A stretch of DNA of 64,000 bases from positions 1,134 through 65,133 of the IMG/VR virus record IMGVR_UViG_3300032220_001761. The stretch is one strand, 5' to 3'. The DNA is from a virus. Taxonomy: Duplodnaviria; Heunggongvirae; Uroviricota; Caudoviricetes. The notes beneath the pieces were generated by a model. That model searched no databases. It was not told the origin of the DNA and saw only the letters and a program-made list of their open reading frames with translations. A program made the position numbers and the translations under genes. This document shows, one piece after another, positions 1-64,000 of this stretch. Each line of letters starts with the position of its first letter. Position 1 is the stretch's first letter.

Positions 1-293
1 AAAAAATGGCTAGCAAATAAAACACCTTCCTTTATTATTTCTACCTGCAATCTTAATTCCTCTTCATTCTTTTTAACTATGTAGAACTTTAAACTGTTGC
101 CTGTGAATAAAAAATTAACAGAGTAGATTAATATTCTTTCTTTTTTAAATTTCCAAGGTGAGAATCCTTTAAAAGGTACAAATGAAAATCCATGTATCTT
201 CTTCTTTATAAACGGAAATAAAGGAAGCTTACTTCGTAACGAAGATAAAATATTGCTATGAAAAAATTTCACATATTATTTATCACAAAAAAT

Positions 294-461
294 CTACAAA
301 CTGTATTTATTGCCTCCTAATTTTTCTTCAAGCTGCTCGAGAGTAAATTTTTTAAATGCAACTATAAGAAGTTCCATCTTCATTTCGTCCTCTAATGTTT
401 CAATTCTAAAATCTGGATCTATCTTACTCATAGATTCCGCTAGGTCATATAAATTTTCCAT
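294..461 (-). CDS. small hypothetical protein (about 55 aa). Not in the ORF track (<60 aa). More protein-like than the overlapping + ORF 310..525
   Basis: Reverse-strand ATG at 461 to stop at 294. Charged, mixed composition (MENLYDLAESMSKIDPDF...). The + ORF 310..525 is low-complexity (S/I/F-rich). Confidence 0.3.
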   Translation of the reverse strand: MENLYDLAESMSKIDPDFRIETLEDEMKMELLIVAFKKFTLEQLEEKLGGNKYSL

Positions 462-488
462 CTCTAATTATTTGTTTAATATTTCTAT

Positions 489-833
489 TTGTGTAATAAA
501 ATATTGTTTCGGAACAAAAAAATAAAAAGTGATAAAACATACATGACTTCGATTAAGAATAAAGTAGATCCAGAAAAATTAGAGAACTGGTTCATCGATA
601 ACCGTGAATTAGTTTATACAAGGTCTATAGAGACTGCTAAACAGATGGTAGATAATAAGGATTTAAACGAGGAGATACTTTTCGAATTTTACTGGGGAGA
701 TGCTGTATATTCTAAAATTTTCATGGCAAGAAAAGATATAAAAACAGCCATGGAAAAAGCTCTTAAATATTTCGTTTCGGAAGAGATGTTTGAAAAAGCT
801 CAGGAGATAAAAAATCTCACGGATGCGCTTTGA
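489..833 (+). CDS. hypothetical protein (start more likely the Met at 543)
   Basis: ORF with balanced composition. No recognisable motif. Confidence 0.4.
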   Translation: MCNKILFRNKKIKSDKTYMTSIKNKVDPEKLENWFIDNRELVYTRSIETAKQMVDNKDLNEEILFEFYWGDAVYSKIFMARKDIKTAMEKALKYFVSEEMFEKAQEIKNLTDAL

Positions 834-946
834 AATAGTAGAAAAATCTAAATATTTACGATTTTTTGCCTAAATATTTTTTTTGTTAACATCTTATTGT
901 TAATTTAGCAGTGTAATTAAAAAGATACAAACAAATACTTAAAGAC

Positions 947-1159
947 ATGGGTTCCAAGATTACTCCTACTGAGAAAGGTAAAATCAACGTAAGAGACGAG
1001 AAAGAATTTAAGCTTTGGATAAAGTTTATCGCATCCGTTTACAAAAGCGGCGGTGATATTAACAAGCCAGCTGATATTCTATGGAAAAGTTTCGAAGGGG
1101 AAATTAAAATGGCGGAGACAAGATGTAGGATTAAAAACCAATCCGCAATCTTTTCTTAA
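947..1159 (+). CDS. hypothetical small protein
   Basis: 70-aa ORF, lysine/glutamate-rich, in an intergenic slot. Confidence 0.35.
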   Translation: MGSKITPTEKGKINVRDEKEFKLWIKFIASVYKSGGDINKPADILWKSFEGEIKMAETRCRIKNQSAIFS

Positions 1160-1164
1160 GGCAA

Positions 1165-1737
1165 TTAGTAAAAGAAAATCGAAGATTTTTTAATTCTGGC
1201 TTTTGAAATCCTGTAATTTTTGCGGGAAATTCGATTATCGATTAAAAAATTAAAGAAATCTCCATTTTTAACATTCTTGACCATGGACCTTTCTGTGTTT
1301 TTACATAAAACACTAGTTATTTCCATTTGTCCTTTGTTGATATAATAGTGTGGAAAAAAGCTCTTAAAAAACGTCTTTGTGTTATCTATAGTATAAGCAC
1401 AGCTTTTATTGGTTATGATATTTCTGTTGATCTCGTCCATTAAAAAATCTCTATCTTCTAACACTACCCCAGGTGAAACCCAAAAACAATATGGGGTATA
1501 AACACCAAATTGCGGATTTTTTTCCTTAAAATCCAAACACTCTATTTTTATTGTTCTGTAAAAATCTGAAGACGCCTGGGCTGCATATTGCACGGATCCA
1601 TCGTTAGATCCATAATCTAAAATTATTACGCTAACTCCCCTTATCTTGGTCTGTAATAAAATGCTGTTTAAGGTCGATTTTAGTCCTTCTAGCGTGTTAT
1701 TTGAAGGAATCAATATGGTAACTAGGGTATTAATCAA
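1165..1737 (-). CDS. glycosyltransferase family 2 (GT-A fold)
   Basis: N-terminal VTILIPSNN...L.SIL.QT and DYGSNDGS, matching the GT2 nucleotide-sugar binding region (IPTYN...SL.NQT, DDGSTD). Confidence 0.6.
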   Translation of the reverse strand: MINTLVTILIPSNNTLEGLKSTLNSILLQTKIRGVSVIILDYGSNDGSVQYAAQASSDFYRTIKIECLDFKEKNPQFGVYTPYCFWVSPGVVLEDRDFLMDEINRNIITNKSCAYTIDNTKTFFKSFFPHYYINKGQMEITSVLCKNTERSMVKNVKNGDFFNFLIDNRISRKNYRISKARIKKSSIFFY

Positions 1738-1743
1738 ATCGCT

Positions 1744-2064
1744 TTATTTAAAAAATAATTGATGGATAGTAAGAGCCACAGCACCTACAAATAATATTCT
1801 AAAAAGTCTATTCATACTAGGAAGAATTATCTCCGGTAAAAAATCCTTAATAGGTTTATCTTTTTCTGATATCCTTATCCTATTTCTTGTCATCATAAGG
1901 ATAAAACTAAGTCCTATTATTTGATAGTATTGAAAAGATGAAAGATAAGGAATTTCATAAACTTTAACTATTACATAGACCACTAGTGCTTCCAAAAGAG
2001 CTAGAGGTAAAGCTATTAATACTGCTAAAAATATTGCAGAGGTTATTCTTTTTATTAATTCCAT
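1744..2064 (-). CDS. small integral membrane protein
   Basis: Two to three hydrophobic helices (AIFLAVLIALPLALLEALVVYVIV; IIGLSFILMM; LFVGAVALTI). Confidence 0.45.
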   Translation of the reverse strand: MELIKRITSAIFLAVLIALPLALLEALVVYVIVKVYEIPYLSSFQYYQIIGLSFILMMTRNRIRISEKDKPIKDFLPEIILPSMNRLFRILFVGAVALTIHQLFFK

Positions 2065-2067
2065 GTC

Positions 2068-2484
2068 TTATGTATTCTCTACTGTGTGTGGGATCAATAC
2101 TCTAATACAAGTTTGCGGAAGTCTGCAATTTTTTAGATAGTTATTGATGTATCCCATAATGTTTGCTGATCCTATAGGATTAGCACTGTGTGTAACAGTC
2201 AGAGGTAATTTTTTACCTGTCGATATGCTTTGATCAACAAGCCATTTTGCACAATCGTATCCGGTTTTTTCAGTAATGTTATCGTAGTCTAGAACATAGT
2301 TCTTAGATACATTACCGAAATATTCTTTTATTGCAGAATCCCCAAGGTCATGATCGAGCGAGATTTTTTCTATATTTTCCATCCCAATTTTGCTGACTGT
2401 TTTTACAAACTCGTGATAGTTTCTACAAATGATCCATCCGCTTTCAATTGGTGTTCGTATATCGTCTAAGTAAATGTTTTCCAT
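2068..2484 (-). CDS. hypothetical protein
   Basis: 138-aa ORF. 4-bp spacing to neighbours in a co-directional block. Confidence 0.45.
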   Translation of the reverse strand: MENIYLDDIRTPIESGWIICRNYHEFVKTVSKIGMENIEKISLDHDLGDSAIKEYFGNVSKNYVLDYDNITEKTGYDCAKWLVDQSISTGKKLPLTVTHSANPIGSANIMGYINNYLKNCRLPQTCIRVLIPHTVENT

Positions 2485-2488
2485 GCCT

Positions 2489-2878
2489 CTATTTATCTGT
2501 CATTAGTCTAACCCAATTATTACATTTTTTTCCATGCTTTTTAGCATAATTTTCAGCGGTTATTTCATACGGATGATTTCTACCCTTTCTCCTATAAACA
2601 ACCTCGTATTTGTCGTACATAGAAGCTATGTTTTGCTGATAATGCTTCCATTCATGTATTATCGTTTCACATAGATCAAGACTTGATATATGATTCTGTA
2701 GGTATACTGTTATAAGATTTTTACCCTCTTTGTAATATCCCTTTAAAAAAGAATCGGTCTTTTTAGATCTAATAAAAATCCTAGGTATACCTTCGTGGTA
2801 TTTTGACGTTTTTAAATTTGCTATACACCAAATATATGCAAAGTTACAGATGTCGGTTTTTTGTTTGGTAGAAAGCAT
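2489..2878 (-). CDS. hypothetical protein with an HExxH-like motif (possible small zinc metallopeptidase-like)
   Basis: Motif CETIIHEWKHY (HEWKH = HExxH). Otherwise no match. Confidence 0.4.
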   Translation of the reverse strand: MLSTKQKTDICNFAYIWCIANLKTSKYHEGIPRIFIRSKKTDSFLKGYYKEGKNLITVYLQNHISSLDLCETIIHEWKHYQQNIASMYDKYEVVYRRKGRNHPYEITAENYAKKHGKKCNNWVRLMTDK

Positions 2879-2892
2879 AATTTTTTTCAGAG

Positions 2893-3306
2893 TTATAATA
2901 TGTCTTTGAATGAGTCTTGATCTTTTGGAATAGCATCGAAAGATAGAATTTTTTCGATATTTACCGTTCCGTCTTCGTTTACTGTCCCAATAGATCTTGA
3001 TCTAAAAACAATAGAATTATCAATCTCTGACATTATATTTTTTAATTCATTACCTTTTGGTGTATCAAGAATATTCATTTCCCCGTATAGAGTGTTATTC
3101 TCTACCCATATTCTTTCAACGTTGTGTGACACCTTAGAAAGGTTAACATCCATATCTTCCGGGAATCCCATTTGTCCAAAGAAAACGCCGTTGGTGTTTT
3201 TTTTCTCCATAAATTGATTTACAATTTCATTTACGGCTTCTTCTGTATAGATTCTTCCATTTAGATTTTTTTCACCGATTTTTAGTAGTACAGTCTTTAT
3301 CTTCAT
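2893..3306 (-). CDS. hypothetical protein
   Basis: 137-aa ORF. Overlaps next gene by 4 bp (operon-like). Confidence 0.45.
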   Translation of the reverse strand: MKIKTVLLKIGEKNLNGRIYTEEAVNEIVNQFMEKKNTNGVFFGQMGFPEDMDVNLSKVSHNVERIWVENNTLYGEMNILDTPKGNELKNIMSEIDNSIVFRSRSIGTVNEDGTVNIEKILSFDAIPKDQDSFKDIL

Positions 3307-3605
3307 AGTATTTTTATTTCCAGGAATTCTTCGCAGTCATTTCTACCAACTAAAGCAGAAGAATCCTCCTTGTTATCAATCACTTTTAAATCTCCAACGT
3401 AATCCTGGTGAAATTCATCTAGTAGGGATTTATCAACCTTTACATAGTTTGCATATCCTTTTTTTGTAATGTTATTAAAACTAAATGACCCGGATAAAAT
3501 TCTAGAGACCAATCTTCTATTTTTTGCCATAGGATCTTCAATAGATGAAAGATCTAATTCTGGATTGAATCCGATGGATTCTAATTTTCGCTTTTCGATT
3601 TTCAT
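3303..3605 (-). CDS. hypothetical protein
   Basis: 100-aa ORF. 4-bp overlaps on both sides. Confidence 0.45.
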   Translation of the reverse strand: MKIEKRKLESIGFNPELDLSSIEDPMAKNRRLVSRILSGSFSFNNITKKGYANYVKVDKSLLDEFHQDYVGDLKVIDNKEDSSALVGRNDCEEFLEIKIL

Positions 3606-4120
3606 ATTCCGTATTTTCCTTTTATGATTCTTCTGCTATCAATATCAGATTGTATAAAATTTGCGATTGCTTCAATCTCCGATTCAACCGAACCTATCAT
3701 TCTCATTCCTGGGTAGAACAAGATACCTTTGATGATTTTATCGTTGACAGAAAGACGATCTCCTCTGCTTGGCTCGACTCTATATTCTTTGAATTTTTCT
3801 TGTAGCCCTTTGAGAACTTGCCAATAAGGTCTGCATTTTTTTGCCAGAGAGTTGTACTCCTCAGAACCTGAAAAAACCATCTGGCCGCTTTCGTTAATAA
3901 TAAAGAAACCCCTACCAAAGGAATGGCCATAATCCCCATAGAGGTGTGTCGACTCATACGAGTTGATCGATCTCCCACCGTTTTCATATACTGTAACAGT
4001 GTTTCCCATATGATCTTTGTAGGTTTCTTTGATTTCTGGACCTTCCAATGAGGGTGTAACTGGGATGATTTCATCAGCTATTGTTTTTGAGAATATCTTT
4101 TTTACTATTGGGAATTTCAT
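3602..4120 (-). CDS. hypothetical protein
   Basis: 172-aa ORF with balanced composition. The embedded ORF 3703..4074 in another frame is judged spurious. Confidence 0.5.
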   Translation of the reverse strand: MKFPIVKKIFSKTIADEIIPVTPSLEGPEIKETYKDHMGNTVTVYENGGRSINSYESTHLYGDYGHSFGRGFFIINESGQMVFSGSEEYNSLAKKCRPYWQVLKGLQEKFKEYRVEPSRGDRLSVNDKIIKGILFYPGMRMIGSVESEIEAIANFIQSDIDSRRIIKGKYGI

Positions 4121-4375
4121 TTGAATATTGTGTCTTGTGGTAGAGGATTCGTATTCTTTTTAGTCTTCTTTTCTTGTTTTATTTCTACTTGGATAAATTC
4201 ACAGAACTTTCTAACCATATTAGTTTTATTGTATGTCATATCTAGAAGCAAAAAGATAATTCAAATTTTAACCATCCAATAATCAATTCATAGTCTCCGT
4301 TTAATACCCTTGAATATGTCACCTTTATATAGGGAATTAAATAGAATTGATAACAAACTTCGTTTATTTGTACTT

Positions 4376-4588
4376 TCATTTTTTAAGTTTAATTTCTGGA
4401 TCAACCTCGATTATTTCAGGTGCCATGTATAAGTGCATAAGTGTCCCGGCTTTATCTGAATCCAATCCGATTAACCAATTTCTACCGAGACCTTTAATAT
4501 CATCTTTATTGATTAAAAAATTGTGGATATATTCACTTTGCTTAAGAAGATCTTGCTTTTGTTCTTCAGTTTCAACTATTATTTTCAT
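4376..4588 (-). CDS. hypothetical small acidic protein
   Basis: 70-aa ORF, 1 bp downstream of the thyA-like gene on the same strand. The overlapping + ORF 4347..4601 is low-complexity. Confidence 0.4.
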   Translation of the reverse strand: MKIIVETEEQKQDLLKQSEYIHNFLINKDDIKGLGRNWLIGLDSDKAGTLMHLYMAPEIIEVDPEIKLKK

Positions 4589-4589
4589 A

Positions 4590-5828
4590 TTAATTACTTA
4601 GCGGTGCTTTAATTGTTTCGTGTGATTGATAGTCACTTAGAATAAAATCATTAATAGAACTAGAAAATATCCCATCTCTAACATGAACTGTAGGTAAAGG
4701 GAAAGGCTCTCTTGTTTTCTTAGGTATTTTATACGAATCATAATACTCGCTTAATCCTCCTCCAAAAGGAACCATTTCAGAAACTGCTGTGCTATAAAAA
4801 TCTCCCATAGCAGTCTTTAACATATCATGTCTTTCTTCGTGAGTGTAGTTTCTGCCAATCTGCTCCTTTGCTTGTTCAATATGATTTGAATAAAGATGAA
4901 CATCACCCAAGTTACCAATCAATTCATCAGGAATCATATTAACCTCGTCTGCAATCATCATCAATAACAATCCGTAAGATGCAATGTTAAATGGTAAACC
5001 TAAGAATGTATCTACTGAACGTTGATTCCACATTAGAGAGATTGCTCGTTTAGGAACACCATAAGGTCTAAAAAACTCATCCATAGAAAATTCAACATCG
5101 AATTCTCTCATAGGTAAACCAATTTTAGGTCTATTTTTCTTCATCCAATCCAATCTTTCTTCATTACTCAACTCTCTTGTATAAACTTGAAATCCATAAT
5201 GACAAGGTGGAAGTACCATTTGGTCTAATTCTCCAACATTCCAAGCATTAACCATTAATCGTCTTGAGTCTGGATTTGTTTTAAGGTCGTTGATTAGATT
5301 TTGAATTTGGTCTATTGGTTTATAAACAATCTTTGGCCATTGTAATCTATCATCATTTGGCCATTCCACTAAATCACCAGATTTACACTTTTCTGGTGTA
5401 TTCCAACTTCTCCATTGCTTACCATAAATTGGACCTAATTCACCCCACTTCTTGGCAAACTCATCATCTATTTTGATCTTCTCAATGAATTCTTCTTGTG
5501 ACAATAACTTATCTTTTTCAGTTTCACCAATTACATCTAATGCTTTTTTTTCATAATTCTTATAAGCATCACCATCCCAAATATGACAATTATTATCAAC
5601 AAGGTATTTGATATTAGTATCGCCACGTAAGAACCAAATCAATTCAGTTACAACTGTCTTAAATGGCATCTTTTTGGTTGTAAGGAGTGGGAATCCTTCT
5701 GACATCTTATGACGGATTTGTCTTCCGAATACTGATAGTGTACCAGTCCCTGTTCTGTCTTTCTTTTCTACACCATTATCAAGGATATCTTGAAGGAGTG
5801 CTATGTATGTTTTATCTAGGTTGTTCAT
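4590..5828 (-). CDS. thyA: thymidylate synthase (ThyA) family enzyme with three large insertions (412 aa). Could be a dUMP methylase or a dUMP hydroxymethylase
   Basis: ThyA motifs present: ELGPIYGKQWRSW (dUMP-binding loop), MVLPPCHYGFQ (catalytic Cys), NQRSVDTFLGLPFNIASYGLL with Asn retained in PFNIAS (uracil specificity), and C-terminal HETIKAP. About 100 extra residues inserted relative to 264-320 aa ThyA. Confidence 0.75.
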   Translation of the reverse strand: MNNLDKTYIALLQDILDNGVEKKDRTGTGTLSVFGRQIRHKMSEGFPLLTTKKMPFKTVVTELIWFLRGDTNIKYLVDNNCHIWDGDAYKNYEKKALDVIGETEKDKLLSQEEFIEKIKIDDEFAKKWGELGPIYGKQWRSWNTPEKCKSGDLVEWPNDDRLQWPKIVYKPIDQIQNLINDLKTNPDSRRLMVNAWNVGELDQMVLPPCHYGFQVYTRELSNEERLDWMKKNRPKIGLPMREFDVEFSMDEFFRPYGVPKRAISLMWNQRSVDTFLGLPFNIASYGLLLMMIADEVNMIPDELIGNLGDVHLYSNHIEQAKEQIGRNYTHEERHDMLKTAMGDFYSTAVSEMVPFGGGLSEYYDSYKIPKKTREPFPLPTVHVRDGIFSSSINDFILSDYQSHETIKAPLSN

Positions 5829-6030
5829 TATCCTTATTATCGTATTTCATTTCAATATAGTAAAGTTGCCCACTCGGAGGTGGCATTGGAGAAACCTCTA
5901 CGTCTTTGGCATCTACTTGTTTAAATTCTACCTTGGTCCATTTAAAACCCCAAGCCTTTGCTAGTTTATCTAAAAAACTTTGCGGATACCTGTGTTTAAA
6001 TCCTCCTAATAATCTGCTCATTTCTATCAA
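5812..6030 (-). CDS. hypothetical protein
   Basis: 72-aa ORF overlapping the thyA-like start by 17 bp. Confidence 0.4.
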   Translation of the reverse strand: MIEMSRLLGGFKHRYPQSFLDKLAKAWGFKWTKVEFKQVDAKDVEVSPMPPPSGQLYYIEMKYDNKDNEQPR

Positions 6031-6281
6031 TTTTTTTTATAAAATCTCTCGTAGTTTTCATCGAATATTTTGTCTATCTGTTCTTTGTACTTAGGATCTT
6101 CTGAAACAATTTCCATTAGATCCCTATACATTTGATAGCCAAATCTAAGATCTCTTAGATATCCTTTGCAGTAATCGCCTTTTTCGGATTGCTTGCAAAC
6201 TAAAGCAGAACAGCATCCTTCTTCTCCACAAGCATCACACTCTTTACAGTATGGTAAATAGGTATTTTCGTTATACTCCAT
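6027..6281 (-). CDS. small cysteine-rich (probable zinc-binding) protein
   Basis: CKECDACGEEGCCSALVCKQSEKGDYCKGY cluster. Confidence 0.4.
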   Translation of the reverse strand: MEYNENTYLPYCKECDACGEEGCCSALVCKQSEKGDYCKGYLRDLRFGYQMYRDLMEIVSEDPKYKEQIDKIFDENYERFYKKN

Positions 6282-6537
6282 CCTCCTCAGGCTGCGGGTT
6301 AAAATTCTCGAAATGTGGATTCTCTAATTGCTTAAATCCCCCTTCGCTATCATCGTACATGTAGGCGAGTGTTACTATGCAATTTCTTAAACCTTCCATT
6401 TCATTTTCAATAGAATCTACACCTATTACAATTGTAGGATCTGAGTCTTTATCCCTGGTATTCTTATTCAATTTTCTAGTTAATGAATTATAGCTAGATA
6501 ATAGGTGGTTTCTTAAACCATCCATGCTTACTGTCAT
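6271..6537 (-). CDS. hypothetical protein
   Basis: 88-aa ORF in operon-like tandem. Confidence 0.4.
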   Translation of the reverse strand: MTVSMDGLRNHLLSSYNSLTRKLNKNTRDKDSDPTIVIGVDSIENEMEGLRNCIVTLAYMYDDSEGGFKQLENPHFENFNPQPEEDGV

Positions 6538-6725
6538 GATTTCTCCGTATTGTAGTGTTCTAATTGATCCTCATTAAAAATATGTAGTAATCCATATTCG
6601 TCCATTTCGCCAACTACGCGAATATTTCCTCCTACCGTTTTGAATACACTTACTATTGTACAAGGAAATTTATATCCCTTAGACTTGTAAGCTTTATCTC
6701 CTACTTTGAATTTTGTATTTTCCAT
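6534..6725 (-). CDS. hypothetical small protein
   Basis: 63-aa ORF with 4-bp overlap. Confidence 0.35.
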   Translation of the reverse strand: MENTKFKVGDKAYKSKGYKFPCTIVSVFKTVGGNIRVVGEMDEYGLLHIFNEDQLEHYNTEKS

Positions 6726-6726
6726 T

Positions 6727-7197
6727 TTAGTATGTTTTTCCTTCTGTGTTGATGCCTATAAATTCGTCAAGTTTTTTCAAATCAGGTTTCATTGAACCTG
6801 GATATTTTGAGTAATTGATTGTTTCTCCTTTGCTGTCAGTAATAATAAGTTCTCCATGAACAAAGTTCTGAATTTCCATCACAGATAAAACACCAACATG
6901 TTTTTTGTATTGATCTATAATTTCGTATCCGTGATCTCTAAGAACAGCAGTTAGGATAGGGCCTTCACTATTCAGAAGTTCCATTGATTTTGATTTTTCC
7001 ATATTATAAAAATTATCATCTATTTCTTCATAGAAATATTCGTTGTTTGGATCTTCCTCTTCTCCACAAAAGCTAATGCAATGATGTATAAGTTTAATAT
7101 TTTCCTCAGAACAGAAAAGAATAGAAATAACTCTTGTTTCTGTTGTGTCCCCAGTATCTGGATCTATGTGTTTGTACTTTAGCTTATATAGTGGCAT
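6727..7197 (-). CDS. hypothetical protein
   Basis: 156-aa ORF. Confidence 0.45.
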   Translation of the reverse strand: MPLYKLKYKHIDPDTGDTTETRVISILFCSEENIKLIHHCISFCGEEEDPNNEYFYEEIDDNFYNMEKSKSMELLNSEGPILTAVLRDHGYEIIDQYKKHVGVLSVMEIQNFVHGELIITDSKGETINYSKYPGSMKPDLKKLDEFIGINTEGKTY

Positions 7198-7216
7198 ATA
7201 GTAAATGTAAGTTTTC

Positions 7217-7537
7217 TTATGATTTTATTCTGAAATAATTATTAACACACAGATACTCATAAAGTCCTTTTAAATCCTCACAAATAGGATTTTTATTTTC
7301 GTCCCAAGCATTCATATCTTTTCTTGGCTCACCCGAAATAGCATCTTTTTCCCACAGGAACCACTCTAACCAGTCAAGTCCTTCTGGTGTTAATATTTCT
7401 TCCCATAACATTCTAAAAAGGGTATGATACTGGTCAGTAAAATCTAGAATGTCAACCCCAACAGAGTATGCTTTTTTTACTTTTTTATCCTGTTCCGAAA
7501 GAAGGTTAATGTATTTTTCAAGCTTTTCGTACTCCAT
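7217..7537 (-). CDS. hypothetical protein
   Basis: 106-aa ORF. First gene of the minus block, diverging from the 7609 gene. Confidence 0.45.
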   Translation of the reverse strand: MEYEKLEKYINLLSEQDKKVKKAYSVGVDILDFTDQYHTLFRMLWEEILTPEGLDWLEWFLWEKDAISGEPRKDMNAWDENKNPICEDLKGLYEYLCVNNYFRIKS

Positions 7538-7568
7538 AATTACTTATTTTTAGGTGCAAAAACAAAGA

Positions 7569-7582
7569 AAGTTCCGGAACTT
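7569..7582. promoter_or_regulatory. 14-bp perfect palindrome AAGTTCCGGAACTT in a 71-bp divergent intergenic region (candidate operator)
   Basis: Read directly. It equals its own reverse complement. Lies between divergently transcribed genes 7217..7537(-) and 7609..8232(+). Confidence 0.4.
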
Positions 7583-7608
7583 AAGCTATTAGCAATCATA
7601 AAATAAGC

Positions 7609-8232
7609 ATGATATATTTTACATCAGATACACATTACAGCCACAAGAATCTTGTTAAAGGAACTTCAAGATGGGAGGATACTTCACGATGTAGGGATTT
7701 TAAATCTCTAAAGGAGCATGACGATTTAATAGTTAATTCTATAAATTCTTTAGTAGGACAGGAAGATACCCTTTATCATCTAGGTGATTGGAGTTTTGGT
7801 GGGATCGAAAACATAGAAATTTTCAGAAGAAGAATCAACTGCTTTGATGTCCATTTGATTTTAGGAAACCACGATCAGCATATTGAAGCTAATCCTGAAA
7901 ACTTTATACATCTTTTTAGCAGTATTTCACACTATAAAGAAATAAGTGTTGGTGGAAATAAAATAGTATTAAGTCATTGGCCAATGAAGGTGTGGCATAA
8001 ATCACATCGAGGTTCTTGGCAATTACATGGTCACTGTCACGATCATCTTAGACCTGATGAATGGTGGACTAAATCAAAACCGCAGGAAAGAAGAAGAACA
8101 ATGGACGTGGGGATGGACACCAACGATTATAAACCTTGGTCTTTTGAAGTTCTCGAGAAAATGATGTTGAAATTAACTAAGCATCCTGACGGACTAGACA
8201 ACCATAAGCCTTTTAGATCTGAGGAAGACTAA
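7609..8232 (+). CDS. calcineurin-like metallophosphoesterase
   Basis: Metallophosphoesterase motifs DTHYSH (DxH), LGDWSFGG (GDxx), ILGNHD (GNH[DE]), HGHCH. Confidence 0.65.
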   Translation: MIYFTSDTHYSHKNLVKGTSRWEDTSRCRDFKSLKEHDDLIVNSINSLVGQEDTLYHLGDWSFGGIENIEIFRRRINCFDVHLILGNHDQHIEANPENFIHLFSSISHYKEISVGGNKIVLSHWPMKVWHKSHRGSWQLHGHCHDHLRPDEWWTKSKPQERRRTMDVGMDTNDYKPWSFEVLEKMMLKLTKHPDGLDNHKPFRSEED

Positions 8233-9277
8233 TACTCTGCAATAATCCATCAGGAACTTTATTTTCTATTTCCGACCAAACAGATGGTGCTGTGGCAGTA
8301 GAATCATTAGTCATGGTTAAAGCTTTTCCAGCCCACTCGCTTTTTACAGCAAGATTTAAAGCCTGTATATGTGATGTAGCTTCTAAACTTTCTTTAGATA
8401 AAGATTCAAGTATTATCTTAGAGGCTTCTCCTATTAGATTTAAGCAACAGTCTTTATGATTTTTATCCACCGTTAAGTCGTGGAATTCAAATATACTGGA
8501 TTTATAATTTTTACTAGTTTGCCCGTTTATCTTTATTAAAAGAGCATTTCCTATTTCTGTTAATGCCTTCTGCTTCAGATCCGAGATTTCAGATTCGTTT
8601 TTAGCTTCTGTGTGACAAATAAGATCTGAATGAATTTCTAACATGGTGTTTATAGCTTGAACCTCTTTAGCACCGTGTATTCCTTCAATCGATAATTTTA
8701 CATGATCGTCATTAAAGATCTTATCAGGATCGATGTTTGGAAGATCAATCCCTATGAATTCTGACATATAATCAAGAACCACACTCATAGCTTGATCCGG
8801 AGTTTTAGTTGTGGTATTTAGCCATATATGGTTGGCAACATGAGTAAATGGAGTTATTGCTCTGTATTTGAAAAAGAATTCCGCATCTATTTTTAACTCA
8901 CCGTTATAAGCGAGTCCAGTTACAGTATCAATTCCACCTTTTATTATTATATCACCTTCTGAAAAATCAGAAGGAGTTTGGAATACACCAAAAGAATCAG
9001 TAGTAGAGTTTTTAATAGATCCGTCAGAATATAAAAAAATGACCTGTGCTCCTGAAAGAGTAGCATCTGAAGCTACCCCAGAAAACCCGCCATTTCCAAA
9101 AACACCTACAAAATAATCGCCAGTATCGCTATCTCCTTCTTCATAAGAGAATGGTATTTTTTTCTTGAGAGCTTCATAAATCTGTTGCTCTCTTTCCTTC
9201 TCTTTTTCCCAGATTTTGTACTTAATTCTAAGCTGTTCTTCTGTAAGCCCTGGATATTTTTCTCTAAAACTTTTCAT
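8213..9277 (-). CDS. hypothetical protein
   Basis: 354-aa ORF. Converges on and overlaps 7609..8232 by 20 bp. No family recognised. Confidence 0.5.
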   Translation of the reverse strand: MKSFREKYPGLTEEQLRIKYKIWEKEKEREQQIYEALKKKIPFSYEEGDSDTGDYFVGVFGNGGFSGVASDATLSGAQVIFLYSDGSIKNSTTDSFGVFQTPSDFSEGDIIIKGGIDTVTGLAYNGELKIDAEFFFKYRAITPFTHVANHIWLNTTTKTPDQAMSVVLDYMSEFIGIDLPNIDPDKIFNDDHVKLSIEGIHGAKEVQAINTMLEIHSDLICHTEAKNESEISDLKQKALTEIGNALLIKINGQTSKNYKSSIFEFHDLTVDKNHKDCCLNLIGEASKIILESLSKESLEATSHIQALNLAVKSEWAGKALTMTNDSTATAPSVWSEIENKVPDGLLQSISLPQI

Positions 9278-9302
9278 TCTAGATTATATATCCCCTCAAT
9301 TA

Positions 9303-10298
9303 TTATCTAGGACCAAGGAAGCCTAAATTACCGCCTCTTTTTATTTTAGGAGCCTTTTTCATATCTGTAAGATTTCCTAGAGCTTCTGAAAAATCTTTTC
9401 CCATTACAATAACAGATATGATTAATTCTTTAAGATGAGATAATGACATACCCTCGGTTGATTCTATCCAAACAGGCATATCTACATTACTAAGATCCTC
9501 TTCAGATAGCTTATTTTTTATGTATGCTTCTCTAATTTCTTTAGAAGGCATTTCAACTTGATATCTTCTATCAAATCTTGAAGGTCTGTTAGTTATTCTT
9601 TCTTGTAGTTTTTCCGGATAGTTAGTGGTTGCTATATAAACAACATTTTCGATTTGCTTAACTCCATCAAGGATATTTAAAAGCTTGGTTGTCGAATAAC
9701 GGTCTTCACCAGCAAGAGCATCAATATCCTCAAGAATAACAATTAAAGGTCTTTCTGGCTCGATCTTACGAATGGTTGGAATAAATTCAACGAAAGATTT
9801 AAAATCGTCTTCCTCCTTAATGTTTATTACAATTCCGTTCTCTCTATCGATTAATTTCTTTATACAAAGCTGTATTATCCCTGATTTTCCACACCCAGGT
9901 TCTCCCCATAAAAGTATACCTCTTTTGTGTACGAAGTTGTATTTTCTGTAAACATCTTTTTTGTCCCAAAATAGCTGTATATCGCTAAGGATACTTTGTA
10001 TCTCTGGTGATGGCAATTCGTAAAGTTCATCTACCTTCAATTTTTGTTTAACCATGACATGGGTCTGAAGGTTAGAATTCCATATGATCTCATAGAGACC
10101 AGATGGAACTTTCGGTATCGAAACGTAAGAAGGGGCAAATGTCTCATTTTGAAGTATAGACCATTCAGTTGGAGATTGGATATCTATGTTATCTAATCCT
10201 TCCTGGTCCATTATATAGTCGTCTATAATGTGGTTATTTCTCATATTTTTAATTAAGCGGTTTATACCTGACTGCCTCATCCCTCTCTTATTTTTCAT
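9303..10298 (-). CDS. AAA+ ATPase (classic AAA clade)
   Basis: Walker A GEPGCGKSG, Walker B IVILEDIDA, second region of homology NRPSRFDRR with arginine fingers. Confidence 0.8.
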   Translation of the reverse strand: MKNKRGMRQSGINRLIKNMRNNHIIDDYIMDQEGLDNIDIQSPTEWSILQNETFAPSYVSIPKVPSGLYEIIWNSNLQTHVMVKQKLKVDELYELPSPEIQSILSDIQLFWDKKDVYRKYNFVHKRGILLWGEPGCGKSGIIQLCIKKLIDRENGIVINIKEEDDFKSFVEFIPTIRKIEPERPLIVILEDIDALAGEDRYSTTKLLNILDGVKQIENVVYIATTNYPEKLQERITNRPSRFDRRYQVEMPSKEIREAYIKNKLSEEDLSNVDMPVWIESTEGMSLSHLKELIISVIVMGKDFSEALGNLTDMKKAPKIKRGGNLGFLGPR

Positions 10299-11397
10299 TC
10301 AATAGAAACTTGTTACTTATAGCCTTGAACGAGATTTTTCTGTTCTTGCTCCTCATAACAACTCCCTCACGATCGAAATGCTGATTAAGAATTGATTTTC
10401 CATCAGCATATTTTAAAATCTCTTCTATTGTAGAAGGGAGAATATAATTTGTTTCTATTTTTGGAACTGTTTCTAAGCCTAACACATTAATAGTTTCCTC
10501 GAATTCATTTAGACCTGCATACTCATGATTATCAATATTAAATACGTTGAAGAAGTATACTTTTTGTCCCTTAATTTTATAAGGATTTCCTTGTATTCCC
10601 TCTCCCACTAATTCACCTTGGAAAGATACATTGTACCCTAGAGATTTCATCTTATTTTCTAGATTCATTTCCCTTGCTACTCTCCAGAATGTATTTCCTT
10701 CTGTTTCCAAAAGTTCTAAATTTCTAGAGCAAACACCAAATACACCGTCATTATAGTAGAAGGTTGAAGATGATCCATCAAGTTTTTCAGAAACGTAAAA
10801 TCCATCAGAAAACTCTTCTCTCCATTTTTCTACCTCAGAGCTTAGATTTTGTATTCTCTCCTCGTCGGTTTTTGGTATGAAAGAAGGAAAAAGACCTTTA
10901 GCAAGTCCAGCTAATTCTGCTGGCATAGGTGGCTCGTATTTAACGATACCAAGTACTTCCGTAAGATCCTCTCCTTCTCTTACAGGAACCATGTCTTTAG
11001 GTGTTATCAAAACTCCGTTTGGCTCTATAGCAAAAAAAGTACCTTCTTCTAAAACCAATGCAGTTTCAGAGAGCCTATAATTTGCAGAGTTGATAGCATC
11101 CTTTAGTGGTATTATCAATCCTTGAGAAACCTGCCCTCTAAGTTTGATTGTCTTTAATCTGAATCCCTCAGACCCATCAGCCATTTTTTTATAGGATGAC
11201 TTACGTAGAAATTCGAACTGCTCCTTTATAGGAAGAAATGAATCAATCTCGCAATAAACTGCTAGATCTCCAACTTTATGTCCTACATTTTTTGCTACGA
11301 CCACTTTCCATCCGTTTACAATTGCTAACTCTATAGCATCTGCACCTTCGATAGGAAGAATATCTTTTATCTTTTGTATACTTGCTAGTTTTCTCAT
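10288..11397 (-). CDS. ATP-dependent RNA ligase (Rnl family, N-terminal OB-like domain plus nucleotidyltransferase domain)
   Basis: Ligase motif I EKLDGSS (KxDG), motif IV EGVV, motif V KISFKAISNKF. N-terminal ASIQKIKDILPIEGADAIELAIVNGWKVVVAK resembles the DraRnl/Pab1020-type N-domain. Confidence 0.7.
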   Translation of the reverse strand: MRKLASIQKIKDILPIEGADAIELAIVNGWKVVVAKNVGHKVGDLAVYCEIDSFLPIKEQFEFLRKSSYKKMADGSEGFRLKTIKLRGQVSQGLIIPLKDAINSANYRLSETALVLEEGTFFAIEPNGVLITPKDMVPVREGEDLTEVLGIVKYEPPMPAELAGLAKGLFPSFIPKTDEERIQNLSSEVEKWREEFSDGFYVSEKLDGSSSTFYYNDGVFGVCSRNLELLETEGNTFWRVAREMNLENKMKSLGYNVSFQGELVGEGIQGNPYKIKGQKVYFFNVFNIDNHEYAGLNEFEETINVLGLETVPKIETNYILPSTIEEILKYADGKSILNQHFDREGVVMRSKNRKISFKAISNKFLLNEK

Positions 11398-11681
11398 CTT
11401 ATATTTTGTTTTGCACGTTCTAAATTAATTTCACCTATGTAATAAAAATCTGCTTCCACACAGGTACCAACACCCCAAACAGGTTTTACCCCGTCCCATA
11501 TTCCTTCAGAGTCCCTATAAATTATATCTAAAGTACGTATTTTATTACCGACGGTCTCAGTAATTTCATTTATCACGTTAGTAATATCGTTAGTTACAGA
11601 TTTTCCTCCAATATTTAGATCTACTATATGAAGGACATTACCCGTAATCTTCCAATCATAGTGGCTTGTTCCCATTTTCAT
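11394..11681 (-). CDS. hypothetical protein
   Basis: 95-aa ORF, 4-bp overlap with the RNA ligase. Confidence 0.45.
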   Translation of the reverse strand: MKMGTSHYDWKITGNVLHIVDLNIGGKSVTNDITNVINEITETVGNKIRTLDIIYRDSEGIWDGVKPVWGVGTCVEADFYYIGEINLERAKQNIR

Positions 11682-11779
11682 TTTTTCCTAATTTAATAAT
11701 GCAATTTTAGAAAATTCTTACCATATAAAAAAACTTTTAAGGATAAAAATATTCACAACCCGGTTTTAATATATAAATC

Positions 11780-12172
11780 ATGAATTCGATCTTACTAGAT
11801 TTTTCTTGGTATTATGAAAACCCTATAGATTTCGAGCATAAGCAATGGGTTCTTTTTTCATATCTGCAGAAGGTAGATAATGCTTTTTATGAAAGAAATT
11901 TTTCCCCGTGGCTTTTACATACTGAAAAATTGTGCGACGATATGAGAATATCTTTAGAATATCTTCGCAGCTTTCAAAAGGGAATAACAAAGAAATCTTT
12001 ACTTCTATCAATGGAGGGAATAAAAATGATTGAAGCCAAACCTACAACTAAAGAGATAGAGGTTGTAGAGGAAATAGTTAATTTTTCAATACCACTTTTA
12101 GAACAAAGAATAGATCTAGGAAGAAAACTACACAAACAATATCCAACAATTCTATATGATACAGAATTATAA
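11780..12172 (+). CDS. hypothetical protein
   Basis: 130-aa ORF. Confidence 0.45.
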   Translation: MNSILLDFSWYYENPIDFEHKQWVLFSYLQKVDNAFYERNFSPWLLHTEKLCDDMRISLEYLRSFQKGITKKSLLLSMEGIKMIEAKPTTKEIEVVEEIVNFSIPLLEQRIDLGRKLHKQYPTILYDTEL

Positions 12173-12365
12173 TGACTACATGGAGCAGATCAAGAAGAAA
12201 CTTGATGCTATGAATAAAGCAGCAGGATTCGATCCAAATGCTGCAAAAATAGAGAGAGCACATGCAAATAATTCAATGCCTTCTAATGAAATCTTTGACA
12301 TGATAGGAGCAGGAGCTCAAAGATATTTACAACAGAAAAAAGATCAAGAGAAAAATAATCTATAA
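12156..12365 (+). CDS. hypothetical small protein
   Basis: 69-aa ORF between 11780 gene and the sigma factor. Confidence 0.3.
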   Translation: MIQNYNDYMEQIKKKLDAMNKAAGFDPNAAKIERAHANNSMPSNEIFDMIGAGAQRYLQQKKDQEKNNL

Positions 12366-12421
12366 TCCGTAACTAAATCCATTTCTACTTGTAGAATATT
12401 GAAATCTTAAGACCAAACTAG

Positions 12422-13294
12422 ATGAAGGATTTCAAGATAAATATTAGGTACACGGACACATCTGAAAACCTTTCAAGATATTTCTCAGAAGTTAGTAAAC
12501 ACAAGATTCTGAGCCCAGATGAAGAGGCAGAATTAGCATTTAAAGCAAAAGAAGGGGATCCAATTGCTAAGGATAAAATAATAAAGTCCAACCTCAGATT
12601 TGTAATTACAGTTGCAAAATCATACGCTTCAAAAAATTCTCCACTGGAAGATTTGATATCAGAGGGAAATAAAGGATTAGTAGAAGCTATAGAAATCTTT
12701 GACCCAACAACAGGATTCAAATTTATAAGCTATGCTGTTTGGCACATAAGAAAAAATATATTCGTATATCTTAATAATCATTCCCGAATGGTAAGACTTC
12801 CTCAGAATGTTTTAAGCGAGATGAAGAAGGTAGAAAAAGTACAGGATTACTTTGTAAGAAATTATGGAAGGGAAGGGAATTATAAAGAGATAATTGAATT
12901 GATGGAAGAAAATGGTATGGGAATACCATCAGATAGAATATTAGACATCATAGAAAATAAGCCAGTTACGATAGCTTTAGATTCTGGTAATTCTAGTGAG
13001 AATGAAGCTCTTTCCCCTATAGACTGGCTAAAATCGGAAGATGATATAGACGTTACTATTTTTAGAACTGACGAAAAAGAAATTGTTGATCAAATACTTC
13101 CTTACTTAAATGATATAGACAGGAAGATCGTTAAAATGAAATACGGTTTAGATGACAAGGGTGAAAGATCCTATTCGGAAATAGGCATGTACTTCGAAAG
13201 ATCCAGTGAATGGGTTAGATTATCTCTCAGAAAAGCAATTAAGAGAATGATGGTAATAGCAAGAAGGAAAAAAATAGAATTACCTTTTAGATAA
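12422..13294 (+). CDS. RNA polymerase sigma-70 family factor
   Basis: Region 2 DLISEGNKGLVEAIEIFDP..GFKFISYAVWHIRKNI and region 4 helix-turn-helix YSEIGMYFERSSEWVRLSLRKAIKRM. Confidence 0.8.
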   Translation: MKDFKINIRYTDTSENLSRYFSEVSKHKILSPDEEAELAFKAKEGDPIAKDKIIKSNLRFVITVAKSYASKNSPLEDLISEGNKGLVEAIEIFDPTTGFKFISYAVWHIRKNIFVYLNNHSRMVRLPQNVLSEMKKVEKVQDYFVRNYGREGNYKEIIELMEENGMGIPSDRILDIIENKPVTIALDSGNSSENEALSPIDWLKSEDDIDVTIFRTDEKEIVDQILPYLNDIDRKIVKMKYGLDDKGERSYSEIGMYFERSSEWVRLSLRKAIKRMMVIARRKKIELPFR

Positions 13295-13613
13295 TATCTG
13301 TCTCTTGTATCTTAAACGGTAATTGGTTTTTGTATCGGTAAAAATAAAAAAGAGCGTATTCGTCTTCGTTCATAGAAGAGGTATCGTATATTCTTTCGCT
13401 CCATTCTCCTTTAGCCGGGTCAGTTTTAAGATACTTCATCGCTACATCAGATCCTTTCTCTATAAGATCTATTAACTGCCTATTAAGTCTATCCTTTTCT
13501 TCCTTAGCTTTTTTTAAGGAGAGAGAAATTCCTTGTATCCATTCTCTTGGAGTATCACCTTTGATAGAATAGTACCCCATTATAATATACACTTTTTTAC
13601 TTTTTGTCTCCAT
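13287..13613 (-). CDS. hypothetical protein
   Basis: 108-aa ORF converging on the sigma gene. Confidence 0.45.
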   Translation of the reverse strand: METKSKKVYIIMGYYSIKGDTPREWIQGISLSLKKAKEEKDRLNRQLIDLIEKGSDVAMKYLKTDPAKGEWSERIYDTSSMNEDEYALFYFYRYKNQLPFKIQETDII

Positions 13614-13916
13614 TTATTCGTTTCAATAATTCAATCTCTTTCTTTTTTATTCTCTCATCATAAGAATCCATCTTTCTTCCATTGGTGAAAAACCACCCAA
13701 ATTTAGAATCAATTAAATAATCCAATTTTAAAAAAAATAATTTCATTGCTTACACTTTTAATAAGGTCAATTTAATACAAATTTTCTTTTTGACCAAAGA
13801 AACTTTTTAACATATATAGGTTTAAATGTATTATGTCACTAGCATCTATAATACTAATAATAATCTTATACCAATCTATTGGTTTATTGCTAATATATCT
13901 AAACGGAGAAAAAGAA

Positions 13917-13994
13917 ATGAATCCGATAGCTATACCAATTTTTGTTTTAGCTTGGCCTTTAGTTTTTATCGGTAGATGGCTTAGAATTTTTTAG
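13917..13994 (+). CDS. candidate 25-aa hydrophobic micropeptide (MNPIAIPIFVLAWPLVFIGRWLRIF)
   Basis: ATG preceded by GGAG 8 nt upstream. Single predicted TM helix. Sits in an otherwise empty 377-bp AT-rich gap. Too short for the ORF track. Confidence 0.25.
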   Translation: MNPIAIPIFVLAWPLVFIGRWLRIF

Positions 13995-14626
13995 TCCCAC
14001 CATCCTCTTATCCCTGATCCATCAAATTGTCTTAACCAATTATCATATGATTCGTTATGATCAGTTCCCTCAGGTGATTGTTGAAATTTGCTATAATCTT
14101 GGCCTTCTAGTGTAGTCCATAATTCTTTAAACATACTTTCCTCGATCTCTCTGGCTCTATCAAATATTCTTCTGTTGTTATCCTTCTCCTCCTCAGTTTC
14201 ATTATCCACAAGTGATACGGTTCCATTTCCTTCACCAGAATCTTCAAATTCCCAATCTCTATGAATAATGCTTATTCCTAGATCTTTTTCAGCAAGGTCT
14301 ATAAAATCCTCTTTTCTAAAATGACCAAGTATCTCAACTACTCTTCGCATTTTTTGAATTTTCTTTTCTGATGTTTCTCTTACCTCATTACCTCTTTCAT
14401 CCACATTTTTTGCAATGTCAGAAATAGAGGTTTCAATAAAGTTAAAAACCGTATGGTGACCAGACCACCATCGGTGATTGTAGAGGGCTTTTCTGAAAAT
14501 CCATATATTTCTGAAAAATCTTGGGAGATCATATCTTAAAAAATCCCAGGTCTTCCAGTACCATCTTTCTCGGGCAATCATTTTTTCGAAGCTTTCGAAA
14601 AATGTGTCTTTAAATTTTACTTCCAT
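13991..14626 (-). CDS. hypothetical protein
   Basis: 211-aa ORF, Trp/Arg-rich N-terminus, acidic C-terminal half. Confidence 0.45.
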   Translation of the reverse strand: MEVKFKDTFFESFEKMIARERWYWKTWDFLRYDLPRFFRNIWIFRKALYNHRWWSGHHTVFNFIETSISDIAKNVDERGNEVRETSEKKIQKMRRVVEILGHFRKEDFIDLAEKDLGISIIHRDWEFEDSGEGNGTVSLVDNETEEEKDNNRRIFDRAREIEESMFKELWTTLEGQDYSKFQQSPEGTDHNESYDNWLRQFDGSGIRGWWD

Positions 14627-14696
14627 ATCAATCTTATTTATTCACCACACAAAGGTTTCTTTTTTAAATCAGGATAAATACAAGAATAAAACATAC

Positions 14697-15551
14697 ATGA
14701 TGAAACACATCAAGACAAGAAATCAATTTTTAAACGAACAGCTATTTGGTAACGCCTACGGGCAATTATTAGATCTTTTAGGAATAGGAGATCCTAAAGA
14801 TATAAAAGAACCTAAGGCATCAGTGGTTAACGGGGAAGTTAAGTTTAACCAGTCTGGAGATAAAGCAAAAAATATACAGATACTAATTGATACCATGAAA
14901 AAACACGGCATCACTAATCCTTACACACAAATTGCAATTTTAGGAGTTATAGGTAAGGAAAGTAACTACATTCCAAAGATTGAAAAAGGATACGGAAATA
15001 CATCAAATCAAAGAATCAGAAAAATATTTGGATCAAGAGTTAGCGATTTAAGTGATGCACAATTAGACCAAATTAAAAAAGACGACGCTAAGTTTTTTGA
15101 TCTTGTTTATGGTCCAGGTGACAAGACTGGAAAATCTCAAAAATATGGAAATTCTTCTGTTGGTGACGGATGGAAATACAGAGGTAGAGGATTCAATCAA
15201 TTAACCTTTAAAGGATCTTACGAAAAGATGCAAAAGCTCTTGGATGCTAAAACTAAATTGAATAAATCTGCTAACATTGTAACTAATCCAGATCTTTTAG
15301 ACGATCCAGAGGTTGCTGCAGAAATTGCAACGCTATATTTTATATCAAGAGCAGCAAGTCCTCAAATGGCTCAAAAGTTCGGTGTATCCGATATAAATGG
15401 ATTTAAAGACCAATTTACTGCAACTAAAGCTATGACTAACGCAAACGCAGGATGGGGCAACGATGTAACGAACGATGAAGGATTTACAAGAGCTCAACAA
15501 TACGCTGCTAACTTTAACGTGGATCAGTCAGGAACTGCATCCATGGCTTGA
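14697..15551 (+). CDS. glycoside hydrolase family 19 (chitinase/lysozyme-like) protein. Paralog of the 51758 endolysin
   Basis: GH19 core motifs ILGVIGKESNY..., KYRGRGFNQLTFKGSY. Start moved to Met at 14697 because the ORF-track start at 14604 overlaps the upstream minus gene. Confidence 0.65.
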   Translation: MMKHIKTRNQFLNEQLFGNAYGQLLDLLGIGDPKDIKEPKASVVNGEVKFNQSGDKAKNIQILIDTMKKHGITNPYTQIAILGVIGKESNYIPKIEKGYGNTSNQRIRKIFGSRVSDLSDAQLDQIKKDDAKFFDLVYGPGDKTGKSQKYGNSSVGDGWKYRGRGFNQLTFKGSYEKMQKLLDAKTKLNKSANIVTNPDLLDDPEVAAEIATLYFISRAASPQMAQKFGVSDINGFKDQFTATKAMTNANAGWGNDVTNDEGFTRAQQYAANFNVDQSGTASMA

Positions 15552-15677
15552 TATATAATAAGTTAACTTTTTGACTCGTGTTCCATTGATCGAAATGGAA
15601 TCCTATAGGGGAAGGCTGCTATTGAAAGCTTAAAGTCTTTCTTATTTTTTATCCCCACAAATAAAATAATTTTTTAA

Positions 15678-17945
15678 ATGAAAAACTTTTTGGTTTTATT
15701 GTTGTGCTTTATAGCACACGTGGGATTTTCGCAAAATCTATTTAAGGACGTAAACAAGCAGGTAATGCTTGTTCCAACACCAGGACAAGAAACGTCTCTG
15801 GTAAATTTTGTATCTGAAAGTAATTCTGAGATTGTATTACACTTTAAGGAACTAAATTGGTATTTGATAAAAATACCAGACGAAGTTTCCCAGGACGAAT
15901 ATCTTTCATATTGTAAGGGTAAAAATTTCATAAAAGCATTTTATAAGGATGAGGTTATGGAATACAACAGGGATTATATTCCAAACGATCCTAATTTTAA
16001 TCTATCCTGGCACTTAAAACAAGCATCAGATGCAGATATAGATGCAGACGAGGCTTGGGATTTAGTATCTAATAATGGTGGCTACACAACAGTTGCAGTT
16101 TTTGATGGTGGATTCGAGCCATTGCACGAGGATCTAGTAGGTAACTACAATAACATTTTTAATGCTGTTACAAATCTTCCTTATAATGGAGCTTTTGCAA
16201 ATTCATTTGATAGACATGGGGTTGCTTGTTCTGGAGTTATAGCTGCTGTTACCAATAATGGAATTGGTGTATCAAGCGTGGGAAATAATCTGGTTCAGGT
16301 TATGCCAATCAATATAATGTCGGGTGTTTATAGTGGAGGATCTTTTAATACATCTTCTTCGATTCAAATTAATGCTATAAATGCTGCAATGGCTAATCCA
16401 ACTTGTGTTGCTATATCTATGTCATACAGCGGATCTTCTTTTAGCCAAGCACTAAATGATGCCTTTTTGACCGCTAGTACAACAGCTAGAGGTGGAAAAG
16501 GAATACTATGTTTTGCAAGTTCTGGTAATGGATATTCAGGAACTGCAACAAATTATCCAGCTTGGTACCCTTCAGTATGGGGTGTTGGAGCTACAGGTCA
16601 ATCAGATACAAAAGCATCTTTCTCCAATTTTGGTCAAATATGTGACATATCAGCTCCAGGATCTTCAATAGTAACAACTGATAGAATAGGTTCAGAAGGA
16701 TATAGCTCCACTTCGAATTATGCAACAGTATCAGGAACTTCTTTTAGTTGTCCAATGACAGCTGCAGCATCAGCATTGGTTGCTTATAGAAATAGTACAT
16801 TAACTGCCGATCAGATTATGTCTATACTATCCCAGACTTGCGATAAAGTTGGAGGATATTCATACACAAATAATCCAAATTTTCCATATTCGACTAGATC
16901 TAATGAATTAGGATACGGAAGAATTAATCTGAAGAATGCAATATTAATGACCCCAGACAACGGAGGGGGAACACCTCCTCCTGTTACAAATCATGATATT
17001 GTTCTAATAAACCCATCAGTTTCTCCACAGACTGGATTATATGGATCTACAATTTCTATATCATGTACACAATTAACAATGAATCCTTCATTGGGAAGTG
17101 TAAATAGTATTATACAATATAGATATTCTTCCAATACAACATGGGGTGATGCTGACGACATTATAATAGGAACTGACACAACGGTTCTTGGTGGAGGTGT
17201 TATATCTGGGACTGAAAATATTTCCTTTATAGTTCCAAGCCAGTCCGGAACTAAATACATTCTAATTAAGTCTAATTTTGATGGATCTATAATAGAATCT
17301 AATTATAGCAATAATCTAGGTGTGGCTAATTTTATACCTATAGATCCTAATATAGCTCTTGCTGATTTGTCGGTGGAATATTTACTTCCTACAACTTCTG
17401 AAATTGTTTTAACTCCTAATCAGATCTCTGTCAATTTTAGATGGAGATTTACAAACACAGGGACAGTTCCTATTACATCCTTCTCATATGAGAAAAAATG
17501 GGTAAATTGCACAGGAAGTTTTATTTTTAGCTGTTACTCAAATTCGTCATGGAGCGGAAATCTTTTACCTGGTCAATCAGTAGTTCTTCCAGGACAGAAT
17601 TCTTGGATTTCATCAAATACTTGCCCACAGCTATCTAATCCTTCCTCGACAGTTTGTTTTGTTCCTTTAGGTGGATCTAACACATACAGGACAACGATTG
17701 TTTCAGTGAATGGATCAACTGGAGATTATAATTCTTTAAATAACATAAGGGATATTAACTTTTCAAGACCTCTTCCTGCAGAAGGATCTGTTGATCTCTA
17801 CAGTGTAGATCCAACATACGTTGAAATATACACAGTTACAGGCAGTCTTTTAGATAAAGCAAGATGGGATGAATTACCTAGCGGGATCTATCTAGTAAAA
17901 GAGATTTATCCAGATGAAACTAGAGTGATAAAAAGAGCAAAATAA
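15678..17945 (+). CDS. secreted subtilisin-like serine protease (S8) with C-terminal beta domains and a type IX secretion (Por) C-terminal sorting domain
   Basis: Signal peptide MKNFLVLLLCFIAHVGFSQ. Catalytic triad contexts VAVFDGG (Asp), HGVACSGVIAA (His), GTSFSCPMTAAAS (Ser). CARDB-like segment. C-terminus ELPSGIYLVKEIYPDETRVIKRAK resembles the T9SS CTD. Confidence 0.8.
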   Translation: MKNFLVLLLCFIAHVGFSQNLFKDVNKQVMLVPTPGQETSLVNFVSESNSEIVLHFKELNWYLIKIPDEVSQDEYLSYCKGKNFIKAFYKDEVMEYNRDYIPNDPNFNLSWHLKQASDADIDADEAWDLVSNNGGYTTVAVFDGGFEPLHEDLVGNYNNIFNAVTNLPYNGAFANSFDRHGVACSGVIAAVTNNGIGVSSVGNNLVQVMPINIMSGVYSGGSFNTSSSIQINAINAAMANPTCVAISMSYSGSSFSQALNDAFLTASTTARGGKGILCFASSGNGYSGTATNYPAWYPSVWGVGATGQSDTKASFSNFGQICDISAPGSSIVTTDRIGSEGYSSTSNYATVSGTSFSCPMTAAASALVAYRNSTLTADQIMSILSQTCDKVGGYSYTNNPNFPYSTRSNELGYGRINLKNAILMTPDNGGGTPPPVTNHDIVLINPSVSPQTGLYGSTISISCTQLTMNPSLGSVNSIIQYRYSSNTTWGDADDIIIGTDTTVLGGGVISGTENISFIVPSQSGTKYILIKSNFDGSIIESNYSNNLGVANFIPIDPNIALADLSVEYLLPTTSEIVLTPNQISVNFRWRFTNTGTVPITSFSYEKKWVNCTGSFIFSCYSNSSWSGNLLPGQSVVLPGQNSWISSNTCPQLSNPSSTVCFVPLGGSNTYRTTIVSVNGSTGDYNSLNNIRDINFSRPLPAEGSVDLYSVDPTYVEIYTVTGSLLDKARWDELPSGIYLVKEIYPDETRVIKRAK

Positions 17946-18353
17946 ATGATATCTAAGAATTTCATTATTCTATTGTTCGTCTTTATTTCAAGCGTATCTT
18001 ATTCTCAATCTACTAAGGATTCTTATATAAGAGAGCTTGAAATAAAGATAGAACAGCAGCAGCTATCGATAGATTCACTGGATTTTTATTTACAGTCCTC
18101 AAAAATAGTTATGCTTAAGCAAAACGAAAAGAGGAAGATCTGGATGAAAATAGCAGGATCTGAAATGTTAGTAGGAGCTGGTATAGGTATAGGTGTTTTA
18201 ACAGGATTATGGGTTCCAGTTTTCATGGGTGTTGCATTGGTTGAACTTTTTATAATCACTGAAGGAAATTATAGACTAAATCTAAAATCTATAAAAAAGA
18301 ATAAACCAATTTACAGGAGGGATAAGCCAGACGGTAAATTAGGTCACAAATAA
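17946..18353 (+). CDS. small exported/membrane protein
   Basis: Signal peptide (ILLFVFISSVSYSQ) and a C-terminal TM helix. Start codon abuts the protease stop. Confidence 0.45.
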   Translation: MISKNFIILLFVFISSVSYSQSTKDSYIRELEIKIEQQQLSIDSLDFYLQSSKIVMLKQNEKRKIWMKIAGSEMLVGAGIGIGVLTGLWVPVFMGVALVELFIITEGNYRLNLKSIKKNKPIYRRDKPDGKLGHK

Positions 18354-18355
18354 AA

Positions 18356-18733
18356 ATGAAAATGAAAAAAATATGTTTTTTAATAATCCTTTCTTTAGTT
18401 GTCCTTTCCTCATTTAAACCAAGAGAAGATAAAGACGGAATAATTTACTGGATAGACAGAGAGGAAAAAGATGTTTTTATAAGCGTATTTGGTGCAAGAT
18501 ATAATATCGAGTACGAGATAGCAGACTCTCTGGTCGAAAGATTTGAAAAGGATACGATCACTAGACAGATAGAAATAAACTCCAAAATAGGAGTTATAAC
18601 AGGATGCTATGATTACTATGACAATGTCAACCATATCTTAGTTACTTTCTGTGTAGACAAATATGAGCTATCTAATGGTGATGTATACTATCCAAGGAAG
18701 ACTACAGATTATTGCTCTTGTATAGGATTTTAA
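18356..18733 (+). CDS. small secreted protein
   Basis: Signal peptide MKMKKICFLIILSLVVLSSF. Four Cys. Confidence 0.45.
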   Translation: MKMKKICFLIILSLVVLSSFKPREDKDGIIYWIDREEKDVFISVFGARYNIEYEIADSLVERFEKDTITRQIEINSKIGVITGCYDYYDNVNHILVTFCVDKYELSNGDVYYPRKTTDYCSCIGF

Positions 18734-18737
18734 TAAA

Positions 18738-19328
18738 TCACTTAATAATATAATCCTTATACGAACTAGTTTTAGGCTTTTCGTTGGCGAAGTAGTATAC
18801 CTCTGTTACTTCCCCGTATTTTATTTCTTTAGTAAATCCACTAGGTACAGTTGCTCCAGTAGGTAGTTTTATAGATTTCTCATCAAATTTAAGGATGATA
18901 TGAACGCTAACTTTCGTTTTTAAAGCAATCTCCCTTTCGTGTATTTCCAATAATCTCCATGCCCCTCTATTTAGGTATTGATCTTGTAGGGCACAATTTA
19001 GATAAGAGAATGTTTTTTGTATTGTAGCTCTGTCGCAAGAAAAATCCGCAGCAGGAGCCATATGTCCTTTATCGTAAATATTATTTTCGTAATCCTCCTT
19101 AGATGAGGTATGAATGCTATCGTTTGTGTAAAAATCTAATCCTGCTCTAGAAGCTTTACCTCCTGGACACTGAACGTTGTACCAAACCTCTAATGGCTGC
19201 TCAAGATCTTCCGAATAGATCACTGTATAAATCCCTGCATCTACTTTTCTTGGTTGTCTATCATCAGTTGTAAGGGATAATAAAAAGAATGATAGTATTA
19301 ATAATGATAGAATTAATAGTTTTTTCAA
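18738..19328 (-). CDS. secreted DNA/RNA non-specific endonuclease (Serratia-nuclease/EndoG family)
   Basis: Signal peptide. Active-site motif DKGHMAPAADF (DRGH-type) followed by NCALQDQYLNRGAWRLLE (N..PQ..LN.G.W..LE). Confidence 0.7.
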   Translation of the reverse strand: MKKLLILSLLILSFFLLSLTTDDRQPRKVDAGIYTVIYSEDLEQPLEVWYNVQCPGGKASRAGLDFYTNDSIHTSSKEDYENNIYDKGHMAPAADFSCDRATIQKTFSYLNCALQDQYLNRGAWRLLEIHEREIALKTKVSVHIILKFDEKSIKLPTGATVPSGFTKEIKYGEVTEVYYFANEKPKTSSYKDYIIK

Positions 19329-19672
19329 TTTCTGAACTTATGTGGGTAGAGCATTCTTAATTCATGCCCCATTGGTATATCTTTTTTTCTTATACCAAAT
19401 ATCTTTTCCTCCGGACAAGGATCTAATGAATTTTGTAATCTTCCATTAATCCACGTCTCAATGGTTTTAAAATTATTGTTGCAAGCCCAAGTCTCAATTG
19501 ATCTGTTCCAGATTGATCCCTCATTGAAAGGGAATCTTATATTTGTTCCGTTAACAACCTCTTTTATTTGGCTTCCTTGCAATTCTACAGTGATTTCTCC
19601 AGCCATTTTATGTCTGAGCATCATTGTTCTTTGATTAAAGTTTTCGTATAGTTCTAAATTTTTCATTACCAA
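19325..19672 (-). CDS. hypothetical protein
   Basis: 115-aa ORF, 4-bp overlap. Confidence 0.4.
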   Translation of the reverse strand: MVMKNLELYENFNQRTMMLRHKMAGEITVELQGSQIKEVVNGTNIRFPFNEGSIWNRSIETWACNNNFKTIETWINGRLQNSLDPCPEEKIFGIRKKDIPMGHELRMLYPHKFRN

Positions 19673-20238
19673 GGTCTGCTTGATTTTATTCCGAGTAATT
19701 TGCGATACCTCGCTACGTTACAAGCCCAATACCTAGCTTTCCATTTAGGTCCTGGACTATCACAACCCATTCTTTTTCTGAAGGATCTAGCTTTAGCAGG
19801 GTCATTATTATTAACTCTCATCCCCGGCTCTCCGAATCCAACCTTAACTACGTTTCCTTTCTCGTTTTTAGTATAGACCGCAAATTTTCTTGGACCTGAT
19901 GGTGTTCTAAAAGGTCTGTTAAGATTAACTTTTTTTCCTCTATACTCTGCTTCGTTAACATCCTCAATATCTTCAAACGGGATGTCTAGAAAAACTATTT
20001 TGTTTTCGAAGATAGCAGTTTTACCAGCATCAGTACCTATTAACCAGATCTCATCATCTGTAAGGCCTATCTTTCCATCATTGTATAAATTTCTTGCCTC
20101 ACAAACAAGTCCTAGCCATGCTTCAGAGTCCACTCTGAAAACGCTCTCAAAAAGACCTATATTTTGGTCAAAATGGTACGAAAGATTCTCTGATATTGAA
20201 TGATCTCCAAAATTATCAAATTCGTCTATATTTCTCAT
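19666..20238 (-). CDS. hypothetical protein with basic C-terminus
   Basis: 190-aa ORF. C-terminal RSFRKRMGCDSPGPKWKARYW. Confidence 0.45.
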   Translation of the reverse strand: MRNIDEFDNFGDHSISENLSYHFDQNIGLFESVFRVDSEAWLGLVCEARNLYNDGKIGLTDDEIWLIGTDAGKTAIFENKIVFLDIPFEDIEDVNEAEYRGKKVNLNRPFRTPSGPRKFAVYTKNEKGNVVKVGFGEPGMRVNNNDPAKARSFRKRMGCDSPGPKWKARYWACNVARYRKLLGIKSSRPW

Positions 20239-20258
20239 ATAGACTATATATCCAGATT

Positions 20259-21449
20259 TTAATCTAATGAATAGAACTTCCTTCTTATATTGATCAACAT
20301 AGAGGAAGTTAAATCTGGATCAACAGTATCTGGTAGATCTGATTCATTAAATAAACGATCGATTTCTAGAATGTCATTTTCAGCACGATCGATTAAGCTT
20401 TGCAAATCAACTTCACCTCTACGAATGGCCAACAGTTCTTGAGCATTTTCTCTTCTAACTAAGATACCTTTACCCTGAGCAATTTCTTTAGCCATTTCAA
20501 GTAGCCTACGACAGTGCATCATGTTTTTACCATCGATCTTTTGACCGTGAGTTTCAACATCAACCCATCTTTGTAAGTTTCTTTTATCTAGCCATTCTTG
20601 GTATTCGTTGTAATCTTTACAATGTTGAGTGTATCCATCTTTATTGTAAATGATATTACAGATCGGTTTTTCTCCTTTAGGAATAGAAGATAAACGTAAT
20701 TGGTTCGATTCTGCTAGGTTAGATCCCTCCCCAGTTTTCACAAGACCTTTATATCCAAATCCGAAAGGTTCCCCCTTTATATTTTGAGAATCCTTTTGGA
20801 ATCTACGTAATTCTCCTGGGATAGATTCACTAAAACAACAATAAGCAATACTATCAAAGAAAACTGCATATAGGTCTCTGGCGTTAGGAACATTAGAAAC
20901 CCCACAGAATTTTTCTTCAAATCCTTCCTTCTCGTTCCATATCTTCCATGGGATTGATTTTTCACCTTCAATAACATAGCAGAAATCAAGAACATCCTTT
21001 CTGGTAACCTTTTCTTTTTCCCAGTTTTGCTTCTTATCCTGTCCTTTTGCCTTCTTGATCTGTTGGATAGCATATCCACCAAACGAATTAGAGCACTTTT
21101 TAGTGATAAATTGGTCCCGTAGCTCAATTATTTCCCCTATCAATGGGTGTTTGTATAGAATACAGTCTTCTGGTGTGTTTAAGAGCTCTAAAATAGTTGG
21201 ATTATTAGAAGCAACTAATTCTAGAAATCTTTTGACCTCATAAAAAACTGTGTCGTTCTTGTCGTCATTGATCTGCTCTTTATAATGGAAGCCTAAGATG
21301 TCGTCTATCTTTTGTATATAAACACCAGCATAGTCTATATCAGAGGTAGGTAAAGCAGTACCATAAGCCTGTGATCCTCTTTTAACAATAAGTAAGGGCT
21401 GAGCCCCAGGGGACTTGCTTTCTATCAAGTCCAAAAATTCTTGTAACAT
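20259..21449 (-). CDS. polymerase-beta-superfamily nucleotidyltransferase (minimal NTase N-domain plus helical C-domain)
   Basis: NTase signature KRGSQAYGTALPTSDIDYAGVY (GS...SDxD). Confidence 0.5.
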   Translation of the reverse strand: MLQEFLDLIESKSPGAQPLLIVKRGSQAYGTALPTSDIDYAGVYIQKIDDILGFHYKEQINDDKNDTVFYEVKRFLELVASNNPTILELLNTPEDCILYKHPLIGEIIELRDQFITKKCSNSFGGYAIQQIKKAKGQDKKQNWEKEKVTRKDVLDFCYVIEGEKSIPWKIWNEKEGFEEKFCGVSNVPNARDLYAVFFDSIAYCCFSESIPGELRRFQKDSQNIKGEPFGFGYKGLVKTGEGSNLAESNQLRLSSIPKGEKPICNIIYNKDGYTQHCKDYNEYQEWLDKRNLQRWVDVETHGQKIDGKNMMHCRRLLEMAKEIAQGKGILVRRENAQELLAIRRGEVDLQSLIDRAENDILEIDRLFNESDLPDTVDPDLTSSMLINIRRKFYSLD

Positions 21450-21856
21450 TATAGCAATTTTAAATGATTAGTAACAGGATCTATTTCATCCGCCCAATTT
21501 GGTCCAATGGCAATACATGTTTTTGTAGGTACACCACTAAATTCAGTAAGACCCGCATCAGTGATTATAGATGCAATAAGTCCCGCATCCTTAGCCTTTT
21601 CGTATATCTCTATTAATTCAGATTCGGAATCTACTGAAACACAAACCTTAGTAAATAACCCATTGATCCAAGACTCCATTGGGGTTCCACTTTCAAGTAT
21701 GAGTGTTTTTTCTTGAATTTCTTTTCTGTGCGACAATATAACCATTCGATCTAGTACTGCTGCCATTGATGCGTGTGCACCTTGAGCTACCATCTTGCCT
21801 TTTCTCATATTCAGGTCTTTGCGCATGACAATAACCTGCTTTGCTATTCTTTCCAT
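21449..21856 (-). CDS. peptidyl-tRNA hydrolase, PTH2 family
   Basis: QVIVMRKDLNMRKGKMVAQGAHAS, ITDAGLTEF...TKTCIAIGP, VTNHLKLL, all matching PTH2 conserved blocks. Confidence 0.75.
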   Translation of the reverse strand: MERIAKQVIVMRKDLNMRKGKMVAQGAHASMAAVLDRMVILSHRKEIQEKTLILESGTPMESWINGLFTKVCVSVDSESELIEIYEKAKDAGLIASIITDAGLTEFSGVPTKTCIAIGPNWADEIDPVTNHLKLL

Positions 21857-21898
21857 ACCGTAAAGATAGAAATTTCCAGTTAAATAAAAAAATGTTTC

Positions 21899-22402
21899 TT
21901 AATAATGAAGGTCTAGAAAAAGAACATCTGGGTCATCTTTATAGAAAACTGGACACCAGACAGGATGATATTGGGTCTTTAAATTATCATCTAGTTCCAT
22001 TATGTATTTTTGAGGATCTTCTATTTTAGGAAATTTACCAGGTTCTCCATTTTTTCTCCTGCTTATTTCATCCTTCATACGAATGTTCATTGTTTCAACA
22101 TCGTAATATGAATCTCCTTTCTTAAGGTATACTCCCCAACCATCAGATTTAGATCCGGGAGGATATATTCCATCTTCAGTGTCTGGGCATCCGGCCATTC
22201 CTGAAATATCATTTCCCTCGTAATATCGATCTTCTACTCTTTCAACAATCACAGGAGCATCGTCGGGAAGATTGTTTTCCTCTATGAATTTTTTAAGTGC
22301 ACCAACAGTTAAAAACCCACTTTTTGTGTAGCTAAAAAGTTTTTCTTTGTCTATCTTATTCATTCCAGTAAGTATTAATGTGGGTTTGTTTTGTATATCC
22401 AT
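21899..22402 (-). CDS. hypothetical protein
   Basis: 167-aa ORF. Confidence 0.45.
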   Translation of the reverse strand: MDIQNKPTLILTGMNKIDKEKLFSYTKSGFLTVGALKKFIEENNLPDDAPVIVERVEDRYYEGNDISGMAGCPDTEDGIYPPGSKSDGWGVYLKKGDSYYDVETMNIRMKDEISRRKNGEPGKFPKIEDPQKYIMELDDNLKTQYHPVWCPVFYKDDPDVLFLDLHY

Positions 22403-22643
22403 AGATGGTTATGGATATTTAAAAAGTCTAATTCCATTTCAAAACGAGGTGAATGATCACTCTCATACCGGTCCAAGTTTATTTTAAAGTTAAAGAAATC
22501 TACTCCATCGGAATAATCTCTAACTTTAGCAAATAGTTGTACCTCCCAATAGAGGTTTCTTTTTTTGGAGATTGAGCCAAATTTACAGATTCCTAAAAAT
22601 CCAATCATACCATGTTAAATTTGTATTCCATAACTTGGAATTT

Positions 22644-22907
22644 TTATTTAATCTTGTTAAGCCAATCGTTTAGGTGCTCGTAGATTTCTTTTTCTTCCCA
22701 CTCGTATTGGGTGAATCCATTTCTGCAATATTCACCAAAATTGATCATATCAACAGCAGTAAATCCAGGGGTCATTTTAAGAACATCTTCTACTTTCTTA
22801 GGATCTGCTTCTTCACCTAATTTTTCAATTTCCTTCCATTCTTTTTCGATCTTATCAGGATCTAGAGCATTAAATTTCTCAGAGAGAGATTCTATAATAG
22901 GATTCAT
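22644..22907 (-). CDS. hypothetical small acidic protein
   Basis: 87-aa ORF. Confidence 0.4.
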   Translation of the reverse strand: MNPIIESLSEKFNALDPDKIEKEWKEIEKLGEEADPKKVEDVLKMTPGFTAVDMINFGEYCRNGFTQYEWEEKEIYEHLNDWLNKIK

Positions 22908-22950
22908 ATATTTTTTTTATTTTTTACACCTTTAAATCATTAAGTTTCAG

Positions 22951-23667
22951 TTACCCCAGACACACTGAGCATTTTCCTTCTCTAGTTGAGGGGGATTCAA
23001 ATTTAAAAGGGATCTCGCCGTCAACCACTACAGTTTCAGTTTCTATCTCAACCTTTTCGTCTGCTATTATTTTTTGTATATCTGAAAAATCTAAAGAGTT
23101 AAATTTCTCTTTCCATCCTGGATATCCAGGCTCAGATTCAAACTCGCCTTTGGTATATTCTCTTACGTAACTTCTTATAGGTGCTTCGTCCTCTCTCATC
23201 TTAGATTCGTCCAATACCATGATTCGATCTACCCAATAATAAGCCTGATGTGCAGTTAATCCATAATCAGAAATCCATTCTCTATAGTCCCCATATTTTC
23301 TAATCTTATTGCCAATCTGAAGTGGGTTAGCATCAACTATAAATGCCTCTTCTATTTGGTCTCCCATCATATCTAAAGGGCCTGCTAAAACATACTCTGA
23401 GTTTATTTTAAAAAGAACCTCCGGGTCGACATATTCGATTTTTCCGTTTACAAAGAATAAAAGAAGCATTTCATTGGATTTTTCAATGTCATCTATTCTT
23501 CTAGTTTTTTCAGACTGATCCTCTAATAAAGTATAGGAATCGTTTTTTTCTTTGATCCTAAATATTTGATTGTTACCTGAACTTATTAGGAATACTCCTT
23601 CTTTTAAAAATTCAGGGAAAAATCTACAAGGAACTAATTTTGCTAAAGTTGTTTTGAATTGTATCAT
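22951..23667 (-). CDS. hypothetical protein
   Basis: 238-aa ORF ending GKCSVCLG. Confidence 0.45.
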   Translation of the reverse strand: MIQFKTTLAKLVPCRFFPEFLKEGVFLISSGNNQIFRIKEKNDSYTLLEDQSEKTRRIDDIEKSNEMLLLFFVNGKIEYVDPEVLFKINSEYVLAGPLDMMGDQIEEAFIVDANPLQIGNKIRKYGDYREWISDYGLTAHQAYYWVDRIMVLDESKMREDEAPIRSYVREYTKGEFESEPGYPGWKEKFNSLDFSDIQKIIADEKVEIETETVVVDGEIPFKFESPSTREGKCSVCLG

Positions 23668-23739
23668 GTCATTTTTATTATTGTTCGAGCTTATGTTTCA
23701 TAGCCCAAATATAGAAAAATCCTAAAAGATACATACAAT

Positions 23740-24072
23740 ATGTGTCTAGGTTATGTTTATCTAATAGTCGAGTCAGACCAAAACGGGAACGAAAAATATA
23801 AAATTGGGGTGACTAAAAAGAACCCAGAGGAAAGGGTTAAGAAATTAAGAACTGGAAATTCCAACGAACTTTTTGTAATAAGGAAATATGAAAGTTACAA
23901 TTATAGGAAAATAGAAAAATGGCTACATAGAAAGTATTCAGGACAAAGAACAATATCTATGAATGAATTTTTTAACCTAACAGATGATCAAGTAGCAAAC
24001 TTTATAGATGACTGTAAAAAAATAGATAAAATTATAAGCTATATGCTTGAGAATAACCCGTATTTTAAATAG
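23740..24072 (+). CDS. GIY-YIG-like / T5orf172-domain protein
   Basis: GYVYLIVESDQNGNEKYKIGVTKKNPEERVKKLRTGN...EKWLHRKY matches the GIY-YIG/T5orf172 core (GYVY..KIG.T....R...L). Confidence 0.55.
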   Translation: MCLGYVYLIVESDQNGNEKYKIGVTKKNPEERVKKLRTGNSNELFVIRKYESYNYRKIEKWLHRKYSGQRTISMNEFFNLTDDQVANFIDDCKKIDKIISYMLENNPYFK

Positions 24073-24074
24073 AT

Positions 24075-24641
24075 CTAATCTTTTATTCCAAAGTTATTTA
24101 AAAGAGATCCGCCAGATCCAGCATAAGCATCAACCCATTCTTGATTTAACATCGCATTAATTAGCCTTACAAATCTAGTTCTTGTTTTCATTTCTTTTCT
24201 TAGCATAGAACCAAATTCTATTGGACGATCTTCCATAATATCAAGCATATCTAAGAATGCTTCTATAACTTTTGTTTTCTCATCCTCAGTGCCTTTACCA
24301 AAAATAGTATAGGATTCTTGGAAGATTTTAAGCTGAGCTTCTAGATCTTGTTTTTCGTCTATCCATTTTTCCTCCTGTTTACCCCAACTTTCTATTTCGG
24401 ATTCAAATTTGGAATTTTCTTTTTCTAGTTTTGAATATGAATCTTCTAATCCATAGATCTCGTCGTCTTTTTTCTCGACAGTTTTTTCCAGATCCCTAAT
24501 ATCCTCTTCTAGCTCGTCTATTCTATCCACGAGATCAGAATTTTTATCCTCTAAAGATTCTATCTGGTCCAACAGTTTTTGAATGTAATCGTTAGATACT
24601 TCCTCCTCGTTTAATTTATATTCGCTAAAATTCTTTATCAT
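24075..24641 (-). CDS. coiled-coil protein
   Basis: Heptad-rich acidic sequence (LEDKNSDLVDRIDELEEDIRDLEKTVEKKDDEI). Confidence 0.45.
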   Translation of the reverse strand: MIKNFSEYKLNEEEVSNDYIQKLLDQIESLEDKNSDLVDRIDELEEDIRDLEKTVEKKDDEIYGLEDSYSKLEKENSKFESEIESWGKQEEKWIDEKQDLEAQLKIFQESYTIFGKGTEDEKTKVIEAFLDMLDIMEDRPIEFGSMLRKEMKTRTRFVRLINAMLNQEWVDAYAGSGGSLLNNFGIKD

Positions 24642-25222
24642 TTCTTTTCCTTCCTATTCTTTTTAGCTTGTTGATATAATTTCTTATCACTCATCTTGGT
24701 AGTTTTACCGCCGGTTACAAAAGAATTAACTCTTGCCATAGCCCATTGCTGTGGGGTTGTTCCTGGAATATGACCTGTTTTCCAAGCAGCATATCCTCTT
24801 TTCCATACCTGAGTTAGAATACCCTGAGGAAACCCTGTTTTATCTGATTTATTTTTTAACGCTTTTCTTACAGGACTGCTTGGTGAGCTAGCTCCCTCCA
24901 TTAAAAACCCCTCAATCTCTAATATTTCAGACTCTGACATATTGTTCAGCTCTTGAATAAATTCATTTTCAATTTCCTCCATTACTTCCATAAACTGGTA
25001 AGGATCTGTCATTAAATTTTCGCCAAACATTTGCTTGTATTTTTTAGTGTATTTACTAGATTTTGTATCTACAGGTTTACCTTTTCCTGCTTTTCCCGAC
25101 TTATAATCAGCGTCCCATGGTCCATAAGCAGAGGAGTCATCATCGGCTTTATGTCCGTGTTTTTTGATCTCCCTCTTCATTATGTTGGGATTTTTTGTGA
25201 GGTATTTTTTTGGAAGTTTCAC
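24638..25222 (-). CDS. hypothetical basic protein
   Basis: 194-aa ORF, 4-bp overlap with downstream gene. Confidence 0.45.
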   Translation of the reverse strand: MKLPKKYLTKNPNIMKREIKKHGHKADDDSSAYGPWDADYKSGKAGKGKPVDTKSSKYTKKYKQMFGENLMTDPYQFMEVMEEIENEFIQELNNMSESEILEIEGFLMEGASSPSSPVRKALKNKSDKTGFPQGILTQVWKRGYAAWKTGHIPGTTPQQWAMARVNSFVTGGKTTKMSDKKLYQQAKKNRKEKK

Positions 25223-25250
25223 TAGACTACATTTATTTCTATATGTATCT

Positions 25251-25263
25251 CTGAAAATTTCAG
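25251..25263. promoter_or_regulatory. inverted repeat CTGAAA-A-TTTCAG upstream of the plus-strand block starting at 25299
   Basis: Read directly in the 76-bp gap between divergent genes. Confidence 0.25.
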
Positions 25264-25298
25264 AAAAGATTTTTTTTATATGTTAGAAGTTTCTATCT

Positions 25299-25724
25299 TT
25301 GGCCCAAGAAACAAACAATGAGGTCTTCAGTAATATAGCCATGATAAGAAGCAAATATAGCAGGAGAATAAGGAAAAAGAAGAGACTGGGCGAATTTACA
25401 GAGAACGGATTTCTCATTTATCTTTATTGTGGGGAAGACAAAGACTTTTTCATAATCGATTCATTTATCGACCTTATTGTTAAAAAAAGGATGTATTGCT
25501 CCGGGGGTGGTGATTCTAAAAAATATTCATTCCTTGTAGAAAGACAAAGAAAAGAAATAACACCAGAAGAGAGAGAATTTGTAATAGAGGAGGCTAGAAA
25601 AATACAAGGGGTAAATGATGTATTAGCTTTAGATTTAGTCAATCTATGGTACAGCGACTCAGATGAGTATTTCGAAAAAGCAGAAGAAAAAATTAAAGAG
25701 CATGAAGAAAAAAGAGGAATATAA
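25299..25724 (+). CDS. hypothetical protein
   Basis: 141-aa ORF. Confidence 0.4.
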   Translation: MAQETNNEVFSNIAMIRSKYSRRIRKKKRLGEFTENGFLIYLYCGEDKDFFIIDSFIDLIVKKRMYCSGGGDSKKYSFLVERQRKEITPEEREFVIEEARKIQGVNDVLALDLVNLWYSDSDEYFEKAEEKIKEHEEKRGI

Positions 25725-26244
25725 ACAACAAATCCTTGGAGAAGTATTTACACCTGTTTTTATGACAGAGGATGAATTCGAAAAAGGATACAAAGAATCT
25801 ATATTTTGGACAGATAAGGATTTCATGTCAGAGTATAGAAAGCACATAGCTGCAATGTCTCATGTATCTGAATGTGCGAAGATATACATTCTTAAAAATT
25901 GGGCGAAGGTCAAGGATTGGAGCGAATTAGATGTGGTTATAGTACATGGTCCTTCTGGAAAAATGACGGAATACTATAATTATGTTCCTAGAGAAATTAA
26001 CAACGACCATAAAATAAAGGAAGGGGCTTATTCAAATCTGTTAAAAGAAATTGATGAGAAAAACAAGCTAAAGCATAATCCCATAAGGGAATTTAACGAG
26101 GTTATCCTTGACCCCACAGACGGTGATTTTTCAGTTACAGTAAATGGCAACGAAGAGCACTGGTGGATACAAGACGAAGCTGTTATAATAATAGCAGATT
26201 ATATTGAAGAACAATTAAAAAAACAAGATAATGAGGAAGCTTAA
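25663..26244 (+). CDS. hypothetical protein (start probably the Met at 25702)
   Basis: 193-aa ORF with lysine-rich N-terminus. Confidence 0.45.
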   Translation: MSISKKQKKKLKSMKKKEEYKQQILGEVFTPVFMTEDEFEKGYKESIFWTDKDFMSEYRKHIAAMSHVSECAKIYILKNWAKVKDWSELDVVIVHGPSGKMTEYYNYVPREINNDHKIKEGAYSNLLKEIDEKNKLKHNPIREFNEVILDPTDGDFSVTVNGNEEHWWIQDEAVIIIADYIEEQLKKQDNEEA

Positions 26245-27127
26245 CTTAGCAAATCCAGAAAAAAGTGGGATAGAATTTCAAATTTCTAAATTCCCAGATG
26301 GTCAGCAATCAGTGACTATAAATTCTCCGTTCTTAGCATCAACAGAACCTATAACAATAATCTCTAGAATGAACTCGTTCCGAGATCTTGAGCTTATCAT
26401 CTGTGCTAATGTCGCATTAAAAGAAATAGGAACTAAAGAAATCCATCTCTTTGTACCTTATTTTTTAGGAGCAAGATCAGATCGTAAATTCGTAGACGGA
26501 GGATCTAACTACCTAAAAGATGTCATCTGTCCTATCATCAACATGCAGAATTTCGAAACGGTTACGGTTTTAGATCCTCACTCTGATGTTTTAGAAGCTT
26601 GTCTTAAAAATTTCAGAAAAGAAACCAATATTGAATTTGTAAGAAAAGCTCTTACAAAGATCGATAATACAAATGATGCTAGAGAAAAAATGGTTATCAT
26701 TTCACCTGATGCAGGAGCAATGAAAAAGATCTATCAGGTTGCAGAAGCATTCTCGTTAGACAAAATTGTTATCGCTGCTAAACACAGGGATTTGAAATCT
26801 GGAAAGATTACTCACACGGAAGTACCAGATCTCAATAAATATTCACCAGATTCAAACTTTGTCATTATAGATGACATCTGCGATGGAGGTAGAACATTTA
26901 CTGAAATATCTAAAGTAATCAAATCTCATGTCTGGCCGAGGGACGAATATTTCAGAGGTAAGATCTATTTGATTATTACCCATGGTATTTTCTCTGCTGG
27001 TCTTTTAGATTTGAGTAGAAACTTCGACAATGTATTTACAACAAACAGTGTAAGGGATCTTGAGGTCGAGGATTTTTCAGATTACACTGTATCAAAAGAT
27101 TTTGTAATCCAATTTGAAGTTGTCTAA
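26231..27127 (+). CDS. ribose-phosphate pyrophosphokinase (PRPP synthetase) family protein. Candidate ADP-ribose pyrophosphokinase (Adps) of an NAD+ reconstitution pathway
   Basis: Prs-like blocks: FPDGQ (FsDGE), LELIICANVALKEIGTKEIHLFVPYFLGARSDRK (PYfgYaRQDRK), ISPDAGAMKK, and PRPP-binding loop VIIDDICDGGRT. Confidence 0.7.
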   Translation: MRKLNLANPEKSGIEFQISKFPDGQQSVTINSPFLASTEPITIISRMNSFRDLELIICANVALKEIGTKEIHLFVPYFLGARSDRKFVDGGSNYLKDVICPIINMQNFETVTVLDPHSDVLEACLKNFRKETNIEFVRKALTKIDNTNDAREKMVIISPDAGAMKKIYQVAEAFSLDKIVIAAKHRDLKSGKITHTEVPDLNKYSPDSNFVIIDDICDGGRTFTEISKVIKSHVWPRDEYFRGKIYLIITHGIFSAGLLDLSRNFDNVFTTNSVRDLEVEDFSDYTVSKDFVIQFEVV

Positions 27128-27129
27128 TT

Positions 27130-27498
27130 ATGAAAACAGAATTTAAAATCTCATCTATAGTCGGTATAAAAACCATTAATGAGAGAGAAAATACGTCATT
27201 TCAATGGTTTGATGAAATTCCAAGTAAATCTACATTTTTTGGAATGTTCAAATCTGAAAAAGTATCAGAAGGATTTGGAGAGATTGGGTACAATACGAGG
27301 TATACGGATCTGGACCTAATAAAAAGAGGTTATAACGTAAGTGGAAAGAAGGTATTTTACAGACCATATGCTACAGTCTATTTGGAACACGAGTACGAGG
27401 TACAAAAAACATTTAGATCCAATGAAGAAATGTCAGCATGGGTAAACTACCTAAAGACTGAAAATGGTGGAAATTTTGAAATTGTTAATCACAAATGA
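27130..27498 (+). CDS. hypothetical protein
   Basis: 122-aa ORF between the Prs-like and macro genes. 4-bp overlap downstream. Confidence 0.45.
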   Translation: MKTEFKISSIVGIKTINERENTSFQWFDEIPSKSTFFGMFKSEKVSEGFGEIGYNTRYTDLDLIKRGYNVSGKKVFYRPYATVYLEHEYEVQKTFRSNEEMSAWVNYLKTENGGNFEIVNHK

Positions 27499-28019
27499 GA
27501 TACGAAGAAATACAGGGGGATCTAATCAAATTAGCCAAAGAAGCTAAATTTGATGTTATAGCTCACGGATGCAATTGTCATTCACAAATGGGAGCTGGTT
27601 TAGCACCTCAAATGGCTAAAGCTTTTGGATGTGATAAATTCGAAATGGAATCTTGGGGATCCACTATTGAAAAACTTGGATGTATAGATTTTGAAACATT
27701 GGTATTAGGAAAAAATTCAATTTGGAGTTTAGCTGATGCAGACAACAAAGAAGGTGATCCTGAACTAGCAGTAGTTAATGCCTACACCCAATATAACTAT
27801 GGAAGAAATCACTCGGATGGGGATTTAAAACCTATAGATTATGAAGCACTTACCCTTTGCATGAGAAAAATGAATAAAATTTTTACAGGCAAACATATAG
27901 GTCTTCCACAAATAGGTGCAGGATTAGCAGGAGGAAATTGGAACAGAATTAAAAACATTATTCAAACAGAACTAGTTGACTGCAAAGTCACTGTAGTCAT
28001 TTACAACAAATTAGTATGA
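27495..28019 (+). CDS. macro domain protein (TARG1/OARD1-like ADP-ribose processing)
   Basis: VIAHGCNCHSQMGAGLA and GLPQIGAGLAGG match the OARD1-type macro ADP-ribose pocket (hGCNC..mGaGiA ... G.GlaGG). Confidence 0.65.
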   Translation: MRYEEIQGDLIKLAKEAKFDVIAHGCNCHSQMGAGLAPQMAKAFGCDKFEMESWGSTIEKLGCIDFETLVLGKNSIWSLADADNKEGDPELAVVNAYTQYNYGRNHSDGDLKPIDYEALTLCMRKMNKIFTGKHIGLPQIGAGLAGGNWNRIKNIIQTELVDCKVTVVIYNKLV

Positions 28020-28471
28020 CACTAAAAGACAAAATTCAAAAAGAATTCGTTGAAGCTATGAAAGCTAAAAACGATGTTGCTAAATCTGCCCTTAGCGGAT
28101 TAAAGGCAAAAATTACAGAGGCTGAAAAGGCTAACGGAAACGTATCCCTTGGAGATCCAGAGGTTGTTAAAGTCGTAAGCTCCGCAATCAAACAAAGAAA
28201 GCAATCTGTTGATGCTTTTGAGCAAGCTGGAAGAACTGATCTAGCCAATAAAGAAAAAGGCGAGATTATAGTATTGGAAACATTCCTTCCTAAGCAAATG
28301 ACAGAGGACGAGATTGAAAAGGCCGTAAGAGAAATCATTGCAAATATGCCAGAAGTTGCTACCAATGCTAATGCTCTTCAAGGAAAAACAATGGGTGCTT
28401 TCAACAAAGCTTATTCAGGTCAAGCAGATTCTAAAGTTGTAATGGAGATCATTAAAAAAGTAACAACATGA
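28016..28471 (+). CDS. GatB/YqeY domain protein
   Basis: DKIQKEFVEAMKAKNDVAKSALSGLKAKI...QRKQSVDAFEQAGRTDLANKEKGEIIVLETFLP...ANALQGKTMGAFNKAYSGQADSKVV follows the YqeY/GatB C-terminal domain pattern. Confidence 0.65.
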   Translation: MTLKDKIQKEFVEAMKAKNDVAKSALSGLKAKITEAEKANGNVSLGDPEVVKVVSSAIKQRKQSVDAFEQAGRTDLANKEKGEIIVLETFLPKQMTEDEIEKAVREIIANMPEVATNANALQGKTMGAFNKAYSGQADSKVVMEIIKKVTT

Positions 28472-28692
28472 AACCTATAACAGCTAAAGAAGCTAGAGAA
28501 ATAACTGATGCTTATTCCGAAGCGGGAATGGACGATATTCTAAAAAATATCAGAGAAGGTGCTGCTGGTGGAAATGACCATTTAACAATGGACTACGTTT
28601 CAAAAGGTCAAAAAAAGGTTTTGGAATCTCTTGGATATGGTGTTAATTGGCATGACATGGGGAGAGATGGGTATTGGAAAATTTCATGGTAA
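28468..28692 (+). CDS. hypothetical small protein
   Basis: 74-aa ORF, 4-bp overlap. Confidence 0.4.
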   Translation: MKPITAKEAREITDAYSEAGMDDILKNIREGAAGGNDHLTMDYVSKGQKKVLESLGYGVNWHDMGRDGYWKISW

Positions 28693-28736
28693 AAACAAGA
28701 AAATATTAATCAATACTATTTACACTGGAGTGGATA

Positions 28737-28925
28737 ATGGATAAAAAATTAGAATCTGAGTACATCTATTGGGTAAAGAGGCTAAGGCTCGAAGACCTTC
28801 ATACAGAAATGCAAAATATAGAGTGGGGGATTCAAAATATAAAATCCGAAAAAACTTTAGAAAATGTCCTTGTCAAAAAAGGAATACTCGAAAAAGAATA
28901 CGAAACAAGAAATAACAAGAAATAA
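28737..28925 (+). CDS. hypothetical small protein
   Basis: 62-aa ORF. Confidence 0.3.
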   Translation: MDKKLESEYIYWVKRLRLEDLHTEMQNIEWGIQNIKSEKTLENVLVKKGILEKEYETRNNKK

Positions 28926-28926
28926 A

Positions 28927-29418
28927 ATGGAAAAAAATAGCAAATACTATTTCTTCTATAAAACAAGGCATCCATTTTCCAATTGGCATCCATGTTCATT
29001 TGAAGACAAAGAAGGAAATCAATACACTTGCTCAGAGCAATACATGATGGCTCAGAAAGCTTTACTCTTTGGAGATAAAGAAATATTTGAAGAAATCATG
29101 GACGAACCGGATCCAAAATTTCAAAAAGAATTGGGAAGGAAGGTTAAAGGGTTCGATTCTAAGATATGGAACGATAATGCGAAAAGAATAGTTTATGAAG
29201 GATGTAAGCTTAAATTTGAACAAAATGAAAAGTTACTAAAAGTATTACTTGATACAAAAGGAACTTTTCTAGTAGAGGCTTCTCCATATGATAGAATCTG
29301 GGGTATAGGTCTTGGAGAAGACGATCCAGCAATACACGATCCTGCTAATTGGAATGGATTGAATTGGCTAGGTGAAGTTCTTACCGACTTAAGAGATGAC
29401 ATAATTAATAATCAATAA
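28927..29418 (+). CDS. NADAR-domain (YbiA-like) N-glycosidase / ADP-ribosyl glycohydrolase
   Basis: FSNWHPCSF...YTCSEQYMMAQKALLFGD...LGRKVKGFD...KFEQNEKLLKVLLDTKGTFLVEASPYDRIWGIGL matches the NADAR/YbiA family. Start set to Met at 28927, immediately after the preceding stop. Confidence 0.65.
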   Translation: MEKNSKYYFFYKTRHPFSNWHPCSFEDKEGNQYTCSEQYMMAQKALLFGDKEIFEEIMDEPDPKFQKELGRKVKGFDSKIWNDNAKRIVYEGCKLKFEQNEKLLKVLLDTKGTFLVEASPYDRIWGIGLGEDDPAIHDPANWNGLNWLGEVLTDLRDDIINNQ

Positions 29419-29430
29419 AAACAAAACAAA

Positions 29431-30993
29431 ATGTTCAAACCAAACAGTTTATTCTACAGCGACGGCTATAAGATTGGCCACAAAAAAATGCTTGCTAAAG
29501 GAACTTCTCGTCTTTATGGTACATGGATTCCTAGAAGCATTAAGCATGCTCCTAAAGGTGTTAAGAAAATCCTTTCATTCGGACAACAACTTGCAATGAA
29601 ATGGCTTCATGATGAATTTTCAGAAAACTTTTTTAAACTATCCAAAGAAGATGCAATGCAATTCGGAAATGATATGTCATTGTATCTTGGTATGGATTAT
29701 GATGCTTCGCACTTTGAAGCTCTTCATGATCTAGGATATCTTCCAATTCGTGTAAAATCTTTACCAGAGGGGATCGAGACTTTACCAAATATCCCTCATA
29801 TGACATTCATTAACACTCTTGATGGATTTGCTTGGCTTACTCTTTATCTTGAAACTATCATTTCTTCACTTTCTTGGAAGCCTTCAACTTCGGCAACCAT
29901 TGCATTACAATACAAAAGAAACGTGGTTGAATGGGTAATGAAAACGGATCCAGCAAATTCTTTCCTCATTCCTTTTCTTTGCCATGATTTTTCTGCTAGG
30001 GGATTAAGTCCTTGGGATATGTTATCAAGCGGTCTAGGACACGCTACATCATTTCTAGGATCTGATACAATCATTTGTATCCCAGGAGCACGTTACTTCT
30101 ATAACGAGCCTAATGACCAAGTTGCAATCTACTCTGTAAATGCTTCTGAACACTCCGTATCGACAACTAAGATTTTTACAGTTGGTGAACAACAAATGAT
30201 AGCGGATTGGTTGGTAGATTTTCCTAAAGGTATCTTATCAATTGTATCTGATACTTTTGACCTTTGGAAGTTAATCACCGAGTACTTACCAGCAAATAAA
30301 GAAGCTATCATGGCTCGTGACGGTAAGTTAGTTATTCGTCCCGATTCTGGTGATCCTGTTGATATTATTTGTGGAATCAATACAAGGAATGATCCTGATA
30401 ATCGTTACGTTAAATTAGCTGGTACTCCTGAATACAAAGGAGTAATTGAATTACTTTGGGACATCTTCGGTGGCACAACCAATGAACAGGGTTACAAAGT
30501 ACTAGATCCTCATATCGGAGCAATCTATGGGGATTCAATTAATTTGGATCGTCAAATTCAAATCTATGAAAGATTGGAAGCTAAAGGTTTTGCTGCAACT
30601 AACATTGTTTTAGGAGTAGGATCTTTTACGTACCAAATGAACACTAGAGATACTTTTGGTTTTGCAGCTAAAGGAGCTTGGTTCGAGGTTAAAGAAGAGA
30701 TTGGTCAAACAGTTGATACATTACAGCCAATTTACAAATACACTGGATTTGATATTTTTAAGGATCCTGTAACAGATGATGGTACTAAAAAATCTCTAAA
30801 AGGTATGGTTGCTGTATTTGAAAATGACGGAGACCATTATGTTAAGATTCAATGTACACAGGAAGAAGAGGAAACAGGATTACTACAAGTTATCTATGAA
30901 AATGGTAATTTTTATAACCAATCTTCATTAACTGAGATTAGAGCAAAAATCAATGAGCTTTGTAACGAAAAAGTTCTTGAAACAGAAATTTAA
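29431..30993 (+). CDS. nicotinamide phosphoribosyltransferase (NAMPT/NadV) family protein. Candidate nicotinamide-ADPR transferase (Namat)
   Basis: N-terminal SDGYKIGHKKM...GTSRLYGTWIPRS (TDSYK..H...YP.T...ys.R) and overall 520-aa NAMPT-like length. Confidence 0.8.
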   Translation: MFKPNSLFYSDGYKIGHKKMLAKGTSRLYGTWIPRSIKHAPKGVKKILSFGQQLAMKWLHDEFSENFFKLSKEDAMQFGNDMSLYLGMDYDASHFEALHDLGYLPIRVKSLPEGIETLPNIPHMTFINTLDGFAWLTLYLETIISSLSWKPSTSATIALQYKRNVVEWVMKTDPANSFLIPFLCHDFSARGLSPWDMLSSGLGHATSFLGSDTIICIPGARYFYNEPNDQVAIYSVNASEHSVSTTKIFTVGEQQMIADWLVDFPKGILSIVSDTFDLWKLITEYLPANKEAIMARDGKLVIRPDSGDPVDIICGINTRNDPDNRYVKLAGTPEYKGVIELLWDIFGGTTNEQGYKVLDPHIGAIYGDSINLDRQIQIYERLEAKGFAATNIVLGVGSFTYQMNTRDTFGFAAKGAWFEVKEEIGQTVDTLQPIYKYTGFDIFKDPVTDDGTKKSLKGMVAVFENDGDHYVKIQCTQEEEETGLLQVIYENGNFYNQSSLTEIRAKINELCNEKVLETEI

Positions 30994-31005
30994 TAAGTAT
31001 TGAAT

Positions 31006-31043
31006 CCTCTGCTGTAAATCCCCAACGGCAGAGGGTTTATTTT
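31006..31043 (+). terminator. rho-independent terminator after the NAMPT-like gene
   Basis: CCTCTGC...GCAGAGG stem followed by GTTTATTTT. Confidence 0.6.
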
Positions 31044-31075
31044 AAAGGGGTTTAATTTTTTTCAAATAAACAAAA

Positions 31076-32935
31076 ATGTTAGAAACAGTAATTCAGTATT
31101 GGTGGACAATTATTCCACTGTTAGCAATTGTATTCTACAAGTTTACATTGCGTGTATTTTTCGGGATGGTAATTATCCCGGAAGATAAAATCGGTTTGGT
31201 AACCAAAAAATTCGTTCTCTTCGGAGCAAACAAACAATTACCAGACGGAAAAATTATTGCTCTCAACGGAGAAGCAGGTTATCAAGCAAATGCTTTAGCT
31301 CCTGGTTTATACTGGGGTTACTGGGTTTGGCAGTTCTCTGTAGATCAAGCGGATCTTACAGTCATTCCTAAAGGGAAAATTGGTTTGTTGTCAGCAAAGG
31401 ACGGAACGCAACTTCCTACTGGTGCTATCCTTGCACGTCACGTAGAATGTGACAACTTCCAGGATACAGTTGCTTTCCTAAACAACAAGGGACAAAGAGG
31501 TAAACAGGTCGGTTATCTAAACAACGGGGTTTACCGTATTAATACATTCCTATTTGATATAGCAATTGCGGATATCACTTATATAGAAGACGGAATGGTT
31601 GGTGTTGTAACTACATTGGATGGAACACCATTAGATCAAGGAAACATTGCTGGTAAAGTTATTCCAGGACACAACAATTTCCAGGATTTTGATAAATTCT
31701 TAAGCAGTGGCGGACAACGTGGTCTACAAGAACAAGTAATTCAAGCTGGTAACTATTCTCTTAATCCTTGGGCAGTTGAGGTTGAAAAAGTTCCAATGAC
31801 AGAAATCGCTATTGGACACGTAGGTGTGGTAATTTCATATGTTGGGGACAAAGGCGAAGATTTAACTGGATCTGGCTTCAAGCATGGTAATATTGTTAGA
31901 GAAGGACAAAAAGGTGTATGTATTACTCCTTTCGATCCTGGTAAATATGCGGTTAACCCTTACACACATAAAATTGAAAGAGTCCCAACAACAAACCTTG
32001 TATTGAACTGGGCAAACGCAAGAACAGAATCGCATAACTTAGATAAGAGTTTAAGTACGATCACTGTTCGTTCAAAAGACGGCTTCCCGTTTAATCTTGA
32101 TGTATCCCAAATTATTCACATTCCTTCTACGGAAGCTCCGAAGGTGATTGCACGATTTGGATCTATGCAAAACTTGGTATCTCAAGTATTAGAGCCAACT
32201 ATCGGTAACTACTTCCGTAACTCTGCTCAAGGCTCAGATGTTATTGCTTTCTTAGCTACCCGACAAGATCGTCAAAATGCAGCTAAAGAAGCTATCAGTA
32301 AGGTTTTAGAGGAATACAACGTTCATGCGGTTGATACACTTATAGGTGATATAGTTCCACCTGATTCTCTAATGAAGACCTTAACCGACCGTAAGATTGC
32401 ACAGGAAGAAGAGGTAACTTTCGAAACACAGCGTAAAGCACAAGACCAACGTAAGACACTAGAGTCTGCTAAGGCTCTTGCTGATATGCAAGGTAAAATG
32501 GTAGCTGCACAACAATCAGTTGAAATCTCACAACGTGAAGCAGAAGCAGCAGTTAAGAAATCAGAAGGGGAAGCGAAAGCATTAGAACTTAAAGCTGGTG
32601 CTCAGGCAAAAGCTAAAAAGCTAATGGCTGAAGCTGATGCTGCTCAGATTAAATTAACAGGTGAAGCTGAAGCATCAAAAATTGCAGCAATTGGTAAATC
32701 TACAGCGGAAGCTTACGAGAAACAGGTTAAAGCAATGGGTGCAGATAACTTCGGTAAATTAAAAGTTACTGAGATGATAGGTACAAACGGAATCAAGATC
32801 ATTCCTGAGATTCTAATCTCTGGCAACGGAGATTCATCTCCGATTAATGGACTTTTAGGGATGGAACTTCTTAAGCAAATTCAAGAAAAGAAAGAAAAAT
32901 CTGGAAACATTAATGAGGGTAAGGTGATAGAATAA
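31076..32935 (+). CDS. flotillin/SPFH-family membrane protein (YqiK-like)
   Basis: N-terminal TM helix. Internally duplicated NFQD...GQRG.Q repeats. Ala/Glu/Lys-rich C-terminal coiled-coil region (AKALELKAGAQAKAKKLMAEADAAQIKLTGEAEASKIAAIGKSTAEAYEKQ) typical of bacterial flotillins. Confidence 0.65.
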   Translation: MLETVIQYWWTIIPLLAIVFYKFTLRVFFGMVIIPEDKIGLVTKKFVLFGANKQLPDGKIIALNGEAGYQANALAPGLYWGYWVWQFSVDQADLTVIPKGKIGLLSAKDGTQLPTGAILARHVECDNFQDTVAFLNNKGQRGKQVGYLNNGVYRINTFLFDIAIADITYIEDGMVGVVTTLDGTPLDQGNIAGKVIPGHNNFQDFDKFLSSGGQRGLQEQVIQAGNYSLNPWAVEVEKVPMTEIAIGHVGVVISYVGDKGEDLTGSGFKHGNIVREGQKGVCITPFDPGKYAVNPYTHKIERVPTTNLVLNWANARTESHNLDKSLSTITVRSKDGFPFNLDVSQIIHIPSTEAPKVIARFGSMQNLVSQVLEPTIGNYFRNSAQGSDVIAFLATRQDRQNAAKEAISKVLEEYNVHAVDTLIGDIVPPDSLMKTLTDRKIAQEEEVTFETQRKAQDQRKTLESAKALADMQGKMVAAQQSVEISQREAEAAVKKSEGEAKALELKAGAQAKAKKLMAEADAAQIKLTGEAEASKIAAIGKSTAEAYEKQVKAMGADNFGKLKVTEMIGTNGIKIIPEILISGNGDSSPINGLLGMELLKQIQEKKEKSGNINEGKVIE

Positions 32936-32938
32936 AGG

Positions 32939-33415
32939 ATGAAATTACAAGTCCTTAAACCAACTGACGGTGACTCTGTAAAAAACAGAGTCACCGTTTT
33001 TCTTGCAGGATCTATTGAGATGGGTGCTGCAGAAGATTGGCAAACAAAATTAGCCAACGATTTACAAGACATCCCGGTAACACTTTTTAACCCAAGAAGA
33101 GATTCTTGGGATTCTTCATGGGAGCAAAGAATGTCTAATCCAGAGTTCAGATACCAGGTAAACTGGGAGATGAACATGCTAGAATCTTCCGATATAATAT
33201 TTCTTTATCTTTCTCCGGAAACTAAATCCCCTATTTCACTACATGAATTAGGACTTCATGCTGACAGTGGAAAAATGATAGTTTGTTGTCCCGATGGATT
33301 TTGGAGAAAGGGAAACGTTGAAATAACTTGTGCTAGACACGGTATTCCTTTATACAACGATATAAACCATGCAAAGGATGCTTTAATCACGCTAATAAGC
33401 TCTAAAACAATATAA
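32939..33415 (+). CDS. nucleoside 2-deoxyribosyltransferase-like / DNPH1-like N-glycoside hydrolase fold protein
   Basis: VFLAGSIE (iYlAGP-type start), ...SLHELGLHADSGKMIV (catalytic-Glu ELG motif of the NDT/DNPH1 family). 3 bp after the flotillin stop. Confidence 0.5.
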   Translation: MKLQVLKPTDGDSVKNRVTVFLAGSIEMGAAEDWQTKLANDLQDIPVTLFNPRRDSWDSSWEQRMSNPEFRYQVNWEMNMLESSDIIFLYLSPETKSPISLHELGLHADSGKMIVCCPDGFWRKGNVEITCARHGIPLYNDINHAKDALITLISSKTI

Positions 33416-33416
33416 A

Positions 33417-34343
33417 ATGAATGATTTAAAATTTTTGAATACTGCCTTCGTAATAAAAAAGGACAGTAAAACAGGTGGGAACGGAACTATTACCTATATG
33501 GATTTAGAAATGTCACCATCTTCCGACAGGGTTGAAACCTGGGGACTTACAGAAGCAGGGGAAGCCCCACACGAACTTAGAATGGTTACTAGATCTAAAT
33601 TTTTTGAGCTTCAAAGATTTCAGGTAAAGTCGACATACCCTTCAGAACTTATATCTGATCTTAATTATTACCACGGAGTAGATGGTAATTCTATGATTGA
33701 TGAGGCATTGAATAATGAGATGGATCAATCTCTCATTAAAAATCTATACAAAAAATACAGTGAGATTGGAGAAATAACAAGGGTATCCCAATATACAAAA
33801 TGGCAAAAGTTCATTCTTAAAATCTCCCCTAAAATGATTTTTACCAATTATATTAAAGAGGATAGAAATGGATCTGAAATGCTCTATAATAAGATTGTGG
33901 TAGAAGCTAATAAGATAGCATCTAGAACAAGAATAAAACCAGGAGATTTTATTGTATGTGGTTCACTAGTAGGGTCTTTATTACAGGATCACCCAGGATT
34001 TTCATTCGAGTCATTAAATAACTCGATCTCTATGAAAACACCTAGCATAGACTATGTTGGAAACATTGCAGGAAGAATAGCTGTTTATGTTAATGCAAAT
34101 GAAAAGTTTAGTGATGGATGGGTAATTATAGGCAGAAAAACAAACACACATGAAACTGGTGTCTATTTTATTTATGAGGACAGAGAAAAAATTCAACTAG
34201 CGGATATAGATCCATCAAAAAATAAATTTGGTATAACACAAAGAGCTGCAATAGTTGATACCCACGGGGCAGAAAAATCATTTTCAAAAATACACTTCAC
34301 AGTGGGTAAAAAACCATTCTGGAAAAAACTTTTTAATATTTAA
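33417..34343 (+). CDS. hypothetical protein
   Basis: 308-aa ORF, 1 bp after the upstream stop. Confidence 0.5.
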   Translation: MNDLKFLNTAFVIKKDSKTGGNGTITYMDLEMSPSSDRVETWGLTEAGEAPHELRMVTRSKFFELQRFQVKSTYPSELISDLNYYHGVDGNSMIDEALNNEMDQSLIKNLYKKYSEIGEITRVSQYTKWQKFILKISPKMIFTNYIKEDRNGSEMLYNKIVVEANKIASRTRIKPGDFIVCGSLVGSLLQDHPGFSFESLNNSISMKTPSIDYVGNIAGRIAVYVNANEKFSDGWVIIGRKTNTHETGVYFIYEDREKIQLADIDPSKNKFGITQRAAIVDTHGAEKSFSKIHFTVGKKPFWKKLFNI

Positions 34344-34351
34344 AAAAATCC

Positions 34352-35845
34352 ATGGCTATCTTAGGAGATATTAAATATATCGACATGGATATTAATGATC
34401 CATTAGAATTTAAAGAATTCCCAGGGAGAATAGTTTTAGTTACTTCTTTTTTAGATATAGGGAGAGGAAACTGGAAGGATTATTCAAGAAATGCAGATAC
34501 CTATATAAGATCTTTTTTGAATTATCTAGATTATGAGTATGAGATGATAATATTCATAGACGAGAGATACCATAGTGAAATAGTCGGGTATTACAATGAA
34601 TCTAAGTATAAAAATAAAACGATAATCCCAATTAATAAGGATTGGTGCAATGAAAATTTAGATTCGTGGAAAAAGTTAAATTCCTATAATAACATAATGT
34701 CATCAGATTACTATAAAGGAATTGTAGGGCATAGGATAACATCAGGGTCTCCAGAAAATATATCACCAGAGTATAACATTATAAATCATTCAAAGATAGA
34801 TTTTTTAAAGTATTGTATAGATAACAGATTATCAGAATCTGATTTTTTCTGCTGGACTGATTTTGGATACTTCAATGCAATACTCCAAAATAATAATGAT
34901 TACTATCCTAAATCTATTTTAAGCAACAAGAAATTTAATTACGACAAGATAAGTTTTTTTCTTAGAAACAAAATAGAGGAGGTAGATGCAGATACTATCT
35001 ACACTCTAATAAATTCACCAGAGAAATTTACTGGATCATTTTGGGGTGGAAATACAAAAAATATAAATGCTCTTCATAGTTTATATCATGAATCTTTAGA
35101 TGAAATGATGGAGCAAAATATAGCTGACGACGATCAGCATGTATACCTAAAATGTTTTTTAAAAAATCCAGGAATTTTCCAACTGTACTTATCTAATAAA
35201 GAATGGCCAAAAGCTCTTAAATACATGGAGGACAAAAAATATTATACAGGGAAGAAATTTTTTGATTGCGGAACTCACTTTTTTGAAGGATTTGAGAAAT
35301 TCGCTAAAATGTATAATATTGATGATAAATGGAAATGCTATTGTTTCGAAGCTAATCCTATCACTTATTCGATGTCAATAAAAAAGATGAAAGAATTAAT
35401 AGGTGTGGGGCACAATATAGATTATTTCAATTTAGCAGTTACTAATAAAAACACAGAAATCAAAATAAACTGTGCATTAGATTCAGGATCTTTTACAAAT
35501 CAAGGATCAAATATATTAGATTCCCCGCCAGATAGAGACATAGTATATGGGGGTGTTTTTAATTATAACAGCGATTCTTTTTATGTTAGAGGATTAATAT
35601 TCTCAGACTTTCTAAAACAAACTGTAAATGAAGGAGATTTTGTTGTAATTAAAATGGACATAGAGGGATCTGAATTTGATGTTATGGATTCACTAATTGA
35701 AACTGGAACATTCAAACTTATAAGCCAGATTTATGTAGAATATCACGAAAGATTTTTTGAAGATGTTGAAGCTTATAGTGAGAAGAAAAAATCATACGAA
35801 AGAATATTCAAAGAACACAATATAGCAATAAAAGAATGGGAATAG
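34352..35845 (+). CDS. two-domain protein: N-terminal putative glycan-modifying domain plus C-terminal FkbM-family methyltransferase domain
   Basis: C-terminal FkbM blocks FDCGTHFFEGF...YCFEANPITY...NLAV...GDFVVIKMDIEGSEFDVM...IYVEYHE. Confidence 0.5.
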   Translation: MAILGDIKYIDMDINDPLEFKEFPGRIVLVTSFLDIGRGNWKDYSRNADTYIRSFLNYLDYEYEMIIFIDERYHSEIVGYYNESKYKNKTIIPINKDWCNENLDSWKKLNSYNNIMSSDYYKGIVGHRITSGSPENISPEYNIINHSKIDFLKYCIDNRLSESDFFCWTDFGYFNAILQNNNDYYPKSILSNKKFNYDKISFFLRNKIEEVDADTIYTLINSPEKFTGSFWGGNTKNINALHSLYHESLDEMMEQNIADDDQHVYLKCFLKNPGIFQLYLSNKEWPKALKYMEDKKYYTGKKFFDCGTHFFEGFEKFAKMYNIDDKWKCYCFEANPITYSMSIKKMKELIGVGHNIDYFNLAVTNKNTEIKINCALDSGSFTNQGSNILDSPPDRDIVYGGVFNYNSDSFYVRGLIFSDFLKQTVNEGDFVVIKMDIEGSEFDVMDSLIETGTFKLISQIYVEYHERFFEDVEAYSEKKKSYERIFKEHNIAIKEWE

Positions 35846-36420
35846 GAGAGCTTCACAGTCTAGGGATAAGATATGGAACTGACAAGGCAACATATCACGA
35901 TTATCTTAATTTTTACGAAAATAATATAGGTCATTTAAAAAACGAAAGGATTAATATTATGGAAATAGGATTTCTGCACGGGAATTCTATAAAAATGTGG
36001 CTAGATTACTTTACAAATGCTAGAATATATTGCTTAGATATTATAGATTGCTCTTTTACTCACGAAAGATTTCACTATATTAAGATATCACAGGATAATC
36101 CTATTTTAGATAATATTTTTCCAGATTCTTTTTTCGACTTAATTATAGATGATGGTAGTCATATGACATCACATCAGATAAAATCTTTAGAGATATTATG
36201 GAAAAAAGTAAAATCTCCAGGATTTTACATATTAGAGGATTTACATACATCATTTTCTAAGGAGTATGTTGATACTGAAATAACAGCATATGAAATAATA
36301 AATGGGGAGAAATCTATACAATCTATTTCTCCTATCATGGAAGAAACATCTTCTATTGAAATATTTAGAAAAAATCACGGGGTTGGTTCTAATAGTTTAA
36401 CCTCAATCTTAAAAAAATAA
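35836..36420 (+). CDS. SAM-dependent methyltransferase (CmcI/TylF-like)
   Basis: YGTDKATYHDYLNFY N-terminal motif and MEIGFLHGNSIKMW...ARIYCLDI SAM-binding region. Confidence 0.45.
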   Translation: MGIGELHSLGIRYGTDKATYHDYLNFYENNIGHLKNERINIMEIGFLHGNSIKMWLDYFTNARIYCLDIIDCSFTHERFHYIKISQDNPILDNIFPDSFFDLIIDDGSHMTSHQIKSLEILWKKVKSPGFYILEDLHTSFSKEYVDTEITAYEIINGEKSIQSISPIMEETSSIEIFRKNHGVGSNSLTSILKK

Positions 36421-36426
36421 AAAATT

Positions 36427-37008
36427 ATGGCGGTTTCCAGAAAAACATTTAGAATTTGCGAAAATTATTTCGTCTCTGGTAAAAAAATAGCTGAATTGGG
36501 ATCACAATTTGTTGTCGGTGAAGAATGGGGATCTTATGGTCCTCCATATTTTAAAGATGTTTTCAAACATCTTGACATAACATCATTTGATTACAATGGA
36601 GAGAATGGAGCAATAAAAGTAGATCTTTCCATTCCTATAGGCGAAGAATACAAAAATCAGTATGACATAGTCACTAATTTTGGAACAACAGAACATGTTT
36701 CAAATCAGCACACATGTTGGAAAAATATTTTTGATATGCTAAAACCTGATGGCTTAGTCATTAGCGAGATACCAAGAAAAAATAATTGGCCAAACCATTG
36801 TAAATACTATTATGACGAAGTTAGTTTTAATTCACTGTCGGATGATTTTATAATAATGGAAATCTCCAATATATTCTATGATGGACAAGGAGATTTAATC
36901 TATACGGTTTTAAGAAAAAAACATGATGGTGAATTTAAAACTACCACATACAATCTAATGAATTCTGTACAGGTTGATCAATATTTTGTAGACCCACAAG
37001 GACATTAA
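36427..37008 (+). CDS. hypothetical protein (possibly another methyltransferase-fold protein)
   Basis: 193-aa ORF, KKIAELGSQ.. weakly SAM-motif-like. Confidence 0.4.
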   Translation: MAVSRKTFRICENYFVSGKKIAELGSQFVVGEEWGSYGPPYFKDVFKHLDITSFDYNGENGAIKVDLSIPIGEEYKNQYDIVTNFGTTEHVSNQHTCWKNIFDMLKPDGLVISEIPRKNNWPNHCKYYYDEVSFNSLSDDFIIMEISNIFYDGQGDLIYTVLRKKHDGEFKTTTYNLMNSVQVDQYFVDPQGH

Positions 37009-37026
37009 AAATAAAAAAATAAAAAA

Positions 37027-38631
37027 ATGGATAAGTTAATAGATTGCTTCACATTCTATAATGAGCTAGATATGCTAGAGCTCAGATTTAGAGAGATATA
37101 TGATACTGTCGATAAATTCATAATAGTTGAAGCCGATAAAACATTCGGAGGAGAAAAAAAGCCTTTTTTACTGGATGAGAACATAGAAAGATTCTCTAAA
37201 TGGAGTGATAAAATAATTCATATCAAGATAAATTTTCCTAATATAGGATCAAATCCTTGGGACTATGAAAGGTATCAAAGGAATTCTTTCATGCAAGCTC
37301 TGTATTTTTTAGGATTGACAGATTCTGACAAGGTTATGATAACAGATGTTGATGAAATCCCAGATCCCAATACTATCTCATACATTAAGACTTATCCATT
37401 GAATGGAATTTATAAATTAGAGATGGATCATTATTTTGGTTCTTTTAGAAATAAAATGTCCAATCCGGAAAAATGGTATCATCCTAAGATAATGAATTGG
37501 GGGCATCTTAAAAATTCAACCCCAGATAACTGTAGATCCGACTTCAATTGCCAATGGTGGGAAAGAGGAGGATGGCATCTTTCTTATTTCGGAGGTCCAG
37601 AAAAGATATCAAAAAAGATTGGAAGTTTTTCTCATCAAGAATACAATAATGAAGTAATAAGGGATGTAAACAGGATATCAGATAAAATAAAATCTAACAG
37701 GGATTTTTTAGATGATTGGAGATCCTTCGTTAATATAAACCCGGAATCTAATCCTTATCTACCAAAAAATTGGAGAATACTTGAAAAATACGAAGAGGAG
37801 TATTTTCCTGAACTTTATGCTAAAAAAGATTTAGTCCTAGGATCTGCTATAAACATAGATCTAAATTCCATAATGACATTTATTAGGTCGTTGAGAAAAT
37901 ACAATAAAGAATGTAGCATATCAATCATAGTTGAAAATAATATAGACGAAGTTAAAAAATCTTCTATCAAAAAGGAGGGGGTAAATCTTATTTTTACATC
38001 AATCAGTACATTTTTAGAATCACCAATAAATAACATCAGATACCTAAAGTTTTTTGAATTTATCAAAGATCATGAAAATGAATATAAAAACGTATTGATC
38101 TCTGATGTTAGAGACGTTTATTTTCAAAATGATCCATTTAAAGGATTGGAAAAAAACTCAATATTCTTTGCTGAGGAGGATGAATCTAAGACAATAAAGG
38201 ATGATGATAGATTTAACTCGAGATGGATTAGACAAACATATGGGGATATTATTTTAGAGGATCTAAATAATGAAAAAATAACATGCTGTGGAACAGTAAT
38301 AGGATCATATAGAAACATATCAGCATATCTAGAATTTATGACTAATGAAATAATTAGATTCTATAAAGAGAAAAATCCTTTCTTTAATGATATGCTAGAC
38401 ACAGCAATTCATACCTATATTTATTACAAAAGGAGGGATTTGCTAGAAAATCCTTCTATGAAAAATAATGGGGATTTATTTGGGACAGTGGGAATAACGG
38501 TAAAAGAATTCCCAGATAAAATAACAATAAAGAATAATTTAATAGAGGTGAACGGAAAAATTCCTTCTATAATCCATCAATACGATAGGTCAGAATGGTT
38601 AAAAAAATTTATTAATCTAAATTCAAAATAA
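37027..38631 (+). CDS. glycosyltransferase family 17-like (bisecting-GlcNAc-transferase-like N-domain) with a C-terminal extension
   Basis: LIDCFTFYNELDMLELRFREIYDTVDKFIIVEADKTFGGEKKP matches the GT17 N-terminal signature (CF.F.NE.D.LE.R...L...VD.F.IVE...TF.G..K). Confidence 0.55.
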   Translation: MDKLIDCFTFYNELDMLELRFREIYDTVDKFIIVEADKTFGGEKKPFLLDENIERFSKWSDKIIHIKINFPNIGSNPWDYERYQRNSFMQALYFLGLTDSDKVMITDVDEIPDPNTISYIKTYPLNGIYKLEMDHYFGSFRNKMSNPEKWYHPKIMNWGHLKNSTPDNCRSDFNCQWWERGGWHLSYFGGPEKISKKIGSFSHQEYNNEVIRDVNRISDKIKSNRDFLDDWRSFVNINPESNPYLPKNWRILEKYEEEYFPELYAKKDLVLGSAINIDLNSIMTFIRSLRKYNKECSISIIVENNIDEVKKSSIKKEGVNLIFTSISTFLESPINNIRYLKFFEFIKDHENEYKNVLISDVRDVYFQNDPFKGLEKNSIFFAEEDESKTIKDDDRFNSRWIRQTYGDIILEDLNNEKITCCGTVIGSYRNISAYLEFMTNEIIRFYKEKNPFFNDMLDTAIHTYIYYKRRDLLENPSMKNNGDLFGTVGITVKEFPDKITIKNNLIEVNGKIPSIIHQYDRSEWLKKFINLNSK

Positions 38632-38637
38632 CAAAAA

Positions 38638-39183
38638 ATGAGAAATAAAATTTTCGACAAAATATGGGATCTACAGACTAAAGTCCCTACTATAAATAAG
38701 TTCTTCTCTTTTAGTCTTGAAGACTTACATGAAAATCCAGAAAAATGTCTGGAGGAGATAGAGCATTATCTAGAAAAACACGGAGATAAAATAGAGGATT
38801 TTTCATTCGAATCATGGATTGACGAAGATACCTTTAAGCCTGTTCTTATGTTAAAGATGGTACCTGTTGAAGAATTGGCGAAACATCTATTCCCTTCGAA
38901 TGTTCTAAACCTTCTTCTTCCCTCATCTAAAGAATCAGAGATCCTAAGAAATAGAATCACTTCAGTTCTTTCGAAATATGCTTTTGATTTTAACGATGAT
39001 GATACTAGAAAAGCTATGGCTAGTGATCTAGAATTCGTTCTTTCTGGGGTAGAAGTACTGGATAAAACCACATTTGAAAATATTGACAAAGGGATACTTA
39101 ATTTCATCGTAAGACACGATGATCATGAAATGACATTACAAGAGTATTTGGAGCTTGTAGCGGACAAAAAAAGATATGAATAA
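38638..39183 (+). CDS. hypothetical protein
   Basis: 181-aa ORF. Confidence 0.45.
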   Translation: MRNKIFDKIWDLQTKVPTINKFFSFSLEDLHENPEKCLEEIEHYLEKHGDKIEDFSFESWIDEDTFKPVLMLKMVPVEELAKHLFPSNVLNLLLPSSKESEILRNRITSVLSKYAFDFNDDDTRKAMASDLEFVLSGVEVLDKTTFENIDKGILNFIVRHDDHEMTLQEYLELVADKKRYE

Positions 39184-39574
39184 AGAGATTTTAAATATAG
39201 CTTTAATAGCACACGACGGAAAAAAAGCTGACATGGTTAGCTTTGTAGCGAAAAGGTTGGATTTTTTCAACAGAAATAGCGTAGAAATTTACGCTACAGG
39301 TACTACTGGTAAGTTTTTGAAGTTTGCCGGGATACAAAAAGTTCATCCTATGCTCAGTGGGCCTAACGGTGGAGATGCACAAATAGGTGCTATGGTTGCA
39401 GAAGGAAAAATAAAGGCTGTGCTCTTTTTTAGAGATCCTTTGAATCCACACCCACATGAACCAGATATACAGATGTTAATGAGAATATGTGATGTTCACA
39501 CTGTTCCTTTAGCAACTAATTACATGACAGCAAAATATGTAATAGACTGGTTTGATACTAATATCCCTGAATAA
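39176..39574 (+). CDS. mgsA: methylglyoxal synthase
   Basis: Collinear with E. coli MgsA: IALIAHDGKKADMV, YATGTTGKF, MLSGPNGGDAQIGAMVAEGKI, LFFRDPLNPHPHEPD, PLATN. The catalytic His-Asp and GGD residues are conserved. Confidence 0.8.
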   Translation: MNKEILNIALIAHDGKKADMVSFVAKRLDFFNRNSVEIYATGTTGKFLKFAGIQKVHPMLSGPNGGDAQIGAMVAEGKIKAVLFFRDPLNPHPHEPDIQMLMRICDVHTVPLATNYMTAKYVIDWFDTNIPE

Positions 39575-39611
39575 TTTCAAGGTATATCACATATAGGATA
39601 TTTTAATTGGA

Positions 39612-40715
39612 TTATGAGAAGTTTTCAGATATTTGATTATCTTCAAATGATCCGCCAGCTCCGGCACCTCCAAAATGACCCCCTCCAAAATGTGTTTCGT
39701 GTTTATCTTCAAATAGGGTAGAACCATCTCCAACTACTTCTCTTAACAGGAAATAGTTTATCATATAATTTTGATCATCTAAATTATTGGTTAGATATAA
39801 ACCATTTTCGTCAGTTTCTGTAATACTCTTAGCTTTAGGCGTAAAGTCTTGGATTCTTTTCAGATAGCTTCTTTTGGTTAAATCCCCGTGCCATATATGA
39901 AAAAGATTTCCTTTAACATATCCAATCTTTCCTTGTACAACCCAATAGAATTTTGATGACCATCCGTTTACATTTCCGAGATCATCAGAAAAAGATTTGG
40001 CTATACATGAGTGACCAATTTGGCCTGCTGCTGCATGTGCAATTATATGATCCGCTCCACCGACCAAGGCTTTATCGAAAAGTGGAACCTCCTCTAATAC
40101 TTCTCTTCTTGCACCCCATGCAAATCCTACATGACCGTGGATATCATAATTTTCTCTGGCAGATAGATGTTTAGAGTAAACGTAATTAGCGCAGAAGCTT
40201 CTCCACATATCAGGATGCCTTAAATCTTTATCCATGGAAAACTTCTTGTGATTTTCAAAATCAAAATTGGGTTTGTCCATATCTTTTTGAAGATGAATGC
40301 ACCATTCAAAAGGTTGAATAATCTTATTAGAATGAAGTTCTTGAACTCCTTCTACTATCCAATTTTCGTTGTCAAAAATAACATCCGCGTCTACCCAGAA
40401 AACAAATTTATATTCCTCTGGAAGTGTTGAAACTATTTTATTCAAAAGCGATTCCTTGTGCCATAGGAGATTTTTTGTTCTTATGACAGATACATTCTTG
40501 AGATGAGAAAACTCCGGTGAATCTTCACCAATTACACACTCAATAATCCTGAAATTTGTGTGCTTAATAGATTCATAGAATTTCATGAATGCTTTTCTTC
40601 GATACTCAGATTTCTGAGGGTTAAAGAAGCAAGAAATTATAACAGCCTCCGGATGGGATTTGTATCCAGATTGTTTTTGTTTTTTAAAAAAATTTGAAAA
40701 GAACATTTTATGCAA
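39612..40715 (-). CDS. putative GT-A-fold glycosyltransferase with glycine-rich C-terminus
   Basis: FVFWVDADVIF (DxD-type motif), overall nucleotide-diphospho-sugar transferase-like. C-terminal HFGGGHFGGAGAGGSF. Confidence 0.4.
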   Translation of the reverse strand: MHKMFFSNFFKKQKQSGYKSHPEAVIISCFFNPQKSEYRRKAFMKFYESIKHTNFRIIECVIGEDSPEFSHLKNVSVIRTKNLLWHKESLLNKIVSTLPEEYKFVFWVDADVIFDNENWIVEGVQELHSNKIIQPFEWCIHLQKDMDKPNFDFENHKKFSMDKDLRHPDMWRSFCANYVYSKHLSARENYDIHGHVGFAWGARREVLEEVPLFDKALVGGADHIIAHAAAGQIGHSCIAKSFSDDLGNVNGWSSKFYWVVQGKIGYVKGNLFHIWHGDLTKRSYLKRIQDFTPKAKSITETDENGLYLTNNLDDQNYMINYFLLREVVGDGSTLFEDKHETHFGGGHFGGAGAGGSFEDNQISENFS

Positions 40716-41214
40716 GTCTTAAGGGTGATAAAAATTTTCTCAATGCAACTATTTTTTCGGCTTCCTGTGGATCTGATGAAAAATTCTCGACCCAAGAATC
40801 ATAAGGGGGGATAAAATCACCGCCTCCGGCCTTGGCGTAGTCTGAAACGATCTTTTCGTAATCTGTCCAGTTTTCCTTATCCCAAACTCTATCTTCTACC
40901 AAGAAAACAACAGCTGTTAATTGATCTCCTAGATCTGGCTCATAGAATAAAGCGACCTTCTTTTCACCAATCAGCATTCTTAAAAATGAAGCATGTTGAT
41001 TAAGAGTACCAGGAGAAATTGGATTTGTACTTGTTGTGCCTCCATTTAAGATGATAAAGGTCTTATCCTCTTTAGCCCATCTTTGGTATTCAGGTGTTTC
41101 TCCATAGAGTAACCCATACTCAACTACTGCATGTCCAAATTGTATCCCTTGTTGGATAGGACTGATGTTATATGGGACTAACCCATACATTCTATATTTT
41201 CTTTCTGTATTCAT
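40708..41214 (-). CDS. hypothetical protein, possibly a divergent PTH2-fold protein
   Basis: YGLVPYNISPIQQGIQFGHAVVEY and ALFYEPDLGDQLTAVVF loosely parallel the PTH2 blocks (DL.M..GK.AAQ..HA and DAGRTQI..GS.TV.AIGP). Confidence 0.35.
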   Translation of the reverse strand: MNTERKYRMYGLVPYNISPIQQGIQFGHAVVEYGLLYGETPEYQRWAKEDKTFIILNGGTTSTNPISPGTLNQHASFLRMLIGEKKVALFYEPDLGDQLTAVVFLVEDRVWDKENWTDYEKIVSDYAKAGGGDFIPPYDSWVENFSSDPQEAEKIVALRKFLSPLRLA

Positions 41215-41948
41215 TGCTTTTCAAATGTTGGTTTTAACCATAATCCCCTACCAAAAACTAGTTTAGTAAATCCTGGAAGTACTTCTTCTACAGATCTGAA
41301 AAGCTCTAGTGTTCTAACAGTATCAGCTTTCATCATCTTGTAAACTTCCTCCCTGATTCTTTCAGCACTAACCACCTTTTCTAATTTTTCAAGGATATCA
41401 GGCTGGTTCATTGCATTCATGATGTCAAGATGAATATCAAATCCCTTAGTAATTGAGAATCTCAAAGCTCTTAAGAATCTCAAAGGATCGTCCATCATAG
41501 TTTTGTATGCGGGCAGGGGGGTTCTCAAAATTCTTCTCTCGAGATCCTTTACCCCTCCGAATAGATCTATCAGATTACCATCGACATCTTTTGCCATGGC
41601 ATTAAGAGTAAAATCTCTTCGGATCAAATCGTCTTCAAGTGTTCCTAGAACAAGAATAGGGTTTCTTGTCCCTTCTTGGTATCCTATCTCTTTCCTAGCC
41701 ATAACAAAGTCAGCGACTAGGCCATTGAATTTATGATCCTTTGGAAACTTAGCTCTAATCGTAAACATTTCTGGAGTAGACAAGAATATTTCGTATCCCC
41801 TTTCTTTCATCCATTGCGTCATCTCATCGAATCCCTCACCTACAGTCTTGTTTAGATCATCAAGAACAAAGGTAAAGTCAATATCCTTAGATTCGATACC
41901 TAGTATCTCATCTCTTACGCATCCTCCTACAAAAAATATCTCTGGCAT
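41211..41948 (-). CDS. tRNA nucleotidyltransferase (CCA/CC/A-adding enzyme, class II head-and-neck only)
   Basis: IFFVGGCVRDEILG..SKDIDFTF (GGxVRD...DxD), RRDFTLNAMA, DPLRFLRALRF. Confidence 0.8.
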   Translation of the reverse strand: MPEIFFVGGCVRDEILGIESKDIDFTFVLDDLNKTVGEGFDEMTQWMKERGYEIFLSTPEMFTIRAKFPKDHKFNGLVADFVMARKEIGYQEGTRNPILVLGTLEDDLIRRDFTLNAMAKDVDGNLIDLFGGVKDLERRILRTPLPAYKTMMDDPLRFLRALRFSITKGFDIHLDIMNAMNQPDILEKLEKVVSAERIREEVYKMMKADTVRTLELFRSVEEVLPGFTKLVFGRGLWLKPTFEKQ

Positions 41949-41951
41949 ATC

Positions 41952-41992
41952 TCAAAAATTATCCCGCTAGAATAGAAACTTCTAGCGGGATA
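41952..41992 (-). terminator. intrinsic terminator for the minus-strand vWA operon
   Basis: 12-bp perfect stem ATCCCGCTAGAA/TTCTAGCGGGAT with a 7-nt loop. On the minus strand it is followed by TAATTTTTG. Confidence 0.6.
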
Positions 41993-42010
41993 AAAAAATG
42001 TTTATGAGTA

Positions 42011-42670
42011 TTATTTTGATTCGTCTCTTTGCTTATCATTAAAATCAAGATCCTTTGAAATCTGATCTAGATCAAAATCTGATAGATTCAAAGAAGCAAG
42101 TTTAGAGCTTCTGTATTTCTTCATGTTGCTAGAAACGCTCTGGAAAACATTAGAAGTAGAAAGATCATTGCTCGAATAGTTAATCGAGTTAGATCCTTTA
42201 ATACCAATAGAACCACCTGCTTGTATTGCGTCCTGATTTGCAGCCAAGAATAAGAATTTCCATCCCTCGTTGGTTTGAGTCTCAATCATTTTCATGATAG
42301 CCTCTCTCTTGTAAGTTCTGCTAGCATTTTCTTCTCCATCTGTGATGATTACAAAAATCACGTCACGGTCGGTTTTTAGATCCTCAATTGTTTTACCAAT
42401 TGCATCAAGAAGAGCAGTAGATCCACGTGGAATAAATGTCTCATTCAACACTAGGTTATCCACGTTTTTAACAGGTACGCTCTGATAGTTCATCTCGTAT
42501 CTGTCATCGAATTGTACAAGGGTAACAAATGCTTCGCCCTCTGCATTTTTTTGTTCGTCAAGGAATTTATTAAACCCTTCTACAGTTGCTTTATCAATTC
42601 CTCTCATTGACCCAGATCGGTCTAGCACCATAACGATCTCAGTCTGTGCTAATTTTTTTTCTTCTTTCAT
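42011..42670 (-). CDS. von Willebrand factor A domain protein
   Basis: MIDAS motif VMVLDRSGSM, plus ...TALLDAIG... and VIFVIITDGEEN. Confidence 0.7.
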   Translation of the reverse strand: MKEEKKLAQTEIVMVLDRSGSMRGIDKATVEGFNKFLDEQKNAEGEAFVTLVQFDDRYEMNYQSVPVKNVDNLVLNETFIPRGSTALLDAIGKTIEDLKTDRDVIFVIITDGEENASRTYKREAIMKMIETQTNEGWKFLFLAANQDAIQAGGSIGIKGSNSINYSSNDLSTSNVFQSVSSNMKKYRSSKLASLNLSDFDLDQISKDLDFNDKQRDESK

Positions 42671-43929
42671 TTTGTAAATATTTGTTTAACACTGGAAATT
42701 AAATTATTCCATTTTTTCTTTATAGAGTCTTTTACAGAAAGAATTCGGTTATCGATTCTTTTTATAAGTTCCTCCTCGTCTGTAACTATATTATTAACCA
42801 CTGCCCAGTAACAAAGACCAAATGTCAAGAGAATAGTAATTATATAGGTTGTAATTATAGCCCAGGTTGGGGGATCGACAGTAACGTAATTAAACTCTTT
42901 GAAATCCTTTCTTTCAAAGTCTTTCATGCTCTTATCGATAGCTGCTGTTATTCTTTCTGGATTAAACATATCAATGTTCACGATATCCTCTCTTAGATTA
43001 ACCAGGATCTCTCTATTAGGTGTCCAAGAAAAGGCCTTAACCCATTGCATATGGTTAGTAGCAGATGAAAGACCTATACAGACAACAAGATCATTGTCGT
43101 TTCCTCCGTCCCAGTAAGATTCTTGCATTAAAGCTGCAGTTTGTGGTTGATCCTGGAATAAAAGTACCCATATCTTCCCGTGTTTTTTCGGTCCCCAATA
43201 CCCAGATGAATATTGCAATAACCTATCGAATGTCCATTTATCATTATCGCTAATCCATTGGATAGAATCCTCTCCAAGTAAAACGTCTTGTCTGAATTCG
43301 TTCAATTCGGGGTAATCGTACAGTTTGTATGTTTTCTTATCGTCTTCAGAAACCTCCGGGAAATCAAATGCTGAATGAGCAGCTTGTATTCTGTTTTCGT
43401 ACCAATGTGAAGTTACTGTTTGTTCAGAAGTAAGATGGTTTTTATCCCAATAGATTTCATACTTATCTCCGTCTTGTCCGCAAGATCCGTTATAATTTAT
43501 ACTTCTATTTAATTCTACAAATTGAAGGCTTGCTTTCCATCTTTTTTGCAGTTCCGTATAGAAATCCCTATTGATAGAAAATGATTCTCCTAGATCATTA
43601 ACCACCTTATATTGTGGAGGATTTTCATCGCAGTATGAACAATCATAATAAACTGTAGTTGTGGTTTTACCAACTTTGACTGTTCTACTACATGTTTTAT
43701 GAACCCATGTTGTGTAGGGCTCGTAATACTCAGCTTTTACTACTAATGCAGAATGATATTCAGTATCTGTAGTTTCGATCTTCTCCACACTAAATTTAAA
43801 AATAAGGGTAAAGATCAAACAAGCAAGAATTGGAATTAAAACTTCCCACCAAGCCAAATGTGATCTAAACCACCTTAGCATAATAAAAGCTCCAATCAAT
43901 GGAATTAAAAGAGACAGCCAGATTACCAT
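42667..43929 (-). CDS. large membrane protein with an extracytoplasmic domain
   Basis: Two N-terminal TM helices and one C-terminal TM helix. Cys-rich middle domain. 4-bp overlap with the vWA gene. Confidence 0.5.
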   Translation of the reverse strand: MVIWLSLLIPLIGAFIMLRWFRSHLAWWEVLIPILACLIFTLIFKFSVEKIETTDTEYHSALVVKAEYYEPYTTWVHKTCSRTVKVGKTTTTVYYDCSYCDENPPQYKVVNDLGESFSINRDFYTELQKRWKASLQFVELNRSINYNGSCGQDGDKYEIYWDKNHLTSEQTVTSHWYENRIQAAHSAFDFPEVSEDDKKTYKLYDYPELNEFRQDVLLGEDSIQWISDNDKWTFDRLLQYSSGYWGPKKHGKIWVLLFQDQPQTAALMQESYWDGGNDNDLVVCIGLSSATNHMQWVKAFSWTPNREILVNLREDIVNIDMFNPERITAAIDKSMKDFERKDFKEFNYVTVDPPTWAIITTYIITILLTFGLCYWAVVNNIVTDEEELIKRIDNRILSVKDSIKKKWNNLISSVKQIFTK

Positions 43930-43949
43930 TCTTTATAGATTAAATTGTT

Positions 43950-44372
43950 TTAAGCCATTGGCTTTAATTTTACTTCGTAAATGATGATATCCGCAGGATC
44001 CTTCATAAAGTAGAATTTGTCTATAATCTCTATGAACGATATTCCATGGAACCATGAGATATTACTTTTTCCCTCACCTTTCTTAGCCCATAAAACCTCA
44101 TAATTCATCCGATTAGTTTTATAATCAGACCTGATATAAGTGAGCATTGATTTTAGAGAATCAATCTTGTTTTTCGAGGTGCATTTATGAAAAAGAAATC
44201 TCTCTCCGTGATTTTTAGAAATTGTAATAAGAGAAAGATCTGTCTCGTCGTCGTTTTCCTGATAGTCAAAATAAACTATGACATCGCTAAGCTCTTTTTT
44301 AATTTCATCTTCTAGTTTTAGTTCCTCTAATAAGATAGAAGAAGGCTTGTTATTGAATGACATTGATTCCAC
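43950..44372 (-). CDS. hypothetical protein
   Basis: 140-aa ORF. Confidence 0.45.
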   Translation of the reverse strand: MESMSFNNKPSSILLEELKLEDEIKKELSDVIVYFDYQENDDETDLSLITISKNHGERFLFHKCTSKNKIDSLKSMLTYIRSDYKTNRMNYEVLWAKKGEGKSNISWFHGISFIEIIDKFYFMKDPADIIIYEVKLKPMA

Positions 44373-44374
44373 AA

Positions 44375-44935
44375 TTAAAACACTTTAACATCGTTGTCTT
44401 TACCAGTTCTTATAACCTCATCAGTTCGGTCAGATGTAATTGGCTTATACTCTAGATGCTTACGACCTAGAAAAGCATTCCAAAGACTTCCTGGGAATTT
44501 ATCGATGAGATTATTGTGCTCCATTACTATATTCTGGATCATTTTTTCTTCCATGAAGAATCCATCTCTCTGTCCCTCTACCGTACGGCTAAGATCTTGA
44601 TACAATACAGAGACCTGGTCATAATTTGCATTAGGATTTGATTCCTGTACCCATTTCATAAATAGATCCCCTGCGTCTTTTCGTCCCTCCATAATTGCGT
44701 TTACATTTTTTGTAAAAGAGGAATCGTTCTTAAGAGCGATTTGTGATTTCTGAGAGATTGTCTTCCACATTTTATCGTAGAAGGCTGTTCTTTCGTCCAT
44801 CTTTTGTTTAAACCTGTTTGATAAATCAATTTCTCCATTAGAGAAAGAAAGAAAAGATCCAATTGTTACCATGAATAAAATGGCGATAATCCCTACAATT
44901 GAGAGAGATACGATCAACTTTTTGTTAATGTTCAT
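44375..44935 (-). CDS. N-terminally membrane-anchored protein
   Basis: TM helix LIVSLSIVGIIAILFMVTIGSFL, then a soluble domain. Confidence 0.45.
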   Translation of the reverse strand: MNINKKLIVSLSIVGIIAILFMVTIGSFLSFSNGEIDLSNRFKQKMDERTAFYDKMWKTISQKSQIALKNDSSFTKNVNAIMEGRKDAGDLFMKWVQESNPNANYDQVSVLYQDLSRTVEGQRDGFFMEEKMIQNIVMEHNNLIDKFPGSLWNAFLGRKHLEYKPITSDRTDEVIRTGKDNDVKVF

Positions 44936-45031
44936 TTTTTTTATTTTTAAACTGGTTTCTTATTAATATAGGGTGAAACCTTGCCCTTTGTTTTTACTTA
45001 AAGAATTTTATATAGTTTCAATATATAAGAT

Positions 45032-45307
45032 ATGAACGAGCTACCATTTGAAGAAAAATGGATAAACCCTAATCAATCCATTAGAAAGTTTTCTTCTGAA
45101 TTAGATGATGAAGAACTAAAGTGGCATACGGACAACGAAGATCGAATCATCGAATGCACACATCCTACTGATTGGGAATTTCAATTCGATAACCTATTAC
45201 CACAGCCAATAGTTGGAAAAATCATCATACATGCAGGTACTTGGCATAGATTGATAAAAGGTACCGGTGATATTGAAATTAAAATCACGAGGATTAATCT
45301 TAGTTAA
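45032..45307 (+). CDS. hypothetical protein
   Basis: 91-aa ORF. Confidence 0.4.
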   Translation: MNELPFEEKWINPNQSIRKFSSELDDEELKWHTDNEDRIIECTHPTDWEFQFDNLLPQPIVGKIIIHAGTWHRLIKGTGDIEIKITRINLS

Positions 45308-45690
45308 GACATAAAATACATAACAACACCAATCAGATTTACAAAATGAGCTAGTCTAATAATTATTGCAAAAAGTGATTGGCCTTTACTCATCAACATC
45401 ATCAATGATATTAACCCGGAACATCCCAAAGCTGGATAGGTCATAAATGGAGGTTCCATTCCTTTTATGATAGATCCAACACAAATGACAGAGAGAATAA
45501 GGCCTATTCCGAGATTTAAAGCCCTCATCGCTTTTGCAGCACCATTATTAATCTCCCAAAGTACACTGCTGACTGAAGTTATCAGAGCGCATACAATTAA
45601 AATTATTTCTTTTGTTTCCATGGAGTAAAGATAGAAATTACTACTCAAGATAAAAAATGTTTTCTGTAAAAAATAAGATAAATATATCAT
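45304..45690 (-). CDS. small polytopic membrane protein
   Basis: Three to four hydrophobic helices. Confidence 0.45.
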   Translation of the reverse strand: MIYLSYFLQKTFFILSSNFYLYSMETKEIILIVCALITSVSSVLWEINNGAAKAMRALNLGIGLILSVICVGSIIKGMEPPFMTYPALGCSGLISLMMLMSKGQSLFAIIIRLAHFVNLIGVVMYFMS

Positions 45691-45865
45691 GACAAATGAA
45701 GAGCACCTCGAAGAGATTCTACACCATGCCCATCAGTTAGGAATAGTGAAGGAGTTAGAAAGTAGGATACCGGCAAATGTAAAATACCCCGATCTTTCAA
45801 CAGTTTATCTCCGCGAGATGCTCAAGATTGTAAAGGAAAAGAATCTTACCTATTCATCAGATTAA
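45689..45865 (+). CDS. hypothetical small protein (58 aa, below ORF-track cutoff)
   Basis: ATG at 45689 to TAA at 45863 in an otherwise empty gap. Charged/helical composition. Confidence 0.3.
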   Translation: MTNEEHLEEILHHAHQLGIVKELESRIPANVKYPDLSTVYLREMLKIVKEKNLTYSSD

Positions 45866-46645
45866 CGATTTAATCTCAGATAAGATTTCTCTGAACCTTG
45901 GAATTTCTTTAATCCCCTCCTTATATGCAAGACCTTCTTCTAAGAGGTCATAAGTTTTTACAACAGTACTTCCTGTGTTGTCCTTGTTAGCCAATACAAA
46001 TACAGTGTCCGCAATTGCACAAGAGGATTCAATATCGTGGGATACAACCACTAAGGTATTCATCTCATCTAGATTTGATACCTTAACTAGCAGATCAACA
46101 ACCTTGTCCTTCATTATCGTATCTAATCCAGAAAATGGTTCATCCAAAAGAATAAACTTGTTCCCTGCTAGAACCTGCTGTAGAATAGAAACTCTCTGTC
46201 TCTGTCCTCCTGAAAGATCACATGGGTATTTTTCAAGTTGATCGGATAGCTCAAAATGCTCTGCATATTGATTGATGATGTCAGTTTTTTCTTTACCCTT
46301 AAGGCTGGTTAAAGCTAGGGAAAGGTTTGACATAATAGTTCGATGGTTAAATAAAGGGTAGTCTTGAGGAACCACTCCCATCTCTCCGGTTTTAACATCG
46401 TGCTGGTCTTCACCTACCTTAATCTCTCCGGATGTGGATTTATTGTAACCAGATAGCAATTTGAATAAGGATGTTTTACCACATCCGCTTCTTCCACATA
46501 TTGCTATAATCTGTCCTTGAGTAAATCCAGGTCTTGTAACGTTATGGACCTGCATATTGATATCCCTTAGGATTGGTCTCTCATCGTAAGTAAGACTTAC
46601 ATTATTTACAGAGAGGATCAACTGTTCTTTTTTGTAATCGATCAT
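45857..46645 (-). CDS. ABC transporter ATP-binding protein (SsuB/TauB-like)
   Basis: Walker A GRSGCGKTS, signature LSGGQRQRVSIL, Walker B FILLDEPFSGLD, H-loop VVVSHD. Confidence 0.85.
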   Translation of the reverse strand: MIDYKKEQLILSVNNVSLTYDERPILRDINMQVHNVTRPGFTQGQIIAICGRSGCGKTSLFKLLSGYNKSTSGEIKVGEDQHDVKTGEMGVVPQDYPLFNHRTIMSNLSLALTSLKGKEKTDIINQYAEHFELSDQLEKYPCDLSGGQRQRVSILQQVLAGNKFILLDEPFSGLDTIMKDKVVDLLVKVSNLDEMNTLVVVSHDIESSCAIADTVFVLANKDNTGSTVVKTYDLLEEGLAYKEGIKEIPRFREILSEIKSLI

Positions 46646-47454
46646 TTTCTCAAAATTTTATTGATCCATAAATTATTGTATCTCTTAGTATCTGTATAAG
46701 GGAAGATCCAAACTTTCATTACGTCGAATAGGTAATCGAATATAATACCCAGTGCGAGAATAACTATCAAGACTCCAAATACATCGTCGATCTTTAGATA
46801 CTTATTTGATTTGATCATCATTGTACCTAGTCCTCCTTCAGACATACAAATCCCTTCTACTGAGGTTATCATCATCCAGGCGATAGCAAAATTCTGTCTG
46901 ATAACTTCCAGTACTAAATGGAGCTTACCTCGGATAACCACTTCATAAAGTGTTTTCCATGTGTTGAATTTAAGAGAATAGCAAAGCTCATATTCTTTTT
47001 TTGGTATATCCTCTATGTAAGATAATAGAGATGTAACAAAGTATGGTATAATACCAAATAGGAGCAGTGAAATCTTAATATCGCTTCCGTCCTGGATAAG
47101 TATAGTGAATACAAATAAAAGTCCCGTATAAGTCAAAAAACGAAGCTTAGAGACAAATACTGTTATTCCTTTAAATGCAGGTATTAATGAAAGGTATACT
47201 AGCAAAAGGGAAATTGATATGGATATTAGCATCCCCTTTAAAATTAGTCCCAGAGTTGCAAAGAAGTTATCCAAGAATCCTGCTCCTGTAATAATATTCC
47301 AAGATGAATTTAATATACCGAGAGGCTTAGGAACTAATTCATTCCCGTTTATCTGAGCTAGGAATACGAATAGTGTAATTTGGATTGCTGCAATAATCAG
47401 CATTGTCCTTACACTTATGTTTGTTAAAAATAGAGGTGAAAATATCTTTTTCAT
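46642..47454 (-). CDS. ABC transporter permease (SsuC/TauC-like)
   Basis: Six hydrophobic segments, 270 aa. 4-bp overlap with the ATPase gene. Confidence 0.6.
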   Translation of the reverse strand: MKKIFSPLFLTNISVRTMLIIAAIQITLFVFLAQINGNELVPKPLGILNSSWNIITGAGFLDNFFATLGLILKGMLISISISLLLVYLSLIPAFKGITVFVSKLRFLTYTGLLFVFTILIQDGSDIKISLLLFGIIPYFVTSLLSYIEDIPKKEYELCYSLKFNTWKTLYEVVIRGKLHLVLEVIRQNFAIAWMMITSVEGICMSEGGLGTMMIKSNKYLKIDDVFGVLIVILALGIIFDYLFDVMKVWIFPYTDTKRYNNLWINKILRK

Positions 47455-47469
47455 TTTCTTTTTTAAAAA

Positions 47470-47499
47470 GAAGGACTATCCAGTTAAGAATAGTCCTTC
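47470..47499. terminator. 10-bp perfect hairpin GAAGGACTAT/ATAGTCCTTC between the binding-protein gene and the permease gene. Possible internal terminator/attenuator
   Basis: Read directly. Flanked by T-runs on both strands (TTTTTAAAAAAG on the minus strand). Confidence 0.45.
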
Positions 47500-47510
47500 A
47501 GATTATTTTA

Positions 47511-49286
47511 TTATTGACCTAAGATTGAGATTTCCACTCTTCGGTTTTGAGCTCTTCCTGATGCGCTCGAGTTATCAGCAATCGGATTTGAAGATCCGTA
47601 TCCTTTAGACTCTAGACGTGTAGGGGTCAATCCTTTTTCTTTTAGGTAGTTCAATACTGACAAAGCTCTTTGCTCTGATAGATTCATATTAGATGATTCG
47701 TTACCTACATTATCAGTATAACCTCCAATAAGGATCTTAGTACCATCTGCAGTTACAGCATCTTGGAAAATTTGATCTAATACATCTTTAGAAGATTCAG
47801 AGATTTGTGCAGATCCAGTAACGAATTCTATATGGTAAGATTTATTACCAATTTTATTGGTCATCTTAGTATTAGAGTAATCTGTCAAATTGATTTTACC
47901 TTTCAATAGATCCGGGTTATTCGCAACTACTGACATTAGTACAGATTTATCAAAAGCCTTAGTGTAGTCCAAGTACGAAGGTAAATCCTTAGAGTAATAC
48001 TTAGATTGTAGAGTACCAAAAGTGTTATAGATAGATTTGTAGATGTCAATGTTATCAGTTTTACCCTCTACATAGATACCTAACATATTAGCCATATCAC
48101 CTAAGTTAAATACCATTGAACCTCCTAAGTGTGTGTCCTCGTCAGCTTTGATACCATTGTAGTAATCGTACCAGTATTTCCCATTTTGCTCATCGTAGAT
48201 TTTAGCATTCAATTCACAAGCAAATTTCTTAGCATCATCGAAAGAACGAATTTGATCGCCTGCAATAGCAGCATCTTTTGTAATTTCTTCAGCTTCTGTG
48301 CGGTGATCATTTAACCACTTACGACATGTAATGGTAATGTTAGGCATAATTGAAGAATATTCCTTAGTGGAAATAATTGTTACACCGCCACGTCCATTAT
48401 GTGCATTAACGTCTCCAGGCGTCCATGTTGCAACTAGATCTGCTGTGACAGTAGTATCACGACCAATTGTTTTACCGTTCTTAACAATGTGACGTGATTC
48501 TTTATAGCCTGAGTTATATTTAACTACCGCATCCAAGAAATCTTTACAATACATGAAGTTAAGAGCCTCTGGGTCATATGTTGTCTCGTCTACGTTAACC
48601 TTAACCCCGTTGTCTCCTGCTAATTTAAGAGCTAAGTCAAGGTCACCGTCCATACGATATCCAACAATAGTTGCTCCTTTGAGATTTTGTTTATTGTCCT
48701 TATATTTTCGGTCTCCAATAACTTGGTCTTCTCCGTAAGATTTACCAGTTGTCAAGAAAGCTACAGGTTGATATTCAGGGCCTAAATCTTTAACAGCATT
48801 AGAGATACCTGTAATATAAGCTGGAATACCAGATCCCATGAAGGTAATAAATACGCCAGGAGTTTTAGGATTTTCCTTGTATTCTTTACAGAACTTAACT
48901 AGTTCTGCACAAGATTGAGCGCAATCGTCTTGGCGAATAAGGCTAATATCCAATCCAGAGCGATCAAATAATGATCCTTTAGTTGTTTGTTTACCTCCGT
49001 TTGCATAAGCCATCCCGTTTTGAGATTGCCAAGCCATGATGTACCAGTTGATTTTAGTACCTCCGTTGTTTGCAGGAGCTTCTGAAGGTAGACTCAATTT
49101 GATAGCTGCGTTTCCAGAAAGGGAAGCTTCAGGAGAGTCTGGAATTGCCACTTGACCGAAGGTTTTTGAATCCTCAACATCATGAGGTCGTTTATCCCAC
49201 CAAAATACTTTAAGTGAGAAAGCTAAAGCTACTGCGAATAGTCCGATTACGACTTTACCGCTTGTTTTCAATTTTACATTTGCCAT
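47511..49286 (-). CDS. membrane-anchored periplasmic solute-binding-like protein fused to a C-terminal OmpA/MotB peptidoglycan-binding domain
   Basis: N-terminal TM helix. About 400-aa middle domain. C-terminal OmpA-family block ILIGGYTDNVGNESSNMNLSEQRALSVLNYL...NRRVEISI. Confidence 0.65.
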   Translation of the reverse strand: MANVKLKTSGKVVIGLFAVALAFSLKVFWWDKRPHDVEDSKTFGQVAIPDSPEASLSGNAAIKLSLPSEAPANNGGTKINWYIMAWQSQNGMAYANGGKQTTKGSLFDRSGLDISLIRQDDCAQSCAELVKFCKEYKENPKTPGVFITFMGSGIPAYITGISNAVKDLGPEYQPVAFLTTGKSYGEDQVIGDRKYKDNKQNLKGATIVGYRMDGDLDLALKLAGDNGVKVNVDETTYDPEALNFMYCKDFLDAVVKYNSGYKESRHIVKNGKTIGRDTTVTADLVATWTPGDVNAHNGRGGVTIISTKEYSSIMPNITITCRKWLNDHRTEAEEITKDAAIAGDQIRSFDDAKKFACELNAKIYDEQNGKYWYDYYNGIKADEDTHLGGSMVFNLGDMANMLGIYVEGKTDNIDIYKSIYNTFGTLQSKYYSKDLPSYLDYTKAFDKSVLMSVVANNPDLLKGKINLTDYSNTKMTNKIGNKSYHIEFVTGSAQISESSKDVLDQIFQDAVTADGTKILIGGYTDNVGNESSNMNLSEQRALSVLNYLKEKGLTPTRLESKGYGSSNPIADNSSASGRAQNRRVEISILGQ

Positions 49287-49325
49287 TTTGTTTTGTTTTT
49301 AATTATTACTGATTTTACTGATTTT

Positions 49326-50318
49326 TTACTTTAAAAGACTGTCGTACGAATCTGAGCTCGATTTAGGTGTAGGTATTGCTACAACAGGTTGAGCGGTTTG
49401 ACCCTCATTATTGTACGTGAATAATTCAGGCTTGTATTCTTCAAGCATTCTTAATCCTTCAACTTGATAAGAAGCATTTTCCAAATCAATAGACTTCATA
49501 AAGTCTGAAGAATAACTGATTGCTTTTTTCATTGAAGCAAGTTTACCTGCGATGTCATCCTTAAGATAGTCCATGCTTTGTTCTACCATTAAGCGTTTTT
49601 CCACGTCTCCGTTGAAGATGGACATTGCAGATTTAAGAGCATTGTTACCCTTGGTTACCGAGTGGTAAAGATCTTTTTTCAACTCCAAGTCATTTTTCAT
49701 GTCATCCAACATGTACTTAGAATTCTTGTGCACCTGTGTGAGATAATCACCTATCTTTTGTAGGTTGTCTCGTATTGGTGTTAATTGTTGGATATACCCA
49801 TCCAATCTAGAAACTTGACGTGTAGCATTAGCAAGTTCCATTCCCATGTTGTTTGCTTTTGCAGCAGCAGCTATATCAAGTTGCTTACGCTTCTCTTTTT
49901 CTTTTTCCTTGATCTTAGCATCGATCCCTTCTTTTTGGCCATCAACCTCGATTGTTTTATTATAGAGGTTATCCCTCTCTTTTTCGATGTCCTTGATGTA
50001 ATCCTCCGCTATAATAAAAGGATCCAATTCAATCACAATACCTACCAATTTCTTCAAAAGAATTTCGTAAAGGTAGAAGAGGCTCATCCACAATTTACGG
50101 TTTGATAAGATCATATAGAGGGCGAAAGCAACCGCACATGCAATACCAAAATTAACGGTATTCCAAACGATAGTAGTTAAGATCGGGATTAGGAAATAGC
50201 CTATTGCCCCAAGAATACCCAATCCTAGGATTGTCCCGATTTTACCTCCTGGTCGATTCCAGTAGGATTTAATTTTGTTGTCTTTAGAGTCTCCCGTAGG
50301 AAATACTTGTGTGTTCAT
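49326..50318 (-). CDS. membrane protein with cytoplasmic coiled coil
   Basis: Two to three N-terminal TM helices, then a lysine/glutamate heptad region. Confidence 0.45.
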   Translation of the reverse strand: MNTQVFPTGDSKDNKIKSYWNRPGGKIGTILGLGILGAIGYFLIPILTTIVWNTVNFGIACAVAFALYMILSNRKLWMSLFYLYEILLKKLVGIVIELDPFIIAEDYIKDIEKERDNLYNKTIEVDGQKEGIDAKIKEKEKEKRKQLDIAAAAKANNMGMELANATRQVSRLDGYIQQLTPIRDNLQKIGDYLTQVHKNSKYMLDDMKNDLELKKDLYHSVTKGNNALKSAMSIFNGDVEKRLMVEQSMDYLKDDIAGKLASMKKAISYSSDFMKSIDLENASYQVEGLRMLEEYKPELFTYNNEGQTAQPVVAIPTPKSSSDSYDSLLK

Positions 50319-50327
50319 CCTTTTACT

Positions 50328-51026
50328 TTATTTGATTAGACTATTAATTTTTTGTAGATCTGATGAGATGATAACCTTACGAGCTTCGCATGCTGCTTTA
50401 TAAGTCATCGATTTCTGATTTGCTTTTTGTTCTTGATCTAAGGCCTCTGATTCCAATTTAGAAATCTCAGAAAATTCATTTGCAATCTCTTGCTGAAGGT
50501 TCTTAATCATCTCCTCCCTTTCGGAAATTGATTTTCTTTTTTGTTCTGCTGCAGAACGTTTACTTTGTACTTCTGCTAAGATCTTTTGATCAATTGCATT
50601 ATTGAATTTGCTAGCATCCTCATCAATAATATTAATGTAGTGGTTTGCAGATTCTACCAATTTTTCTTTGGTTAATCCCTGTACCTGTAAACCTCCAAAT
50701 GCTGCAGGAAATTTTATTTCCTCTGTTAGAGTGTTCATTGCCTGACACATTTTAGAAAATTCAAAATAGTCAGGTCCAGGAAGATTTGCCTTTTCAAATA
50801 ATTCATCAAAATGCTGATTGAACTTCTGAAGGTCGTCCTGTGAAACAGATACTGCGCCTTGATATGGAGACGGTGAAGCTCCAGGTACTGGAGGTACCGT
50901 TGTAGTTTTTGTGAGAGATGGTGGAGCGTTCTTTGGAACTGATTCCGTAGGTGTCTCGTCACGTTCGATGAAAAAATCTAAAAATCCCATTTGCCTTGAT
51001 TTGTTTTTTTGATTAATACTCCCCAA
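50328..51026 (-). CDS. coiled-coil protein
   Basis: Pro-rich linker, then a long helical region. Confidence 0.45.
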   Translation of the reverse strand: MGSINQKNKSRQMGFLDFFIERDETPTESVPKNAPPSLTKTTTVPPVPGASPSPYQGAVSVSQDDLQKFNQHFDELFEKANLPGPDYFEFSKMCQAMNTLTEEIKFPAAFGGLQVQGLTKEKLVESANHYINIIDEDASKFNNAIDQKILAEVQSKRSAAEQKRKSISEREEMIKNLQQEIANEFSEISKLESEALDQEQKANQKSMTYKAACEARKVIISSDLQKINSLIK

Positions 51027-51027
51027 A

Positions 51028-51043
51028 GATAGAAACTTCTATC
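51028..51043. promoter_or_regulatory. inverted repeat GATAGAA-AC-TTCTATC just upstream of the 50328..51026 start
   Basis: Read directly. Confidence 0.25.
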
Positions 51044-51102
51044 TGATAAAAAAAATATTTCCTTATTTTTATAGCATATTCATGAAAAATTTCTAATCCA
51101 AC

Positions 51103-51130
51103 AAAAAAAGCCGGGGTGTCCCGGCTTTTA
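51103..51130 (-). terminator. bidirectional-type intrinsic terminator after the lysis-gene block
   Basis: AGCCGGG-GTGT-CCCGGCT hairpin with A7 upstream and T4 downstream (T7 tract on the minus strand). Confidence 0.65.
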
Positions 51131-51152
51131 AATATAGTGATAGTGTTTCAGT

Positions 51153-51752
51153 TTAAGCTATGTCTGATGATAATAATAATGTATAACTAAAATGGTTCCC
51201 GTGGATTTTTTTAGCTTTTTTACAAATAGACATGAATTCATTAAAGTCCTTAACCTTTTTGAACACCTGACACCCTTCACTCCAATTTTCAACATATTCT
51301 GATTCAGTTTTTGGATTAGATCTATGTATGTTTATTCCAAACATACCCTGATCAACCGTAACCTCTTCAAATAACATATCTCTGTTTCTGTCTCTCCAAA
51401 CCTTTACCTCTCCGTTTCTTTGACAAAGAGCTTCATATTTTCCTTGGTGTAGATCTATAGACCAAACCCCTCTATATTGCCCAGGGATTAATCTAGCAAC
51501 ACCATTGGGGTTATGGAATTCTTTAACAGCTTTAGTTCCAGGATCTGTAGTGCACGACCAGCAATATGATTCCCACATATTGTTAACCTTGTAGCTAATC
51601 GTCATCCAGTCATCAAAAACATTAGTAACCTTTTTTTCAGTTGAATGGTTTCTTATTCCTACGATATTAACATCATAATCTAATGGGCTATCAAACCACG
51701 CATAGCCTTTTTTTCTGACTGCATTTTCTATTTGTTCTCTTGTAAAGTTCAT
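51153..51752 (-). CDS. putative cell-wall-active enzyme (L,D-transpeptidase/YkuD-like His-Cys fold?). Lysis-cassette member
   Basis: INIHRSNPKTESEYVENWSEGCQVF resembles the YkuD catalytic HG...S.GC[IV]R block. Immediately downstream of the GH19 endolysin. Confidence 0.35.
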   Translation of the reverse strand: MNFTREQIENAVRKKGYAWFDSPLDYDVNIVGIRNHSTEKKVTNVFDDWMTISYKVNNMWESYCWSCTTDPGTKAVKEFHNPNGVARLIPGQYRGVWSIDLHQGKYEALCQRNGEVKVWRDRNRDMLFEEVTVDQGMFGINIHRSNPKTESEYVENWSEGCQVFKKVKDFNEFMSICKKAKKIHGNHFSYTLLLSSDIA

Positions 51753-51757
51753 ATTGA

Positions 51758-52585
51758 TTACTTAAGTAAAGAATAATACTCGTTGAAGTGCTTTATTCTG
51801 TCAGGTAAACCTATAGTACCACCGTTAACTCTCTTAGTAACTGCGGTAACGGTTGCTTCGTCTGCACCCTTGTCACAAATAGACCAAAGTCCGTTATTAT
51901 TGAAAAAGAAAGCTGCTGACATTAGAGGGTATTTAGTAGCAACAAGATCAGGATTTGCTAAGATATCCTCATCTACCATTTTATCAAAAGCAGAATAGTT
52001 AGATTTTCCTGTTAATTGGATATAGCCTCTACCTCTGAATTTATAACCTTCACCTGAAGCCTCGTCACCATTACCCATCCTGGACGAATAAACACGATTA
52101 GCAATTTTCTCAGGCTGTCTTGCATACGATTCGTTTAGATTACCTGGAAAATATTTAGGGAATATCTTCTTTAATCCGTCTGATGAATAATTAAGATTCT
52201 CACTAATTGCTTTGAAACCTCCTGATTCATGACCACACTGTGCTAAAAAGTGTGCTAGTCTTAGTGTATTAGTGATATTGAATTTTTTTGCAGTGTCAGG
52301 GATCTGAGCGATAACTGCATCTGGGATGTGACCCTTGAGTTTATCTAATTTGAAAACTGATGTGTCGAAGACACTTTCAGAGACACTTTGTCCTTGAGCG
52401 GGTGAGCTAAACATTTTAGCCCAAGTTGCAGCACCAACAATACCATCTGCGGTTAGACCATTTGCAGACTGCCACTGTTTAACTGCTTTTTCAGTTCCTG
52501 GACCGAAACTTCCGTCGGCTCCAATTCCTAATTTTTGTTGAAGTTTTTTTACATCCTCTCCGGATGAACCAATTTTTAATAGCAT
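51758..52585 (-). CDS. endolysin: N-terminal peptidoglycan-binding domain plus GH19 glycoside hydrolase
   Basis: PG_binding_1-like DVKKLQQKLGIGADGSFGPGTEKAVKQWQSANGLTADGIVGAATWAKM. GH19 blocks LAHFLAQCGHESGGF and YKFRGRGYIQLTGKSNY. Confidence 0.8.
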   Translation of the reverse strand: MLLKIGSSGEDVKKLQQKLGIGADGSFGPGTEKAVKQWQSANGLTADGIVGAATWAKMFSSPAQGQSVSESVFDTSVFKLDKLKGHIPDAVIAQIPDTAKKFNITNTLRLAHFLAQCGHESGGFKAISENLNYSSDGLKKIFPKYFPGNLNESYARQPEKIANRVYSSRMGNGDEASGEGYKFRGRGYIQLTGKSNYSAFDKMVDEDILANPDLVATKYPLMSAAFFFNNNGLWSICDKGADEATVTAVTKRVNGGTIGLPDRIKHFNEYYSLLK

Positions 52586-52627
52586 AGGGATATATTTTTA
52601 AATATATATCCCCTAATCTTGGTGTAT

Positions 52628-52870
52628 TTACCTATATTCTACGATTTGTATTTCTATCGTATCTCCCTTTTTATATTCCCTGTAAACTGGAAATATTCTA
52701 CCACAAGAATATACTCGCCATCTTTTTCTCATTATCTCGTCATGGACAGAAATCACAGGAACCACTTCGCATGAATCTATTGCACATTTAACTACAGTAA
52801 CATTCTTCTCCATATTGTTACACGAGGAGAGTACTAATAAAATCGATCCTAAAAAAATTACGTTTTTCAT
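52628..52870 (-). CDS. small lipoprotein (spanin candidate)
   Basis: Lipobox LLVLSSC after signal peptide. Adjacent to the endolysin. Confidence 0.45.
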   Translation of the reverse strand: MKNVIFLGSILLVLSSCNNMEKNVTVVKCAIDSCEVVPVISVHDEIMRKRWRVYSCGRIFPVYREYKKGDTIEIQIVEYR

Positions 52871-53085
52871 ATTGTTGGTTTAAAGCATCTCATATAAACT
52901 TCTATTCTTTCTTCTGATATACTAAGACAAAAATTTAATTGGACTTCTGGATTTCCTTTAGGGTGGCTTTTTCTGATTGAATCATATAATTCCTTTCTTC
53001 TTGGGTCGGTTATTGAGGTCATGAATATTTTACCAAGAAATCCTATGATTGTTTCTCTTTTGCGTATTCTATAATATCCTTGCAT
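52867..53085 (-). CDS. hypothetical small protein
   Basis: 72-aa ORF, 4-bp overlap. Confidence 0.35.
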   Translation of the reverse strand: MQGYYRIRKRETIIGFLGKIFMTSITDPRRKELYDSIRKSHPKGNPEVQLNFCLSISEERIEVYMRCFKPTI

Positions 53086-53765
53086 TTATTTGGATAGAAA
53101 ATTTCTATCCAGGTTCTAGCCATTTTTTTATATAAAGGAGCATCTTCGTCCTCACCCCAATAATTCTTTCCCGAGATCAATGTAAAACACTCTCCGAAGC
53201 TAGATTTATTTGCATCCTTATTTTTTGACCAAGATTCATAATCTGAGTGAAATTTACTAATTACAAATCTAAACATCTTGGTTATTGGAATTACACTGCT
53301 GTACCCAATATCACCATTTTTCTTCCTATAGTAACTGATTGAATATCTTCTCCAGCTTGGATTGTATCTTTCGTCTTCTGGATAATTCCAGCCTTTATCT
53401 TTAGGCTCGATTTTAATCATCCAATTAAAAATATAGATGCTCTTTGATCTTTTCTTTTTCTTTATTTGACCTAACTGGTAGTAGTGTTGCCAAGAATCTA
53501 GTGCATAAGGAGTTCCTGATACTGAGCACTTTTCTATTACCTCAGAAGCAACCCCAAAATTTATCCCCTTAGGGGGATGTGTAAAGATATCACCATCCTC
53601 TATCCAAGTACATCTTAGATTATTAGCTATACAATATTTATTTACACATTGATATCCATCCTTCATTGACGGATCTCCATTAGGATTTGAAACATGTTCA
53701 CTAAGATCCTGGTACCTTTCTCTGTGGGTTACCTCTAAAGGTTTTTCACAACATGGACATCTCAT
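53043..53765 (-). CDS. hypothetical protein with N-terminal CxxC pair
   Basis: MRCPCCEKPLEVTHRE start. Trp/Tyr-rich. Confidence 0.45.
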   Translation of the reverse strand: MRCPCCEKPLEVTHRERYQDLSEHVSNPNGDPSMKDGYQCVNKYCIANNLRCTWIEDGDIFTHPPKGINFGVASEVIEKCSVSGTPYALDSWQHYYQLGQIKKKKRSKSIYIFNWMIKIEPKDKGWNYPEDERYNPSWRRYSISYYRKKNGDIGYSSVIPITKMFRFVISKFHSDYESWSKNKDANKSSFGECFTLISGKNYWGEDEDAPLYKKMARTWIEIFYPNKCKDIIEYAKEKQS

Positions 53766-53812
53766 ATTTAATCTTTTTCACAAGATTAAATAGATTTTTC
53801 CAGATAAAAAAA

Positions 53813-54394
53813 TTATTCAGGTTTTTTATTACTCTCAGAGGCATATTTAACCCCCATGATAGTACCGACTATAGAAAAAGCATTTGTTAAAAGTATACCA
53901 AACATATTACTCCAGGTAGATCCTATTATTTGTGTATCCTTCCCTGTTATCATTGCGATAGAATACATAATAGTAGTAATAACACCAACACCCAATATTA
54001 CTAAAAGAGCAACTTTTACTATTGTCCCTATTAATTCTGTTTGTGTCTTTTTTTGTATAATATCTAAATCGTTTAATGCAATATCTTTTGCCGCTAAAGC
54101 TTCGTTTTTAGAATCTTCCGCTTCTTGAAGTGCGGCTTTAAGCTCTTCGTTTATTCTTAAATTCTCATCTTCTGAAGCTTGTAATTCACGGTTTCTTTCC
54201 TGTACTTGCTTTGTAATTTCAAGTCTTTTCTTTCTGCTTTCTTTATCCTTTTCTATGGAAGTTGAAAGATATGCTTTAAATTCATTATCCCCATCTTCAG
54301 CTTCGATTAGCTTCAATATATTACCCTCTAATCCTATTCTTTTATTTTTCTGGATCTCAAGTAAGCAATCTCGGACTTCTTTACTAACTTTCAT
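53813..54394 (-). CDS. coiled-coil protein with two C-terminal TM helices
   Basis: Long helical N-part, then VKVALLVILGVGVITTIMYSIAMI and FGILLTNAFSIVGTIMGV. Confidence 0.45.
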   Translation of the reverse strand: MKVSKEVRDCLLEIQKNKRIGLEGNILKLIEAEDGDNEFKAYLSTSIEKDKESRKKRLEITKQVQERNRELQASEDENLRINEELKAALQEAEDSKNEALAAKDIALNDLDIIQKKTQTELIGTIVKVALLVILGVGVITTIMYSIAMITGKDTQIIGSTWSNMFGILLTNAFSIVGTIMGVKYASESNKKPE

Positions 54395-54825
54395 TATTTG
54401 TAAATTTTAAAAGGATTAGTTCTATTTTTATACCCAGGAAAATCTTTTCTGAATTCTTCTAATCTAGGTTCAATATCATCAGATTTTATAATCCAAAATT
54501 GAGCTCCTGATTTAACTGCTTTTGCTTGTTCTTCCGGCTCGTTAGACGAAGAAATAATCCCAATAACAACATTATTACCATAATCGAAATTTATTTTTCT
54601 AACCAGTTCTATCCCATCATAAGAAGAACCTATTATATTCAAATCAACAAATACACATTCGGGTTTACCGTTTGAATTTTTTTGCCACCCTTCAAAAAGT
54701 TTAGCAGCCTCATCAGAGCTGTCAAGGCTTTCAAGAGAAAGTGAAATATCAAGAAGACTACAAGCATCTTCAAATACGAGGTGAAATAGACTTTCGTCAT
54801 CCACTAATAAAATAGAATCAATCAT
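54394..54825 (-). CDS. stand-alone response-regulator receiver (REC) domain protein
   Basis: ILLVDDESL, acidic pocket, phospho-acceptor context CVFVDLNIIG, no output domain. Confidence 0.7.
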   Translation of the reverse strand: MIDSILLVDDESLFHLVFEDACSLLDISLSLESLDSSDEAAKLFEGWQKNSNGKPECVFVDLNIIGSSYDGIELVRKINFDYGNNVVIGIISSSNEPEEQAKAVKSGAQFWIIKSDDIEPRLEEFRKDFPGYKNRTNPFKIYK

Positions 54826-56947
54826 TTTTTAGGTTTATTTTTATTTGACTTCCAATATCTGGAAGTTTATCGCAAGAAACACTGAACCCGTGTTCTTCGA
54901 GTATAGCTATACATATGTTTAATCCCAAACCTGTTCCAGACTCTTTTTGCCCTTCTTTACGTGTATATGGTTGTGAAAGTATTTTAAATTCCTCTGAGCT
55001 TAGACCTCTACCATTATCCTCAATGTATAATGTATCATCATTCCTATAGATTTTTACAATCTTATTATTACTATCATTATATTTTAAACCGTTTCTAATT
55101 AAGTTATCTAATGCTGTACAAAAAAGAGCTTCATTTACGCTTAATTCCCCTAGTTCTAATAGATTAACCTGTGGTCTATATGCAGTTGCAGATAAGTAGT
55201 CTTCGAGAATGTCGTTAAGTTTACACTCAGATCTATTAAGAACTACGTCTTTTTTTACAAGATTGGTAAATTCATATACCCCTTTATAAACCTTCTGCGT
55301 ATGTCTAAGTCCTTCCTTAATCATTTTTATAGGGGCTTCAATTTTAAGATCCTTTACTTGGTCATCTGATAATCTTCTATCCAAAGAGCTCAATCCACGA
55401 GGCATATAAGTATTAATCCCACTGTGCATGTCATGTCTAAGAATCTTAGCAGCATGTTCAAGATAGGTATTTTTCTTTTCTATCTCTTTTTGTTGATTAA
55501 AATTTTCAGTAATATCGGTAGCAATTTTCATTATCCGATAAGGTTTTCCGTCATTTCCTATAATAGGATTGTAAGTTGCTTGAAGATAAATTAGTGTACC
55601 ATCTTTTTTCCTTCTTGTGATTTCTCCTCTAAAGAATGTTCCTTCTCTTAGGGATTTCCAAAAATCTTTATATTCATCGCTATCTTTTAATGAATTTTCT
55701 ACAAATAAGCTGTGGTGCTTTCCAACAATTTCATCATGAGAATATCCCAAGGTATCTAAAAAAGCATTATTTGCAAATTTTATATTACCATCTAGATCAA
55801 ATTCAATAACAGCATTCGATCTATTAATGGCGTTCATTCTGTTAGATATTTCAACCTCTTTTCTTTTTAATTCTGTTACGTCTTGTCTTATAGAAGAGAA
55901 TCCAATAAGTTTATCATTATTAAATTTAGCTTTTATAAAAGTGTCAACGTAATATAAACTCCCGTCTTTAGCTTTATTTACACAAACTGAATTCCAGATT
56001 TTTTTATCTTTTATTACAGTTTTGTACATATTAGTCCAAAACTCTTTAGGGTGTGTACCCGAGTTTACTATGTTATGATCCTTTCCAATAACATCTTCTA
56101 ATGTATACCCAGAAACATCGGTAAATCTTTGGTTTACATAAGTTATTTTACCATTTTTGTCTGCAACTGAAATAATAGAAGAAGCATCTAAGAATTTATC
56201 ATTCTCTATCATTTGCTCAGATAAAAAATTAGATTCTTTAACAGAAAATCCAAATGAATATAATGAAGAGATCATTTGTAAATAAGAAATCTCTAGAACT
56301 TTCCATTCTCTTTGTGTTAGATTTTCAATACATATAACACCTATTAAAGATCCCTTATAATATATTGGGATATCAAGCATTGATTTTATACCGAGGGGCC
56401 TAAGATAAGAATCAGTAAAGCATGATGTTGCAATATGAGTTTCCGCATCATTTGCAACGATTATTGGATCATTTTCTAATGCTTCGAAATATTGATAAAA
56501 ATCTTTTTTAAAAATCTCAATCCCATTATAAAATTTATTCTCTCCTCTTACATAAAGTTGATCGCAGATAATAGATTCTTTATTTTCCGAATAAAGCCAT
56601 ACTGAAACCCTATCAGTTTCAGTAACCATTGATATTTCCCTTGTGATTAATTTTGCAGAACCAGATATATCACCAACATAAAAGCATTCACTTCTAGACT
56701 GCCATATAAGGGAGGAATTTAATTCAAATGTGTATTTATTTTCCTTGATCGATTCCTTGCTTTTTTTGATAAAATCTTTCATTATCAGCCAGAAAAGTGG
56801 TACAAATGAAAGGAAGCACAGATACTCTATCCCTCTAGTATTTGGGGTTGACGGTACTATCTCAAATAGTACTGAGGTCTTTACTAAAAAAAACACTAGC
56901 ATAATAGCTAGCGCAAGACCAAATAGAAGATTAGATCTCTTTAGCAT
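54818..56947 (-). CDS. sensor histidine kinase with N-terminal TM segments and PAS-like repeats
   Basis: H-box ILRHDMHSGINTY, N/G boxes NLIRNGLKY, IEDNGRGL, GTGLGLNICIAILEEHG. Repeated PAS-like blocks (GKITYVNQRFTDVSGYTLEDVIGK..; GNIKFANNAFLDTLGYSHDEIVGK..). Confidence 0.8.
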   Translation of the reverse strand: MLKRSNLLFGLALAIMLVFFLVKTSVLFEIVPSTPNTRGIEYLCFLSFVPLFWLIMKDFIKKSKESIKENKYTFELNSSLIWQSRSECFYVGDISGSAKLITREISMVTETDRVSVWLYSENKESIICDQLYVRGENKFYNGIEIFKKDFYQYFEALENDPIIVANDAETHIATSCFTDSYLRPLGIKSMLDIPIYYKGSLIGVICIENLTQREWKVLEISYLQMISSLYSFGFSVKESNFLSEQMIENDKFLDASSIISVADKNGKITYVNQRFTDVSGYTLEDVIGKDHNIVNSGTHPKEFWTNMYKTVIKDKKIWNSVCVNKAKDGSLYYVDTFIKAKFNNDKLIGFSSIRQDVTELKRKEVEISNRMNAINRSNAVIEFDLDGNIKFANNAFLDTLGYSHDEIVGKHHSLFVENSLKDSDEYKDFWKSLREGTFFRGEITRRKKDGTLIYLQATYNPIIGNDGKPYRIMKIATDITENFNQQKEIEKKNTYLEHAAKILRHDMHSGINTYMPRGLSSLDRRLSDDQVKDLKIEAPIKMIKEGLRHTQKVYKGVYEFTNLVKKDVVLNRSECKLNDILEDYLSATAYRPQVNLLELGELSVNEALFCTALDNLIRNGLKYNDSNNKIVKIYRNDDTLYIEDNGRGLSSEEFKILSQPYTRKEGQKESGTGLGLNICIAILEEHGFSVSCDKLPDIGSQIKINLKND

Positions 56948-56988
56948 TACAAGTTTATAGAAATATATATTCCTATAATGCTAGGTAA

Positions 56989-57420
56989 TCAAGTGAAACT
57001 TTTAATTTCTTTAGATAATTCTCTTTCTTTTATTGAATTTCTTTTATCGTAATTCTTTTTACCTTTAGCAAGGGAAACCTTCAATTTAATTTTACCTCTT
57101 TCATTAGAAAATATCAGTGTTGGGACTATCGTAATTCCTTGATCTAATCCTCTTTCCAATTTGTTAAGTTCCTTTCTTTTAAGTAAAAGCTTTCTTACCC
57201 TTAAAGGATCAGGTGAAAAATCTCCCATGGGAGATATGTTTAATCCCTTTATGTAAAGCTCGTTTTTTTCTAAATAACAAAAAGCATCCACCATAGATAC
57301 TTTACCTGCTGCTATCGATTTTACTTCGGATCCAAATAATTGGATGCCAGCTGTGTATTCTTCGATAAAGAAATAATCGAAAGAAGCTTTTCTATTTTTT
57401 ATGTGTATATTCTTAGGCAC
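56989..57420 (-). CDS. smpB: SsrA-binding protein SmpB
   Basis: Near-collinear with bacterial SmpB: NRKASFDYFFIEEYTAGIQLFGSEVKS..AGK, RVRKLLLKRKEL, GKIKLKVSLAKGKKNYDKR and basic C-terminal tail. Confidence 0.85.
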   Translation of the reverse strand: MPKNIHIKNRKASFDYFFIEEYTAGIQLFGSEVKSIAAGKVSMVDAFCYLEKNELYIKGLNISPMGDFSPDPLRVRKLLLKRKELNKLERGLDQGITIVPTLIFSNERGKIKLKVSLAKGKKNYDKRNSIKERELSKEIKSFT

Positions 57421-57778
57421 TTACTGAAAAATAAATTATTTTAGGAAAATCCCCAAATACAAATTTAGTCACATCGCAAAGCCACATATCTAGATTAAAG
57501 TGTGATATTCCCTTATACGAGTCTAATCTATACCAAGCTCCTTCTCCGAGTTCCCATCCCTCAAGTCTACCTAATTCTTTTATTTTCAGATTGTCTGATC
57601 CTTCAAAATACTCATCAGAAAGAACTACATGCACTTCCGCTTCTCCCTCAGCTAGTATATCTAAAAAAGAATCCGCTCCTGCAACCATTTGAAGTTCTGC
57701 TTTAGTACCTTCCCACTCTGGTAGATCTACATACCAATTTCCATTCGTCTCTTTGTAAAATCTAAATCTTCTTGTCAT
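57413..57778 (-). CDS. hypothetical protein
   Basis: 121-aa ORF. Confidence 0.45.
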   Translation of the reverse strand: MTRRFRFYKETNGNWYVDLPEWEGTKAELQMVAGADSFLDILAEGEAEVHVVLSDEYFEGSDNLKIKELGRLEGWELGEGAWYRLDSYKGISHFNLDMWLCDVTKFVFGDFPKIIYFSVSA

Positions 57779-58578
57779 ATTTTTATTTTTAAAGCCTCGT
57801 CATAATCTTCCCAAAGACAATCAATAAAGTAGTGATTAACTCCTTTACACCAATCTGTTTTAATACCTCTTTGAGGTGTATGACCAACAACCTGATTTAT
57901 CCCTTCTAATGGATATTCATTGAAAACCCTAGGTCTTACCCAAACCGGACCAGCCCATAGGTCAAATCCCCCACTCTGTGCATCAACATTAAAAAGAATA
58001 TCAAGTCTCATTTCTAATGCTGTATTAAGAAGATCACAAAGATCTAGTTCTTTTAGAATGTCATAGAATCTGTGGTTTGGATTATAAACTTCTTTTCTTA
58101 ACTCAGTAAGCCATCCACTTGTAACCCCTGCGTGTGTCCATAACCATTGCTGTCCATCATCACCAACCTCATAGTGTGCTAATTTGAAACCTGCTTCTTT
58201 ATCCGTATAGATATCAAGAAGATCATGTTTCATCTCTGGCCTGAATCCGCTACATATTTCATTTTCTATAAAATATTGAACATCATGATTTCCAATAAGA
58301 AGCTCCACTCTATTCGGAACCATTTTTTTAAAGAAAACTATATCTCTTAGATTATTTAAAATAACATCGTTTTTTAGATCATAGCTGTCTGCATAATCAC
58401 CAACGAAAATAATCTTGTCATATTTCATATAGGGATAATCATCCCAAAAAGTATCATCACCAGGAGCACCATTTTCCACTGCAGTCTTCCACAGGTTAAA
58501 TTCATATGGACTTCCATGTGTATGGAACATCCAACGATCTCTTCCGTGTATATCTCCCAGTGTTAATATCATTTTCAT
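57775..58578 (-). CDS. calcineurin-like metallophosphoesterase
   Basis: LGDIHGR, FVGDYAD, IGNHD, VGHTP motifs. Confidence 0.65.
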   Translation of the reverse strand: MKMILTLGDIHGRDRWMFHTHGSPYEFNLWKTAVENGAPGDDTFWDDYPYMKYDKIIFVGDYADSYDLKNDVILNNLRDIVFFKKMVPNRVELLIGNHDVQYFIENEICSGFRPEMKHDLLDIYTDKEAGFKLAHYEVGDDGQQWLWTHAGVTSGWLTELRKEVYNPNHRFYDILKELDLCDLLNTALEMRLDILFNVDAQSGGFDLWAGPVWVRPRVFNEYPLEGINQVVGHTPQRGIKTDWCKGVNHYFIDCLWEDYDEALKIKI

Positions 58579-58615
58579 CTTTCCGTAAAATTAATAGAAA
58601 AATCCAAATAAAAAA

Positions 58616-59089
58616 TTAAATATCGACGTTTAATTTCTTAAATAGATGCTCAGGCATGGATCTTTTAATAATCTGATCCTCCGTTGTTGGCCAGTATCCT
58701 AGAACTTTTAGCATGTTTAGAAGCACTCTTTCATTTGCAGTCTCCACCTTAAAGTTTCCGTGATGGAAGATAGAAGTAACAGTTGCAAGTGCCCAATCCT
58801 TCATAGAATTAGTTGAGTTTTGCTCCCCTTGAACTCTTCCAAGAATACTTATATTCATTAAAGCACTCTTTAGTTTCTCCTTATCGTCACCGATGATTTC
58901 AATGATTTCGTCTACAAGAACATCCATTATTTGTTCGTGCATTAGATCCCCCTGATATCCTCCATGTCGTAATTCAGATTCCAATTGAGCATATCTCAAT
59001 GCGTACTTTAGAGCATCATTATTTTTCATGCTTAATTTTTTTATTGTTTTTATCCCTACACTCTTTACAAAGCTGATAGACCCATCCAT
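58616..59089 (-). CDS. hypothetical protein (start probably the internal Met near 59029)
   Basis: 157-aa ORF. The N-terminal 20 codons overlap the next gene. Confidence 0.4.
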   Translation of the reverse strand: MDGSISFVKSVGIKTIKKLSMKNNDALKYALRYAQLESELRHGGYQGDLMHEQIMDVLVDEIIEIIGDDKEKLKSALMNISILGRVQGEQNSTNSMKDWALATVTSIFHHGNFKVETANERVLLNMLKVLGYWPTTEDQIIKRSMPEHLFKKLNVDI

Positions 59090-59471
59090 AATTTACAGAC
59101 TTAACTGATTGATTGGATCCGCACTTCTCGCATGTATTGTTACATTTTTTTTCGGCCTCCGATATCACGTTCCCTATATCCTGACCAAAAAATCCATAAA
59201 TCCTTAAAGTAGCATACTTATCCTTTATGTCTGTAATTATTTGGCCTTTGGTTAATTTTTCTCTGATCTTATACCAAAACTTACTTTTAACCTTAACAAC
59301 AGAGTTATCAGTGGCCAAATAATGAATTTTTCTTTTCAAAAACATAGGTATCCAAGAAGGCCACATTTCCTTCTCTATTTTAATTATAGCTTCCTCAACT
59401 ATAGGAACCCATCCTTTAGGAACCCCTGGATAAGAGTATCCAATGTGTCTATATTTCTCTGATATCTTCAT
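59019..59471 (-). CDS. hypothetical protein with C-terminal zinc-ribbon-like CxxC...CxxC
   Basis: CEKCGSNQSVKSVNYGWVYQLCKEC. Confidence 0.45.
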   Translation of the reverse strand: MKISEKYRHIGYSYPGVPKGWVPIVEEAIIKIEKEMWPSWIPMFLKRKIHYLATDNSVVKVKSKFWYKIREKLTKGQIITDIKDKYATLRIYGFFGQDIGNVISEAEKKCNNTCEKCGSNQSVKSVNYGWVYQLCKECRDKNNKKIKHEK

Positions 59472-59784
59472 TATAATTGTTTAGATAGATTAGGGATTTG
59501 ATCCACATCAATAAACAGATAGATGAATCTATTACCTTAAGTGGATGGTCAGGAAGTCCTAAGGAAACAAGTATTATGTACATTAAAGCTGATAAACCAA
59601 CTATTCCAAATGCACCTCTCCATATCCACGGAGATAAGGAATTAGAGAACATTCTTATTATAATATAGATAAAAAAAACCAGGTATGGTAATTCTATATA
59701 AATCCTAGGTGGTAGAGAAAATATCTGTGCAATCTCCTTAGCTGAAGCTATTGCAAGAAAAATCGCGTATGCTGTTTTTCCCAT
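59449..59784 (-). CDS. small polytopic membrane protein
   Basis: Three hydrophobic helices. Confidence 0.4.
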   Translation of the reverse strand: MGKTAYAIFLAIASAKEIAQIFSLPPRIYIELPYLVFFIYIIIRMFSNSLSPWIWRGAFGIVGLSALMYIILVSLGLPDHPLKVIDSSICLLMWIKSLIYLNNYNEDIREI

Positions 59785-60242
59785 TATTTCTGTTTAATTC
59801 TTGATTCGTATTTTTTCTTTACTGTCAATCCTATAGGAATAGCAGATCCCTCCTCGTCGATTCTAACAAAGGTTGCTCTAGCTTTAAGACAAACAACTTC
59901 AGCATCGTTTCTGACATTGTATTTTCTCATTTCTATCAGGATAGTTATAGAAGTGTTTCCAATGCTTTCTATTCCGCAATATGTTTTAATCACATTACCG
60001 ACTTTCATTGGGATAAGAAATTCGGAATCCAAACTTCTAGTTACCATCATAGGTGTATCACAGATCTCAGCAGCGAAAAAAGCACTTATCTCATCCACGT
60101 GAGCCAATAATATTCCACCGAAAGCATTATTATGAACCCCAAGATCCTTAGTCATACAAACCCATGTTGATCTCATCACCATACCTCCTTCCTGGAGTGT
60201 CAAGATGTTTATATCGGTTATCTGCTTCATTCTGTCTACCAT
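59784..60242 (-). CDS. acyl-CoA thioesterase, hotdog fold (YciA-like)
   Basis: AFGGILLAHVDEISAFFA...MMVTRSLDSEFLIPMKVGNVI...SITILIEMRKY...AT(F)VRIDEEGSAIPI follows the YciA/4HBT family pattern. Confidence 0.65.
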   Translation of the reverse strand: MVDRMKQITDINILTLQEGGMVMRSTWVCMTKDLGVHNNAFGGILLAHVDEISAFFAAEICDTPMMVTRSLDSEFLIPMKVGNVIKTYCGIESIGNTSITILIEMRKYNVRNDAEVVCLKARATFVRIDEEGSAIPIGLTVKKKYESRIKQK

Positions 60243-60262
60243 GATTAAAATTAATGTGTGAG

Positions 60263-60547
60263 TTATTTATACTTTTTTGATGTTTGAGAAACACTCGAGC
60301 TAAAAGCTCCAACTCCAAGACAAAAACCAAAAGCATACCATCCGCCATTGTTATTAGGAGCGTAAACGGCAACATCGTCCCATATTAGCATACCTATAAA
60401 ATCAAAAGGAGCTATCATACCGTGCCATAAACCTCCCCAGAAACCATATACGTGACCGCTAACGCACTCGTGAACGTCTTGACTATCTGCACATCCGGTA
60501 AGAGATAAAAGCGCAAATACGAGTAAGAAAATAGTGTATTTTTTCAT
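60263..60547 (-). CDS. lipoprotein
   Basis: Start taken at MKKYTIFLLVFALLSLTGC (lipobox LTGC). Gly/Trp-rich mature part. Confidence 0.45.
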   Translation of the reverse strand: MKKYTIFLLVFALLSLTGCADSQDVHECVSGHVYGFWGGLWHGMIAPFDFIGMLIWDDVAVYAPNNNGGWYAFGFCLGVGAFSSSVSQTSKKYK

Positions 60548-60592
60548 TCTTTCCTTTATCATTGTTAGAGCAAAAGAAAGAAATAATTTCAA

Positions 60593-61315
60593 TTAATGTA
60601 GATAATTCTTAAGAATAAATTTATCCCCCTCCCAAATAATATAGCTAGTATTTTCTATCCAGTCACCAGTATTCAAATATCTTATCCCATCAGCCTCTTT
60701 ATCAGACGGTGTATGTATATGACCACATATAACGGTATTGCAATCTCTTTTGATACACTGCCTTATTAACTCAGATTCAAATTGGGTAATAAACTTAATG
60801 GCTTGTTTTACATTATTTTTTAAAAATTTACTAAGACTTGTTTTAATACCTATCTTTTTAGCCCATTGATCTATCCCTATAGCAAAATCGTATCCAACAG
60901 ATCCTAAGATACCAAGCCATCTTAATTTAACTACCCCATCATATAAATCTCCATGAACTATCCAAACATCGCCTTCTATAAATTCATTAACAATCGATAT
61001 ATTTCCAATTGAATGTGGAGCATATTCTCTAAGAAATTCGTCATGATTGCCAGTAATGTATATGACCTCTTTCTTTTTTGATATTTTTAAAATTTTCTTG
61101 ATTACTTTAATGTGGGATTCAGGGAACCAATGATATTTTTTAATTAACCATCCATCTATTATATCGCCAACTAAAATTAGCCTATCGTATTTTTCTTTTG
61201 CTAAAAGCTTTAGTAAATCTTCTGTCCTAGATCCTTTAGATCCTAAGTGGACGTCACTTATTATTAGAGTTCTTTTATTATTTCCAGTACCCGTGATCTG
61301 CTTTAAAATACTCAT
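60593..61315 (-). CDS. LpxH-like metallophosphoesterase (UDP-2,3-diacylglucosamine pyrophosphatase family)
   Basis: LIISDVHLGS, LILVGDIIDGW, ITGNHDEFL, VHGDLYD, CGHIH. 240 aa as in LpxH. Confidence 0.65.
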   Translation of the reverse strand: MSILKQITGTGNNKRTLIISDVHLGSKGSRTEDLLKLLAKEKYDRLILVGDIIDGWLIKKYHWFPESHIKVIKKILKISKKKEVIYITGNHDEFLREYAPHSIGNISIVNEFIEGDVWIVHGDLYDGVVKLRWLGILGSVGYDFAIGIDQWAKKIGIKTSLSKFLKNNVKQAIKFITQFESELIRQCIKRDCNTVICGHIHTPSDKEADGIRYLNTGDWIENTSYIIWEGDKFILKNYLH

Positions 61316-61973
61316 TGTTATTTTTATTTTTCCAAAATCCTATCAGGAGTTTTATCATATAAAAAACACCCTTGTTATGGAATCTTCTAGGGGATGTATA
61401 AATTTTAGAATACAGTATTACGAATTTGGACGGATTAACAAGTTTGCTTAATTTATAATCCTCTGCAACTTTTGCATTAATATCAAACATTCCATATTTT
61501 TTAAAAGCATTAGAATCCCATAATTGAAATCCACCTAAAGCAAATGGACTTTTGTATTTGCTTATTAACTGTAAGATGTAAAAAATAAACATTACGACAG
61601 AATACGGAAAATCTGTATATGTTCTAATGGTAAGTAATTCTTTTCCCGATATCCTATCAATACAATTTTTAATTGTATTTTTATCCTTTAAGATCATATC
61701 AGCATCTAAAAAAAGAACATACGGGGTTCTACAAAAAGAAAATCCATTATTTCTTGCAACTGAGGGTAATCCCCCTTTAGTCACAAATACATCAATATTT
61801 TTTAAATCAGAATTAAGAACTATGTCTATTGTATTATCATCGCTAGAATCGCAGATGATTACCCTCGTACCATTTATACTGTTTTGAGAATCAATTGACT
61901 CCAAAAAATAATAGATACCTCTTTCTTCATTCTTACAAGGAACTACTATAGTCAAAAGATCTTTTATCCCCAT
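61278..61973 (-). CDS. glycosyltransferase family 2
   Basis: LLTIVVPCKNEERGI..FLESIDSQ and VLFLDADM (DxD). Confidence 0.7.
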   Translation of the reverse strand: MGIKDLLTIVVPCKNEERGIYYFLESIDSQNSINGTRVIICDSSDDNTIDIVLNSDLKNIDVFVTKGGLPSVARNNGFSFCRTPYVLFLDADMILKDKNTIKNCIDRISGKELLTIRTYTDFPYSVVMFIFYILQLISKYKSPFALGGFQLWDSNAFKKYGMFDINAKVAEDYKLSKLVNPSKFVILYSKIYTSPRRFHNKGVFYMIKLLIGFWKNKNNNEYFKADHGYWK

Positions 61974-62040
61974 CCATTATATATTTAGATGAGCGCGTAT
62001 TAAGCAGTAAAAAATTCTTTATTAAATTATTAACAAATAA

Positions 62041-63462
62041 TTAGAATCTCTTAAGAACATAAAGTTTGTTACTAGATCTTGTGTATGCTGTGTACTTTAT
62101 TCTATTTCTCTCTATAACATCCAGATTTACGTTTATGTCATCCTCGAGAACGAATGTTGTTACATAGGTGCTTCCTTGAGATTTATGAGCAGTTATTGCA
62201 TAGGCATAACTTACATCTGCATACCTTCTTAAAAAATCATAGTATTTTACCCAGGATTTTTCCTTCCCTTTCTTTTCTATTGCGATCTTCTTCAGATTAT
62301 TTGCAATTCTATCAAAATCAAATTGACTGCTCTCGTGGAGAATATCAATATACATCTTAATATTTTTATCCTCGTCGTTTAGATAGATTACTCCTGTCTC
62401 GTAATATTTTATATGTAAGATCTCGTCATCTAACTTAAACCTGCTTTCCTTTATCTTATAATCCTCTACAGTAAATTCGTCATTAGTATTGAAGATTATC
62501 TCGTTATTTTCAATAATAGGATTATTCGCTATAAGCTTTTCTCCTATCAATATTTTTGATTCCTGTGATTTTTCACCATATATGACCTTCCTTACAAGAT
62601 TATTCATAGTGGCCACTGTTTTATTTCTCCAAGCAATAATCTTAGCGTATTCTGGGTCGCTTTTAAAATCTTCAGAATTGAAATATACATCCAATATGGA
62701 CTGGAAGCTTTCTTTTATGTCAGGAGAACTCAGATTAAGAAATTCTATACCTTCGCCAGATTCTGATAAGATTGATTCCTTCCCTGTATCAATAGTTGGA
62801 TTTTCTAGACTCTCTCTTATTTTTACAGATGTATCAATTATAGGATTTCCTTTCTTCTGTCTCATTATAGTTTTAAGCTCTACAGTCTTAATTCCATACT
62901 GATCTGCAAGTTCGTCTCTAAAAGGAATACAATCCGGTCTTCCGACAGGTGGTATCTGTGCGGGATCTCCCATACAGATTATTTTTATCTTATCCCTATA
63001 CTTGATAATCTCATGAAAAAGATCATCGCTTAGCATGGAAACCTCATCTATAATTAAAAGCTTTGTTGATTCTATAGGAGGTCTAAAATCTCCCTGGTTA
63101 ACAAATTCCTGCTTTCCATCTGAAGTTATCCTTTCAGTTAGACCAAGCATTTTATGTATAGTGTTAAAAGAAACTCGATGGCTTAAAATACCTGTAGATC
63201 TTTTTATAACTCTAACTGATTTATTCGTTGGCCCAGTTACAGCTATTTTATACCAGCTATTATTCGGCTTCATTACTTCAAGGACGTATTTAACCAGCAG
63301 GCTAACACAAAAGGTCTTCCCCGTTCCTGCCCATCCTTTTATGACATAAATGTCGTCACTTTTACCCTGTATAAAATCTCTAAGCTCTTCAAAAGCGTTT
63401 TTTTGATCACTATTTAATACAGAAATATCTACAATATTTTTCTTTTCCTTAACTTCCCCCAT
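62041..63462 (-). CDS. Dda-like SF1B DNA helicase (RecD/Pif1 clan)
   Basis: N-terminal LNSDQKNAFEEL parallels T4 Dda LTEGQKNAFNIV. Walker A GWAGTGKTF, Walker B LIIDEVSML, motif VI AITAHKSQGST. Confidence 0.8.
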   Translation of the reverse strand: MGEVKEKKNIVDISVLNSDQKNAFEELRDFIQGKSDDIYVIKGWAGTGKTFCVSLLVKYVLEVMKPNNSWYKIAVTGPTNKSVRVIKRSTGILSHRVSFNTIHKMLGLTERITSDGKQEFVNQGDFRPPIESTKLLIIDEVSMLSDDLFHEIIKYRDKIKIICMGDPAQIPPVGRPDCIPFRDELADQYGIKTVELKTIMRQKKGNPIIDTSVKIRESLENPTIDTGKESILSESGEGIEFLNLSSPDIKESFQSILDVYFNSEDFKSDPEYAKIIAWRNKTVATMNNLVRKVIYGEKSQESKILIGEKLIANNPIIENNEIIFNTNDEFTVEDYKIKESRFKLDDEILHIKYYETGVIYLNDEDKNIKMYIDILHESSQFDFDRIANNLKKIAIEKKGKEKSWVKYYDFLRRYADVSYAYAITAHKSQGSTYVTTFVLEDDINVNLDVIERNRIKYTAYTRSSNKLYVLKRF

Positions 63463-63512
63463 GTTTTTACGGATTTAAAGTTTACAAATCTAAAAAAAAA
63501 TTCCTCAGTATA

Positions 63513-63545
63513 CAAAAAAAATCCGAGAAAATTCTCTCGGATTAT
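63513..63545 (-). terminator. intrinsic terminator after the 63559..63960 gene
   Basis: TCCGAGA-AAATTC-TCTCGGA hairpin. A8 upstream on the plus strand gives a T8 tract on the minus strand. Confidence 0.55.
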
Positions 63546-63558
63546 TATAGAGGTATTA

Positions 63559-63960
63559 TTATAGAGGGTTTCCCTCAGAATCGAAAATAATATCATTCGA
63601 TTCTATTCTATCCTTTATTTGCTCGTCCTCATATTGATCTTCGATGTCTCTCGTAATTCTTGTGAGAACACTATCCATATGTTGTTTAAACTTCTCGGAA
63701 GCTTTATCTAAATATTCGATTAATCTAGATAATTGGGATTGATCCATTTCATCCTCGTTTTCTATTTCGAACTGTATTCGAGTATATGTTGAATAGTCCT
63801 CGAAATAATAACTAATTTCATCCCAAAAATAAGGAGGAATTCCTAACCATCCTAAGAACATACCATCGTTAGTTACATTCAAAGCTTTTTTACAATGCAA
63901 GAAATAATTCTGATCATCTTTAGAAATATAGCTAATATCATCTCTATCATTTGCAATCAT
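63559..63960 (-). CDS. hypothetical acidic protein
   Basis: 133-aa ORF. Confidence 0.4.
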   Translation of the reverse strand: MIANDRDDISYISKDDQNYFLHCKKALNVTNDGMFLGWLGIPPYFWDEISYYFEDYSTYTRIQFEIENEDEMDQSQLSRLIEYLDKASEKFKQHMDSVLTRITRDIEDQYEDEQIKDRIESNDIIFDSEGNPL

Positions 63961-64000
63961 TGGATTGCCATCAAGGGGATGATTATAATTAGTGCCAAAG

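Follow-up and report, generated by a model that had tools for sequence, protein, structure and literature searches.

A macrodomain and a NADAR protein encoded between NARP1-like NAD+ genes of a phage

Gene content and packing of the block

The window, by which we mean the whole 64-kb stretch of phage DNA that was analysed, contains a block of eight co-directional and tightly packed open reading frames (ORFs) in the order Adps-x-macro-YqeY-x-x-NADAR-Namat (Table 1). From the Adps-like to the Namat-like gene, the junctions measure 2, -4, -4, -4, 44, 1 and 12 nt. The stop of unk122 and the start of the macrodomain gene overlap by 4 nt, and the YqeY gene has a 4-nt overlap with its neighbour at each end.

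Table 1. Genes of the block and a recurrent neighbour, with positions in the window
Feature	Position	Strand	Remarks
Adps-like gene (annotated Prs-like)	26231..27127	+	phrog_619 match 1.7e-60; putative NARP1-type first enzyme
unk122, conserved 122-aa protein	27130..27498	+	53% identical, same slot in relative L121
Macrodomain ADP-ribosyl hydrolase, 174 aa	27495..28019	+	ALC1-like (TARG1/DarG) class, SCO6735/BT1257 subclass
YqeY/GatB C-terminal-domain protein, 151 aa	28016..28471	+	PF09424 2e-35; phrog_1460
unk74, conserved lineage-specific 74-aa protein	28468..28692	+	85% identical in L121
62-aa ORF (unk62), putative gene	28737..28925	+	no homologue in any locus compared
NADAR ADP-ribosyl N-glycohydrolase, 163 aa	28927..29418	+	PF08719 5.9e-52; Phytophthora NADAR/YbiA type
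Namat-like gene (annotated Nampt-like)	29431..30993	+	phrog_448 6e-156; putative NARP1-type second enzyme
Nucleoside 2-deoxyribosyltransferase-like protein (Ndt2)	32939..33415	+	PF15891 6e-37; recurrent island member in relatives

A macrodomain and a NADAR gene are present where the first-pass annotation had placed them, as shown by Pfam, PHROG and PDB matches and by AlphaFold2 folds. Its gene list omitted the YqeY gene, which lies directly between the macrodomain gene and the 74-aa ORF, and the NADAR start, given there as 28864, is most likely 28927, one base beyond the end of the preceding ORF. Similarity to homologues, which have 158-168 aa, starts at Met22 of the long ORF, and the database contains a 98%-identical protein of 163 aa. 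Two of the three small ORFs listed in that annotation are conserved genes. The unk122 family comprises 55 clusters of 120-135 aa proteins (HMMER, 1.84 billion representatives) and matched nothing in Pfam, PHROGs or PDB, the last two also searched with a profile. For unk74 there are just 8 clusters in a 5.8-billion-protein collection, all at least 85% identical, and its PHROG matches are weak and to families of unknown function. The third, the 62-aa ORF, has no homologue anywhere.

Promoter and terminator scans of 24500-34500 returned sites no more numerous than in shuffled sequence, and the 64-kb window has no tRNA genes. A nucleotide search with 26200-31000 against 50,697 phage records gave no match. 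The phage has no close sequenced relative; by protein, the nearest isolates are Leptolyngbya phage Lbo-JY46, Tenacibaculum phage PTm1 and Cellulophaga phages. The source is a large aquatic phage.

The NAD+ island in which the hydrolases were said to lie is real and, from its Prs-like and Nampt-like genes, probably of the NARP1 type. NARP1 consists of Adps and Namat, which together convert free ADP-ribose to NAD+ (Osterman et al. 2024, bioRxiv 10.1101/2024.02.11.579819). By pairwise similarity, the two flanking genes resemble those enzymes. The Adps-like protein shares 35% identity with Bas63_0079 Adps (98.6 bits), compared to 22% with E. coli Prs (42.7 bits, with an approximate Prs query sequence), and falls below every NCBIfam Prs cutoff (best 87 bits vs 113). 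The Namat-like protein shares 39-40% identity with Bas63_0080 Namat (202+113 bits), compared to 29% with Nmnat-linked Nampts (147-166 bits). Its gene lies 7 genes from the Adps-like gene, where Osterman et al. pair NARP1 partner genes within 10 genes, and no Nmnat was found in the 64-kb window. A NARP2 identity was rejected, as NARP2 is Nampt plus Nmnat, while a Prs-like plus a Nampt-like gene is NARP1 (Osterman et al.).

Two hydrolases with intact active sites

The macrodomain protein matched Pfam Macro below threshold (E 0.0099, 16.3 bits; cutoff 22) and phrog_335, labelled 'phosphatase', at 1.9e-43. Its PDB sequence matches were BT1257, SCO6735, TARG1, Poa1p and DarG, and its AlphaFold2 model (pLDDT 79) has a macro fold, for which the top Foldseek matches were BT1257, DarG, TARG1, Poa1p and SCO6735. 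Asn27, Gln99, Gly141 and Gly143 are invariant across 32 homologues, as are both Gly-rich loops (MGAGLA and GAGLAGG). Residue equivalences, taken from a HMMER alignment to 5E3B and from PMC9411070, place Gln99 at SCO6735 Gln85, the position of the catalytic Lys of DarG and TARG1; G141 and G143 correspond to G126 and G128, and A145 replaces TARG1 D125. The protein is therefore an ALC1-like macrodomain (TARG1/DarG/SCO6735/Poa1p) of the SCO6735/BT1257 subclass, with an intact active site. Two other assignments were rejected. It is not a DarG equivalog (NF048014, 26 bits vs a cutoff of 250), having 174 aa and no second domain, and it is not of the DarG2 antitoxin or AdfM type, as Gln99 stands where a catalytic Lys is expected (DarG K80, AdfM K78).

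SCO6735 is the closest characterised macrodomain. It efficiently reverses DarT thymidine ADP-ribosylation via Gln85, and all ALC1-like macrodomains tested (DarG, TARG1, SCO6735) remove ADP-ribose from thymine (PMC9411070). The window macrodomain would most likely take ADP-ribose off thymine in single-stranded DNA, with uracil, acidic protein side chains or phosphate ends as possible further targets.

The NADAR protein matched Pfam PF08719 with 176.6 bits (cutoff 35.1). Its AlphaFold2 model (pLDDT 95.6) has a TM-score of 0.86 to the Phytophthora NADAR 8BAU and 0.78 to YbiA, and by sequence Phytophthora NADAR (E 5.6e-23) is a far closer match than E. coli YbiA (3e-7). The catalytic Glu and Lys, E37 and K44, are seven residues apart and invariant in 37 and 11 sequences, respectively; E117, D122 and W125 are likewise invariant in the alignments. 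The counterparts of the catalytic pair are E43/K50 in Phytophthora, E88/K95 in E. coli C7 and E36/K43 in AdfN (roles, PMC11543638). Ten of the 13 ADP-ribose contacts of Phytophthora NADAR are identical, including the YbiA-type Glu: Glu117, within the motif VEASP, lies at the position of Phytophthora E125. Thus, the protein is a NADAR of the Phytophthora NADAR/YbiA type with an intact active site. The features that the first-pass annotation had singled out, namely the catalytic Glu/Lys of NADAR, the ADP-ribose-binding loops of the macrodomain and the predicted structures of both proteins, all bore out its family assignments.

Two NADAR clades were rejected. The protein does not belong to the DarG1 clade, as there is no transferase in the block and Glu117 stands where DarG1 has Asp, nor to the T4 AdfN clade (BLASTP E 0.26 and hhalign probability 1% against gp30.3; Glu instead of His at the E125 position). 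Its identity to muut_144 of Justusliebigvirus, which has the same motifs, is 39%, and the Bas60 type was compared via this genus member; Bas62, the carrier of AdfN-Bas60, belongs to the same genus. All NADAR subtypes tested hydrolyse guanine-ADP-ribose, and the activity of NADARs extends to cytidine and to guanosine in RNA. Despite their activity in vitro, neither E. coli YbiA nor T4 gp30.3 rescues cells from DarT1. The window NADAR would most likely take ADP-ribose off guanine, perhaps cytosine, in DNA or RNA.

The same protein passes TIGR02464, the NCBI YbiA-type model named 'riboflavin biosynthesis intermediates N-glycosidase' (170 bits vs a cutoff of 73.7), and chromosomal Paenibacillus NADARs are 55-58% identical to it. 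Both results would suit a housekeeping enzyme, a YbiA-type riboflavin-intermediate N-glycosidase. Alternatively, both hydrolases might reverse the marks of a phage Alt/Mod-like ADP-ribosyltransferase, as T4-like phage NADARs are co-expressed with ADP-ribosyltransferases (PMC9503650). We consider either reading highly improbable. No riboflavin genes lie nearby, and what is conserved around NADAR is NAD+ salvage and macro genes; no ADP-ribosyltransferase is found among the 25 of 60 window Pfam families listed.

Conserved neighbours in other phages

The entire block order is retained in a related locus (L121), with different genes in the slot of the 62-aa ORF. More compact versions are Adps-macro-NADAR-Ndt2-Namat (L120) and Adps-macro-NADAR-Namat (L093-L095). 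Ndt2, which lies between NADAR and Namat in L120, also occurs in L006, L086-L095 and L121. In independent lineages, related NADAR and macro genes adjoin NadM/Nampt. The neighbour seen most often in a set of 41 non-redundant viral NADAR clusters is Nampt/Namat (8 clusters), and macro is a neighbour in 4. The window-type NADAR family is also linked to RNA ligases, to YqeY and to NARP2-type islands, which make no direct use of ADP-ribose.

Part of this linkage is published. NADAR neighbourhoods with NadV/NadM in phages, and a co-occurrence of Macro and NADAR in DNA viruses above chance, were described by Iyer, Burroughs, Anantharaman and Aravind (2022, PMC9503650). That survey has 0 occurrences of YqeY and 0 of PRPP/Prs; as it predates NARP1, a Prs-like partner was not recognisable in it as Adps.

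One of the independent arrangements, NadM-SLOG-Nampt-NADAR-macro with overlapping genes (L042 clade, whose cluster also gave no nucleotide match in the 50,697 phage records), would suit a different target. The macrodomain and NADAR could act mainly on soluble low-molecular-weight ADP-ribose derivatives from host immunity or RNA processing, with cyclic ADP-ribose isomers, ADP-ribose-1''-phosphate, O-acetyl-ADP-ribose and amino-acid-ADP-ribose signals as candidates. Such signals or toxins would be destroyed and turned into plain ADP-ribose for NARP1, which directly accounts for the place of the erasers inside a pathway that consumes free ADP-ribose. Near its N terminus the macrodomain has a motif that also fits Poa1p, which is a phosphatase of ADP-ribose-1''-phosphate, in line with the PHROG label of the family. 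However, of the Poa1p-type phosphatase residues the His is conserved while the Ser (Poa1p Ser30) is out of register, which is not decisive; cleavage of soluble immune signals is not known for any NADAR, and all tested NADARs and ALC1-like macrodomains act on nucleic-acid base adducts. We regard soluble targets as possible, if somewhat unlikely.

The least expected result is the recurrent linkage of YqeY to NADAR. YqeY is a tRNA-binding-type domain protein, and the window gene product is 79% identical to that of L121. Few phages carry YqeY homologues (48 of 50,697 records), and these recur near the window-type NADAR family in unrelated phages, lying within 8 kb of it in 6 of the 41 non-redundant clusters. 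The neighbourhood in Stenotrophomonas phage RAS14 is NadM-...-YqeY-x-NADAR-...-Nampt, and that in Listeria phage WIL-1 is RtcB-x-NADAR-x-probable YqeY-RNA ligase, where the YqeY match is sub-threshold (19.4 bits vs 27).

These neighbourhoods raise the alternative of an RNA or tRNA repair module, in which NADAR, with or without the macrodomain, clears ADP-ribose from RNA, especially tRNA, while YqeY targets or protects it and NAD+ resynthesis gives support. NADARs are the sole hydrolases known to reverse RNA guanosine ADP-ribosylation, and the window also encodes an RNA ligase, RlaP, PTH2, SmpB, YggL, a cREC domain and a CCA-adding-like domain. Those RNA-repair genes, however, lie 6-18 kb off on the opposite strand, no RNA-directed transferase is linked to the locus, free-standing YqeY has no known function in the literature, and the WIL-1 evidence includes a match below threshold. 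We think such a repair module rather improbable. It is similarly improbable that YqeY and NADAR act as partners, either with the macrodomain or without it, in an RNA/tRNA de-ADP-ribosylation or protection module that the phage couples to NAD+ regeneration. If it were, the operon would be a closed ADP-ribose erase-and-recycle circuit with a previously undescribed specificity factor, and the same partnership would lie behind Francisella rpsU-yqeY-dnaG-rpoD and the NADAR within rpsU-dnaG-rpoD of some E. coli strains. As linkage to NAD+ salvage, YqeY and RNA-repair genes recurs in unrelated phages, RNA and soluble ADP-ribose derivatives are also candidate targets.

Proposed role and comparison with known systems

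The reading that we prefer, and hold with middling confidence, is that the locus joins a NARP1-type NAD+ reconstitution pair to two ADP-ribosyl hydrolases that erase host toxin marks. Domain identities, folds, active-site residues, gene packing and the conserved arrangement come from the analysis itself; from them we infer what the enzymes act on, what they do during infection and how they are coupled metabolically, as follows. Together, the macrodomain and NADAR would erase the marks of host ADP-ribosyltransferase toxins such as DarT2 and DarT1, and each reaction would release free ADP-ribose. Adps would pyrophosphorylate this ADP-ribose, and Namat would join the product to nicotinamide to give NAD+. 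Because NARP1 makes NAD+ from free ADP-ribose, the eraser products match its substrate, and the suggestion in the first-pass annotation that released ADP-ribose feeds NARP fits the flanking genes. Erasure without inhibition of the toxin is a futile cycle that burns NAD+, and pairing an eraser with NAD+ resynthesis therefore makes sense. Compared with what NADase defences release, the erasure of nucleic-acid adducts probably contributes little ADP-ribose. The locus has no linked gene for DarT or any other transferase. The earlier proposal of a counter-measure to DarT-like toxins is partly supported, by the protein families, the active sites and phage precedent; DarT is a candidate target, NADAR lies outside the DarG1 and T4 AdfN clades, and the macrodomain is no DarG equivalog.

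Each part of the block is of a published phage counter-defence kind (AdfN, AdfM, NARP), and the link between NADAR, macro and NAD+ salvage is also published; only the arrangement and the YqeY neighbour are new. As long as sequence is the only evidence, the locus counts as an ordinary and well-predicted case of anti-defence genes whose types are already known in phages. What it adds is that the erasers lie physically within a NARP1-type operon whose substrate is their product. This suggests that erasure of ADP-ribose and rebuilding of host-spent NAD+ work as one module, which would account for the recurrence of NADAR and macro genes beside NAD+ salvage genes. The YqeY linkage gives a first functional handle on a family conserved across bacteria that has no assigned role.

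NARP1 as described is an adjacent two-gene operon, and macro and NADAR go unmentioned in the paper that describes it (Osterman et al. 2024, bioRxiv 10.1101/2024.02.11.579819). The block shares with it Prs-like and Nampt-like genes on one strand, within 10 genes and with no Nmnat nearby, and differs in the six ORFs that lie between them, including two ADP-ribose-releasing hydrolases and YqeY.

SCO6735 (5E3B) and BT1257 (2FG1/2AFC) are the best PDB matches to the macrodomain, by both sequence and fold. They have in common with it Asn27, the Gln (85/99) and a GxGLAGGxW phosphate loop without the TARG1 Asp. In contrast, identity is just ~20-25%, and the window protein is phage-encoded and carries a ~40-residue insertion (about residues 45-90). 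A chimallivirus macrodomain, PhiKZ gp104 AdfM, counters DarTG2 by experiment (Cell Rep 2026, PMC13309987). Both it and the window macrodomain are stand-alone phage proteins that fall structurally in the DarG/TARG1 class and have the conserved Asn, but AdfM, compared here by its described residues, retains the DarG catalytic lysine (K78) where the window protein has Gln99.

The window NADAR is 31% identical to that of Phytophthora nicotianae (8BAU) and 28% to E. coli YbiA (2B3W). The folds match, while three of the Phytophthora contacts are changed (Y84 to F, D86 to S, R93 to A) and the biological context differs from that of both proteins. The phage anti-DarTG1 NADARs, or AdfN, were shown experimentally for T4 gp30.3, AdfN-Bas32 and AdfN-Bas60 (Johannesman et al. 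2025, PMC11825919). The window protein resembles them in being a stand-alone NADAR from a phage and in having the catalytic Glu and Lys, and it is 39-43% identical to Justusliebigvirus and Vequintavirinae NADARs (AdfN-Bas60 type), sharing the motifs EQYMM..K and VEASP.D.IWG. Unlike the window NADAR, which lies inside an NAD+ operon, these E. coli phage relatives are not beside NAD+ genes, and linkage to such genes is therefore unnecessary for anti-DarT function.

A compact gene block around the macrodomain and NADAR genes

A Gp23-like capsid gene, and relatives among IMG/VR contigs 40-250 kb in length, mark the window as phage DNA. At the nucleotide level, none of 50,697 phage records matched it. 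The macrodomain and NADAR genes lie in a run of co-directional genes on the + strand (25.3-34.3 kb). From the Prs-like to the Nampt-like gene, successive junctions measure 2, -4, -4, -4, 44, 1 and 12 nt, making co-transcription of this block, with translational coupling in places, almost certain. Scans of the block region for consensus promoters and terminators performed no better than on shuffled sequence.

Genes and domains in the window, and YqeY genes in comparison loci
Feature	Position	Strand	Remarks
193-aa protein (unk193)	25663-26244	+	
Prs-like protein	26231-27127	+	Pfam/PHROG-type domain calls
122-aa protein (unk122)	27130-27498	+	
Macrodomain protein	27495-28019	+	domain calls
YqeY/GatB-domain protein	28016-28471	+	PF09424, 2e-35
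74-aa protein (unk74)	28468-28692	+	
62-aa ORF (unk62)	28737-28925	+	
NADAR protein	28927-29418	+	domain calls
Nampt-like protein	29431-30993	+	domain calls
SPFH/Band-7 protein	31076-32935	+	domain calls
Nucleoside 2-deoxyribosyltransferase-like protein	32939-33415	+	PF15891; domain calls
Gp23-like capsid-family protein	33417-34343		short, 308 aa; directly 3' of NAD+ island
RNA-repair/translation-rescue toolkit	10288-11397 (-), 20259-21449 (-), 21449-21856 (-), 25299-25724 (+), 56989-57420 (-)		
RlaP	20259-21449	-	5 kb upstream of NAD+ island
Sigma-70-family factor	12422-13294	+	
Subtilase	15678-17945	+	755 aa
T5orf172/MUG113 protein	23740-24072	+	GIY-YIG-related
Response-regulator receiver domain	54394-54825	-	
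Large ORFs near receiver domain	54818-56947, 47511-49286		
YqeY/GatB-domain gene, other loci	L121:5937-6392		
YqeY/GatB-domain gene, other loci	L042:2275-2670		
YqeY/GatB-domain gene, other loci	L123:4365-4796		Stenotrophomonas phage RAS14
YqeY/GatB-domain gene, other loci	L119:5184-5720		

The first-pass annotation had described three small ORFs as interleaved with the macrodomain and NADAR genes. Two of these, unk122 and unk74, are conserved genes; the third, unk62, had no homologue among the fetched loci. The list of genes between macrodomain and NADAR was also incomplete, the YqeY gene having been overlooked. The unk122 family (proteins of 120-135 aa, 55 clusters at 50% identity) has no match in Pfam, PHROG or the PDB, and in the related locus L121 it retains its position between the Prs-like and macrodomain genes. 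In the same locus unk74 is 85% identical, compared to 67% for the adjoining macrodomain, and only 8 near-identical clusters were found in 5.8 billion proteins, which marks it as a small protein confined to its lineage and strongly constrained.

Elsewhere, the window encodes a large RNA-repair/translation-rescue toolkit (an RNA ligase with a PHA02142 OB domain, an RlaP nucleotidyltransferase, PTH2 peptidyl-tRNA hydrolase, the YggL 50S-binding protein and SmpB), together with a cREC cyclic-phosphate-processing domain and a poly(A)-polymerase/CCA-adding head domain. Its large ORFs include PAS, GAF and histidine-kinase ATPase domains, which together with the receiver domain suggest a phage-encoded two-component-like sensor.

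Active sites of the two erasers

Both proteins named in the first-pass annotation are present where it placed them. The identification of NADAR is strong: it matched its Pfam family at 5.9e-52 and, in the PDB, most closely the Phytophthora nicotianae NADAR (8BAU, 5.6e-23), to which its AlphaFold2 model (pLDDT 95.6) superposed with a TM-score of 0.86. The long ORF begins at 28864, but because homology starts only at its Met22 and homologues are 158-168 aa long (163 aa for a database protein at 98% identity), the gene was assigned to 28927-29418. The macrodomain gave a weak Pfam match, under the cutoff (E 0.0099), but was clearly identified by a PHROG match to phrog_335 at 1.9e-43 and by profile matches to BT1257, SCO6735, TARG1, Poa1p and DarG. 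Its model (pLDDT 79) gave BT1257, DarG and TARG1 as best Foldseek matches.

NADAR residues were mapped by alignment with the Phytophthora protein, using the ADP-ribose contacts of that protein and the catalytic residues of the E. coli C7 NADAR reported by Schuller et al. (PMC11543638). Phytophthora E43, K50, K75, G78, R79, V81, W89, E125, D130 and W133 correspond to E37, K44, K67, G70, R71, V73, W81, E117, D122 and W125, while Y84, D86 and R93 are changed to F76, S78 and A85. The catalytic residues are invariant across homologues. At the E125 position, Glu marks the YbiA-type subfamily, Asp the DarT1-linked clade and His the T4-type phage clade (PMC11543638); the window NADAR has Glu, as in the YbiA type.

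Macrodomain residues were equated through a HMMER alignment to SCO6735 and interpreted with Hlousek-Kasun et al. (PMC9411070). Asn27 corresponds to SCO6735 Asn27 and DarG Asn22, Gly141 and Gly143 to SCO6735 Gly126 and Gly128, and Gln99 to SCO6735 Gln85, where the Q85A substitution is inactivating (PMC9411070) and where DarG has Lys80 and TARG1 Lys84. In contrast to TARG1, the window protein has Ala at the Asp125 position. All these residues are invariant in 32 homologues. The active sites of both enzymes are therefore intact: the NADAR Glu and Lys and the macrodomain Gly-rich loops, whose loss would have told against the first-pass annotation, are retained here and in homologues.

NAD+ genes and conservation of the arrangement

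Osterman et al. (bioRxiv 10.1101/2024.02.11.579819) showed that a phage operon annotated as Prs and Nampt is really ADP-ribose pyrophosphate synthetase (Adps) and Namat, which together convert ADP-ribose, nicotinamide and ATP to NAD+ (NARP1); NARP2 consists of Nampt and Nmnat. The window's Prs-like protein scored better against Bas63 Adps (35%, 98.6 bits) than against E. coli Prs (22%, 42.7 bits), and fell below every cutoff of the NCBIfam Prs models. The Nampt-like protein gave 202+113 bits against Bas63 Namat, compared to 147-166 bits against Nmnat-linked Nampts. Its gene lies inside the 10-gene criterion of Osterman et al. relative to the Adps-like gene, and no Nmnat homologue was found in the 64-kb window. 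By similarity, the pair thus appears NARP1-like, so that its substrate would be ADP-ribose, and the earlier suggestion that the erasers release a NARP substrate is chemically apt.

L121, whose NADAR is 82% identical, has the order unk193-Adps-unk122-macro-YqeY-unk74-...-NADAR-...-Namat-Band7-Ndt2 (Ndt2, nucleoside 2-deoxyribosyltransferase-like), with different small genes in its variable slots. Other loci are more compact: Adps-macro-NADAR-Ndt2-Namat (L120, where the PF15891 gene thus falls between NADAR and Namat), Adps-macro-NADAR-Namat (L093-L095) and Adps-Namat-NADAR (L053). A distant clade (L042 and others), whose Nampt is just 29% identical, has abutting NadM(Nmnat-Nudix)-SLOG-Nampt-NADAR-macro genes. 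Synechococcus phage B23 has NMNAT-NADAR-x-Nampt, and RAS14 has NadM-...-YqeY-x-NADAR-...-Nampt. In most relatives Namat is followed by the SPFH/Band-7 protein, the best-conserved of the island (78-87% identity), and the PF15891 protein. In the window, the Gp23-like gene comes before glycosyltransferase and methyltransferase genes; L121 shows the same order, with a T4 Y07B-like gene ahead of its Gp23-like gene. RAS14 also carries a Pol-beta/RlaP-like nucleotidyltransferase between NadM and YqeY (L123:2530-3138), which may be another recurrent island companion.

Among 41 non-redundant viral NADAR clusters, genes within 8 kb included Nampt/Namat in 8, NadM-like genes in 7, YqeY in 6, and macrodomain and Adps genes in 4 each. 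An unbiased Pfam census of two genes either side ranked NAPRTase, Macro and NUDIX top. Linkage of NADAR to NAD+ and macrodomain genes is genuine, yet found in a minority of clusters. Few phages carry a YqeY/GatB-domain gene (48 of 50,697 records), yet in several unrelated lineages one is found at most a few kb from a NADAR of this family (6/41 clusters).

Interpretation and comparison with known systems

The reading we think most likely, with about an even chance of being right, is an erase-and-recycle counter-defence operon. The macrodomain would remove ADP-ribose from thymine, perhaps uracil, and NADAR from guanine, perhaps cytosine, giving complementary base specificities. Their common product, ADP-ribose, would enter NAD+ through Adps and Namat, as would ADP-ribose and nicotinamide from NADase defences. 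The enzyme identities and their intact active sites are demonstrated here; we infer these substrates, DarT as target and the coupling of erasers to NAD+ synthesis.

A phage macrodomain countering DarT2 is known, PhiKZ gp104 (AdfM; PMC13309987), and guanine-ADP-ribose is hydrolysed in vitro by each of the four NADAR subtypes associated with E. coli. No sequence similarity was found between the window NADAR and T4 AdfN, a phage anti-DarTG1 factor. Justusliebigvirus and Vequintavirinae NADARs are 39-43% identical to it with identical motifs, and Bas62, which carries AdfN-Bas60, is a Justusliebigvirus; these NADARs are located elsewhere, not in this kind of neighbourhood. Neither YbiA nor gp30.3 rescued cells from DarT1. 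A housekeeping function, or regulation of transferases encoded by the phage itself, seems very improbable. NADARs also reverse ADP-ribosylation of RNA guanosine and of cytidine. Action on RNA or tRNA together with YqeY is conceivable, if unlikely. Iyer et al. 2022 (PMC9503650) favoured soluble ADP-ribose derivatives as substrates, and their processing here is the likeliest of the rival readings, if still rather improbable.

All components of the proposed erase-and-recycle operon fall into classes already described, and neighbourhoods of this general kind have been published: Iyer et al. 2022 (PMC9503650) found NADAR in the vicinity of NadV/NadM, and Macro and NADAR occurring together more than randomly. 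YqeY is absent from that study, and the NARP1 paper (bioRxiv 10.1101/2024.02.11.579819) mentions neither macro nor NADAR. Two features for which we found no description appear to be new: the position of the erasers inside the Adps-Namat pair, and the YqeY-NADAR linkage. The latter has a bacterial parallel in the rpsU-dnaG-rpoD operon, which contains yqeY in Francisella and NADAR in some E. coli strains.

Follow-up and report, generated by a model that had tools for sequence, protein, structure and literature searches.

A phage flotillin gene and its NDT-like neighbour as a possible distal part of a NARP1-type NAD+ island

Introduction

Why would a phage carry a gene for a flotillin-like membrane protein three nucleotides upstream of a gene for a small NDT-like protein? 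The pair lies in a 64,000-nt stretch of viral DNA (IMGVR_UViG_3300032220_001761:1134-65133; the window, by which the whole stretch analysed is meant), the source of which is probably a large environmental phage with a Bacteroidota host. An earlier, sequence-only reading had treated the two genes as a dedicated unit of flotillin and glycosidase and had guessed at three roles: membrane-localised nucleotide depletion, degradation of a signal nucleotide, or dNMP salvage for modified DNA. The NAD+ context of the locus was absent from that reading.

Bacterial immunity relies centrally on NAD+ depletion and on signals made from NAD+, and NARP pathways are the phage answer. NARP1 consists of Adps and Namat, and its variant NARP1-AP adds the Macro phosphatase Adpp (bioRxiv 10.1101/2024.02.11.579819, 10.64898/2026.01.28.702374; Osterman et al.). 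Adpp and the RyR-fold glycosidase RyDEP, which widen NARP1 recycling, were reported only in 2026. The analysis described here points to a previously unreported NARP1 helper, which is what the NDT-like protein looks like, and to a flotillin that is best read as a separately transcribed passenger, on which the association of the NDT-like gene with NARP1 would not depend.

A same-strand array with NARP1-type genes

The two genes form the end of a same-strand array and are not a stand-alone unit (Table 1). Their open reading frames are confirmed where the sequence-only reading had placed them, joined by a TAA-AGG-ATG junction. Junctions across the + strand array from 25.3 to 39.6 kb nearly all fall between −14 and +18 nt, and a single nucleotide separates the NDT-like gene from the gp23-like gene that follows. 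The 3-nt spacing of the pair is typical of the whole array and nothing special.

Table 1. Features of the island, with positions counted from the first letter of the window
Feature	Position	Strand	Length or remark
Prs-like phosphoribosyl-pyrophosphokinase homologue, candidate Adps	26231-27127	+	298 aa
122-aa protein, recurs in island	27130-27498	+	no Pfam match
Poa1p-like Macro protein, candidate Adpp (ADPR-1''-phosphate phosphatase)	27495-28019	+	174 aa
YqeY-like protein	28016-28471	+	Pfam PF09424, E 2e-35
NADAR-domain protein	28864-29418	+	Pfam PF08719, E 5.9e-52
NAMPT-family protein, Namat type (nicotinamide ADP-ribose transferase, predicted)	29431-30993	+	Pfam PF04095, PHROG 448
Namat selectivity-clamp motif	30619-30651		aa 397-407 of the NAMPT-family protein
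Terminator-like hairpin T1	31001-31039	+	in 82-nt gap after NAMPT, then U-rich tail
Flotillin ORF (YqiK-type SPFH)	31076-32935	+	619 aa
PF15891 NDT-like ORF	32939-33415	+	158 aa
Hairpin T2	32966-33006	+	14-bp perfect stem, 5-nt loop, codons 10-20 of the NDT-like ORF
gp23-like gene, truncated paralogue of T4 Gp23 major capsid protein	33417-34343	+	308 aa

The Prs-like and NAMPT-like genes share a strand and are separated by 2.3 kb, the proximity that marks NARP1. The Prs-like protein scores 32.1 bits against Pfam PF00156 and 18.9 bits, under the cutoff, against PF14572; its context makes it a candidate Adps (ADP-ribose pyrophosphate synthetase). Residues 18-264 presumably align with E. coli Prs, leaving 34 residues after this core compared with about 50 in E. 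coli Prs, at the end where Adps is distinguished by its lack of the alpha11-alpha12 module of PRPS. Phage loci and bacterial loci alike show this gene again together with NAMPT and the NDT-like gene. Its NAMPT-family partner carries the Namat selectivity-clamp motif as GSFTYQMNTRD. The published form is GSX-Phi-X-Phi-X-Phi-TRD with aromatic X (PMC12774641); positions 3 and 5 are aromatic here, while position 7 is a non-aromatic Met, a site at which relatives have F, Y or M. This motif is present in essentially all NAMPTs that adjoin NDT-like genes, in phages and bacteria, and is absent from two NARP2-type control NAMPTs, those of phages L02 and CcrColossus.

A Poa1p-like Macro gene within the array gives the locus the gene content of NARP1-AP. 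The Macro protein matches PHROG 335 'phosphatase' (E 1.9e-43) and 2475 relatives in phages carry annotations as phosphatase, Poa1p-like or macro; its Pfam Macro score is 16.3 bits against a cutoff of 22, and its match to DarG is weak too. The remaining genes recur as well. Homologues of the 122-aa protein sit between the Macro and NDT-like genes in four loci (L010, L011, L015 and L037), the YqeY-like gene recurs 5' of NAMPT in about ten related loci, and the NADAR gene, whose family comprises ADP-ribose N-glycosidases, again accompanies the NDT-like gene in phages and bacteria. The gp23-like protein (Pfam PF07068, E 5e-18, profile positions 149-349 of 376) has its gene behind that of the NDT-like protein, flotillin or NAMPT in 15-17 flotillin loci, and several NDT-like loci show such a placement too. 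Genes for YggL, methyltransferases and glycosyltransferases also belong to the island, and RNA-repair genes (HAD_SAK_2, Thg1 and RNA ligase) occur in the same regions. Next to the NDT-like gene in the window, no enzymes of DNA hypermodification were recognised.

The NDT-like protein

The 158-aa protein belongs to Pfam PF15891 (Nuc_deoxyri_tr2), which it matches at 126.6 bits (cutoff 30) over profile positions 2-105 of 105, and it shares the fold of 4MCJ, the solved structure of that family. Against PF05014, the canonical NDT family, it scores 23.7 bits (E 5.5e-5), under the cutoff of 28.8. The motifs VFLAGSIE (residues 20-27) and HELGL (residues 102-106) are present, and of the NDT/DNPH1/LOG-SLOG signature that the sequence-only reading drew from them, membership of an NDT-like family stands. 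The LOG/SLOG part of the signature finds no counterpart: no PGGxGTxxE was seen on reading the sequence, and no LOG/SLOG family matched at E <= 0.01. PF15891 has thousands of members. A profile search of PDB sequences with the NDT-like family found only 4MCJ, PADLOC and NCBIfam gave no match for the flotillin or the NDT-like protein, and the literature searched held nothing functional or biochemical on PF15891, 4MCJ or YtoQ and no paper tying PF15891 to NARP1. Among structural matches is a Klosneuvirus protein annotated as Nudix, and a virion-associated polyvalent protein of Tunturi_5 fuses an NDT-like domain to ART-PolyVal.

Conservation within the family centres on a set of invariant residues: F21, N51-P52-R53-R54, Q73, W76-E77, P98, E103-x-G105, R123 and N126, with residue 27 acidic (E or D) family-wide. 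E103 is invariant in 52 close and 18 diverse sequences (at least 95% of a 55-sequence set) and lies within helix 98-106, which follows strand 86-90 of the structure model. Phage and bacterial members, at 41-96% identity, all share E77, E103 and the motif around them. We take the E103 site to be the position of the DNPH1 nucleophile, on a manual alignment with a DNPH1 sequence, in keeping with the placement that the sequence-only reading had expected of the ELG glutamate. By the same alignment, the phosphate-loop Arg of DNPH1 (GSIRGG) is presumably replaced by the acidic residue of GSIEMG and, with the help of a short hhalign segment, the active-site Tyr at the end of strand 1 by the invariant F21. 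An hhalign comparison of the PF15891-family profile with this DNPH1 sequence aligned the strand-1 loop alone and was not significant. Because the phosphate-loop Arg has given way to a conserved acidic residue and Tyr to Phe, DNPH1-like dNMP chemistry is not implied, and PF15891 has its own invariant NPRR and QVNWE motifs. No transmembrane helix or membrane-binding segment is predicted in the protein.

The flotillin and its flanking hairpins

The 619-aa protein is an SPFH protein of the YqiK type, the name that JGI gives its relatives. It combines a Band_7/SPFH domain (90.2 bits, cutoff 23.6; residues 247-453) with an N-terminal anchor, its single hydrophobic segment (residues 11-35, a transmembrane helix), and an Ala/Lys/Glu-rich C-terminal region (residues 455-560; 26 Ala, 15 Lys and 12 Glu out of 105). 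The duplicated GQRG region that the sequence-only reading described is real: segments of about 74 aa, at roughly residues 103-175 and 176-249, align with a score of 94 against 29 ± 4.9 for shuffled sequences. The protein is 82-99% identical to its best 120 database clusters and is among the most conserved proteins of the source phage's clade. No solved structure similar in sequence was matched, and nothing functional on phage SPFH proteins was present in the literature searched.

Two hairpins bracket the flotillin gene. T1 lies in the largest intergenic gap of the array and folds with a dG of −21.6 kcal/mol (z −3.4), a stability reached by none of 200 shuffles; similar hairpins lie 5' of flotillin in several relatives. 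T2 (dG −23.8 kcal/mol, z −5.4) lies just inside the NDT-like open reading frame and is followed by TTTTCTT, which supplies the Val-Phe-Leu codons of the conserved VFLAG. Its stem carries a compensatory T-A to C-G change in one relative (L058). Hairpins of the T2 type occur in 11 of 17 distinct flotillin-adjacent NDT-like genes compared with 2 of 45 others (Mann-Whitney P 0.001) and have at least six unrelated stem sequences; T2 is conserved in shape, not in sequence. The T2 arm sequence is not a dispersed repeat. TAnnTTTG-like motifs occur 5' of flotillin homologues. In the window, the motif GTTTATTTTAAA, which lies upstream of flotillin, shows no enrichment, with 5 matches where 3.4 would be expected, and a scan for sigma-70 promoters gave background levels. 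A terminator-like hairpin inside the coding sequence of the next gene offers a testable case of transcriptional punctuation within an open reading frame.

Gene neighbourhoods in phages and bacteria

Across 71 flotillin loci, the NDT-like gene lies directly 3' of flotillin in 19, often after a gap of 2-3 nt, and the NAMPT-flotillin-NDT block is kept while downstream flanks vary. The pair thus recurs, a co-occurrence on which the sequence-only reading had staked its proposal. Flotillin follows NAMPT in about 34 of the 71 loci and stays 3' of NAMPT where the NDT-like gene adjoins the Prs-like gene. Some flotillin loci have NAMPT with the NDT-like gene elsewhere, or neither gene, and LR756502.1, which holds the closest GenBank flotillin, has no NDT-like gene within 6 kb. 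A 165-aa open reading frame after flotillin in L148-type loci was considered as a divergent NDT-like protein and ruled out.

Most phage loci come from one related clade (flotillin 72-88% identity), and shared synteny inflates the viral counts: NAMPT is linked to the NDT-like gene, in either order, in 40 of 53 related loci, and 38 viral loci join the NDT-like gene to NARP1 genes without flotillin. These NAMPT-linked loci span at least 10 architectures with differing flanks, and the NDT-like gene switches its side of NAMPT, or adjoins the Prs-like gene, while flanks are replaced. About 13 of the 53 have no NAD genes within the flanks of the NDT-like gene. The 53-locus scan used exact peptide patterns, which undersampled flotillin-bearing loci; the notion of flotillin as a rare insertion (2 of 53) was overturned by the flotillin-side scan of 71. 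Flotillin homologues at a greater distance (63-72% identity) are without NAD neighbours, as are distant NDT-like homologues. Among cultured phages, some have a NARP2-type NAMPT 7-18 kb away from the NDT-like gene, and in others no NAD gene is annotated in its vicinity; the NDT-like gene lies between PhoH and exonuclease genes, near dCMP deaminase, in phage DLP_6, and near DNA ligase in phage BUDD.

Bacterial loci, mostly of Bacteroidota, repeat the association. Among the best 80, 12 have the NDT-like gene near at least one of the Prs-like, Namat-type NAMPT, NADAR and Macro genes, and NrtR, Tpt1/KptA, ADP-ribosylglycohydrolase (ARH) and microbial PARG also occur among these 12; none has a flotillin. 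The islands are shuffled between loci into at least five gene orders and sit on long chromosomal contigs with the NAD regulator NrtR. The other 68 have no NAD genes in the flanks of the NDT-like gene. In one bacterial MAG (L090), 1.7 kb separates an NDT-like gene from a flotillin of 34% identity.

Weighing the explanations

The explanation we prefer, and hold with about even confidence, is that an extended NARP1-type island for NAD+ reconstitution and ADP-ribose recycling has the flotillin and NDT-like genes as its distal part, and that the NDT-like protein serves this pathway. The steadier partners of the NDT-like gene are the NARP1 genes and NADAR, also where no flotillin is near, which speaks against a dedicated flotillin-glycosidase unit. 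A two-component system, in which the scaffold sites the glycosidase at the membrane for local nucleotide depletion or signal degradation, does draw on the 19 of 71 adjacent pairs with their short gaps, on the persistence of the NAMPT-flotillin-NDT block and on the bacterial pairing in L090. It is nonetheless improbable, given the 38 viral and 12 bacterial loci that link the NDT-like gene to NARP1 without flotillin, the flotillin loci (LR756502.1 among them) that lack an NDT-like neighbour, a 3-nt gap that is ordinary for the array, a terminator-like hairpin between the flotillin stop codon and the body of the next open reading frame, and an NDT-like protein with no predicted means of membrane attachment. 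Chance company within one clade's accessory region, with flotillin, NDT-like and gp23-like genes hitch-hiking together and the bacterial cases being transferred phage-derived blocks, would fit the relatedness of most phage loci, the unrelated genes in the island (YqeY, YggL, methyltransferases, glycosyltransferases) and the distant homologues that lack NAD neighbours. This too is an improbable account, as the NDT-like gene changes its place around NAMPT and the Prs-like gene while flanks are replaced, and the bacterial islands, in several gene orders, lie on long NrtR-bearing chromosomal contigs.

It is rather unlikely that the NDT-like protein is an ordinary nucleotide-pool enzyme of the DNPH1, MilB or NDT kind, used in salvage, in clearing modified or signalling dNMPs or in modifying DNA, with its NAD neighbours incidental. 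The weak PF05014 match and the DLP_6 and BUDD contexts speak for such a role, as does the phage X1 paper, which groups the NDT-like gene with replication enzymes. Against it stand a PF05014 score below the curated cutoff, the presumed loss of the DNPH1 loop Arg and Tyr, the family's own invariant motifs, the repeated clustering with ADPR-processing genes and, in bacteria, NrtR, the fusion to an ADP-ribosyltransferase in one phage, and the lack of identified DNA-hypermodification enzymes beside the gene in the window. Of the three roles guessed earlier, signal-nucleotide degradation fits the context best, and dNMP salvage for modified DNA finds no support nearby. A non-catalytic protein that sequesters an ADPR-derived or other nucleotide immune signal, as a Tad1/Tad2-like sponge or SLOG-type sensor, is very unlikely. 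A small single-domain protein in a counter-defence-like island would suit it, the 10 chains of the 4MCJ entry suggest that the protein may be oligomeric, and the related TIR/DrHyd/SLOG class has non-catalytic members that bind nucleotides (PMC9503650); the invariance of E77, E103 and their motif at 41-96% identity is the more enzyme-like pattern.

A proposed role in NAD+ reconstitution

The island would rebuild NAD+ after bacterial immune attack. If the NDT-like protein does serve this pathway, it would be an active enzyme with an N-(deoxy)ribosyltransferase fold, in which the carboxylate that accepts or stabilises the ribosyl group may be E103, with E77 assisting. The enzyme would cleave or exchange an N-glycosidic bond in a ribosyl compound derived from NAD+ or ADP-ribose, and its product would feed NARP1, most plausibly as ADP-ribose released from an N-linked ADPR conjugate or from cyclic ADPR; removal of a signal derived from NAD+ may be a further task. 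With a conserved acidic residue in place of the phosphate-loop Arg, its substrate would not be a dNMP of the DNPH1 type. NMN nucleosidase activity, chemically close to MilB and DNPH1, is ranked below ADPR release by inference only, because distant PF15891 homologues coexist with NARP2-type phages that make NMN, which would set up a futile cycle. The RNA-repair neighbours could instead indicate NAD-dependent RNA repair as the theme rather than counter-defence.

The flotillin would be a membrane scaffold expressed from its own transcription unit after Namat in the source phage's clade. This is suggested by the terminator upstream (T1), the terminator-like hairpin just inside the next open reading frame (T2) and the TAnnTTTG-like motifs. 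Membrane protection or organisation during infection is a guess at its role. A bolder and rather doubtful version makes PF15891 a third class of NARP1 accessory enzyme, an N-glycosidase or nicotinamide base-exchange enzyme that turns N-linked ADPR signals or NAD+ breakdown products into ADPR or NAD+, with flotillin as a separately regulated membrane protection against abortive-infection effectors. Candidate substrates would be N1- or N7-cyclic ADPR and His-ADPR, and, if this were true, one enzyme would silence Thoeris-type signalling and refuel NAD+ together. In phages, and in bacterial islands under NrtR regulation, PF15891 clusters with Adps, Namat, NADAR and other ADP-ribose hydrolases, which makes it open to direct testing as a candidate for one more branch of this arms race; PF15891 would gain a function if the proposal is borne out.

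Comparison with known systems

The flotillin resembles bacterial YqiK-type flotillins in its N-terminal transmembrane helix, SPFH domain and Ala/Glu-rich C-terminal region. Unlike them, it is phage-encoded, follows a Namat gene and has two extra copies of an N-terminal SPFH subdomain before the domain; the neighbouring genes that were scanned include no recognised NfeD partner. The NDT-like protein shares with DNPH1/RCL, MilB/BcmB and NDT (PF05014) a Rossmann-like fold, E103 in the helix after strand 4 and the acidic E77 in the preceding helix. It differs from DNPH1 and NDT in a GSIEMG loop in place of GSIRGG, Phe in place of Tyr, and extra invariant NPRR and Trp-rich motifs. The structural representative 4MCJ is BDI_0649 of Parabacteroides distasonis, an unannotated structural-genomics entry, whereas the protein of the window is encoded in a phage NAD island.

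NARP3 (PnuC and NadR) was considered and is unrelated to the island. The likeness to NARP1 and NARP1-AP is one of gene content and lies in same-strand Prs-like and Namat-motif NAMPT genes with a Poa1p-like Macro gene between them. The window differs from NARP1 in having four further genes between the core pair and in adding NADAR, PF15891 NDT-like, flotillin and gp23-like genes, which are unmentioned in the NARP1 papers searched. An accessory role for the NDT-like protein in NARP1 would parallel those of the published accessory enzymes Adpp, described as the NARP1-AP enzyme (bioRxiv 10.64898/2026.01.28.702374), and RyDEP, a RyR-domain glycosidase whose opening of 2'/3'cADPR yields ADPR for NARP1 (PMC13232231). 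The analogy with RyDEP is functional only: each is an accessory gene beside a NARP1 operon, and the NDT-like product is likewise proposed to turn an NAD+-derived compound into ADPR. The NDT fold is unrelated to that of RyDEP, which cuts an O-glycosidic ribose-ribose bond, whereas the NDT fold is known for N-glycosidic bonds.

The flotillin and NDT-like genes

The flotillin and NDT-like ORFs lie on the + strand at the positions assigned by the sequence-only reading, joined by a TAA-AGG-ATG junction with 3-nt spacing. The flotillin matches Pfam Band_7/SPFH over residues 247-453 at 90.2 bits (cutoff 23.6), and has a single hydrophobic segment at residues 11-35 and an Ala/Lys/Glu-rich stretch at residues 455-560. 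Its GQRG segments (approximately residues 103-175 and 176-249) align with a score of 94, against 29 +/- 4.9 for shuffled sequences, showing that the internal duplication proposed earlier is real. The flotillin gene has a G+C content of 39.5%, above the 33.8% of the window overall. The close spacing that had been taken to couple the two genes is present but not special to them: junctions across the + strand array that spans 25.3-39.6 kb generally fall between -14 and +18 nt, and the one large gap, of 82 nt, separates the NAMPT gene from flotillin.

Features of the island, in window coordinates
Feature	Position	Strand	Remarks
YggL 50S-ribosome-binding-protein homologue	25299-25724		island flank
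Prs-like protein	26231-27127	+	PF00156 32 bits, PF14572 18.9 bits
Macro-like protein	27495-28019	+	PHROG 335 'phosphatase', E 1.9e-43
YqeY	upstream of NADAR	+	between Macro-like and NADAR genes
NADAR	upstream of NAMPT	+	E 5.9e-52
NAMPT-family protein	directly upstream of flotillin gap	+	520 aa, profile matches
Hairpin T1	31001-31039	+	dG -21.6 kcal/mol, z -3.4, then U-rich tail
Flotillin	31076-32935	+	619 aa
NDT-like protein	32939-33415	+	158 aa
Hairpin T2	32966-32998 (with tail to 33006)	+	dG -23.8, z -5.4
gp23-like protein	33417-34343	+	308-aa truncated T4 Gp23 paralogue, Pfam profile positions 149-349 of 376
MGS-like domain protein	39176-39574		island flank

The NDT-like protein scores 126.6 bits against PF15891 'Nuc_deoxyri_tr2' (cutoff 30) and 23.7 bits against the canonical NDT family PF05014, below the cutoff of 28.8. 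Its sole sequence relative of solved structure is 4MCJ (E 3.6e-29), BDI_0649 of Parabacteroides distasonis, recorded as 'uncharacterized protein'. The motifs VFLAGSIE and HELGL occupy residues 20-27 and 102-106. Among phage and bacterial members of 41-96% identity, F21, G24, I26, W34, N51-P52-R53-R54, Q73, W76-E77, P98, E103, G105, R123 and N126 are invariant or nearly so, while residue 27 is Glu or Asp in every member compared. In the secondary structure of an AlphaFold2 model (52 homologues, mean pLDDT 89.8), E103 belongs to the helix that follows strand 4, and E77 to the helix before it. From this and a manual alignment with the DNPH1 sequence, we take them to match the Glu nucleophile and the acidic helper of DNPH1 and NDT; in the same alignment a Phe stands at the position of DNPH1 Tyr24 and the conserved acidic residue at that of the phosphate-loop Arg30. 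A comparison with DNPH1 by hhalign aligned the strand-1 loop alone, non-significantly. The N-(deoxy)ribosyltransferase fold and a catalytic-type Glu are thus present. That part of the proposed NDT/DNPH1/LOG-SLOG signature stands. The protein lacks the hallmarks that define canonical NDT and DNPH1, and no LOG/SLOG motif was found in the 158-aa sequence.

Hairpins and transcription around flotillin

Two terminator-like hairpins flank flotillin. T1 sits in the NAMPT/flotillin gap. T2 pairs 14 bp without a mismatch around a 5-nt loop and lies within codons 10-20 of the NDT-like ORF; just after it comes TTTTCTT, where the Val-Phe-Leu of the conserved VFLAG is encoded. In 25 kb, T2 and one other are the only perfect hairpins this large. 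In the close relative L058 (stem at 8028-8060), pairing is kept by a T-A to C-G double change that alters the encoded peptide. In all distinct NDT-like genes we compared a 51-nt stretch whose last codon immediately precedes the conserved Phe. A hairpin folding at -14 to -25 kcal/mol ended at exactly that point in 11 of 17 flotillin-adjacent genes, with at least six unrelated stem sequences, and in only 2 of 45 others (Mann-Whitney P 0.001). Such hairpins occur, besides the window, in viral loci L058, L169, L173, L177, L182, L186, L210 and L024; the V/I-F-L codons supply the U-tract, and shape and position are conserved while stems differ between lineages.

Flotillin homologues are often preceded by a hairpin resembling a terminator and by an element of TAnnTTTG type, the latter 20-40 nt before the start codon (for example in loci L148, L162, L171, L176 and L188-L190); the window has only TAATTTTT. 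TAnnTTTG is the Bacteroidota -7 promoter consensus, and these elements are consistent with a promoter and host of that type. These sequence features suggest that flotillin forms its own transcription unit, with a putative terminator or attenuator in the N-terminal linker, a variable part, of the NDT-like gene, which would be expressed by read-through past T2. The G-S-I-E-M-G codons of the NDT-like gene (33011-33025, GGNTCCATTGARATGGGN) are self-complementary and form a second, weaker hairpin, found in many NDT-like genes (L003, L006, L009, L051 and L209 among them) and probably a by-product of the codons.

Gene neighbourhoods in phages

A scan of IMG/VR from the NDT side yielded 53 loci (NDT-like protein 49-72% identity). 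Ten or more gene arrangements can be told apart among them, and their flanks differ. NAMPT lies 0-3 genes from the NDT-like gene, upstream or downstream, in 40 of them, and Prs-like and Macro genes are the next commonest neighbours. Flotillin is present in only two, which made it seem a rare insertion. This was wrong, as the scan from the flotillin side revealed. Its 71 loci (63 from IMG/VR and 8 from exact-protein look-ups; 56-88% identity) hold NAMPT in 40, NDT-like in 32, Prs-like in 27, Macro and NADAR in 18 each and gp23-like in 15. The flotillin-NDT-like pair thus recurs: the NDT-like gene is directly downstream of flotillin in 19 of the 71 (spacing between -44 and +104 nt), and six loci have the 2-3-nt gap of the window. 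NAMPT is directly upstream of flotillin, or one small ORF apart, in about 34.

The order that recurs among these loci is [Prs-like, Macro, NADAR,] NAMPT, flotillin, NDT-like, gp23-like; every element is dispensable. Close kin (NDT-like 91%, flotillin 87-88% identity) share the gene order of the window. In four loci (L144, L153, L156, L157) the NDT-like gene is beside Prs-like and flotillin still follows NAMPT, and in two (L152, L154) flotillin occurs with gp23-like alone. NAD genes were not found within 8 kb of distant flotillins (63-72% identity), nor island genes within 6 kb of the closest flotillin from a GenBank phage (LR756502.1, 642 kb; 66% identity). Among cultured phages with a distant NDT-like homologue, L02, CcrColossus and DLP_6 have a NARP2-type pair of NAMPT and NMNAT-Nudix genes 7-18 kb away; Slickus01 has no annotated NAD gene nearby, and RsoM2USA and BUDD none within 5 kb.

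The gp23-like gene starts 1 nt after the NDT-like gene, and in many related loci its neighbour is NDT-like, NAMPT or flotillin; in an island that resembles a counter-defence one, this capsid-like fragment could be a decoy against capsid-sensing defences. A 116-aa YAcAr (SLOG-family) protein, of a sister superfamily of the NDT fold, is encoded second after flotillin in L144 (8161-8511) and its relatives L145-L147, loci with NDT-like beside Prs-like. Downstream, 34352-38631 encodes an HtrL_YibB-FkbM methyltransferase fusion, two more methyltransferases and a GT17 glycosyltransferase, and L058 has GT17 and GT11; these genes could target glycan, virion or DNA. A search of the window for tRNA genes found none.

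Bacterial islands and domain fusions

The NDT-like family has at least 571 confirmed matches in bacterial genomes. Among the best 80, 12 loci have the NDT-like gene a few genes from one or more NARP1/ADPR genes (NADAR in 10, Prs-like in 9, Namat-type NAMPT in 8, Macro in 3), in at least five gene orders and with no flotillin found nearby. They belong to Chitinophaga rupis, three Flavobacterium, two Fluviicola, Aquimarina and other Bacteroidota (loci L120; L127, L130, L132; L071, L110; L093, L078, L099 and L119). NrtR (NAD regulator), Tpt1/KptA RNA 2'-phosphotransferase, ADP-ribosylglycohydrolase, YmdB-type Macro, microbial PARG, DUF4291, 2OG-Fe(II) oxygenase and metallophosphoesterase genes also recur there. 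By gene content these chromosomal islands look like an ADP-ribose-to-NAD+ recycling regulon, and they independently support an assignment of the NDT-like gene to ADP-ribose processing and NAD+ resynthesis. Neighbours of this kind are absent from the other 68 of the 80, and the link is therefore not a property of the family as a whole.

Tunturiibacter phage Tunturi_5 gp225 (L004 4962-8750; 1262 aa) joins an N-terminal PF15891 domain to an ART-PolyVal ADP-ribosyltransferase domain; it is annotated 'MutT/NUDIX hydrolase' and adjoins the portal gene, the typical neighbour of genes for virion-injected polyvalent proteins. A structural match, a Nudix-annotated Klosneuvirus protein, is counted as a second fusion. 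Both point to the same ADP-ribose/NAD+ link.

Proposed role of the pair

In NARP1, the Prs-like Adps converts ADPR and ATP to ADPR-PP, from which the NAMPT-like Namat makes NAD+ with nicotinamide (bioRxiv 10.1101/2024.02.11.579819). NARP1-AP adds Adpp, a Poa1p-like Macro phosphatase that converts ADPR-1''-phosphate to ADPR (bioRxiv 10.64898/2026.01.28.702374), and the glycosidase RyDEP opens 2'/3'cADPR to ADPR, from which Adps and Namat then make NAD+ (PMC13232231). We infer that the NDT-like protein is catalytically active on the N-glycosidic bond of an NAD+/ADPR-derived ribosyl compound, and that its service to the NARP1 loop would be like that of Adpp and RyDEP. Its substrates would be N-linked ADPR species, hydrolyzed to ADPR; N1-/N7-cyclic ADPR, His-ADPR or a base-ADPR adduct would be the most coherent candidates.

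A nicotinamide-releasing NMN nucleosidase would have chemistry near that of MilB/DNPH1, but in those NARP2-type phages where a distant NDT-like homologue is present as well its action would be futile. Alternatively, the same chemistry may recycle ADPR by-products of NAD-dependent RNA repair, a setting suggested by the RNA-repair genes of these islands: HAD_SAK_2, Thg1-like, RNA ligase and calcineurin-like phosphoesterase genes near the island in relatives, and Tpt1 in bacteria. RNA-repair-type genes, including a P-loop kinase-like ORF, recur in the flanks of L006-L042 and at window 40708-41948 (-); the L058 homologue of 41211-41948 (-) is annotated PolyA_pol.

For flotillin, a membrane-protective or organizing role during infection is a guess. 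The idea that flotillin and glycosidase form a membrane machine is not borne out, as each element is dispensable and the 12 bacterial islands have no flotillin nearby. The observation behind the sequence-only reading is confirmed and its interpretation supported in part; the pair is real and recurrent, and the preferred reading makes both genes accessory parts of an extended NARP1 island.

Comparison with known systems

The closest known protein to the NDT-like protein, 4MCJ, carries no assigned function. In the literature searched, with few subscription journals covered, no paper mentions PF15891 and none treats NARP1 together with a deoxyribosyltransferase. A 2022 survey of viral NAD+-ADPr systems recorded the DrHyd (NDT-like) superfamily in viruses only as ARC-type (PMC9503650), and in a jumbo-phage survey neither NDT-like nor SPFH proteins come up in this context.

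The signature that tells Namat from Nampt is GSX-Phi-X-Phi-X-Phi-TRD (PMC12774641). The window NAMPT carries it as GSFTYQMNTRD (aa 397-407); its seventh residue is Met, and the relatives vary there between Phe, Tyr and Met. The signature is also present in NAMPTs adjoining the NDT-like gene in related phage loci and in all six bacterial NAMPTs checked beside NDT-like genes, and is absent from the two NARP2-type NAMPTs checked, those of Erythrobacter phage L02 and CcrColossus, which adjoin an NMNAT-Nudix gene. The nearest cultured relatives of the window NAMPT are in Leptolyngbya phage Lbo-JY46 (68%) and Tenacibaculum phage PTm1 (61%). The window thus shares with NARP1 the Prs-like and NAMPT-like genes, the latter with the Namat signature. 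With NARP1-AP it shares the Poa1p-like Macro gene, a candidate Adpp whose 2475 phage relatives are annotated phosphatase, Poa1p-like or macro. Gene content and the Namat motif both point to NARP1/NARP1-AP as the closest known system.

Follow-up and report, generated by a model that had tools for sequence, protein, structure and literature searches.

Clusters of genes for sugar addition and sugar methylation are already known from large phages. In gp23-type large phages (group 2 jumbo), 'LPS' or capsular polysaccharide modification clusters have been described for the cyanomyoviruses P-SSM2, S-SCSM1 and S-B05 (Iyer et al. 2021, PMC7824862; PMC12801897). Virion glycosylation by phage glycosyltransferases (GTs) is experimentally established for the actinobacteriophages Che8, Corndog and Myrna (as summarised in PMC12363180), and is assigned by gene content to the Cluster J phages Omega and LittleE (PMC3706429, PMC12363180); in Cluster J, GT and methyltransferase (MT) genes undergo fission and fusion beside the capsid gene (PMC3706429). 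In the case of chlorovirus PBCV-1 (A064R, A111/114R) and Mimivirus, the glycan machinery equips capsid proteins or fibrils with methyl-capped glycans (PMC9614988, PMC7826918).

Here we describe a locus from an uncultured large freshwater phage of the T4 type, the host of which is probably a member of the Bacteroidota. Tightly packed genes for sugar-adding and sugar-methylating enzymes adjoin a truncated capsid-gene copy (Table 1; positions are those of the window, the whole 64,000-nucleotide stretch analysed). Region 33417-40715 encodes at least four GT and three SAM-dependent MT domains. The plus-strand ORFs are open throughout and closely packed, some of them overlapping (gaps of -10 to +18 nt), and the setting is an early/metabolic region (NAD salvage, SPFH, tRNA repair) outside any morphogenesis module.

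Table 1 Features of the locus and distant GT2 genes of the window.
Feature	Position	Strand	Description and matches
gp23L	33417..34343	+	308-aa truncated T4 gp23 major capsid protein homolog; Pfam Gp23 5e-18
HtrL-FkbM two-domain protein	34352..35845	+	Pfam HtrL_YibB 7.4e-32, Methyltransf_21 1.2e-11
HtrL/YibB-family domain	residues ~27-286, nt 34430-35209	+	putative glycosyltransferase
FkbM-family domain	residues ~305-476, nt 35264-35779	+	SAM methyltransferase
MT24	35836..36420	+	TylE/MycE/CmcI-type sugar O-methyltransferase homolog
MT23	36427..37008	+	class-I SAM-dependent methyltransferase; Pfam Methyltransf_23 9e-7, Methyltransf_11 1.6e-4
GT17 domain of bifunctional GT17x	37027..37773	+	Pfam Glyco_transf_17 2.1e-33; D107-V-D109 motif
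GT-A domain, C-terminal part of GT17x	37819..38631	+	resembles retaining GT6/GT8/LH3 enzymes
unk181	38638..39183	+	conserved acidic protein
Methylglyoxal synthase	39176..39574	+	final gene of plus-strand run; not a glycan enzyme
GTA_Gly	39612..40706	-	GT2-like GT-A glycosyltransferase, 364 aa
GT2-family glycosyltransferase	61278..61973	-	20 kb from island; Pfam Glycos_transf_2 1.2e-14, 55 bits
Possible GT2 N-terminal fragment-like protein	1165..1737	-	borderline; Pfam Glycos_transf_2 1.4e-4

Enzymes of the cassette and flanking genes

An initial annotation had read the entire region as a glycan modification island. The GT and MT families and folds it proposed were recovered with profile matches far beyond chance. 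As a description of the whole range, the reading holds for 34352-38631: three further genes that it had missed (33417-34343, 38638-39183 and 39176-39574) are not glycan enzymes, and the minus-strand GT lies in a separate block. The glyco-methyl island is composite, and the variable cassette comprises 34352-38631 only.

The predicted two-domain FkbM protein was found to carry an HtrL/YibB-family domain in addition to its FkbM domain, with a score against NCBIfam fkbM_fam (36.9 bits) slightly below the cut-off of 37.7. A KD19 scan of the protein revealed no hydrophobic segment. The gene is missing at the corresponding position in relatives L083 and L085, and among cultured phages an HtrL-like match occurs in two Campylobacter phages only. 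The predicted CmcI/TylF-like O-methyltransferase, MT24, matches PHROG 21658 methyltransferase (3.7e-30) and solved sugar O-MTs, namely demethylmacrocin O-MT (8ia9, 1.9e-18) and MycE (3ssm, 4.1e-16), while its Pfam Methyltransf_24 score of 20.3 bits is under the cut-off. Its best cultured-phage homolog is mycobacteriophage Omega gp17 (37% identity, 1e-23). The further possible MT, MT23, also proved to be one; among the compared loci it was seen only in copies of the same phage.

The GT17-like enzyme scores 116 bits against Pfam Glyco_transf_17 (cut-off 26), and its ~250-aa extension is a GT-A domain. The GT17 domain has 232 relatives in viral contigs, from phages as well as giant-virus MAGs, and its DVD motif is retained in L083 and L085. 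In the GT-A domain D360-V-R-D363 is invariant and an HQYDR motif is located close to the C-terminus; structural neighbours include the protein-glycosylating LH3 collagen GT, Mimivirus R699 and PBCV-1 A64R. GT17 is directly followed by unk181 in the window, L003, L004, L005, L006, L083 and L085, always so in the phage group. The unk181 family has a mean column identity of 65% and the invariant motifs WIDE.T..P and PSS.E, and gave no match in Pfam, PHROG, PADLOC or PDB searches.

Methylglyoxal synthase matches the NCBIfam equivalogs NF003559 (159 bits, cut-off 84) and TIGR00160 (149.2, cut-off 146.9) and Pfam MGS (4.9e-16), and the gene is also present in L085. The convergent protein with the Gly-rich tail, GTA_Gly, is a GT-A enzyme as predicted, with the motifs WVDADV, HGHVGFAWGA, GGADHIIAHAA and HIWHGD and a disordered tail ending in a conserved ENFS. 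Judged from sequence conservation, its most likely start is the ATG at 40706; a TTG at 40715 was rejected in favour of this codon, as was the internal Met chosen by gene callers (324 aa), because the family shows almost no variation in the residues that precede this Met. The gene stands on the minus strand in a conserved block that also encodes a hydrolase and a CCA-adding enzyme, outside the variable cassette, and probably encodes a separate peptide- or protein-directed GT that takes no part in the cassette's assembly line. As for the two extra GT2 genes proposed elsewhere in the window, that at 61278-61973 stands, whereas the one at 1165-1737 falls slightly short of the threshold (22.3 bits, cut-off 23.3; match over the 54 residues 7-60 only).

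Sublancin-type glycocin clusters (sunA/sunT/bdbA/sunS/bdbB) combine a GT2 peptide glycosyltransferase with a C39-ABC exporter and thiol-disulfide oxidoreductases. Flavobacterium homologs of GTA_Gly (52-58% identity) occur in similar bacteriocin/glycocin-like export clusters, beside a C39-peptidase ABC transporter, HlyD and VKOR/thioredoxin, a likeness judged by gene neighbourhood. This favours a small-molecule or peptide product, in which a diffusible metabolite or ribosomal peptide, and not a structural macromolecule, would be glycosylated and methylated by chemistry akin to that of glycocins or macrolide sugars, as does the fact that the closest solved MT24 relatives methylate deoxysugars on macrolides; Iyer et al. 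also describe cyanophage clusters possibly making a sugar-derived secondary metabolite (PMC7824862). However, the phage GTA_Gly has none of the glycocin-type neighbours, and the Gly-rich tail ending in ENFS is found in the phage copy but not in those of Flavobacterium. The phage locus lacks genes for a precursor peptide, an exporter, a polyketide or an aglycone, and a search of the Flavobacterium clusters likewise yielded no Gly-rich precursor peptide. We regard such a product as improbable, a grade that also covers the view that the genes are neighbours with no functional relation.

A variable insertion at a fixed site

Comparison with related contigs reveals that the gp23-like gene, GT17 and unk181 are kept as a unit, an adjacency that holds in two differing genome contexts, while the additional GT and MT genes differ between contigs, being either inserted or fused. 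GT17 proteins among the relatives measure 259, 501, 534 or 753 aa. The HtrL-FkbM, MT24 and MT23 genes are present here only when compared with relatives at the same site, and the inserted parts have a GC content of 0.27-0.29 (0.288 for the HtrL-FkbM gene) against 0.33-0.40 in the flanks. Insertion has taken place at a fixed site between the gp23-like gene and the GT17-unk181 pair, with the cassette as the variable element.

Domains of the cassette type are fused to each other in both related and unrelated viral contigs. In relative L085 a single 753-aa protein begins with an MT24 homolog, 31% identical (6e-13) to the MT24 of the window, and continues with GT17 and a GT-A domain of the kind seen in GT17x. 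A giant ORF of 2,991 aa in L069 contains three GT17, five GT2, two Methyltransf_24 and one FkbM domain, and another in L046 contains GT2, GT17 and two FkbM domains. An MT24-type MT lies within 10 kb of GT17 in 19 of 87 GT17-bearing viral loci. Such repeated fusion of the domain homologs into single proteins indicates one pathway and argues for one polymer or oligomer assembly line, as opposed to unrelated neighbours; on this basis the cassette parts very probably build one O-methylated glycan together. The earlier proposal that the phage makes or remodels a methylated glycan is thereby upheld, at the level of families, folds and fusions.

Candidate acceptors

The island proteins are free of hydrophobic segments (maximum KD19 below 1.3), and no membrane-associated component, flippase, polymerase, initiating transferase, ligase, ABC glycan exporter or NDP-sugar synthesis gene was found in the island or the window ORFs scanned, pointing to a soluble, protein-type acceptor. 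We propose that the cassette proteins (HtrL-FkbM, MT24, MT23 and the bifunctional GT17 + GT-A enzyme) would act as soluble cytoplasmic enzymes drawing nucleotide sugars and SAM from host pools, with a short oligosaccharide assembled stepwise and then capped by O-methylation. The acceptor would be a protein synthesised in the infected cell, most likely one of the virion: either a true capsid or tail protein, or the adjacent truncated gp23-like protein. Progeny particles would in that case bear a methylated glycan coat, which would parallel mycobacteriophage capsid and tail glycosylation and the capsid-glycan synthesis of chloroviruses by GT-GT-MT multidomain enzymes.

The adjacent gene, gp23L, lies directly upstream of the cassette and was rejected as a glycan enzyme on its Pfam Gp23 match, which spans profile positions 149-349 of 376. 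Its family profile matches T4 gp23 in the PDB (1e-14) over residues 243-451 of 521, so that gp23L is equivalent to gp23 residues ~243-451 with the N-terminal ~240 residues absent. Its own family is a separate one, with 358 representatives of ~300 aa, and its matches in cultured phages fall in the C-terminal half of 585-616-aa major capsid proteins (MCPs) inside morphogenesis modules. gp23L is a truncated paralog, not the phage's capsid gene. GT17 adjoins it in L004-L006, L083 and L085, and from its position it is a possible acceptor or partner of the cassette enzymes. The association may be inherited gene order only, because L003 retains GT17x-unk181 without gp23L and L084 has a divergent gp23L with no GT nearby.

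Ranking the acceptors, we infer that a virion protein is the most likely, a host envelope glycan comes next and DNA is unlikely. Decoration of a virion protein is our leading, if tentative, reading. By analogy, gene-neighbourhood parallels lend it some support: Omega gp17 stands in the order major head protein-GT-MT, and Gordonia phage GMA2 has a GT17 homolog between terminase and structural genes. The protein-glycosylating structural neighbours of the GT-A domain and the persistence of the gp23L-GT17-unk181 order count in the same direction. Against it count the metabolic setting and the status of gp23L as a paralog, as well as the absence of Omega from the phages with glycosylation shown (PMC12363180). 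Typical of the synthesis of LOS/LPS cores are HtrL/YibB, a putative GT family with no known occurrence outside LOS/LPS loci (PMC4172580), and GT8-like folds; this also speaks against a virion acceptor and in favour of host-envelope remodelling.

In the latter case, enzymes at the cytoplasmic face would add and methyl-cap sugars on lipid-linked intermediates, LOS/LPS core or capsule precursors, a route we consider possible if rather doubtful; the surface change, during a long infection or pseudolysogeny, would block superinfecting phages or re-adsorption of progeny to doomed cells, an outcome to which we assign the same limited likelihood. GT17 homologs of cyanomyoviruses S-B05 and S-H68 sit in 'LPS'-type clusters of dTDP-sugar genes (RmlB/RmlC/epimerase/O-MT/GT11). 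Iyer et al. (2021) read polymorphic GT clusters of gp23-type jumbo phages as anti-superinfection diversification of surface polysaccharides, with smaller enzyme sets outside cyanophages (PMC7824862), and cluster variation among close relatives fits an arms-race trait. However, the lack of the components listed above from the island and the scanned ORFs weighs against this route, soluble multidomain fusions resemble viral capsid-glycan enzymes no less than LPS enzymes, and the Omega and GMA2 homologs sit among virion genes. Classical seroconversion, suggested previously, is disfavoured given the lack of membrane, flippase or polymerase components in a large T4-type, not temperate, phage.

DNA had also been suggested, and is likewise disfavoured: hypermodification, in which GTs would glycosylate hydroxylated or hydroxymethylated pyrimidines and the sugars would then be methylated, evading restriction, appears very improbable. 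Glycosylated DNA is common in large T4-type phages, 5hmC glycans receive secondary sugars from GT-A enzymes that resemble LPS GT8 enzymes and PBCV-1 A64R (bioRxiv 10.1101/2023.12.21.572611), a nucleoside 2-deoxyribosyltransferase-like gene is located two genes upstream, and the giant L069 fusion has a weak TET-associated-GT match. However, the sole ThyA homolog of the window retains the Cys of the active site and the Asn that specifies dUMP (PFNIASY) and is therefore an ordinary dTMP synthase, and the scanned ORFs include no 5mYOX/TET, C5-MT, dioxygenase, dCMP hydroxymethylase or DNA-binding GT-B enzyme. To our knowledge, no DNA glycan is known to carry O-methylated sugars. In the literature consulted, GT17 and HtrL are without DNA-linked precedent.

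Comparison with known systems

Like the cyanomyovirus clusters, whose function is putative, the locus belongs to a large T4-type phage, combines several paralogous or diverse GTs with O-methyltransferases, and is polymorphic in gene content among close relatives; S-B05 and S-H68 also share a GT17 homolog and an O-MT. In contrast, the island is far smaller, its enzymes are fused (HtrL+FkbM, GT17+GT-A), NDP-sugar synthesis genes (epimerase/dehydratase, nucleotidyltransferase, kinase) are absent, it adjoins a truncated capsid-gene paralog, and the host is probably a member of the Bacteroidota as opposed to a cyanobacterium. With the chlorovirus and Mimivirus systems it shares soluble multidomain enzymes with at least two GT domains and a sugar methyltransferase, and GT17 relatives are common in giant-virus MAGs. 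This likeness does not go beyond the fold (8-16% identity). The two sides use different domain families, GT17 and HtrL being absent from the review of those systems, and the hosts there are eukaryotes.

In the actinobacteriophages, a real major capsid gene within a morphogenesis module takes the place of the 308-aa truncated paralog, which stands in a metabolic region, the hosts are Actinobacteria as opposed to probable Bacteroidota, and for the present locus protein glycosylation is predicted from gene content. In both, however, GT and SAM-MT genes directly follow a capsid-type gene, two-domain GTs and MT-GT fusions split and fuse among relatives, and the closeness of MT24 to Omega gp17 extends the parallel to the Omega order MCP-GT-MT.

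Phage setting and family assignments of the glycan genes

The window (GC 33.8%) derives from an uncultured phage, and the identical sequence is present in an assembled lake-type metagenome (ENA ERZ28594567 scaffold_224, 57.8 kb) as well as in a Logan assembly. The clade is also represented by longer contigs, for example JGI 3300043338 Ga0480361_0000062. No close cultured relative was detected at the DNA level: when the region was compared by megablast with 50,697 phage records, nothing matched. A gp23-type capsid homolog, a Dda-like helicase, an RNA ligase, a CCA-adding enzyme, a phage-encoded sigma factor and an NAD-salvage block together indicate a large T4-type phage, corresponding to 'group 2' as defined by Iyer et al. 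2021 (PMC7824862). The leaders of the genes are A-rich and devoid of Shine-Dalgarno sequences, and homologs of GTA_Gly, a minus-strand glycosyltransferase (GT) of the window, are 52-58% identical in Flavobacterium isolates; together these suggest a Bacteroidota host, probably Flavobacterium-like. Phage-encoded sigma-70-family factors recur in the viral contigs compared with the window, and in combination with the A-rich leaders they fit large Bacteroidota phages, for example the 'moraphages' described recently. A tRNA search of the window gave no hits.

Positions 29431-39574 of the plus strand form a single densely packed run with intergenic gaps of -10 to +82 nt. This run includes the cassette considered here, which encodes an HtrL/YibB-FkbM protein, the methyltransferases (MT) MT24 and MT23, and the GT17-containing protein GT17x. 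A sigma-70 promoter scan was uninformative (63 sites versus 58 expected), no terminator was found in the 37-nt convergent gap, and PADLOC gave 0 matches among ten proteins, hence no link to a defence system was found.

Coordinates of features in the window and of their counterparts in other viral contigs (prefix L); unprefixed positions refer to the window
Feature	Position	Strand	Evidence or remark
Distant 'GT2' gene	1165-1737		borderline
Thymidylate synthase (ThyA homolog), 412 aa	4590-5828	-	long insertions when aligned to the 266-position Pfam profile
Sigma-70-family factor	12422-13294	+	
NAD-related block: phosphoribosyltransferase, YqeY-like, NADAR, NAMPT, then 619-aa SPFH/Band-7 protein	26231-32935	+	hydrophobic segment at N-terminus of SPFH/Band-7 protein; block kept in L083 and L085
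gp23L, 308-aa truncated gp23 capsid homolog	33417-34343	+	Pfam Gp23 5e-18
HtrL/YibB domain + FkbM methyltransferase	34352-35845	+	7e-32 and 1e-11
MT24, sugar O-methyltransferase homolog	35836-36420	+	PHROG MT 4e-30; 8ia9 1.9e-18; MycE 4e-16
MT23, class-I methyltransferase	36427-37008	+	9e-7
GT17x, GT17 domain + ~270-residue extension	37027-38631	+	GT17 2e-33, aa 3-229
unk181, conserved unknown	38638-39183	+	no family match
Methylglyoxal synthase	39176-39574	+	two NCBIfam equivalogs over cut-off
GTA_Gly	39612-40706	-	GT-A fold
phrog_3668 'hydrolase' and short 245-aa CCA-adding/poly(A) polymerase-family nucleotidyltransferase, then VWA protein and 420-aa membrane protein	40708-41948 and 42011-43929	-	
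Distant 'GT2' gene	61278-61973		1e-14
gp23L-type genes	L004 9116-10000; L083 10001-10930; L085 10001-10933; L091 1784-2389		
Sigma-70-family factors	L003 8822-9700; L004 7832-8710; L091 15736-16602		
R2K-clade ATP-grasp gene	L083 13009-13731; L085 14178-14900	-	between unk181/methylglyoxal synthase and GTA_Gly
Methylglyoxal synthase	L085 13796-14194		
Further GTA_Gly-family copies	L118 6001-7011; L117; L109; L101; L103		
Giant ORFs	L069 7736-16708; L046 5435-12598; L041 5846-11782		

The GT17 domain passes Pfam PF04724 (MGAT3-like, CAZy GT17) with 116.3 bits (cut-off 26; E 2.1e-33), and an acidic DxD-type motif, read from the sequence as D107-V-D109, is kept in the corresponding L083 and L085 proteins. 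To our knowledge, no non-eukaryotic GT17 enzyme has been characterised so far. The C-terminal extension of GT17x exhibits a Rossmann-like GT-A fold with a conserved DxD. As its D-V-R-D motif is invariant and the predicted viral structures agree, GT17x is a bifunctional, two-GT enzyme. The HtrL/YibB domain passes PF09612 (111.4 bits versus 24.1, positions 3-259 of the 267-position profile). Orthology with E. coli YibB was rejected, with scores of 112.9 bits versus 264.9 for the equivalog TIGR02192 and 80.7 versus 342 for NF008462, and on these profile scores the domain is classed as a family member rather than a YibB ortholog. The adjoining FkbM domain (PF05050/TIGR01444) exceeds the Pfam cut-off (45.5 bits versus 22.7) and falls just under that of NCBIfam (36.9 versus 37.7). 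MT24 is homologous to characterised sugar O-methyltransferases, namely the TylE-type demethylmacrocin O-methyltransferase (8ia9) and MycE (3ssm, 4.1e-16); against Pfam Methyltransf_24 alone it scores 20.3 bits, under the cut-off of 26.3.

The family tests bear out, for FkbM on the Pfam profile, the initial annotation of a two-domain FkbM protein, a 'CmcI/TylF-like' methyltransferase, a further possible methyltransferase, a GT17-like enzyme with an extension and a convergent GT-A protein with a Gly-rich tail. The 'glycan island' it had drawn at 33417-40715 holds for these GT and MT genes; gp23L, unk181 and methylglyoxal synthase, which it left unmentioned, are not glycan genes. One of the two distant genes it had assigned to GT2 is solid, the other borderline.

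Domain fusions and exchange across related loci

The core claim of that annotation, that the phage makes a methylated glycan, stands, and domain fusions lend it independent support. The L085 counterpart is a single 753-aa protein in which an MT24 homolog (31% identity, 6e-13) is joined to GT17 and to the GT-A domain also found here (50% identity over 530 residues). In L083, the GT17 domain is joined to a different C-terminal domain of no recognised family, while in L004-L006 it occurs alone. An MT24-type methyltransferase lies at most 10 kb from GT17 in 19 of the 87 GT17-bearing viral loci. More extensive fusions are found in giant ORFs, combining three GT17, five GT2, two Methyltransf_24 and one FkbM domain in L069 (2,991 aa), GT2, TPR, GT17 and two FkbM domains in L046, and GT2, DUF5672, GT17 and GT1 in L041. 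The recurrence of the island's domain set in single polypeptides argues for a common pathway to an O-methylated glycan. An alternative, whereby the product would be a small molecule or peptide, or the genes would be unrelated to one another, appears quite improbable. These sequence comparisons provide strong evidence that the plus-strand cassette constitutes one pathway making an O-methylated glycan, and the natural fusions indicate which enzymes act together. The locus has several GT families that vary among related phages, a trait it shares with the large-phage 'LPS/capsule modification' clusters.

The giant single ORFs in these viral contigs (1,979-2,991 aa, with up to 11 GT/MT domains each) can be described as 'glycan megasynthase' polyproteins.

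The gene order common to L083 and L085 is NAMPT – Band7 – NDT – (Y07B) – gp23L – GT17 – unk181 – … – GTA_Gly – hydrolase – CCA enzyme, where NDT is a nucleoside 2-deoxyribosyltransferase-like gene. Relative to this backbone, HtrL-FkbM, MT24 and MT23 form an insertion between gp23L and GT17. The GC content of these three genes and of the GT-A domain is 0.27-0.29, compared with 0.33-0.40 for the flanks and 0.32 for the GT17 domain. GT17 and unk181 form an invariant pair (7/7 distinct loci), preceded by gp23L in six of the seven, and this in two genome contexts: NDT lies upstream of gp23L in the window, L005, L083 and L085, and a sigma factor in L004. L003 is syntenic with L004 and yet devoid of gp23L, and L084 contains a divergent gp23L (27% identity) with no GT nearby; the tie between gp23L and GT17–unk181 in these sequences is therefore suggestive, not established. 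An R2K-clade ATP-grasp gene lies between unk181/methylglyoxal synthase and GTA_Gly in L083 and L085 and is missing in the window, a presence/absence pattern that is another sign of a gene-exchange hotspot at this spot.

Genes flanking the cassette

The gp23L proteins form a coherent family of ~290-320 aa with 358 representatives at E ≤ 1e-3, and the family profile aligns with residues 243-451 of the 521 residues of T4 gp23 (1e-14). The window protein thus lacks the N-terminal ~240 residues of gp23, a stretch that in the T4 structure comprises the N-arm, E-loop and insertion domain. Metabolic genes flank the gene for the window protein. Its matches in cultured phages are to the C-terminal half of 585-616-aa capsid proteins encoded in normal head modules. 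We therefore rejected gp23L as an actual capsid protein and regard it as a putative truncated paralog, an assignment based on truncation and gene context only. The true major capsid protein (MCP) is not in the window. Nor was a full-length MCP found on contigs bearing the gp23L–GT17–unk181 trio, the profile scan yielding 80 loci with ~575-aa MCPs of large phages, all elsewhere. IMG/VR pattern scans using gp23L, HtrL-FkbM and a representative long MCP gave no confirmed relatives; the gp23L family alignment was too divergent as a scan seed. Truncated gp23 homologs of ~300 aa sit outside the head modules of large uncultured phages, often close to an NDT-like gene. Possible roles for the family are those of a decoration protein, an assembly factor or a decoy.

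GTA_Gly scores 14.3 bits against Pfam Glycos_transf_2, under the cut-off of 23.3, and is recognised as a GT by its GT-A fold and invariant DxD. It belongs to a very large, unannotated family (>824 matches, the best 120 at 52-92% identity) with the invariant motifs DAD, HGHVGFAW, GGADHI.AHA and HIWHGD. A disordered, Gly-rich tail ending in a family-conserved ENFS is present in phage and MAG copies and absent from Flavobacterium copies. Gene callers shorten the phage protein to 324 aa; conservation backs 364 aa. The tail-less homologs adjoin a C39-peptidase/thioredoxin protein in five Flavobacterium isolate genomes, four of which also have a C39-ABC exporter and HlyD, and three VKOR-thioredoxin and DUF6625. 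This arrangement resembles glycocin/bacteriocin loci, which by analogy suggests that the GTA_Gly family acts on a peptide or protein. No precursor peptide was found in the Flavobacterium clusters, and the idea that the Gly-rich tail is a fused copy of a separately encoded substrate peptide was rejected, as these clusters contain no small ORF that is Gly-rich or ends in ENFS. The phage GTA_Gly has no C39, HlyD or VKOR neighbours; in the phage clade it travels with the hydrolase and CCA enzyme, and is thus a neighbour of the cassette rather than part of it. After the hydrolase/CCA pair come genes for a VWA protein and for a membrane protein of 420 aa (phrog_2087); the block is kept in relatives and not glycan-related. 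This Gly-tailed GT family merits separate study.

The methylglyoxal synthase (MgsA) passes the equivalogs NF003559 (159.2 versus 84) and TIGR00160 (149.2 versus 146.9), and the motifs HD…GTTG…GGD…DPL..PH.PD appear intact, judged against those of E. coli MgsA. In a full-text search combining the enzyme with 'phage-encoded' or 'jumbo phage', its name was absent among the eight best matches. The phage enzyme could poison or reprogramme host glycolysis.

The glycan acceptor and comparison with known clusters

The initial annotation had offered host O-antigen or capsule, virion protein or DNA as acceptors. We tentatively favour a phage (virion) protein, at a little under an even chance. The cassette proteins are all devoid of hydrophobic segments, and neither NDP-sugar genes nor genes for a flippase, polymerase, initiating transferase or glycan exporter occur in the island or the ~60 scanned ORFs. 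Among cultured phages, the top match to MT24 is gp17 of mycobacteriophage Omega (37% identity, 1e-23), where the gene order is major head protein – two-domain GT – MT; GT and MT domains likewise split and fuse next to the capsid gene in Cluster J phages (PMC3706429). In Gordonia phage GMA2, the GT17 homolog is located amid virion genes, and structural neighbours of the GT-A domain include giant-virus protein-glycosylating enzymes. For Che8, Corndog and Myrna, proof exists that phage GTs glycosylate the virion, according to the summary in PMC12363180. The cassette does adjoin a gp23-like gene, but this apparent truncated paralog lies outside any morphogenesis module.

A host envelope glycan is a possible, somewhat less likely acceptor. 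HtrL/YibB has so far been described from LOS loci only (PMC4172580), LOS synthesis typically uses GT8-like folds, and the GT17 genes of cyanophages sit in dTDP-sugar clusters; such clusters are read in print as surface remodelling against superinfection (PMC7824862). Modification of DNA is highly improbable. The ThyA homolog of the window retains the catalytic Cys and the dUMP-specifying Asn (PFNIASY), indicating an ordinary dTMP synthase and ruling out a hydroxymethylase despite its insertions. No base-hydroxylating enzyme was seen in the ORFs scanned, neither a ThyA-homolog hydroxymethylase nor a 5mYOX/TET with C5-MT, and none is adjacent to the cassette. On the other hand, similarly folded GT-A enzymes are able to elongate glycans on DNA, and the genome beyond the window is unseen.

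A more specific form of the virion-protein reading, which we consider unlikely, is that, in large Bacteroidota phages, gp23L–GT17–unk181 with swappable GT/MT add-ons forms a module dedicated to protein glycosylation, whose acceptor would be either the truncated capsid homolog or a capsid to which it docks. If so, virions would carry a strain-variable, methyl-capped glycan coat, and a virion-glycosylation system, built with the GT17/GT-A/MT toolkit of giant viruses, would for the first time be known outside actinobacteriophages. Should the acceptor be a virion protein, phage capsid glycosylation would reach beyond mycobacteriophages and include phages that infect Gram-negative bacteria of the environment, and phage and giant-virus glycan machineries would be linked; should it be the host envelope, the locus would offer a minimal model of how phages mask receptors in Flavobacteria. 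The locus is compact, with four to five GT domains, three MT domains and no sugar-synthesis genes complicating the picture, and the candidate protein partner next door together with shorter and longer versions in close relatives makes a comparative experiment feasible.

For two decades, glycan clusters have been recorded in large phages of aquatic habitats. In contrast to the 'LPS/capsule modification' clusters of large phages (Iyer 2021), the island and ~60 window ORFs contain no NAD-dependent epimerase/dehydratase or other NDP-sugar genes, although glycan gene sets are reduced in non-cyanophages (Iyer 2021, PMC7824862). The locus is best filed as a compact, unusually fused version of glycan clusters already described in large gp23-type phages.
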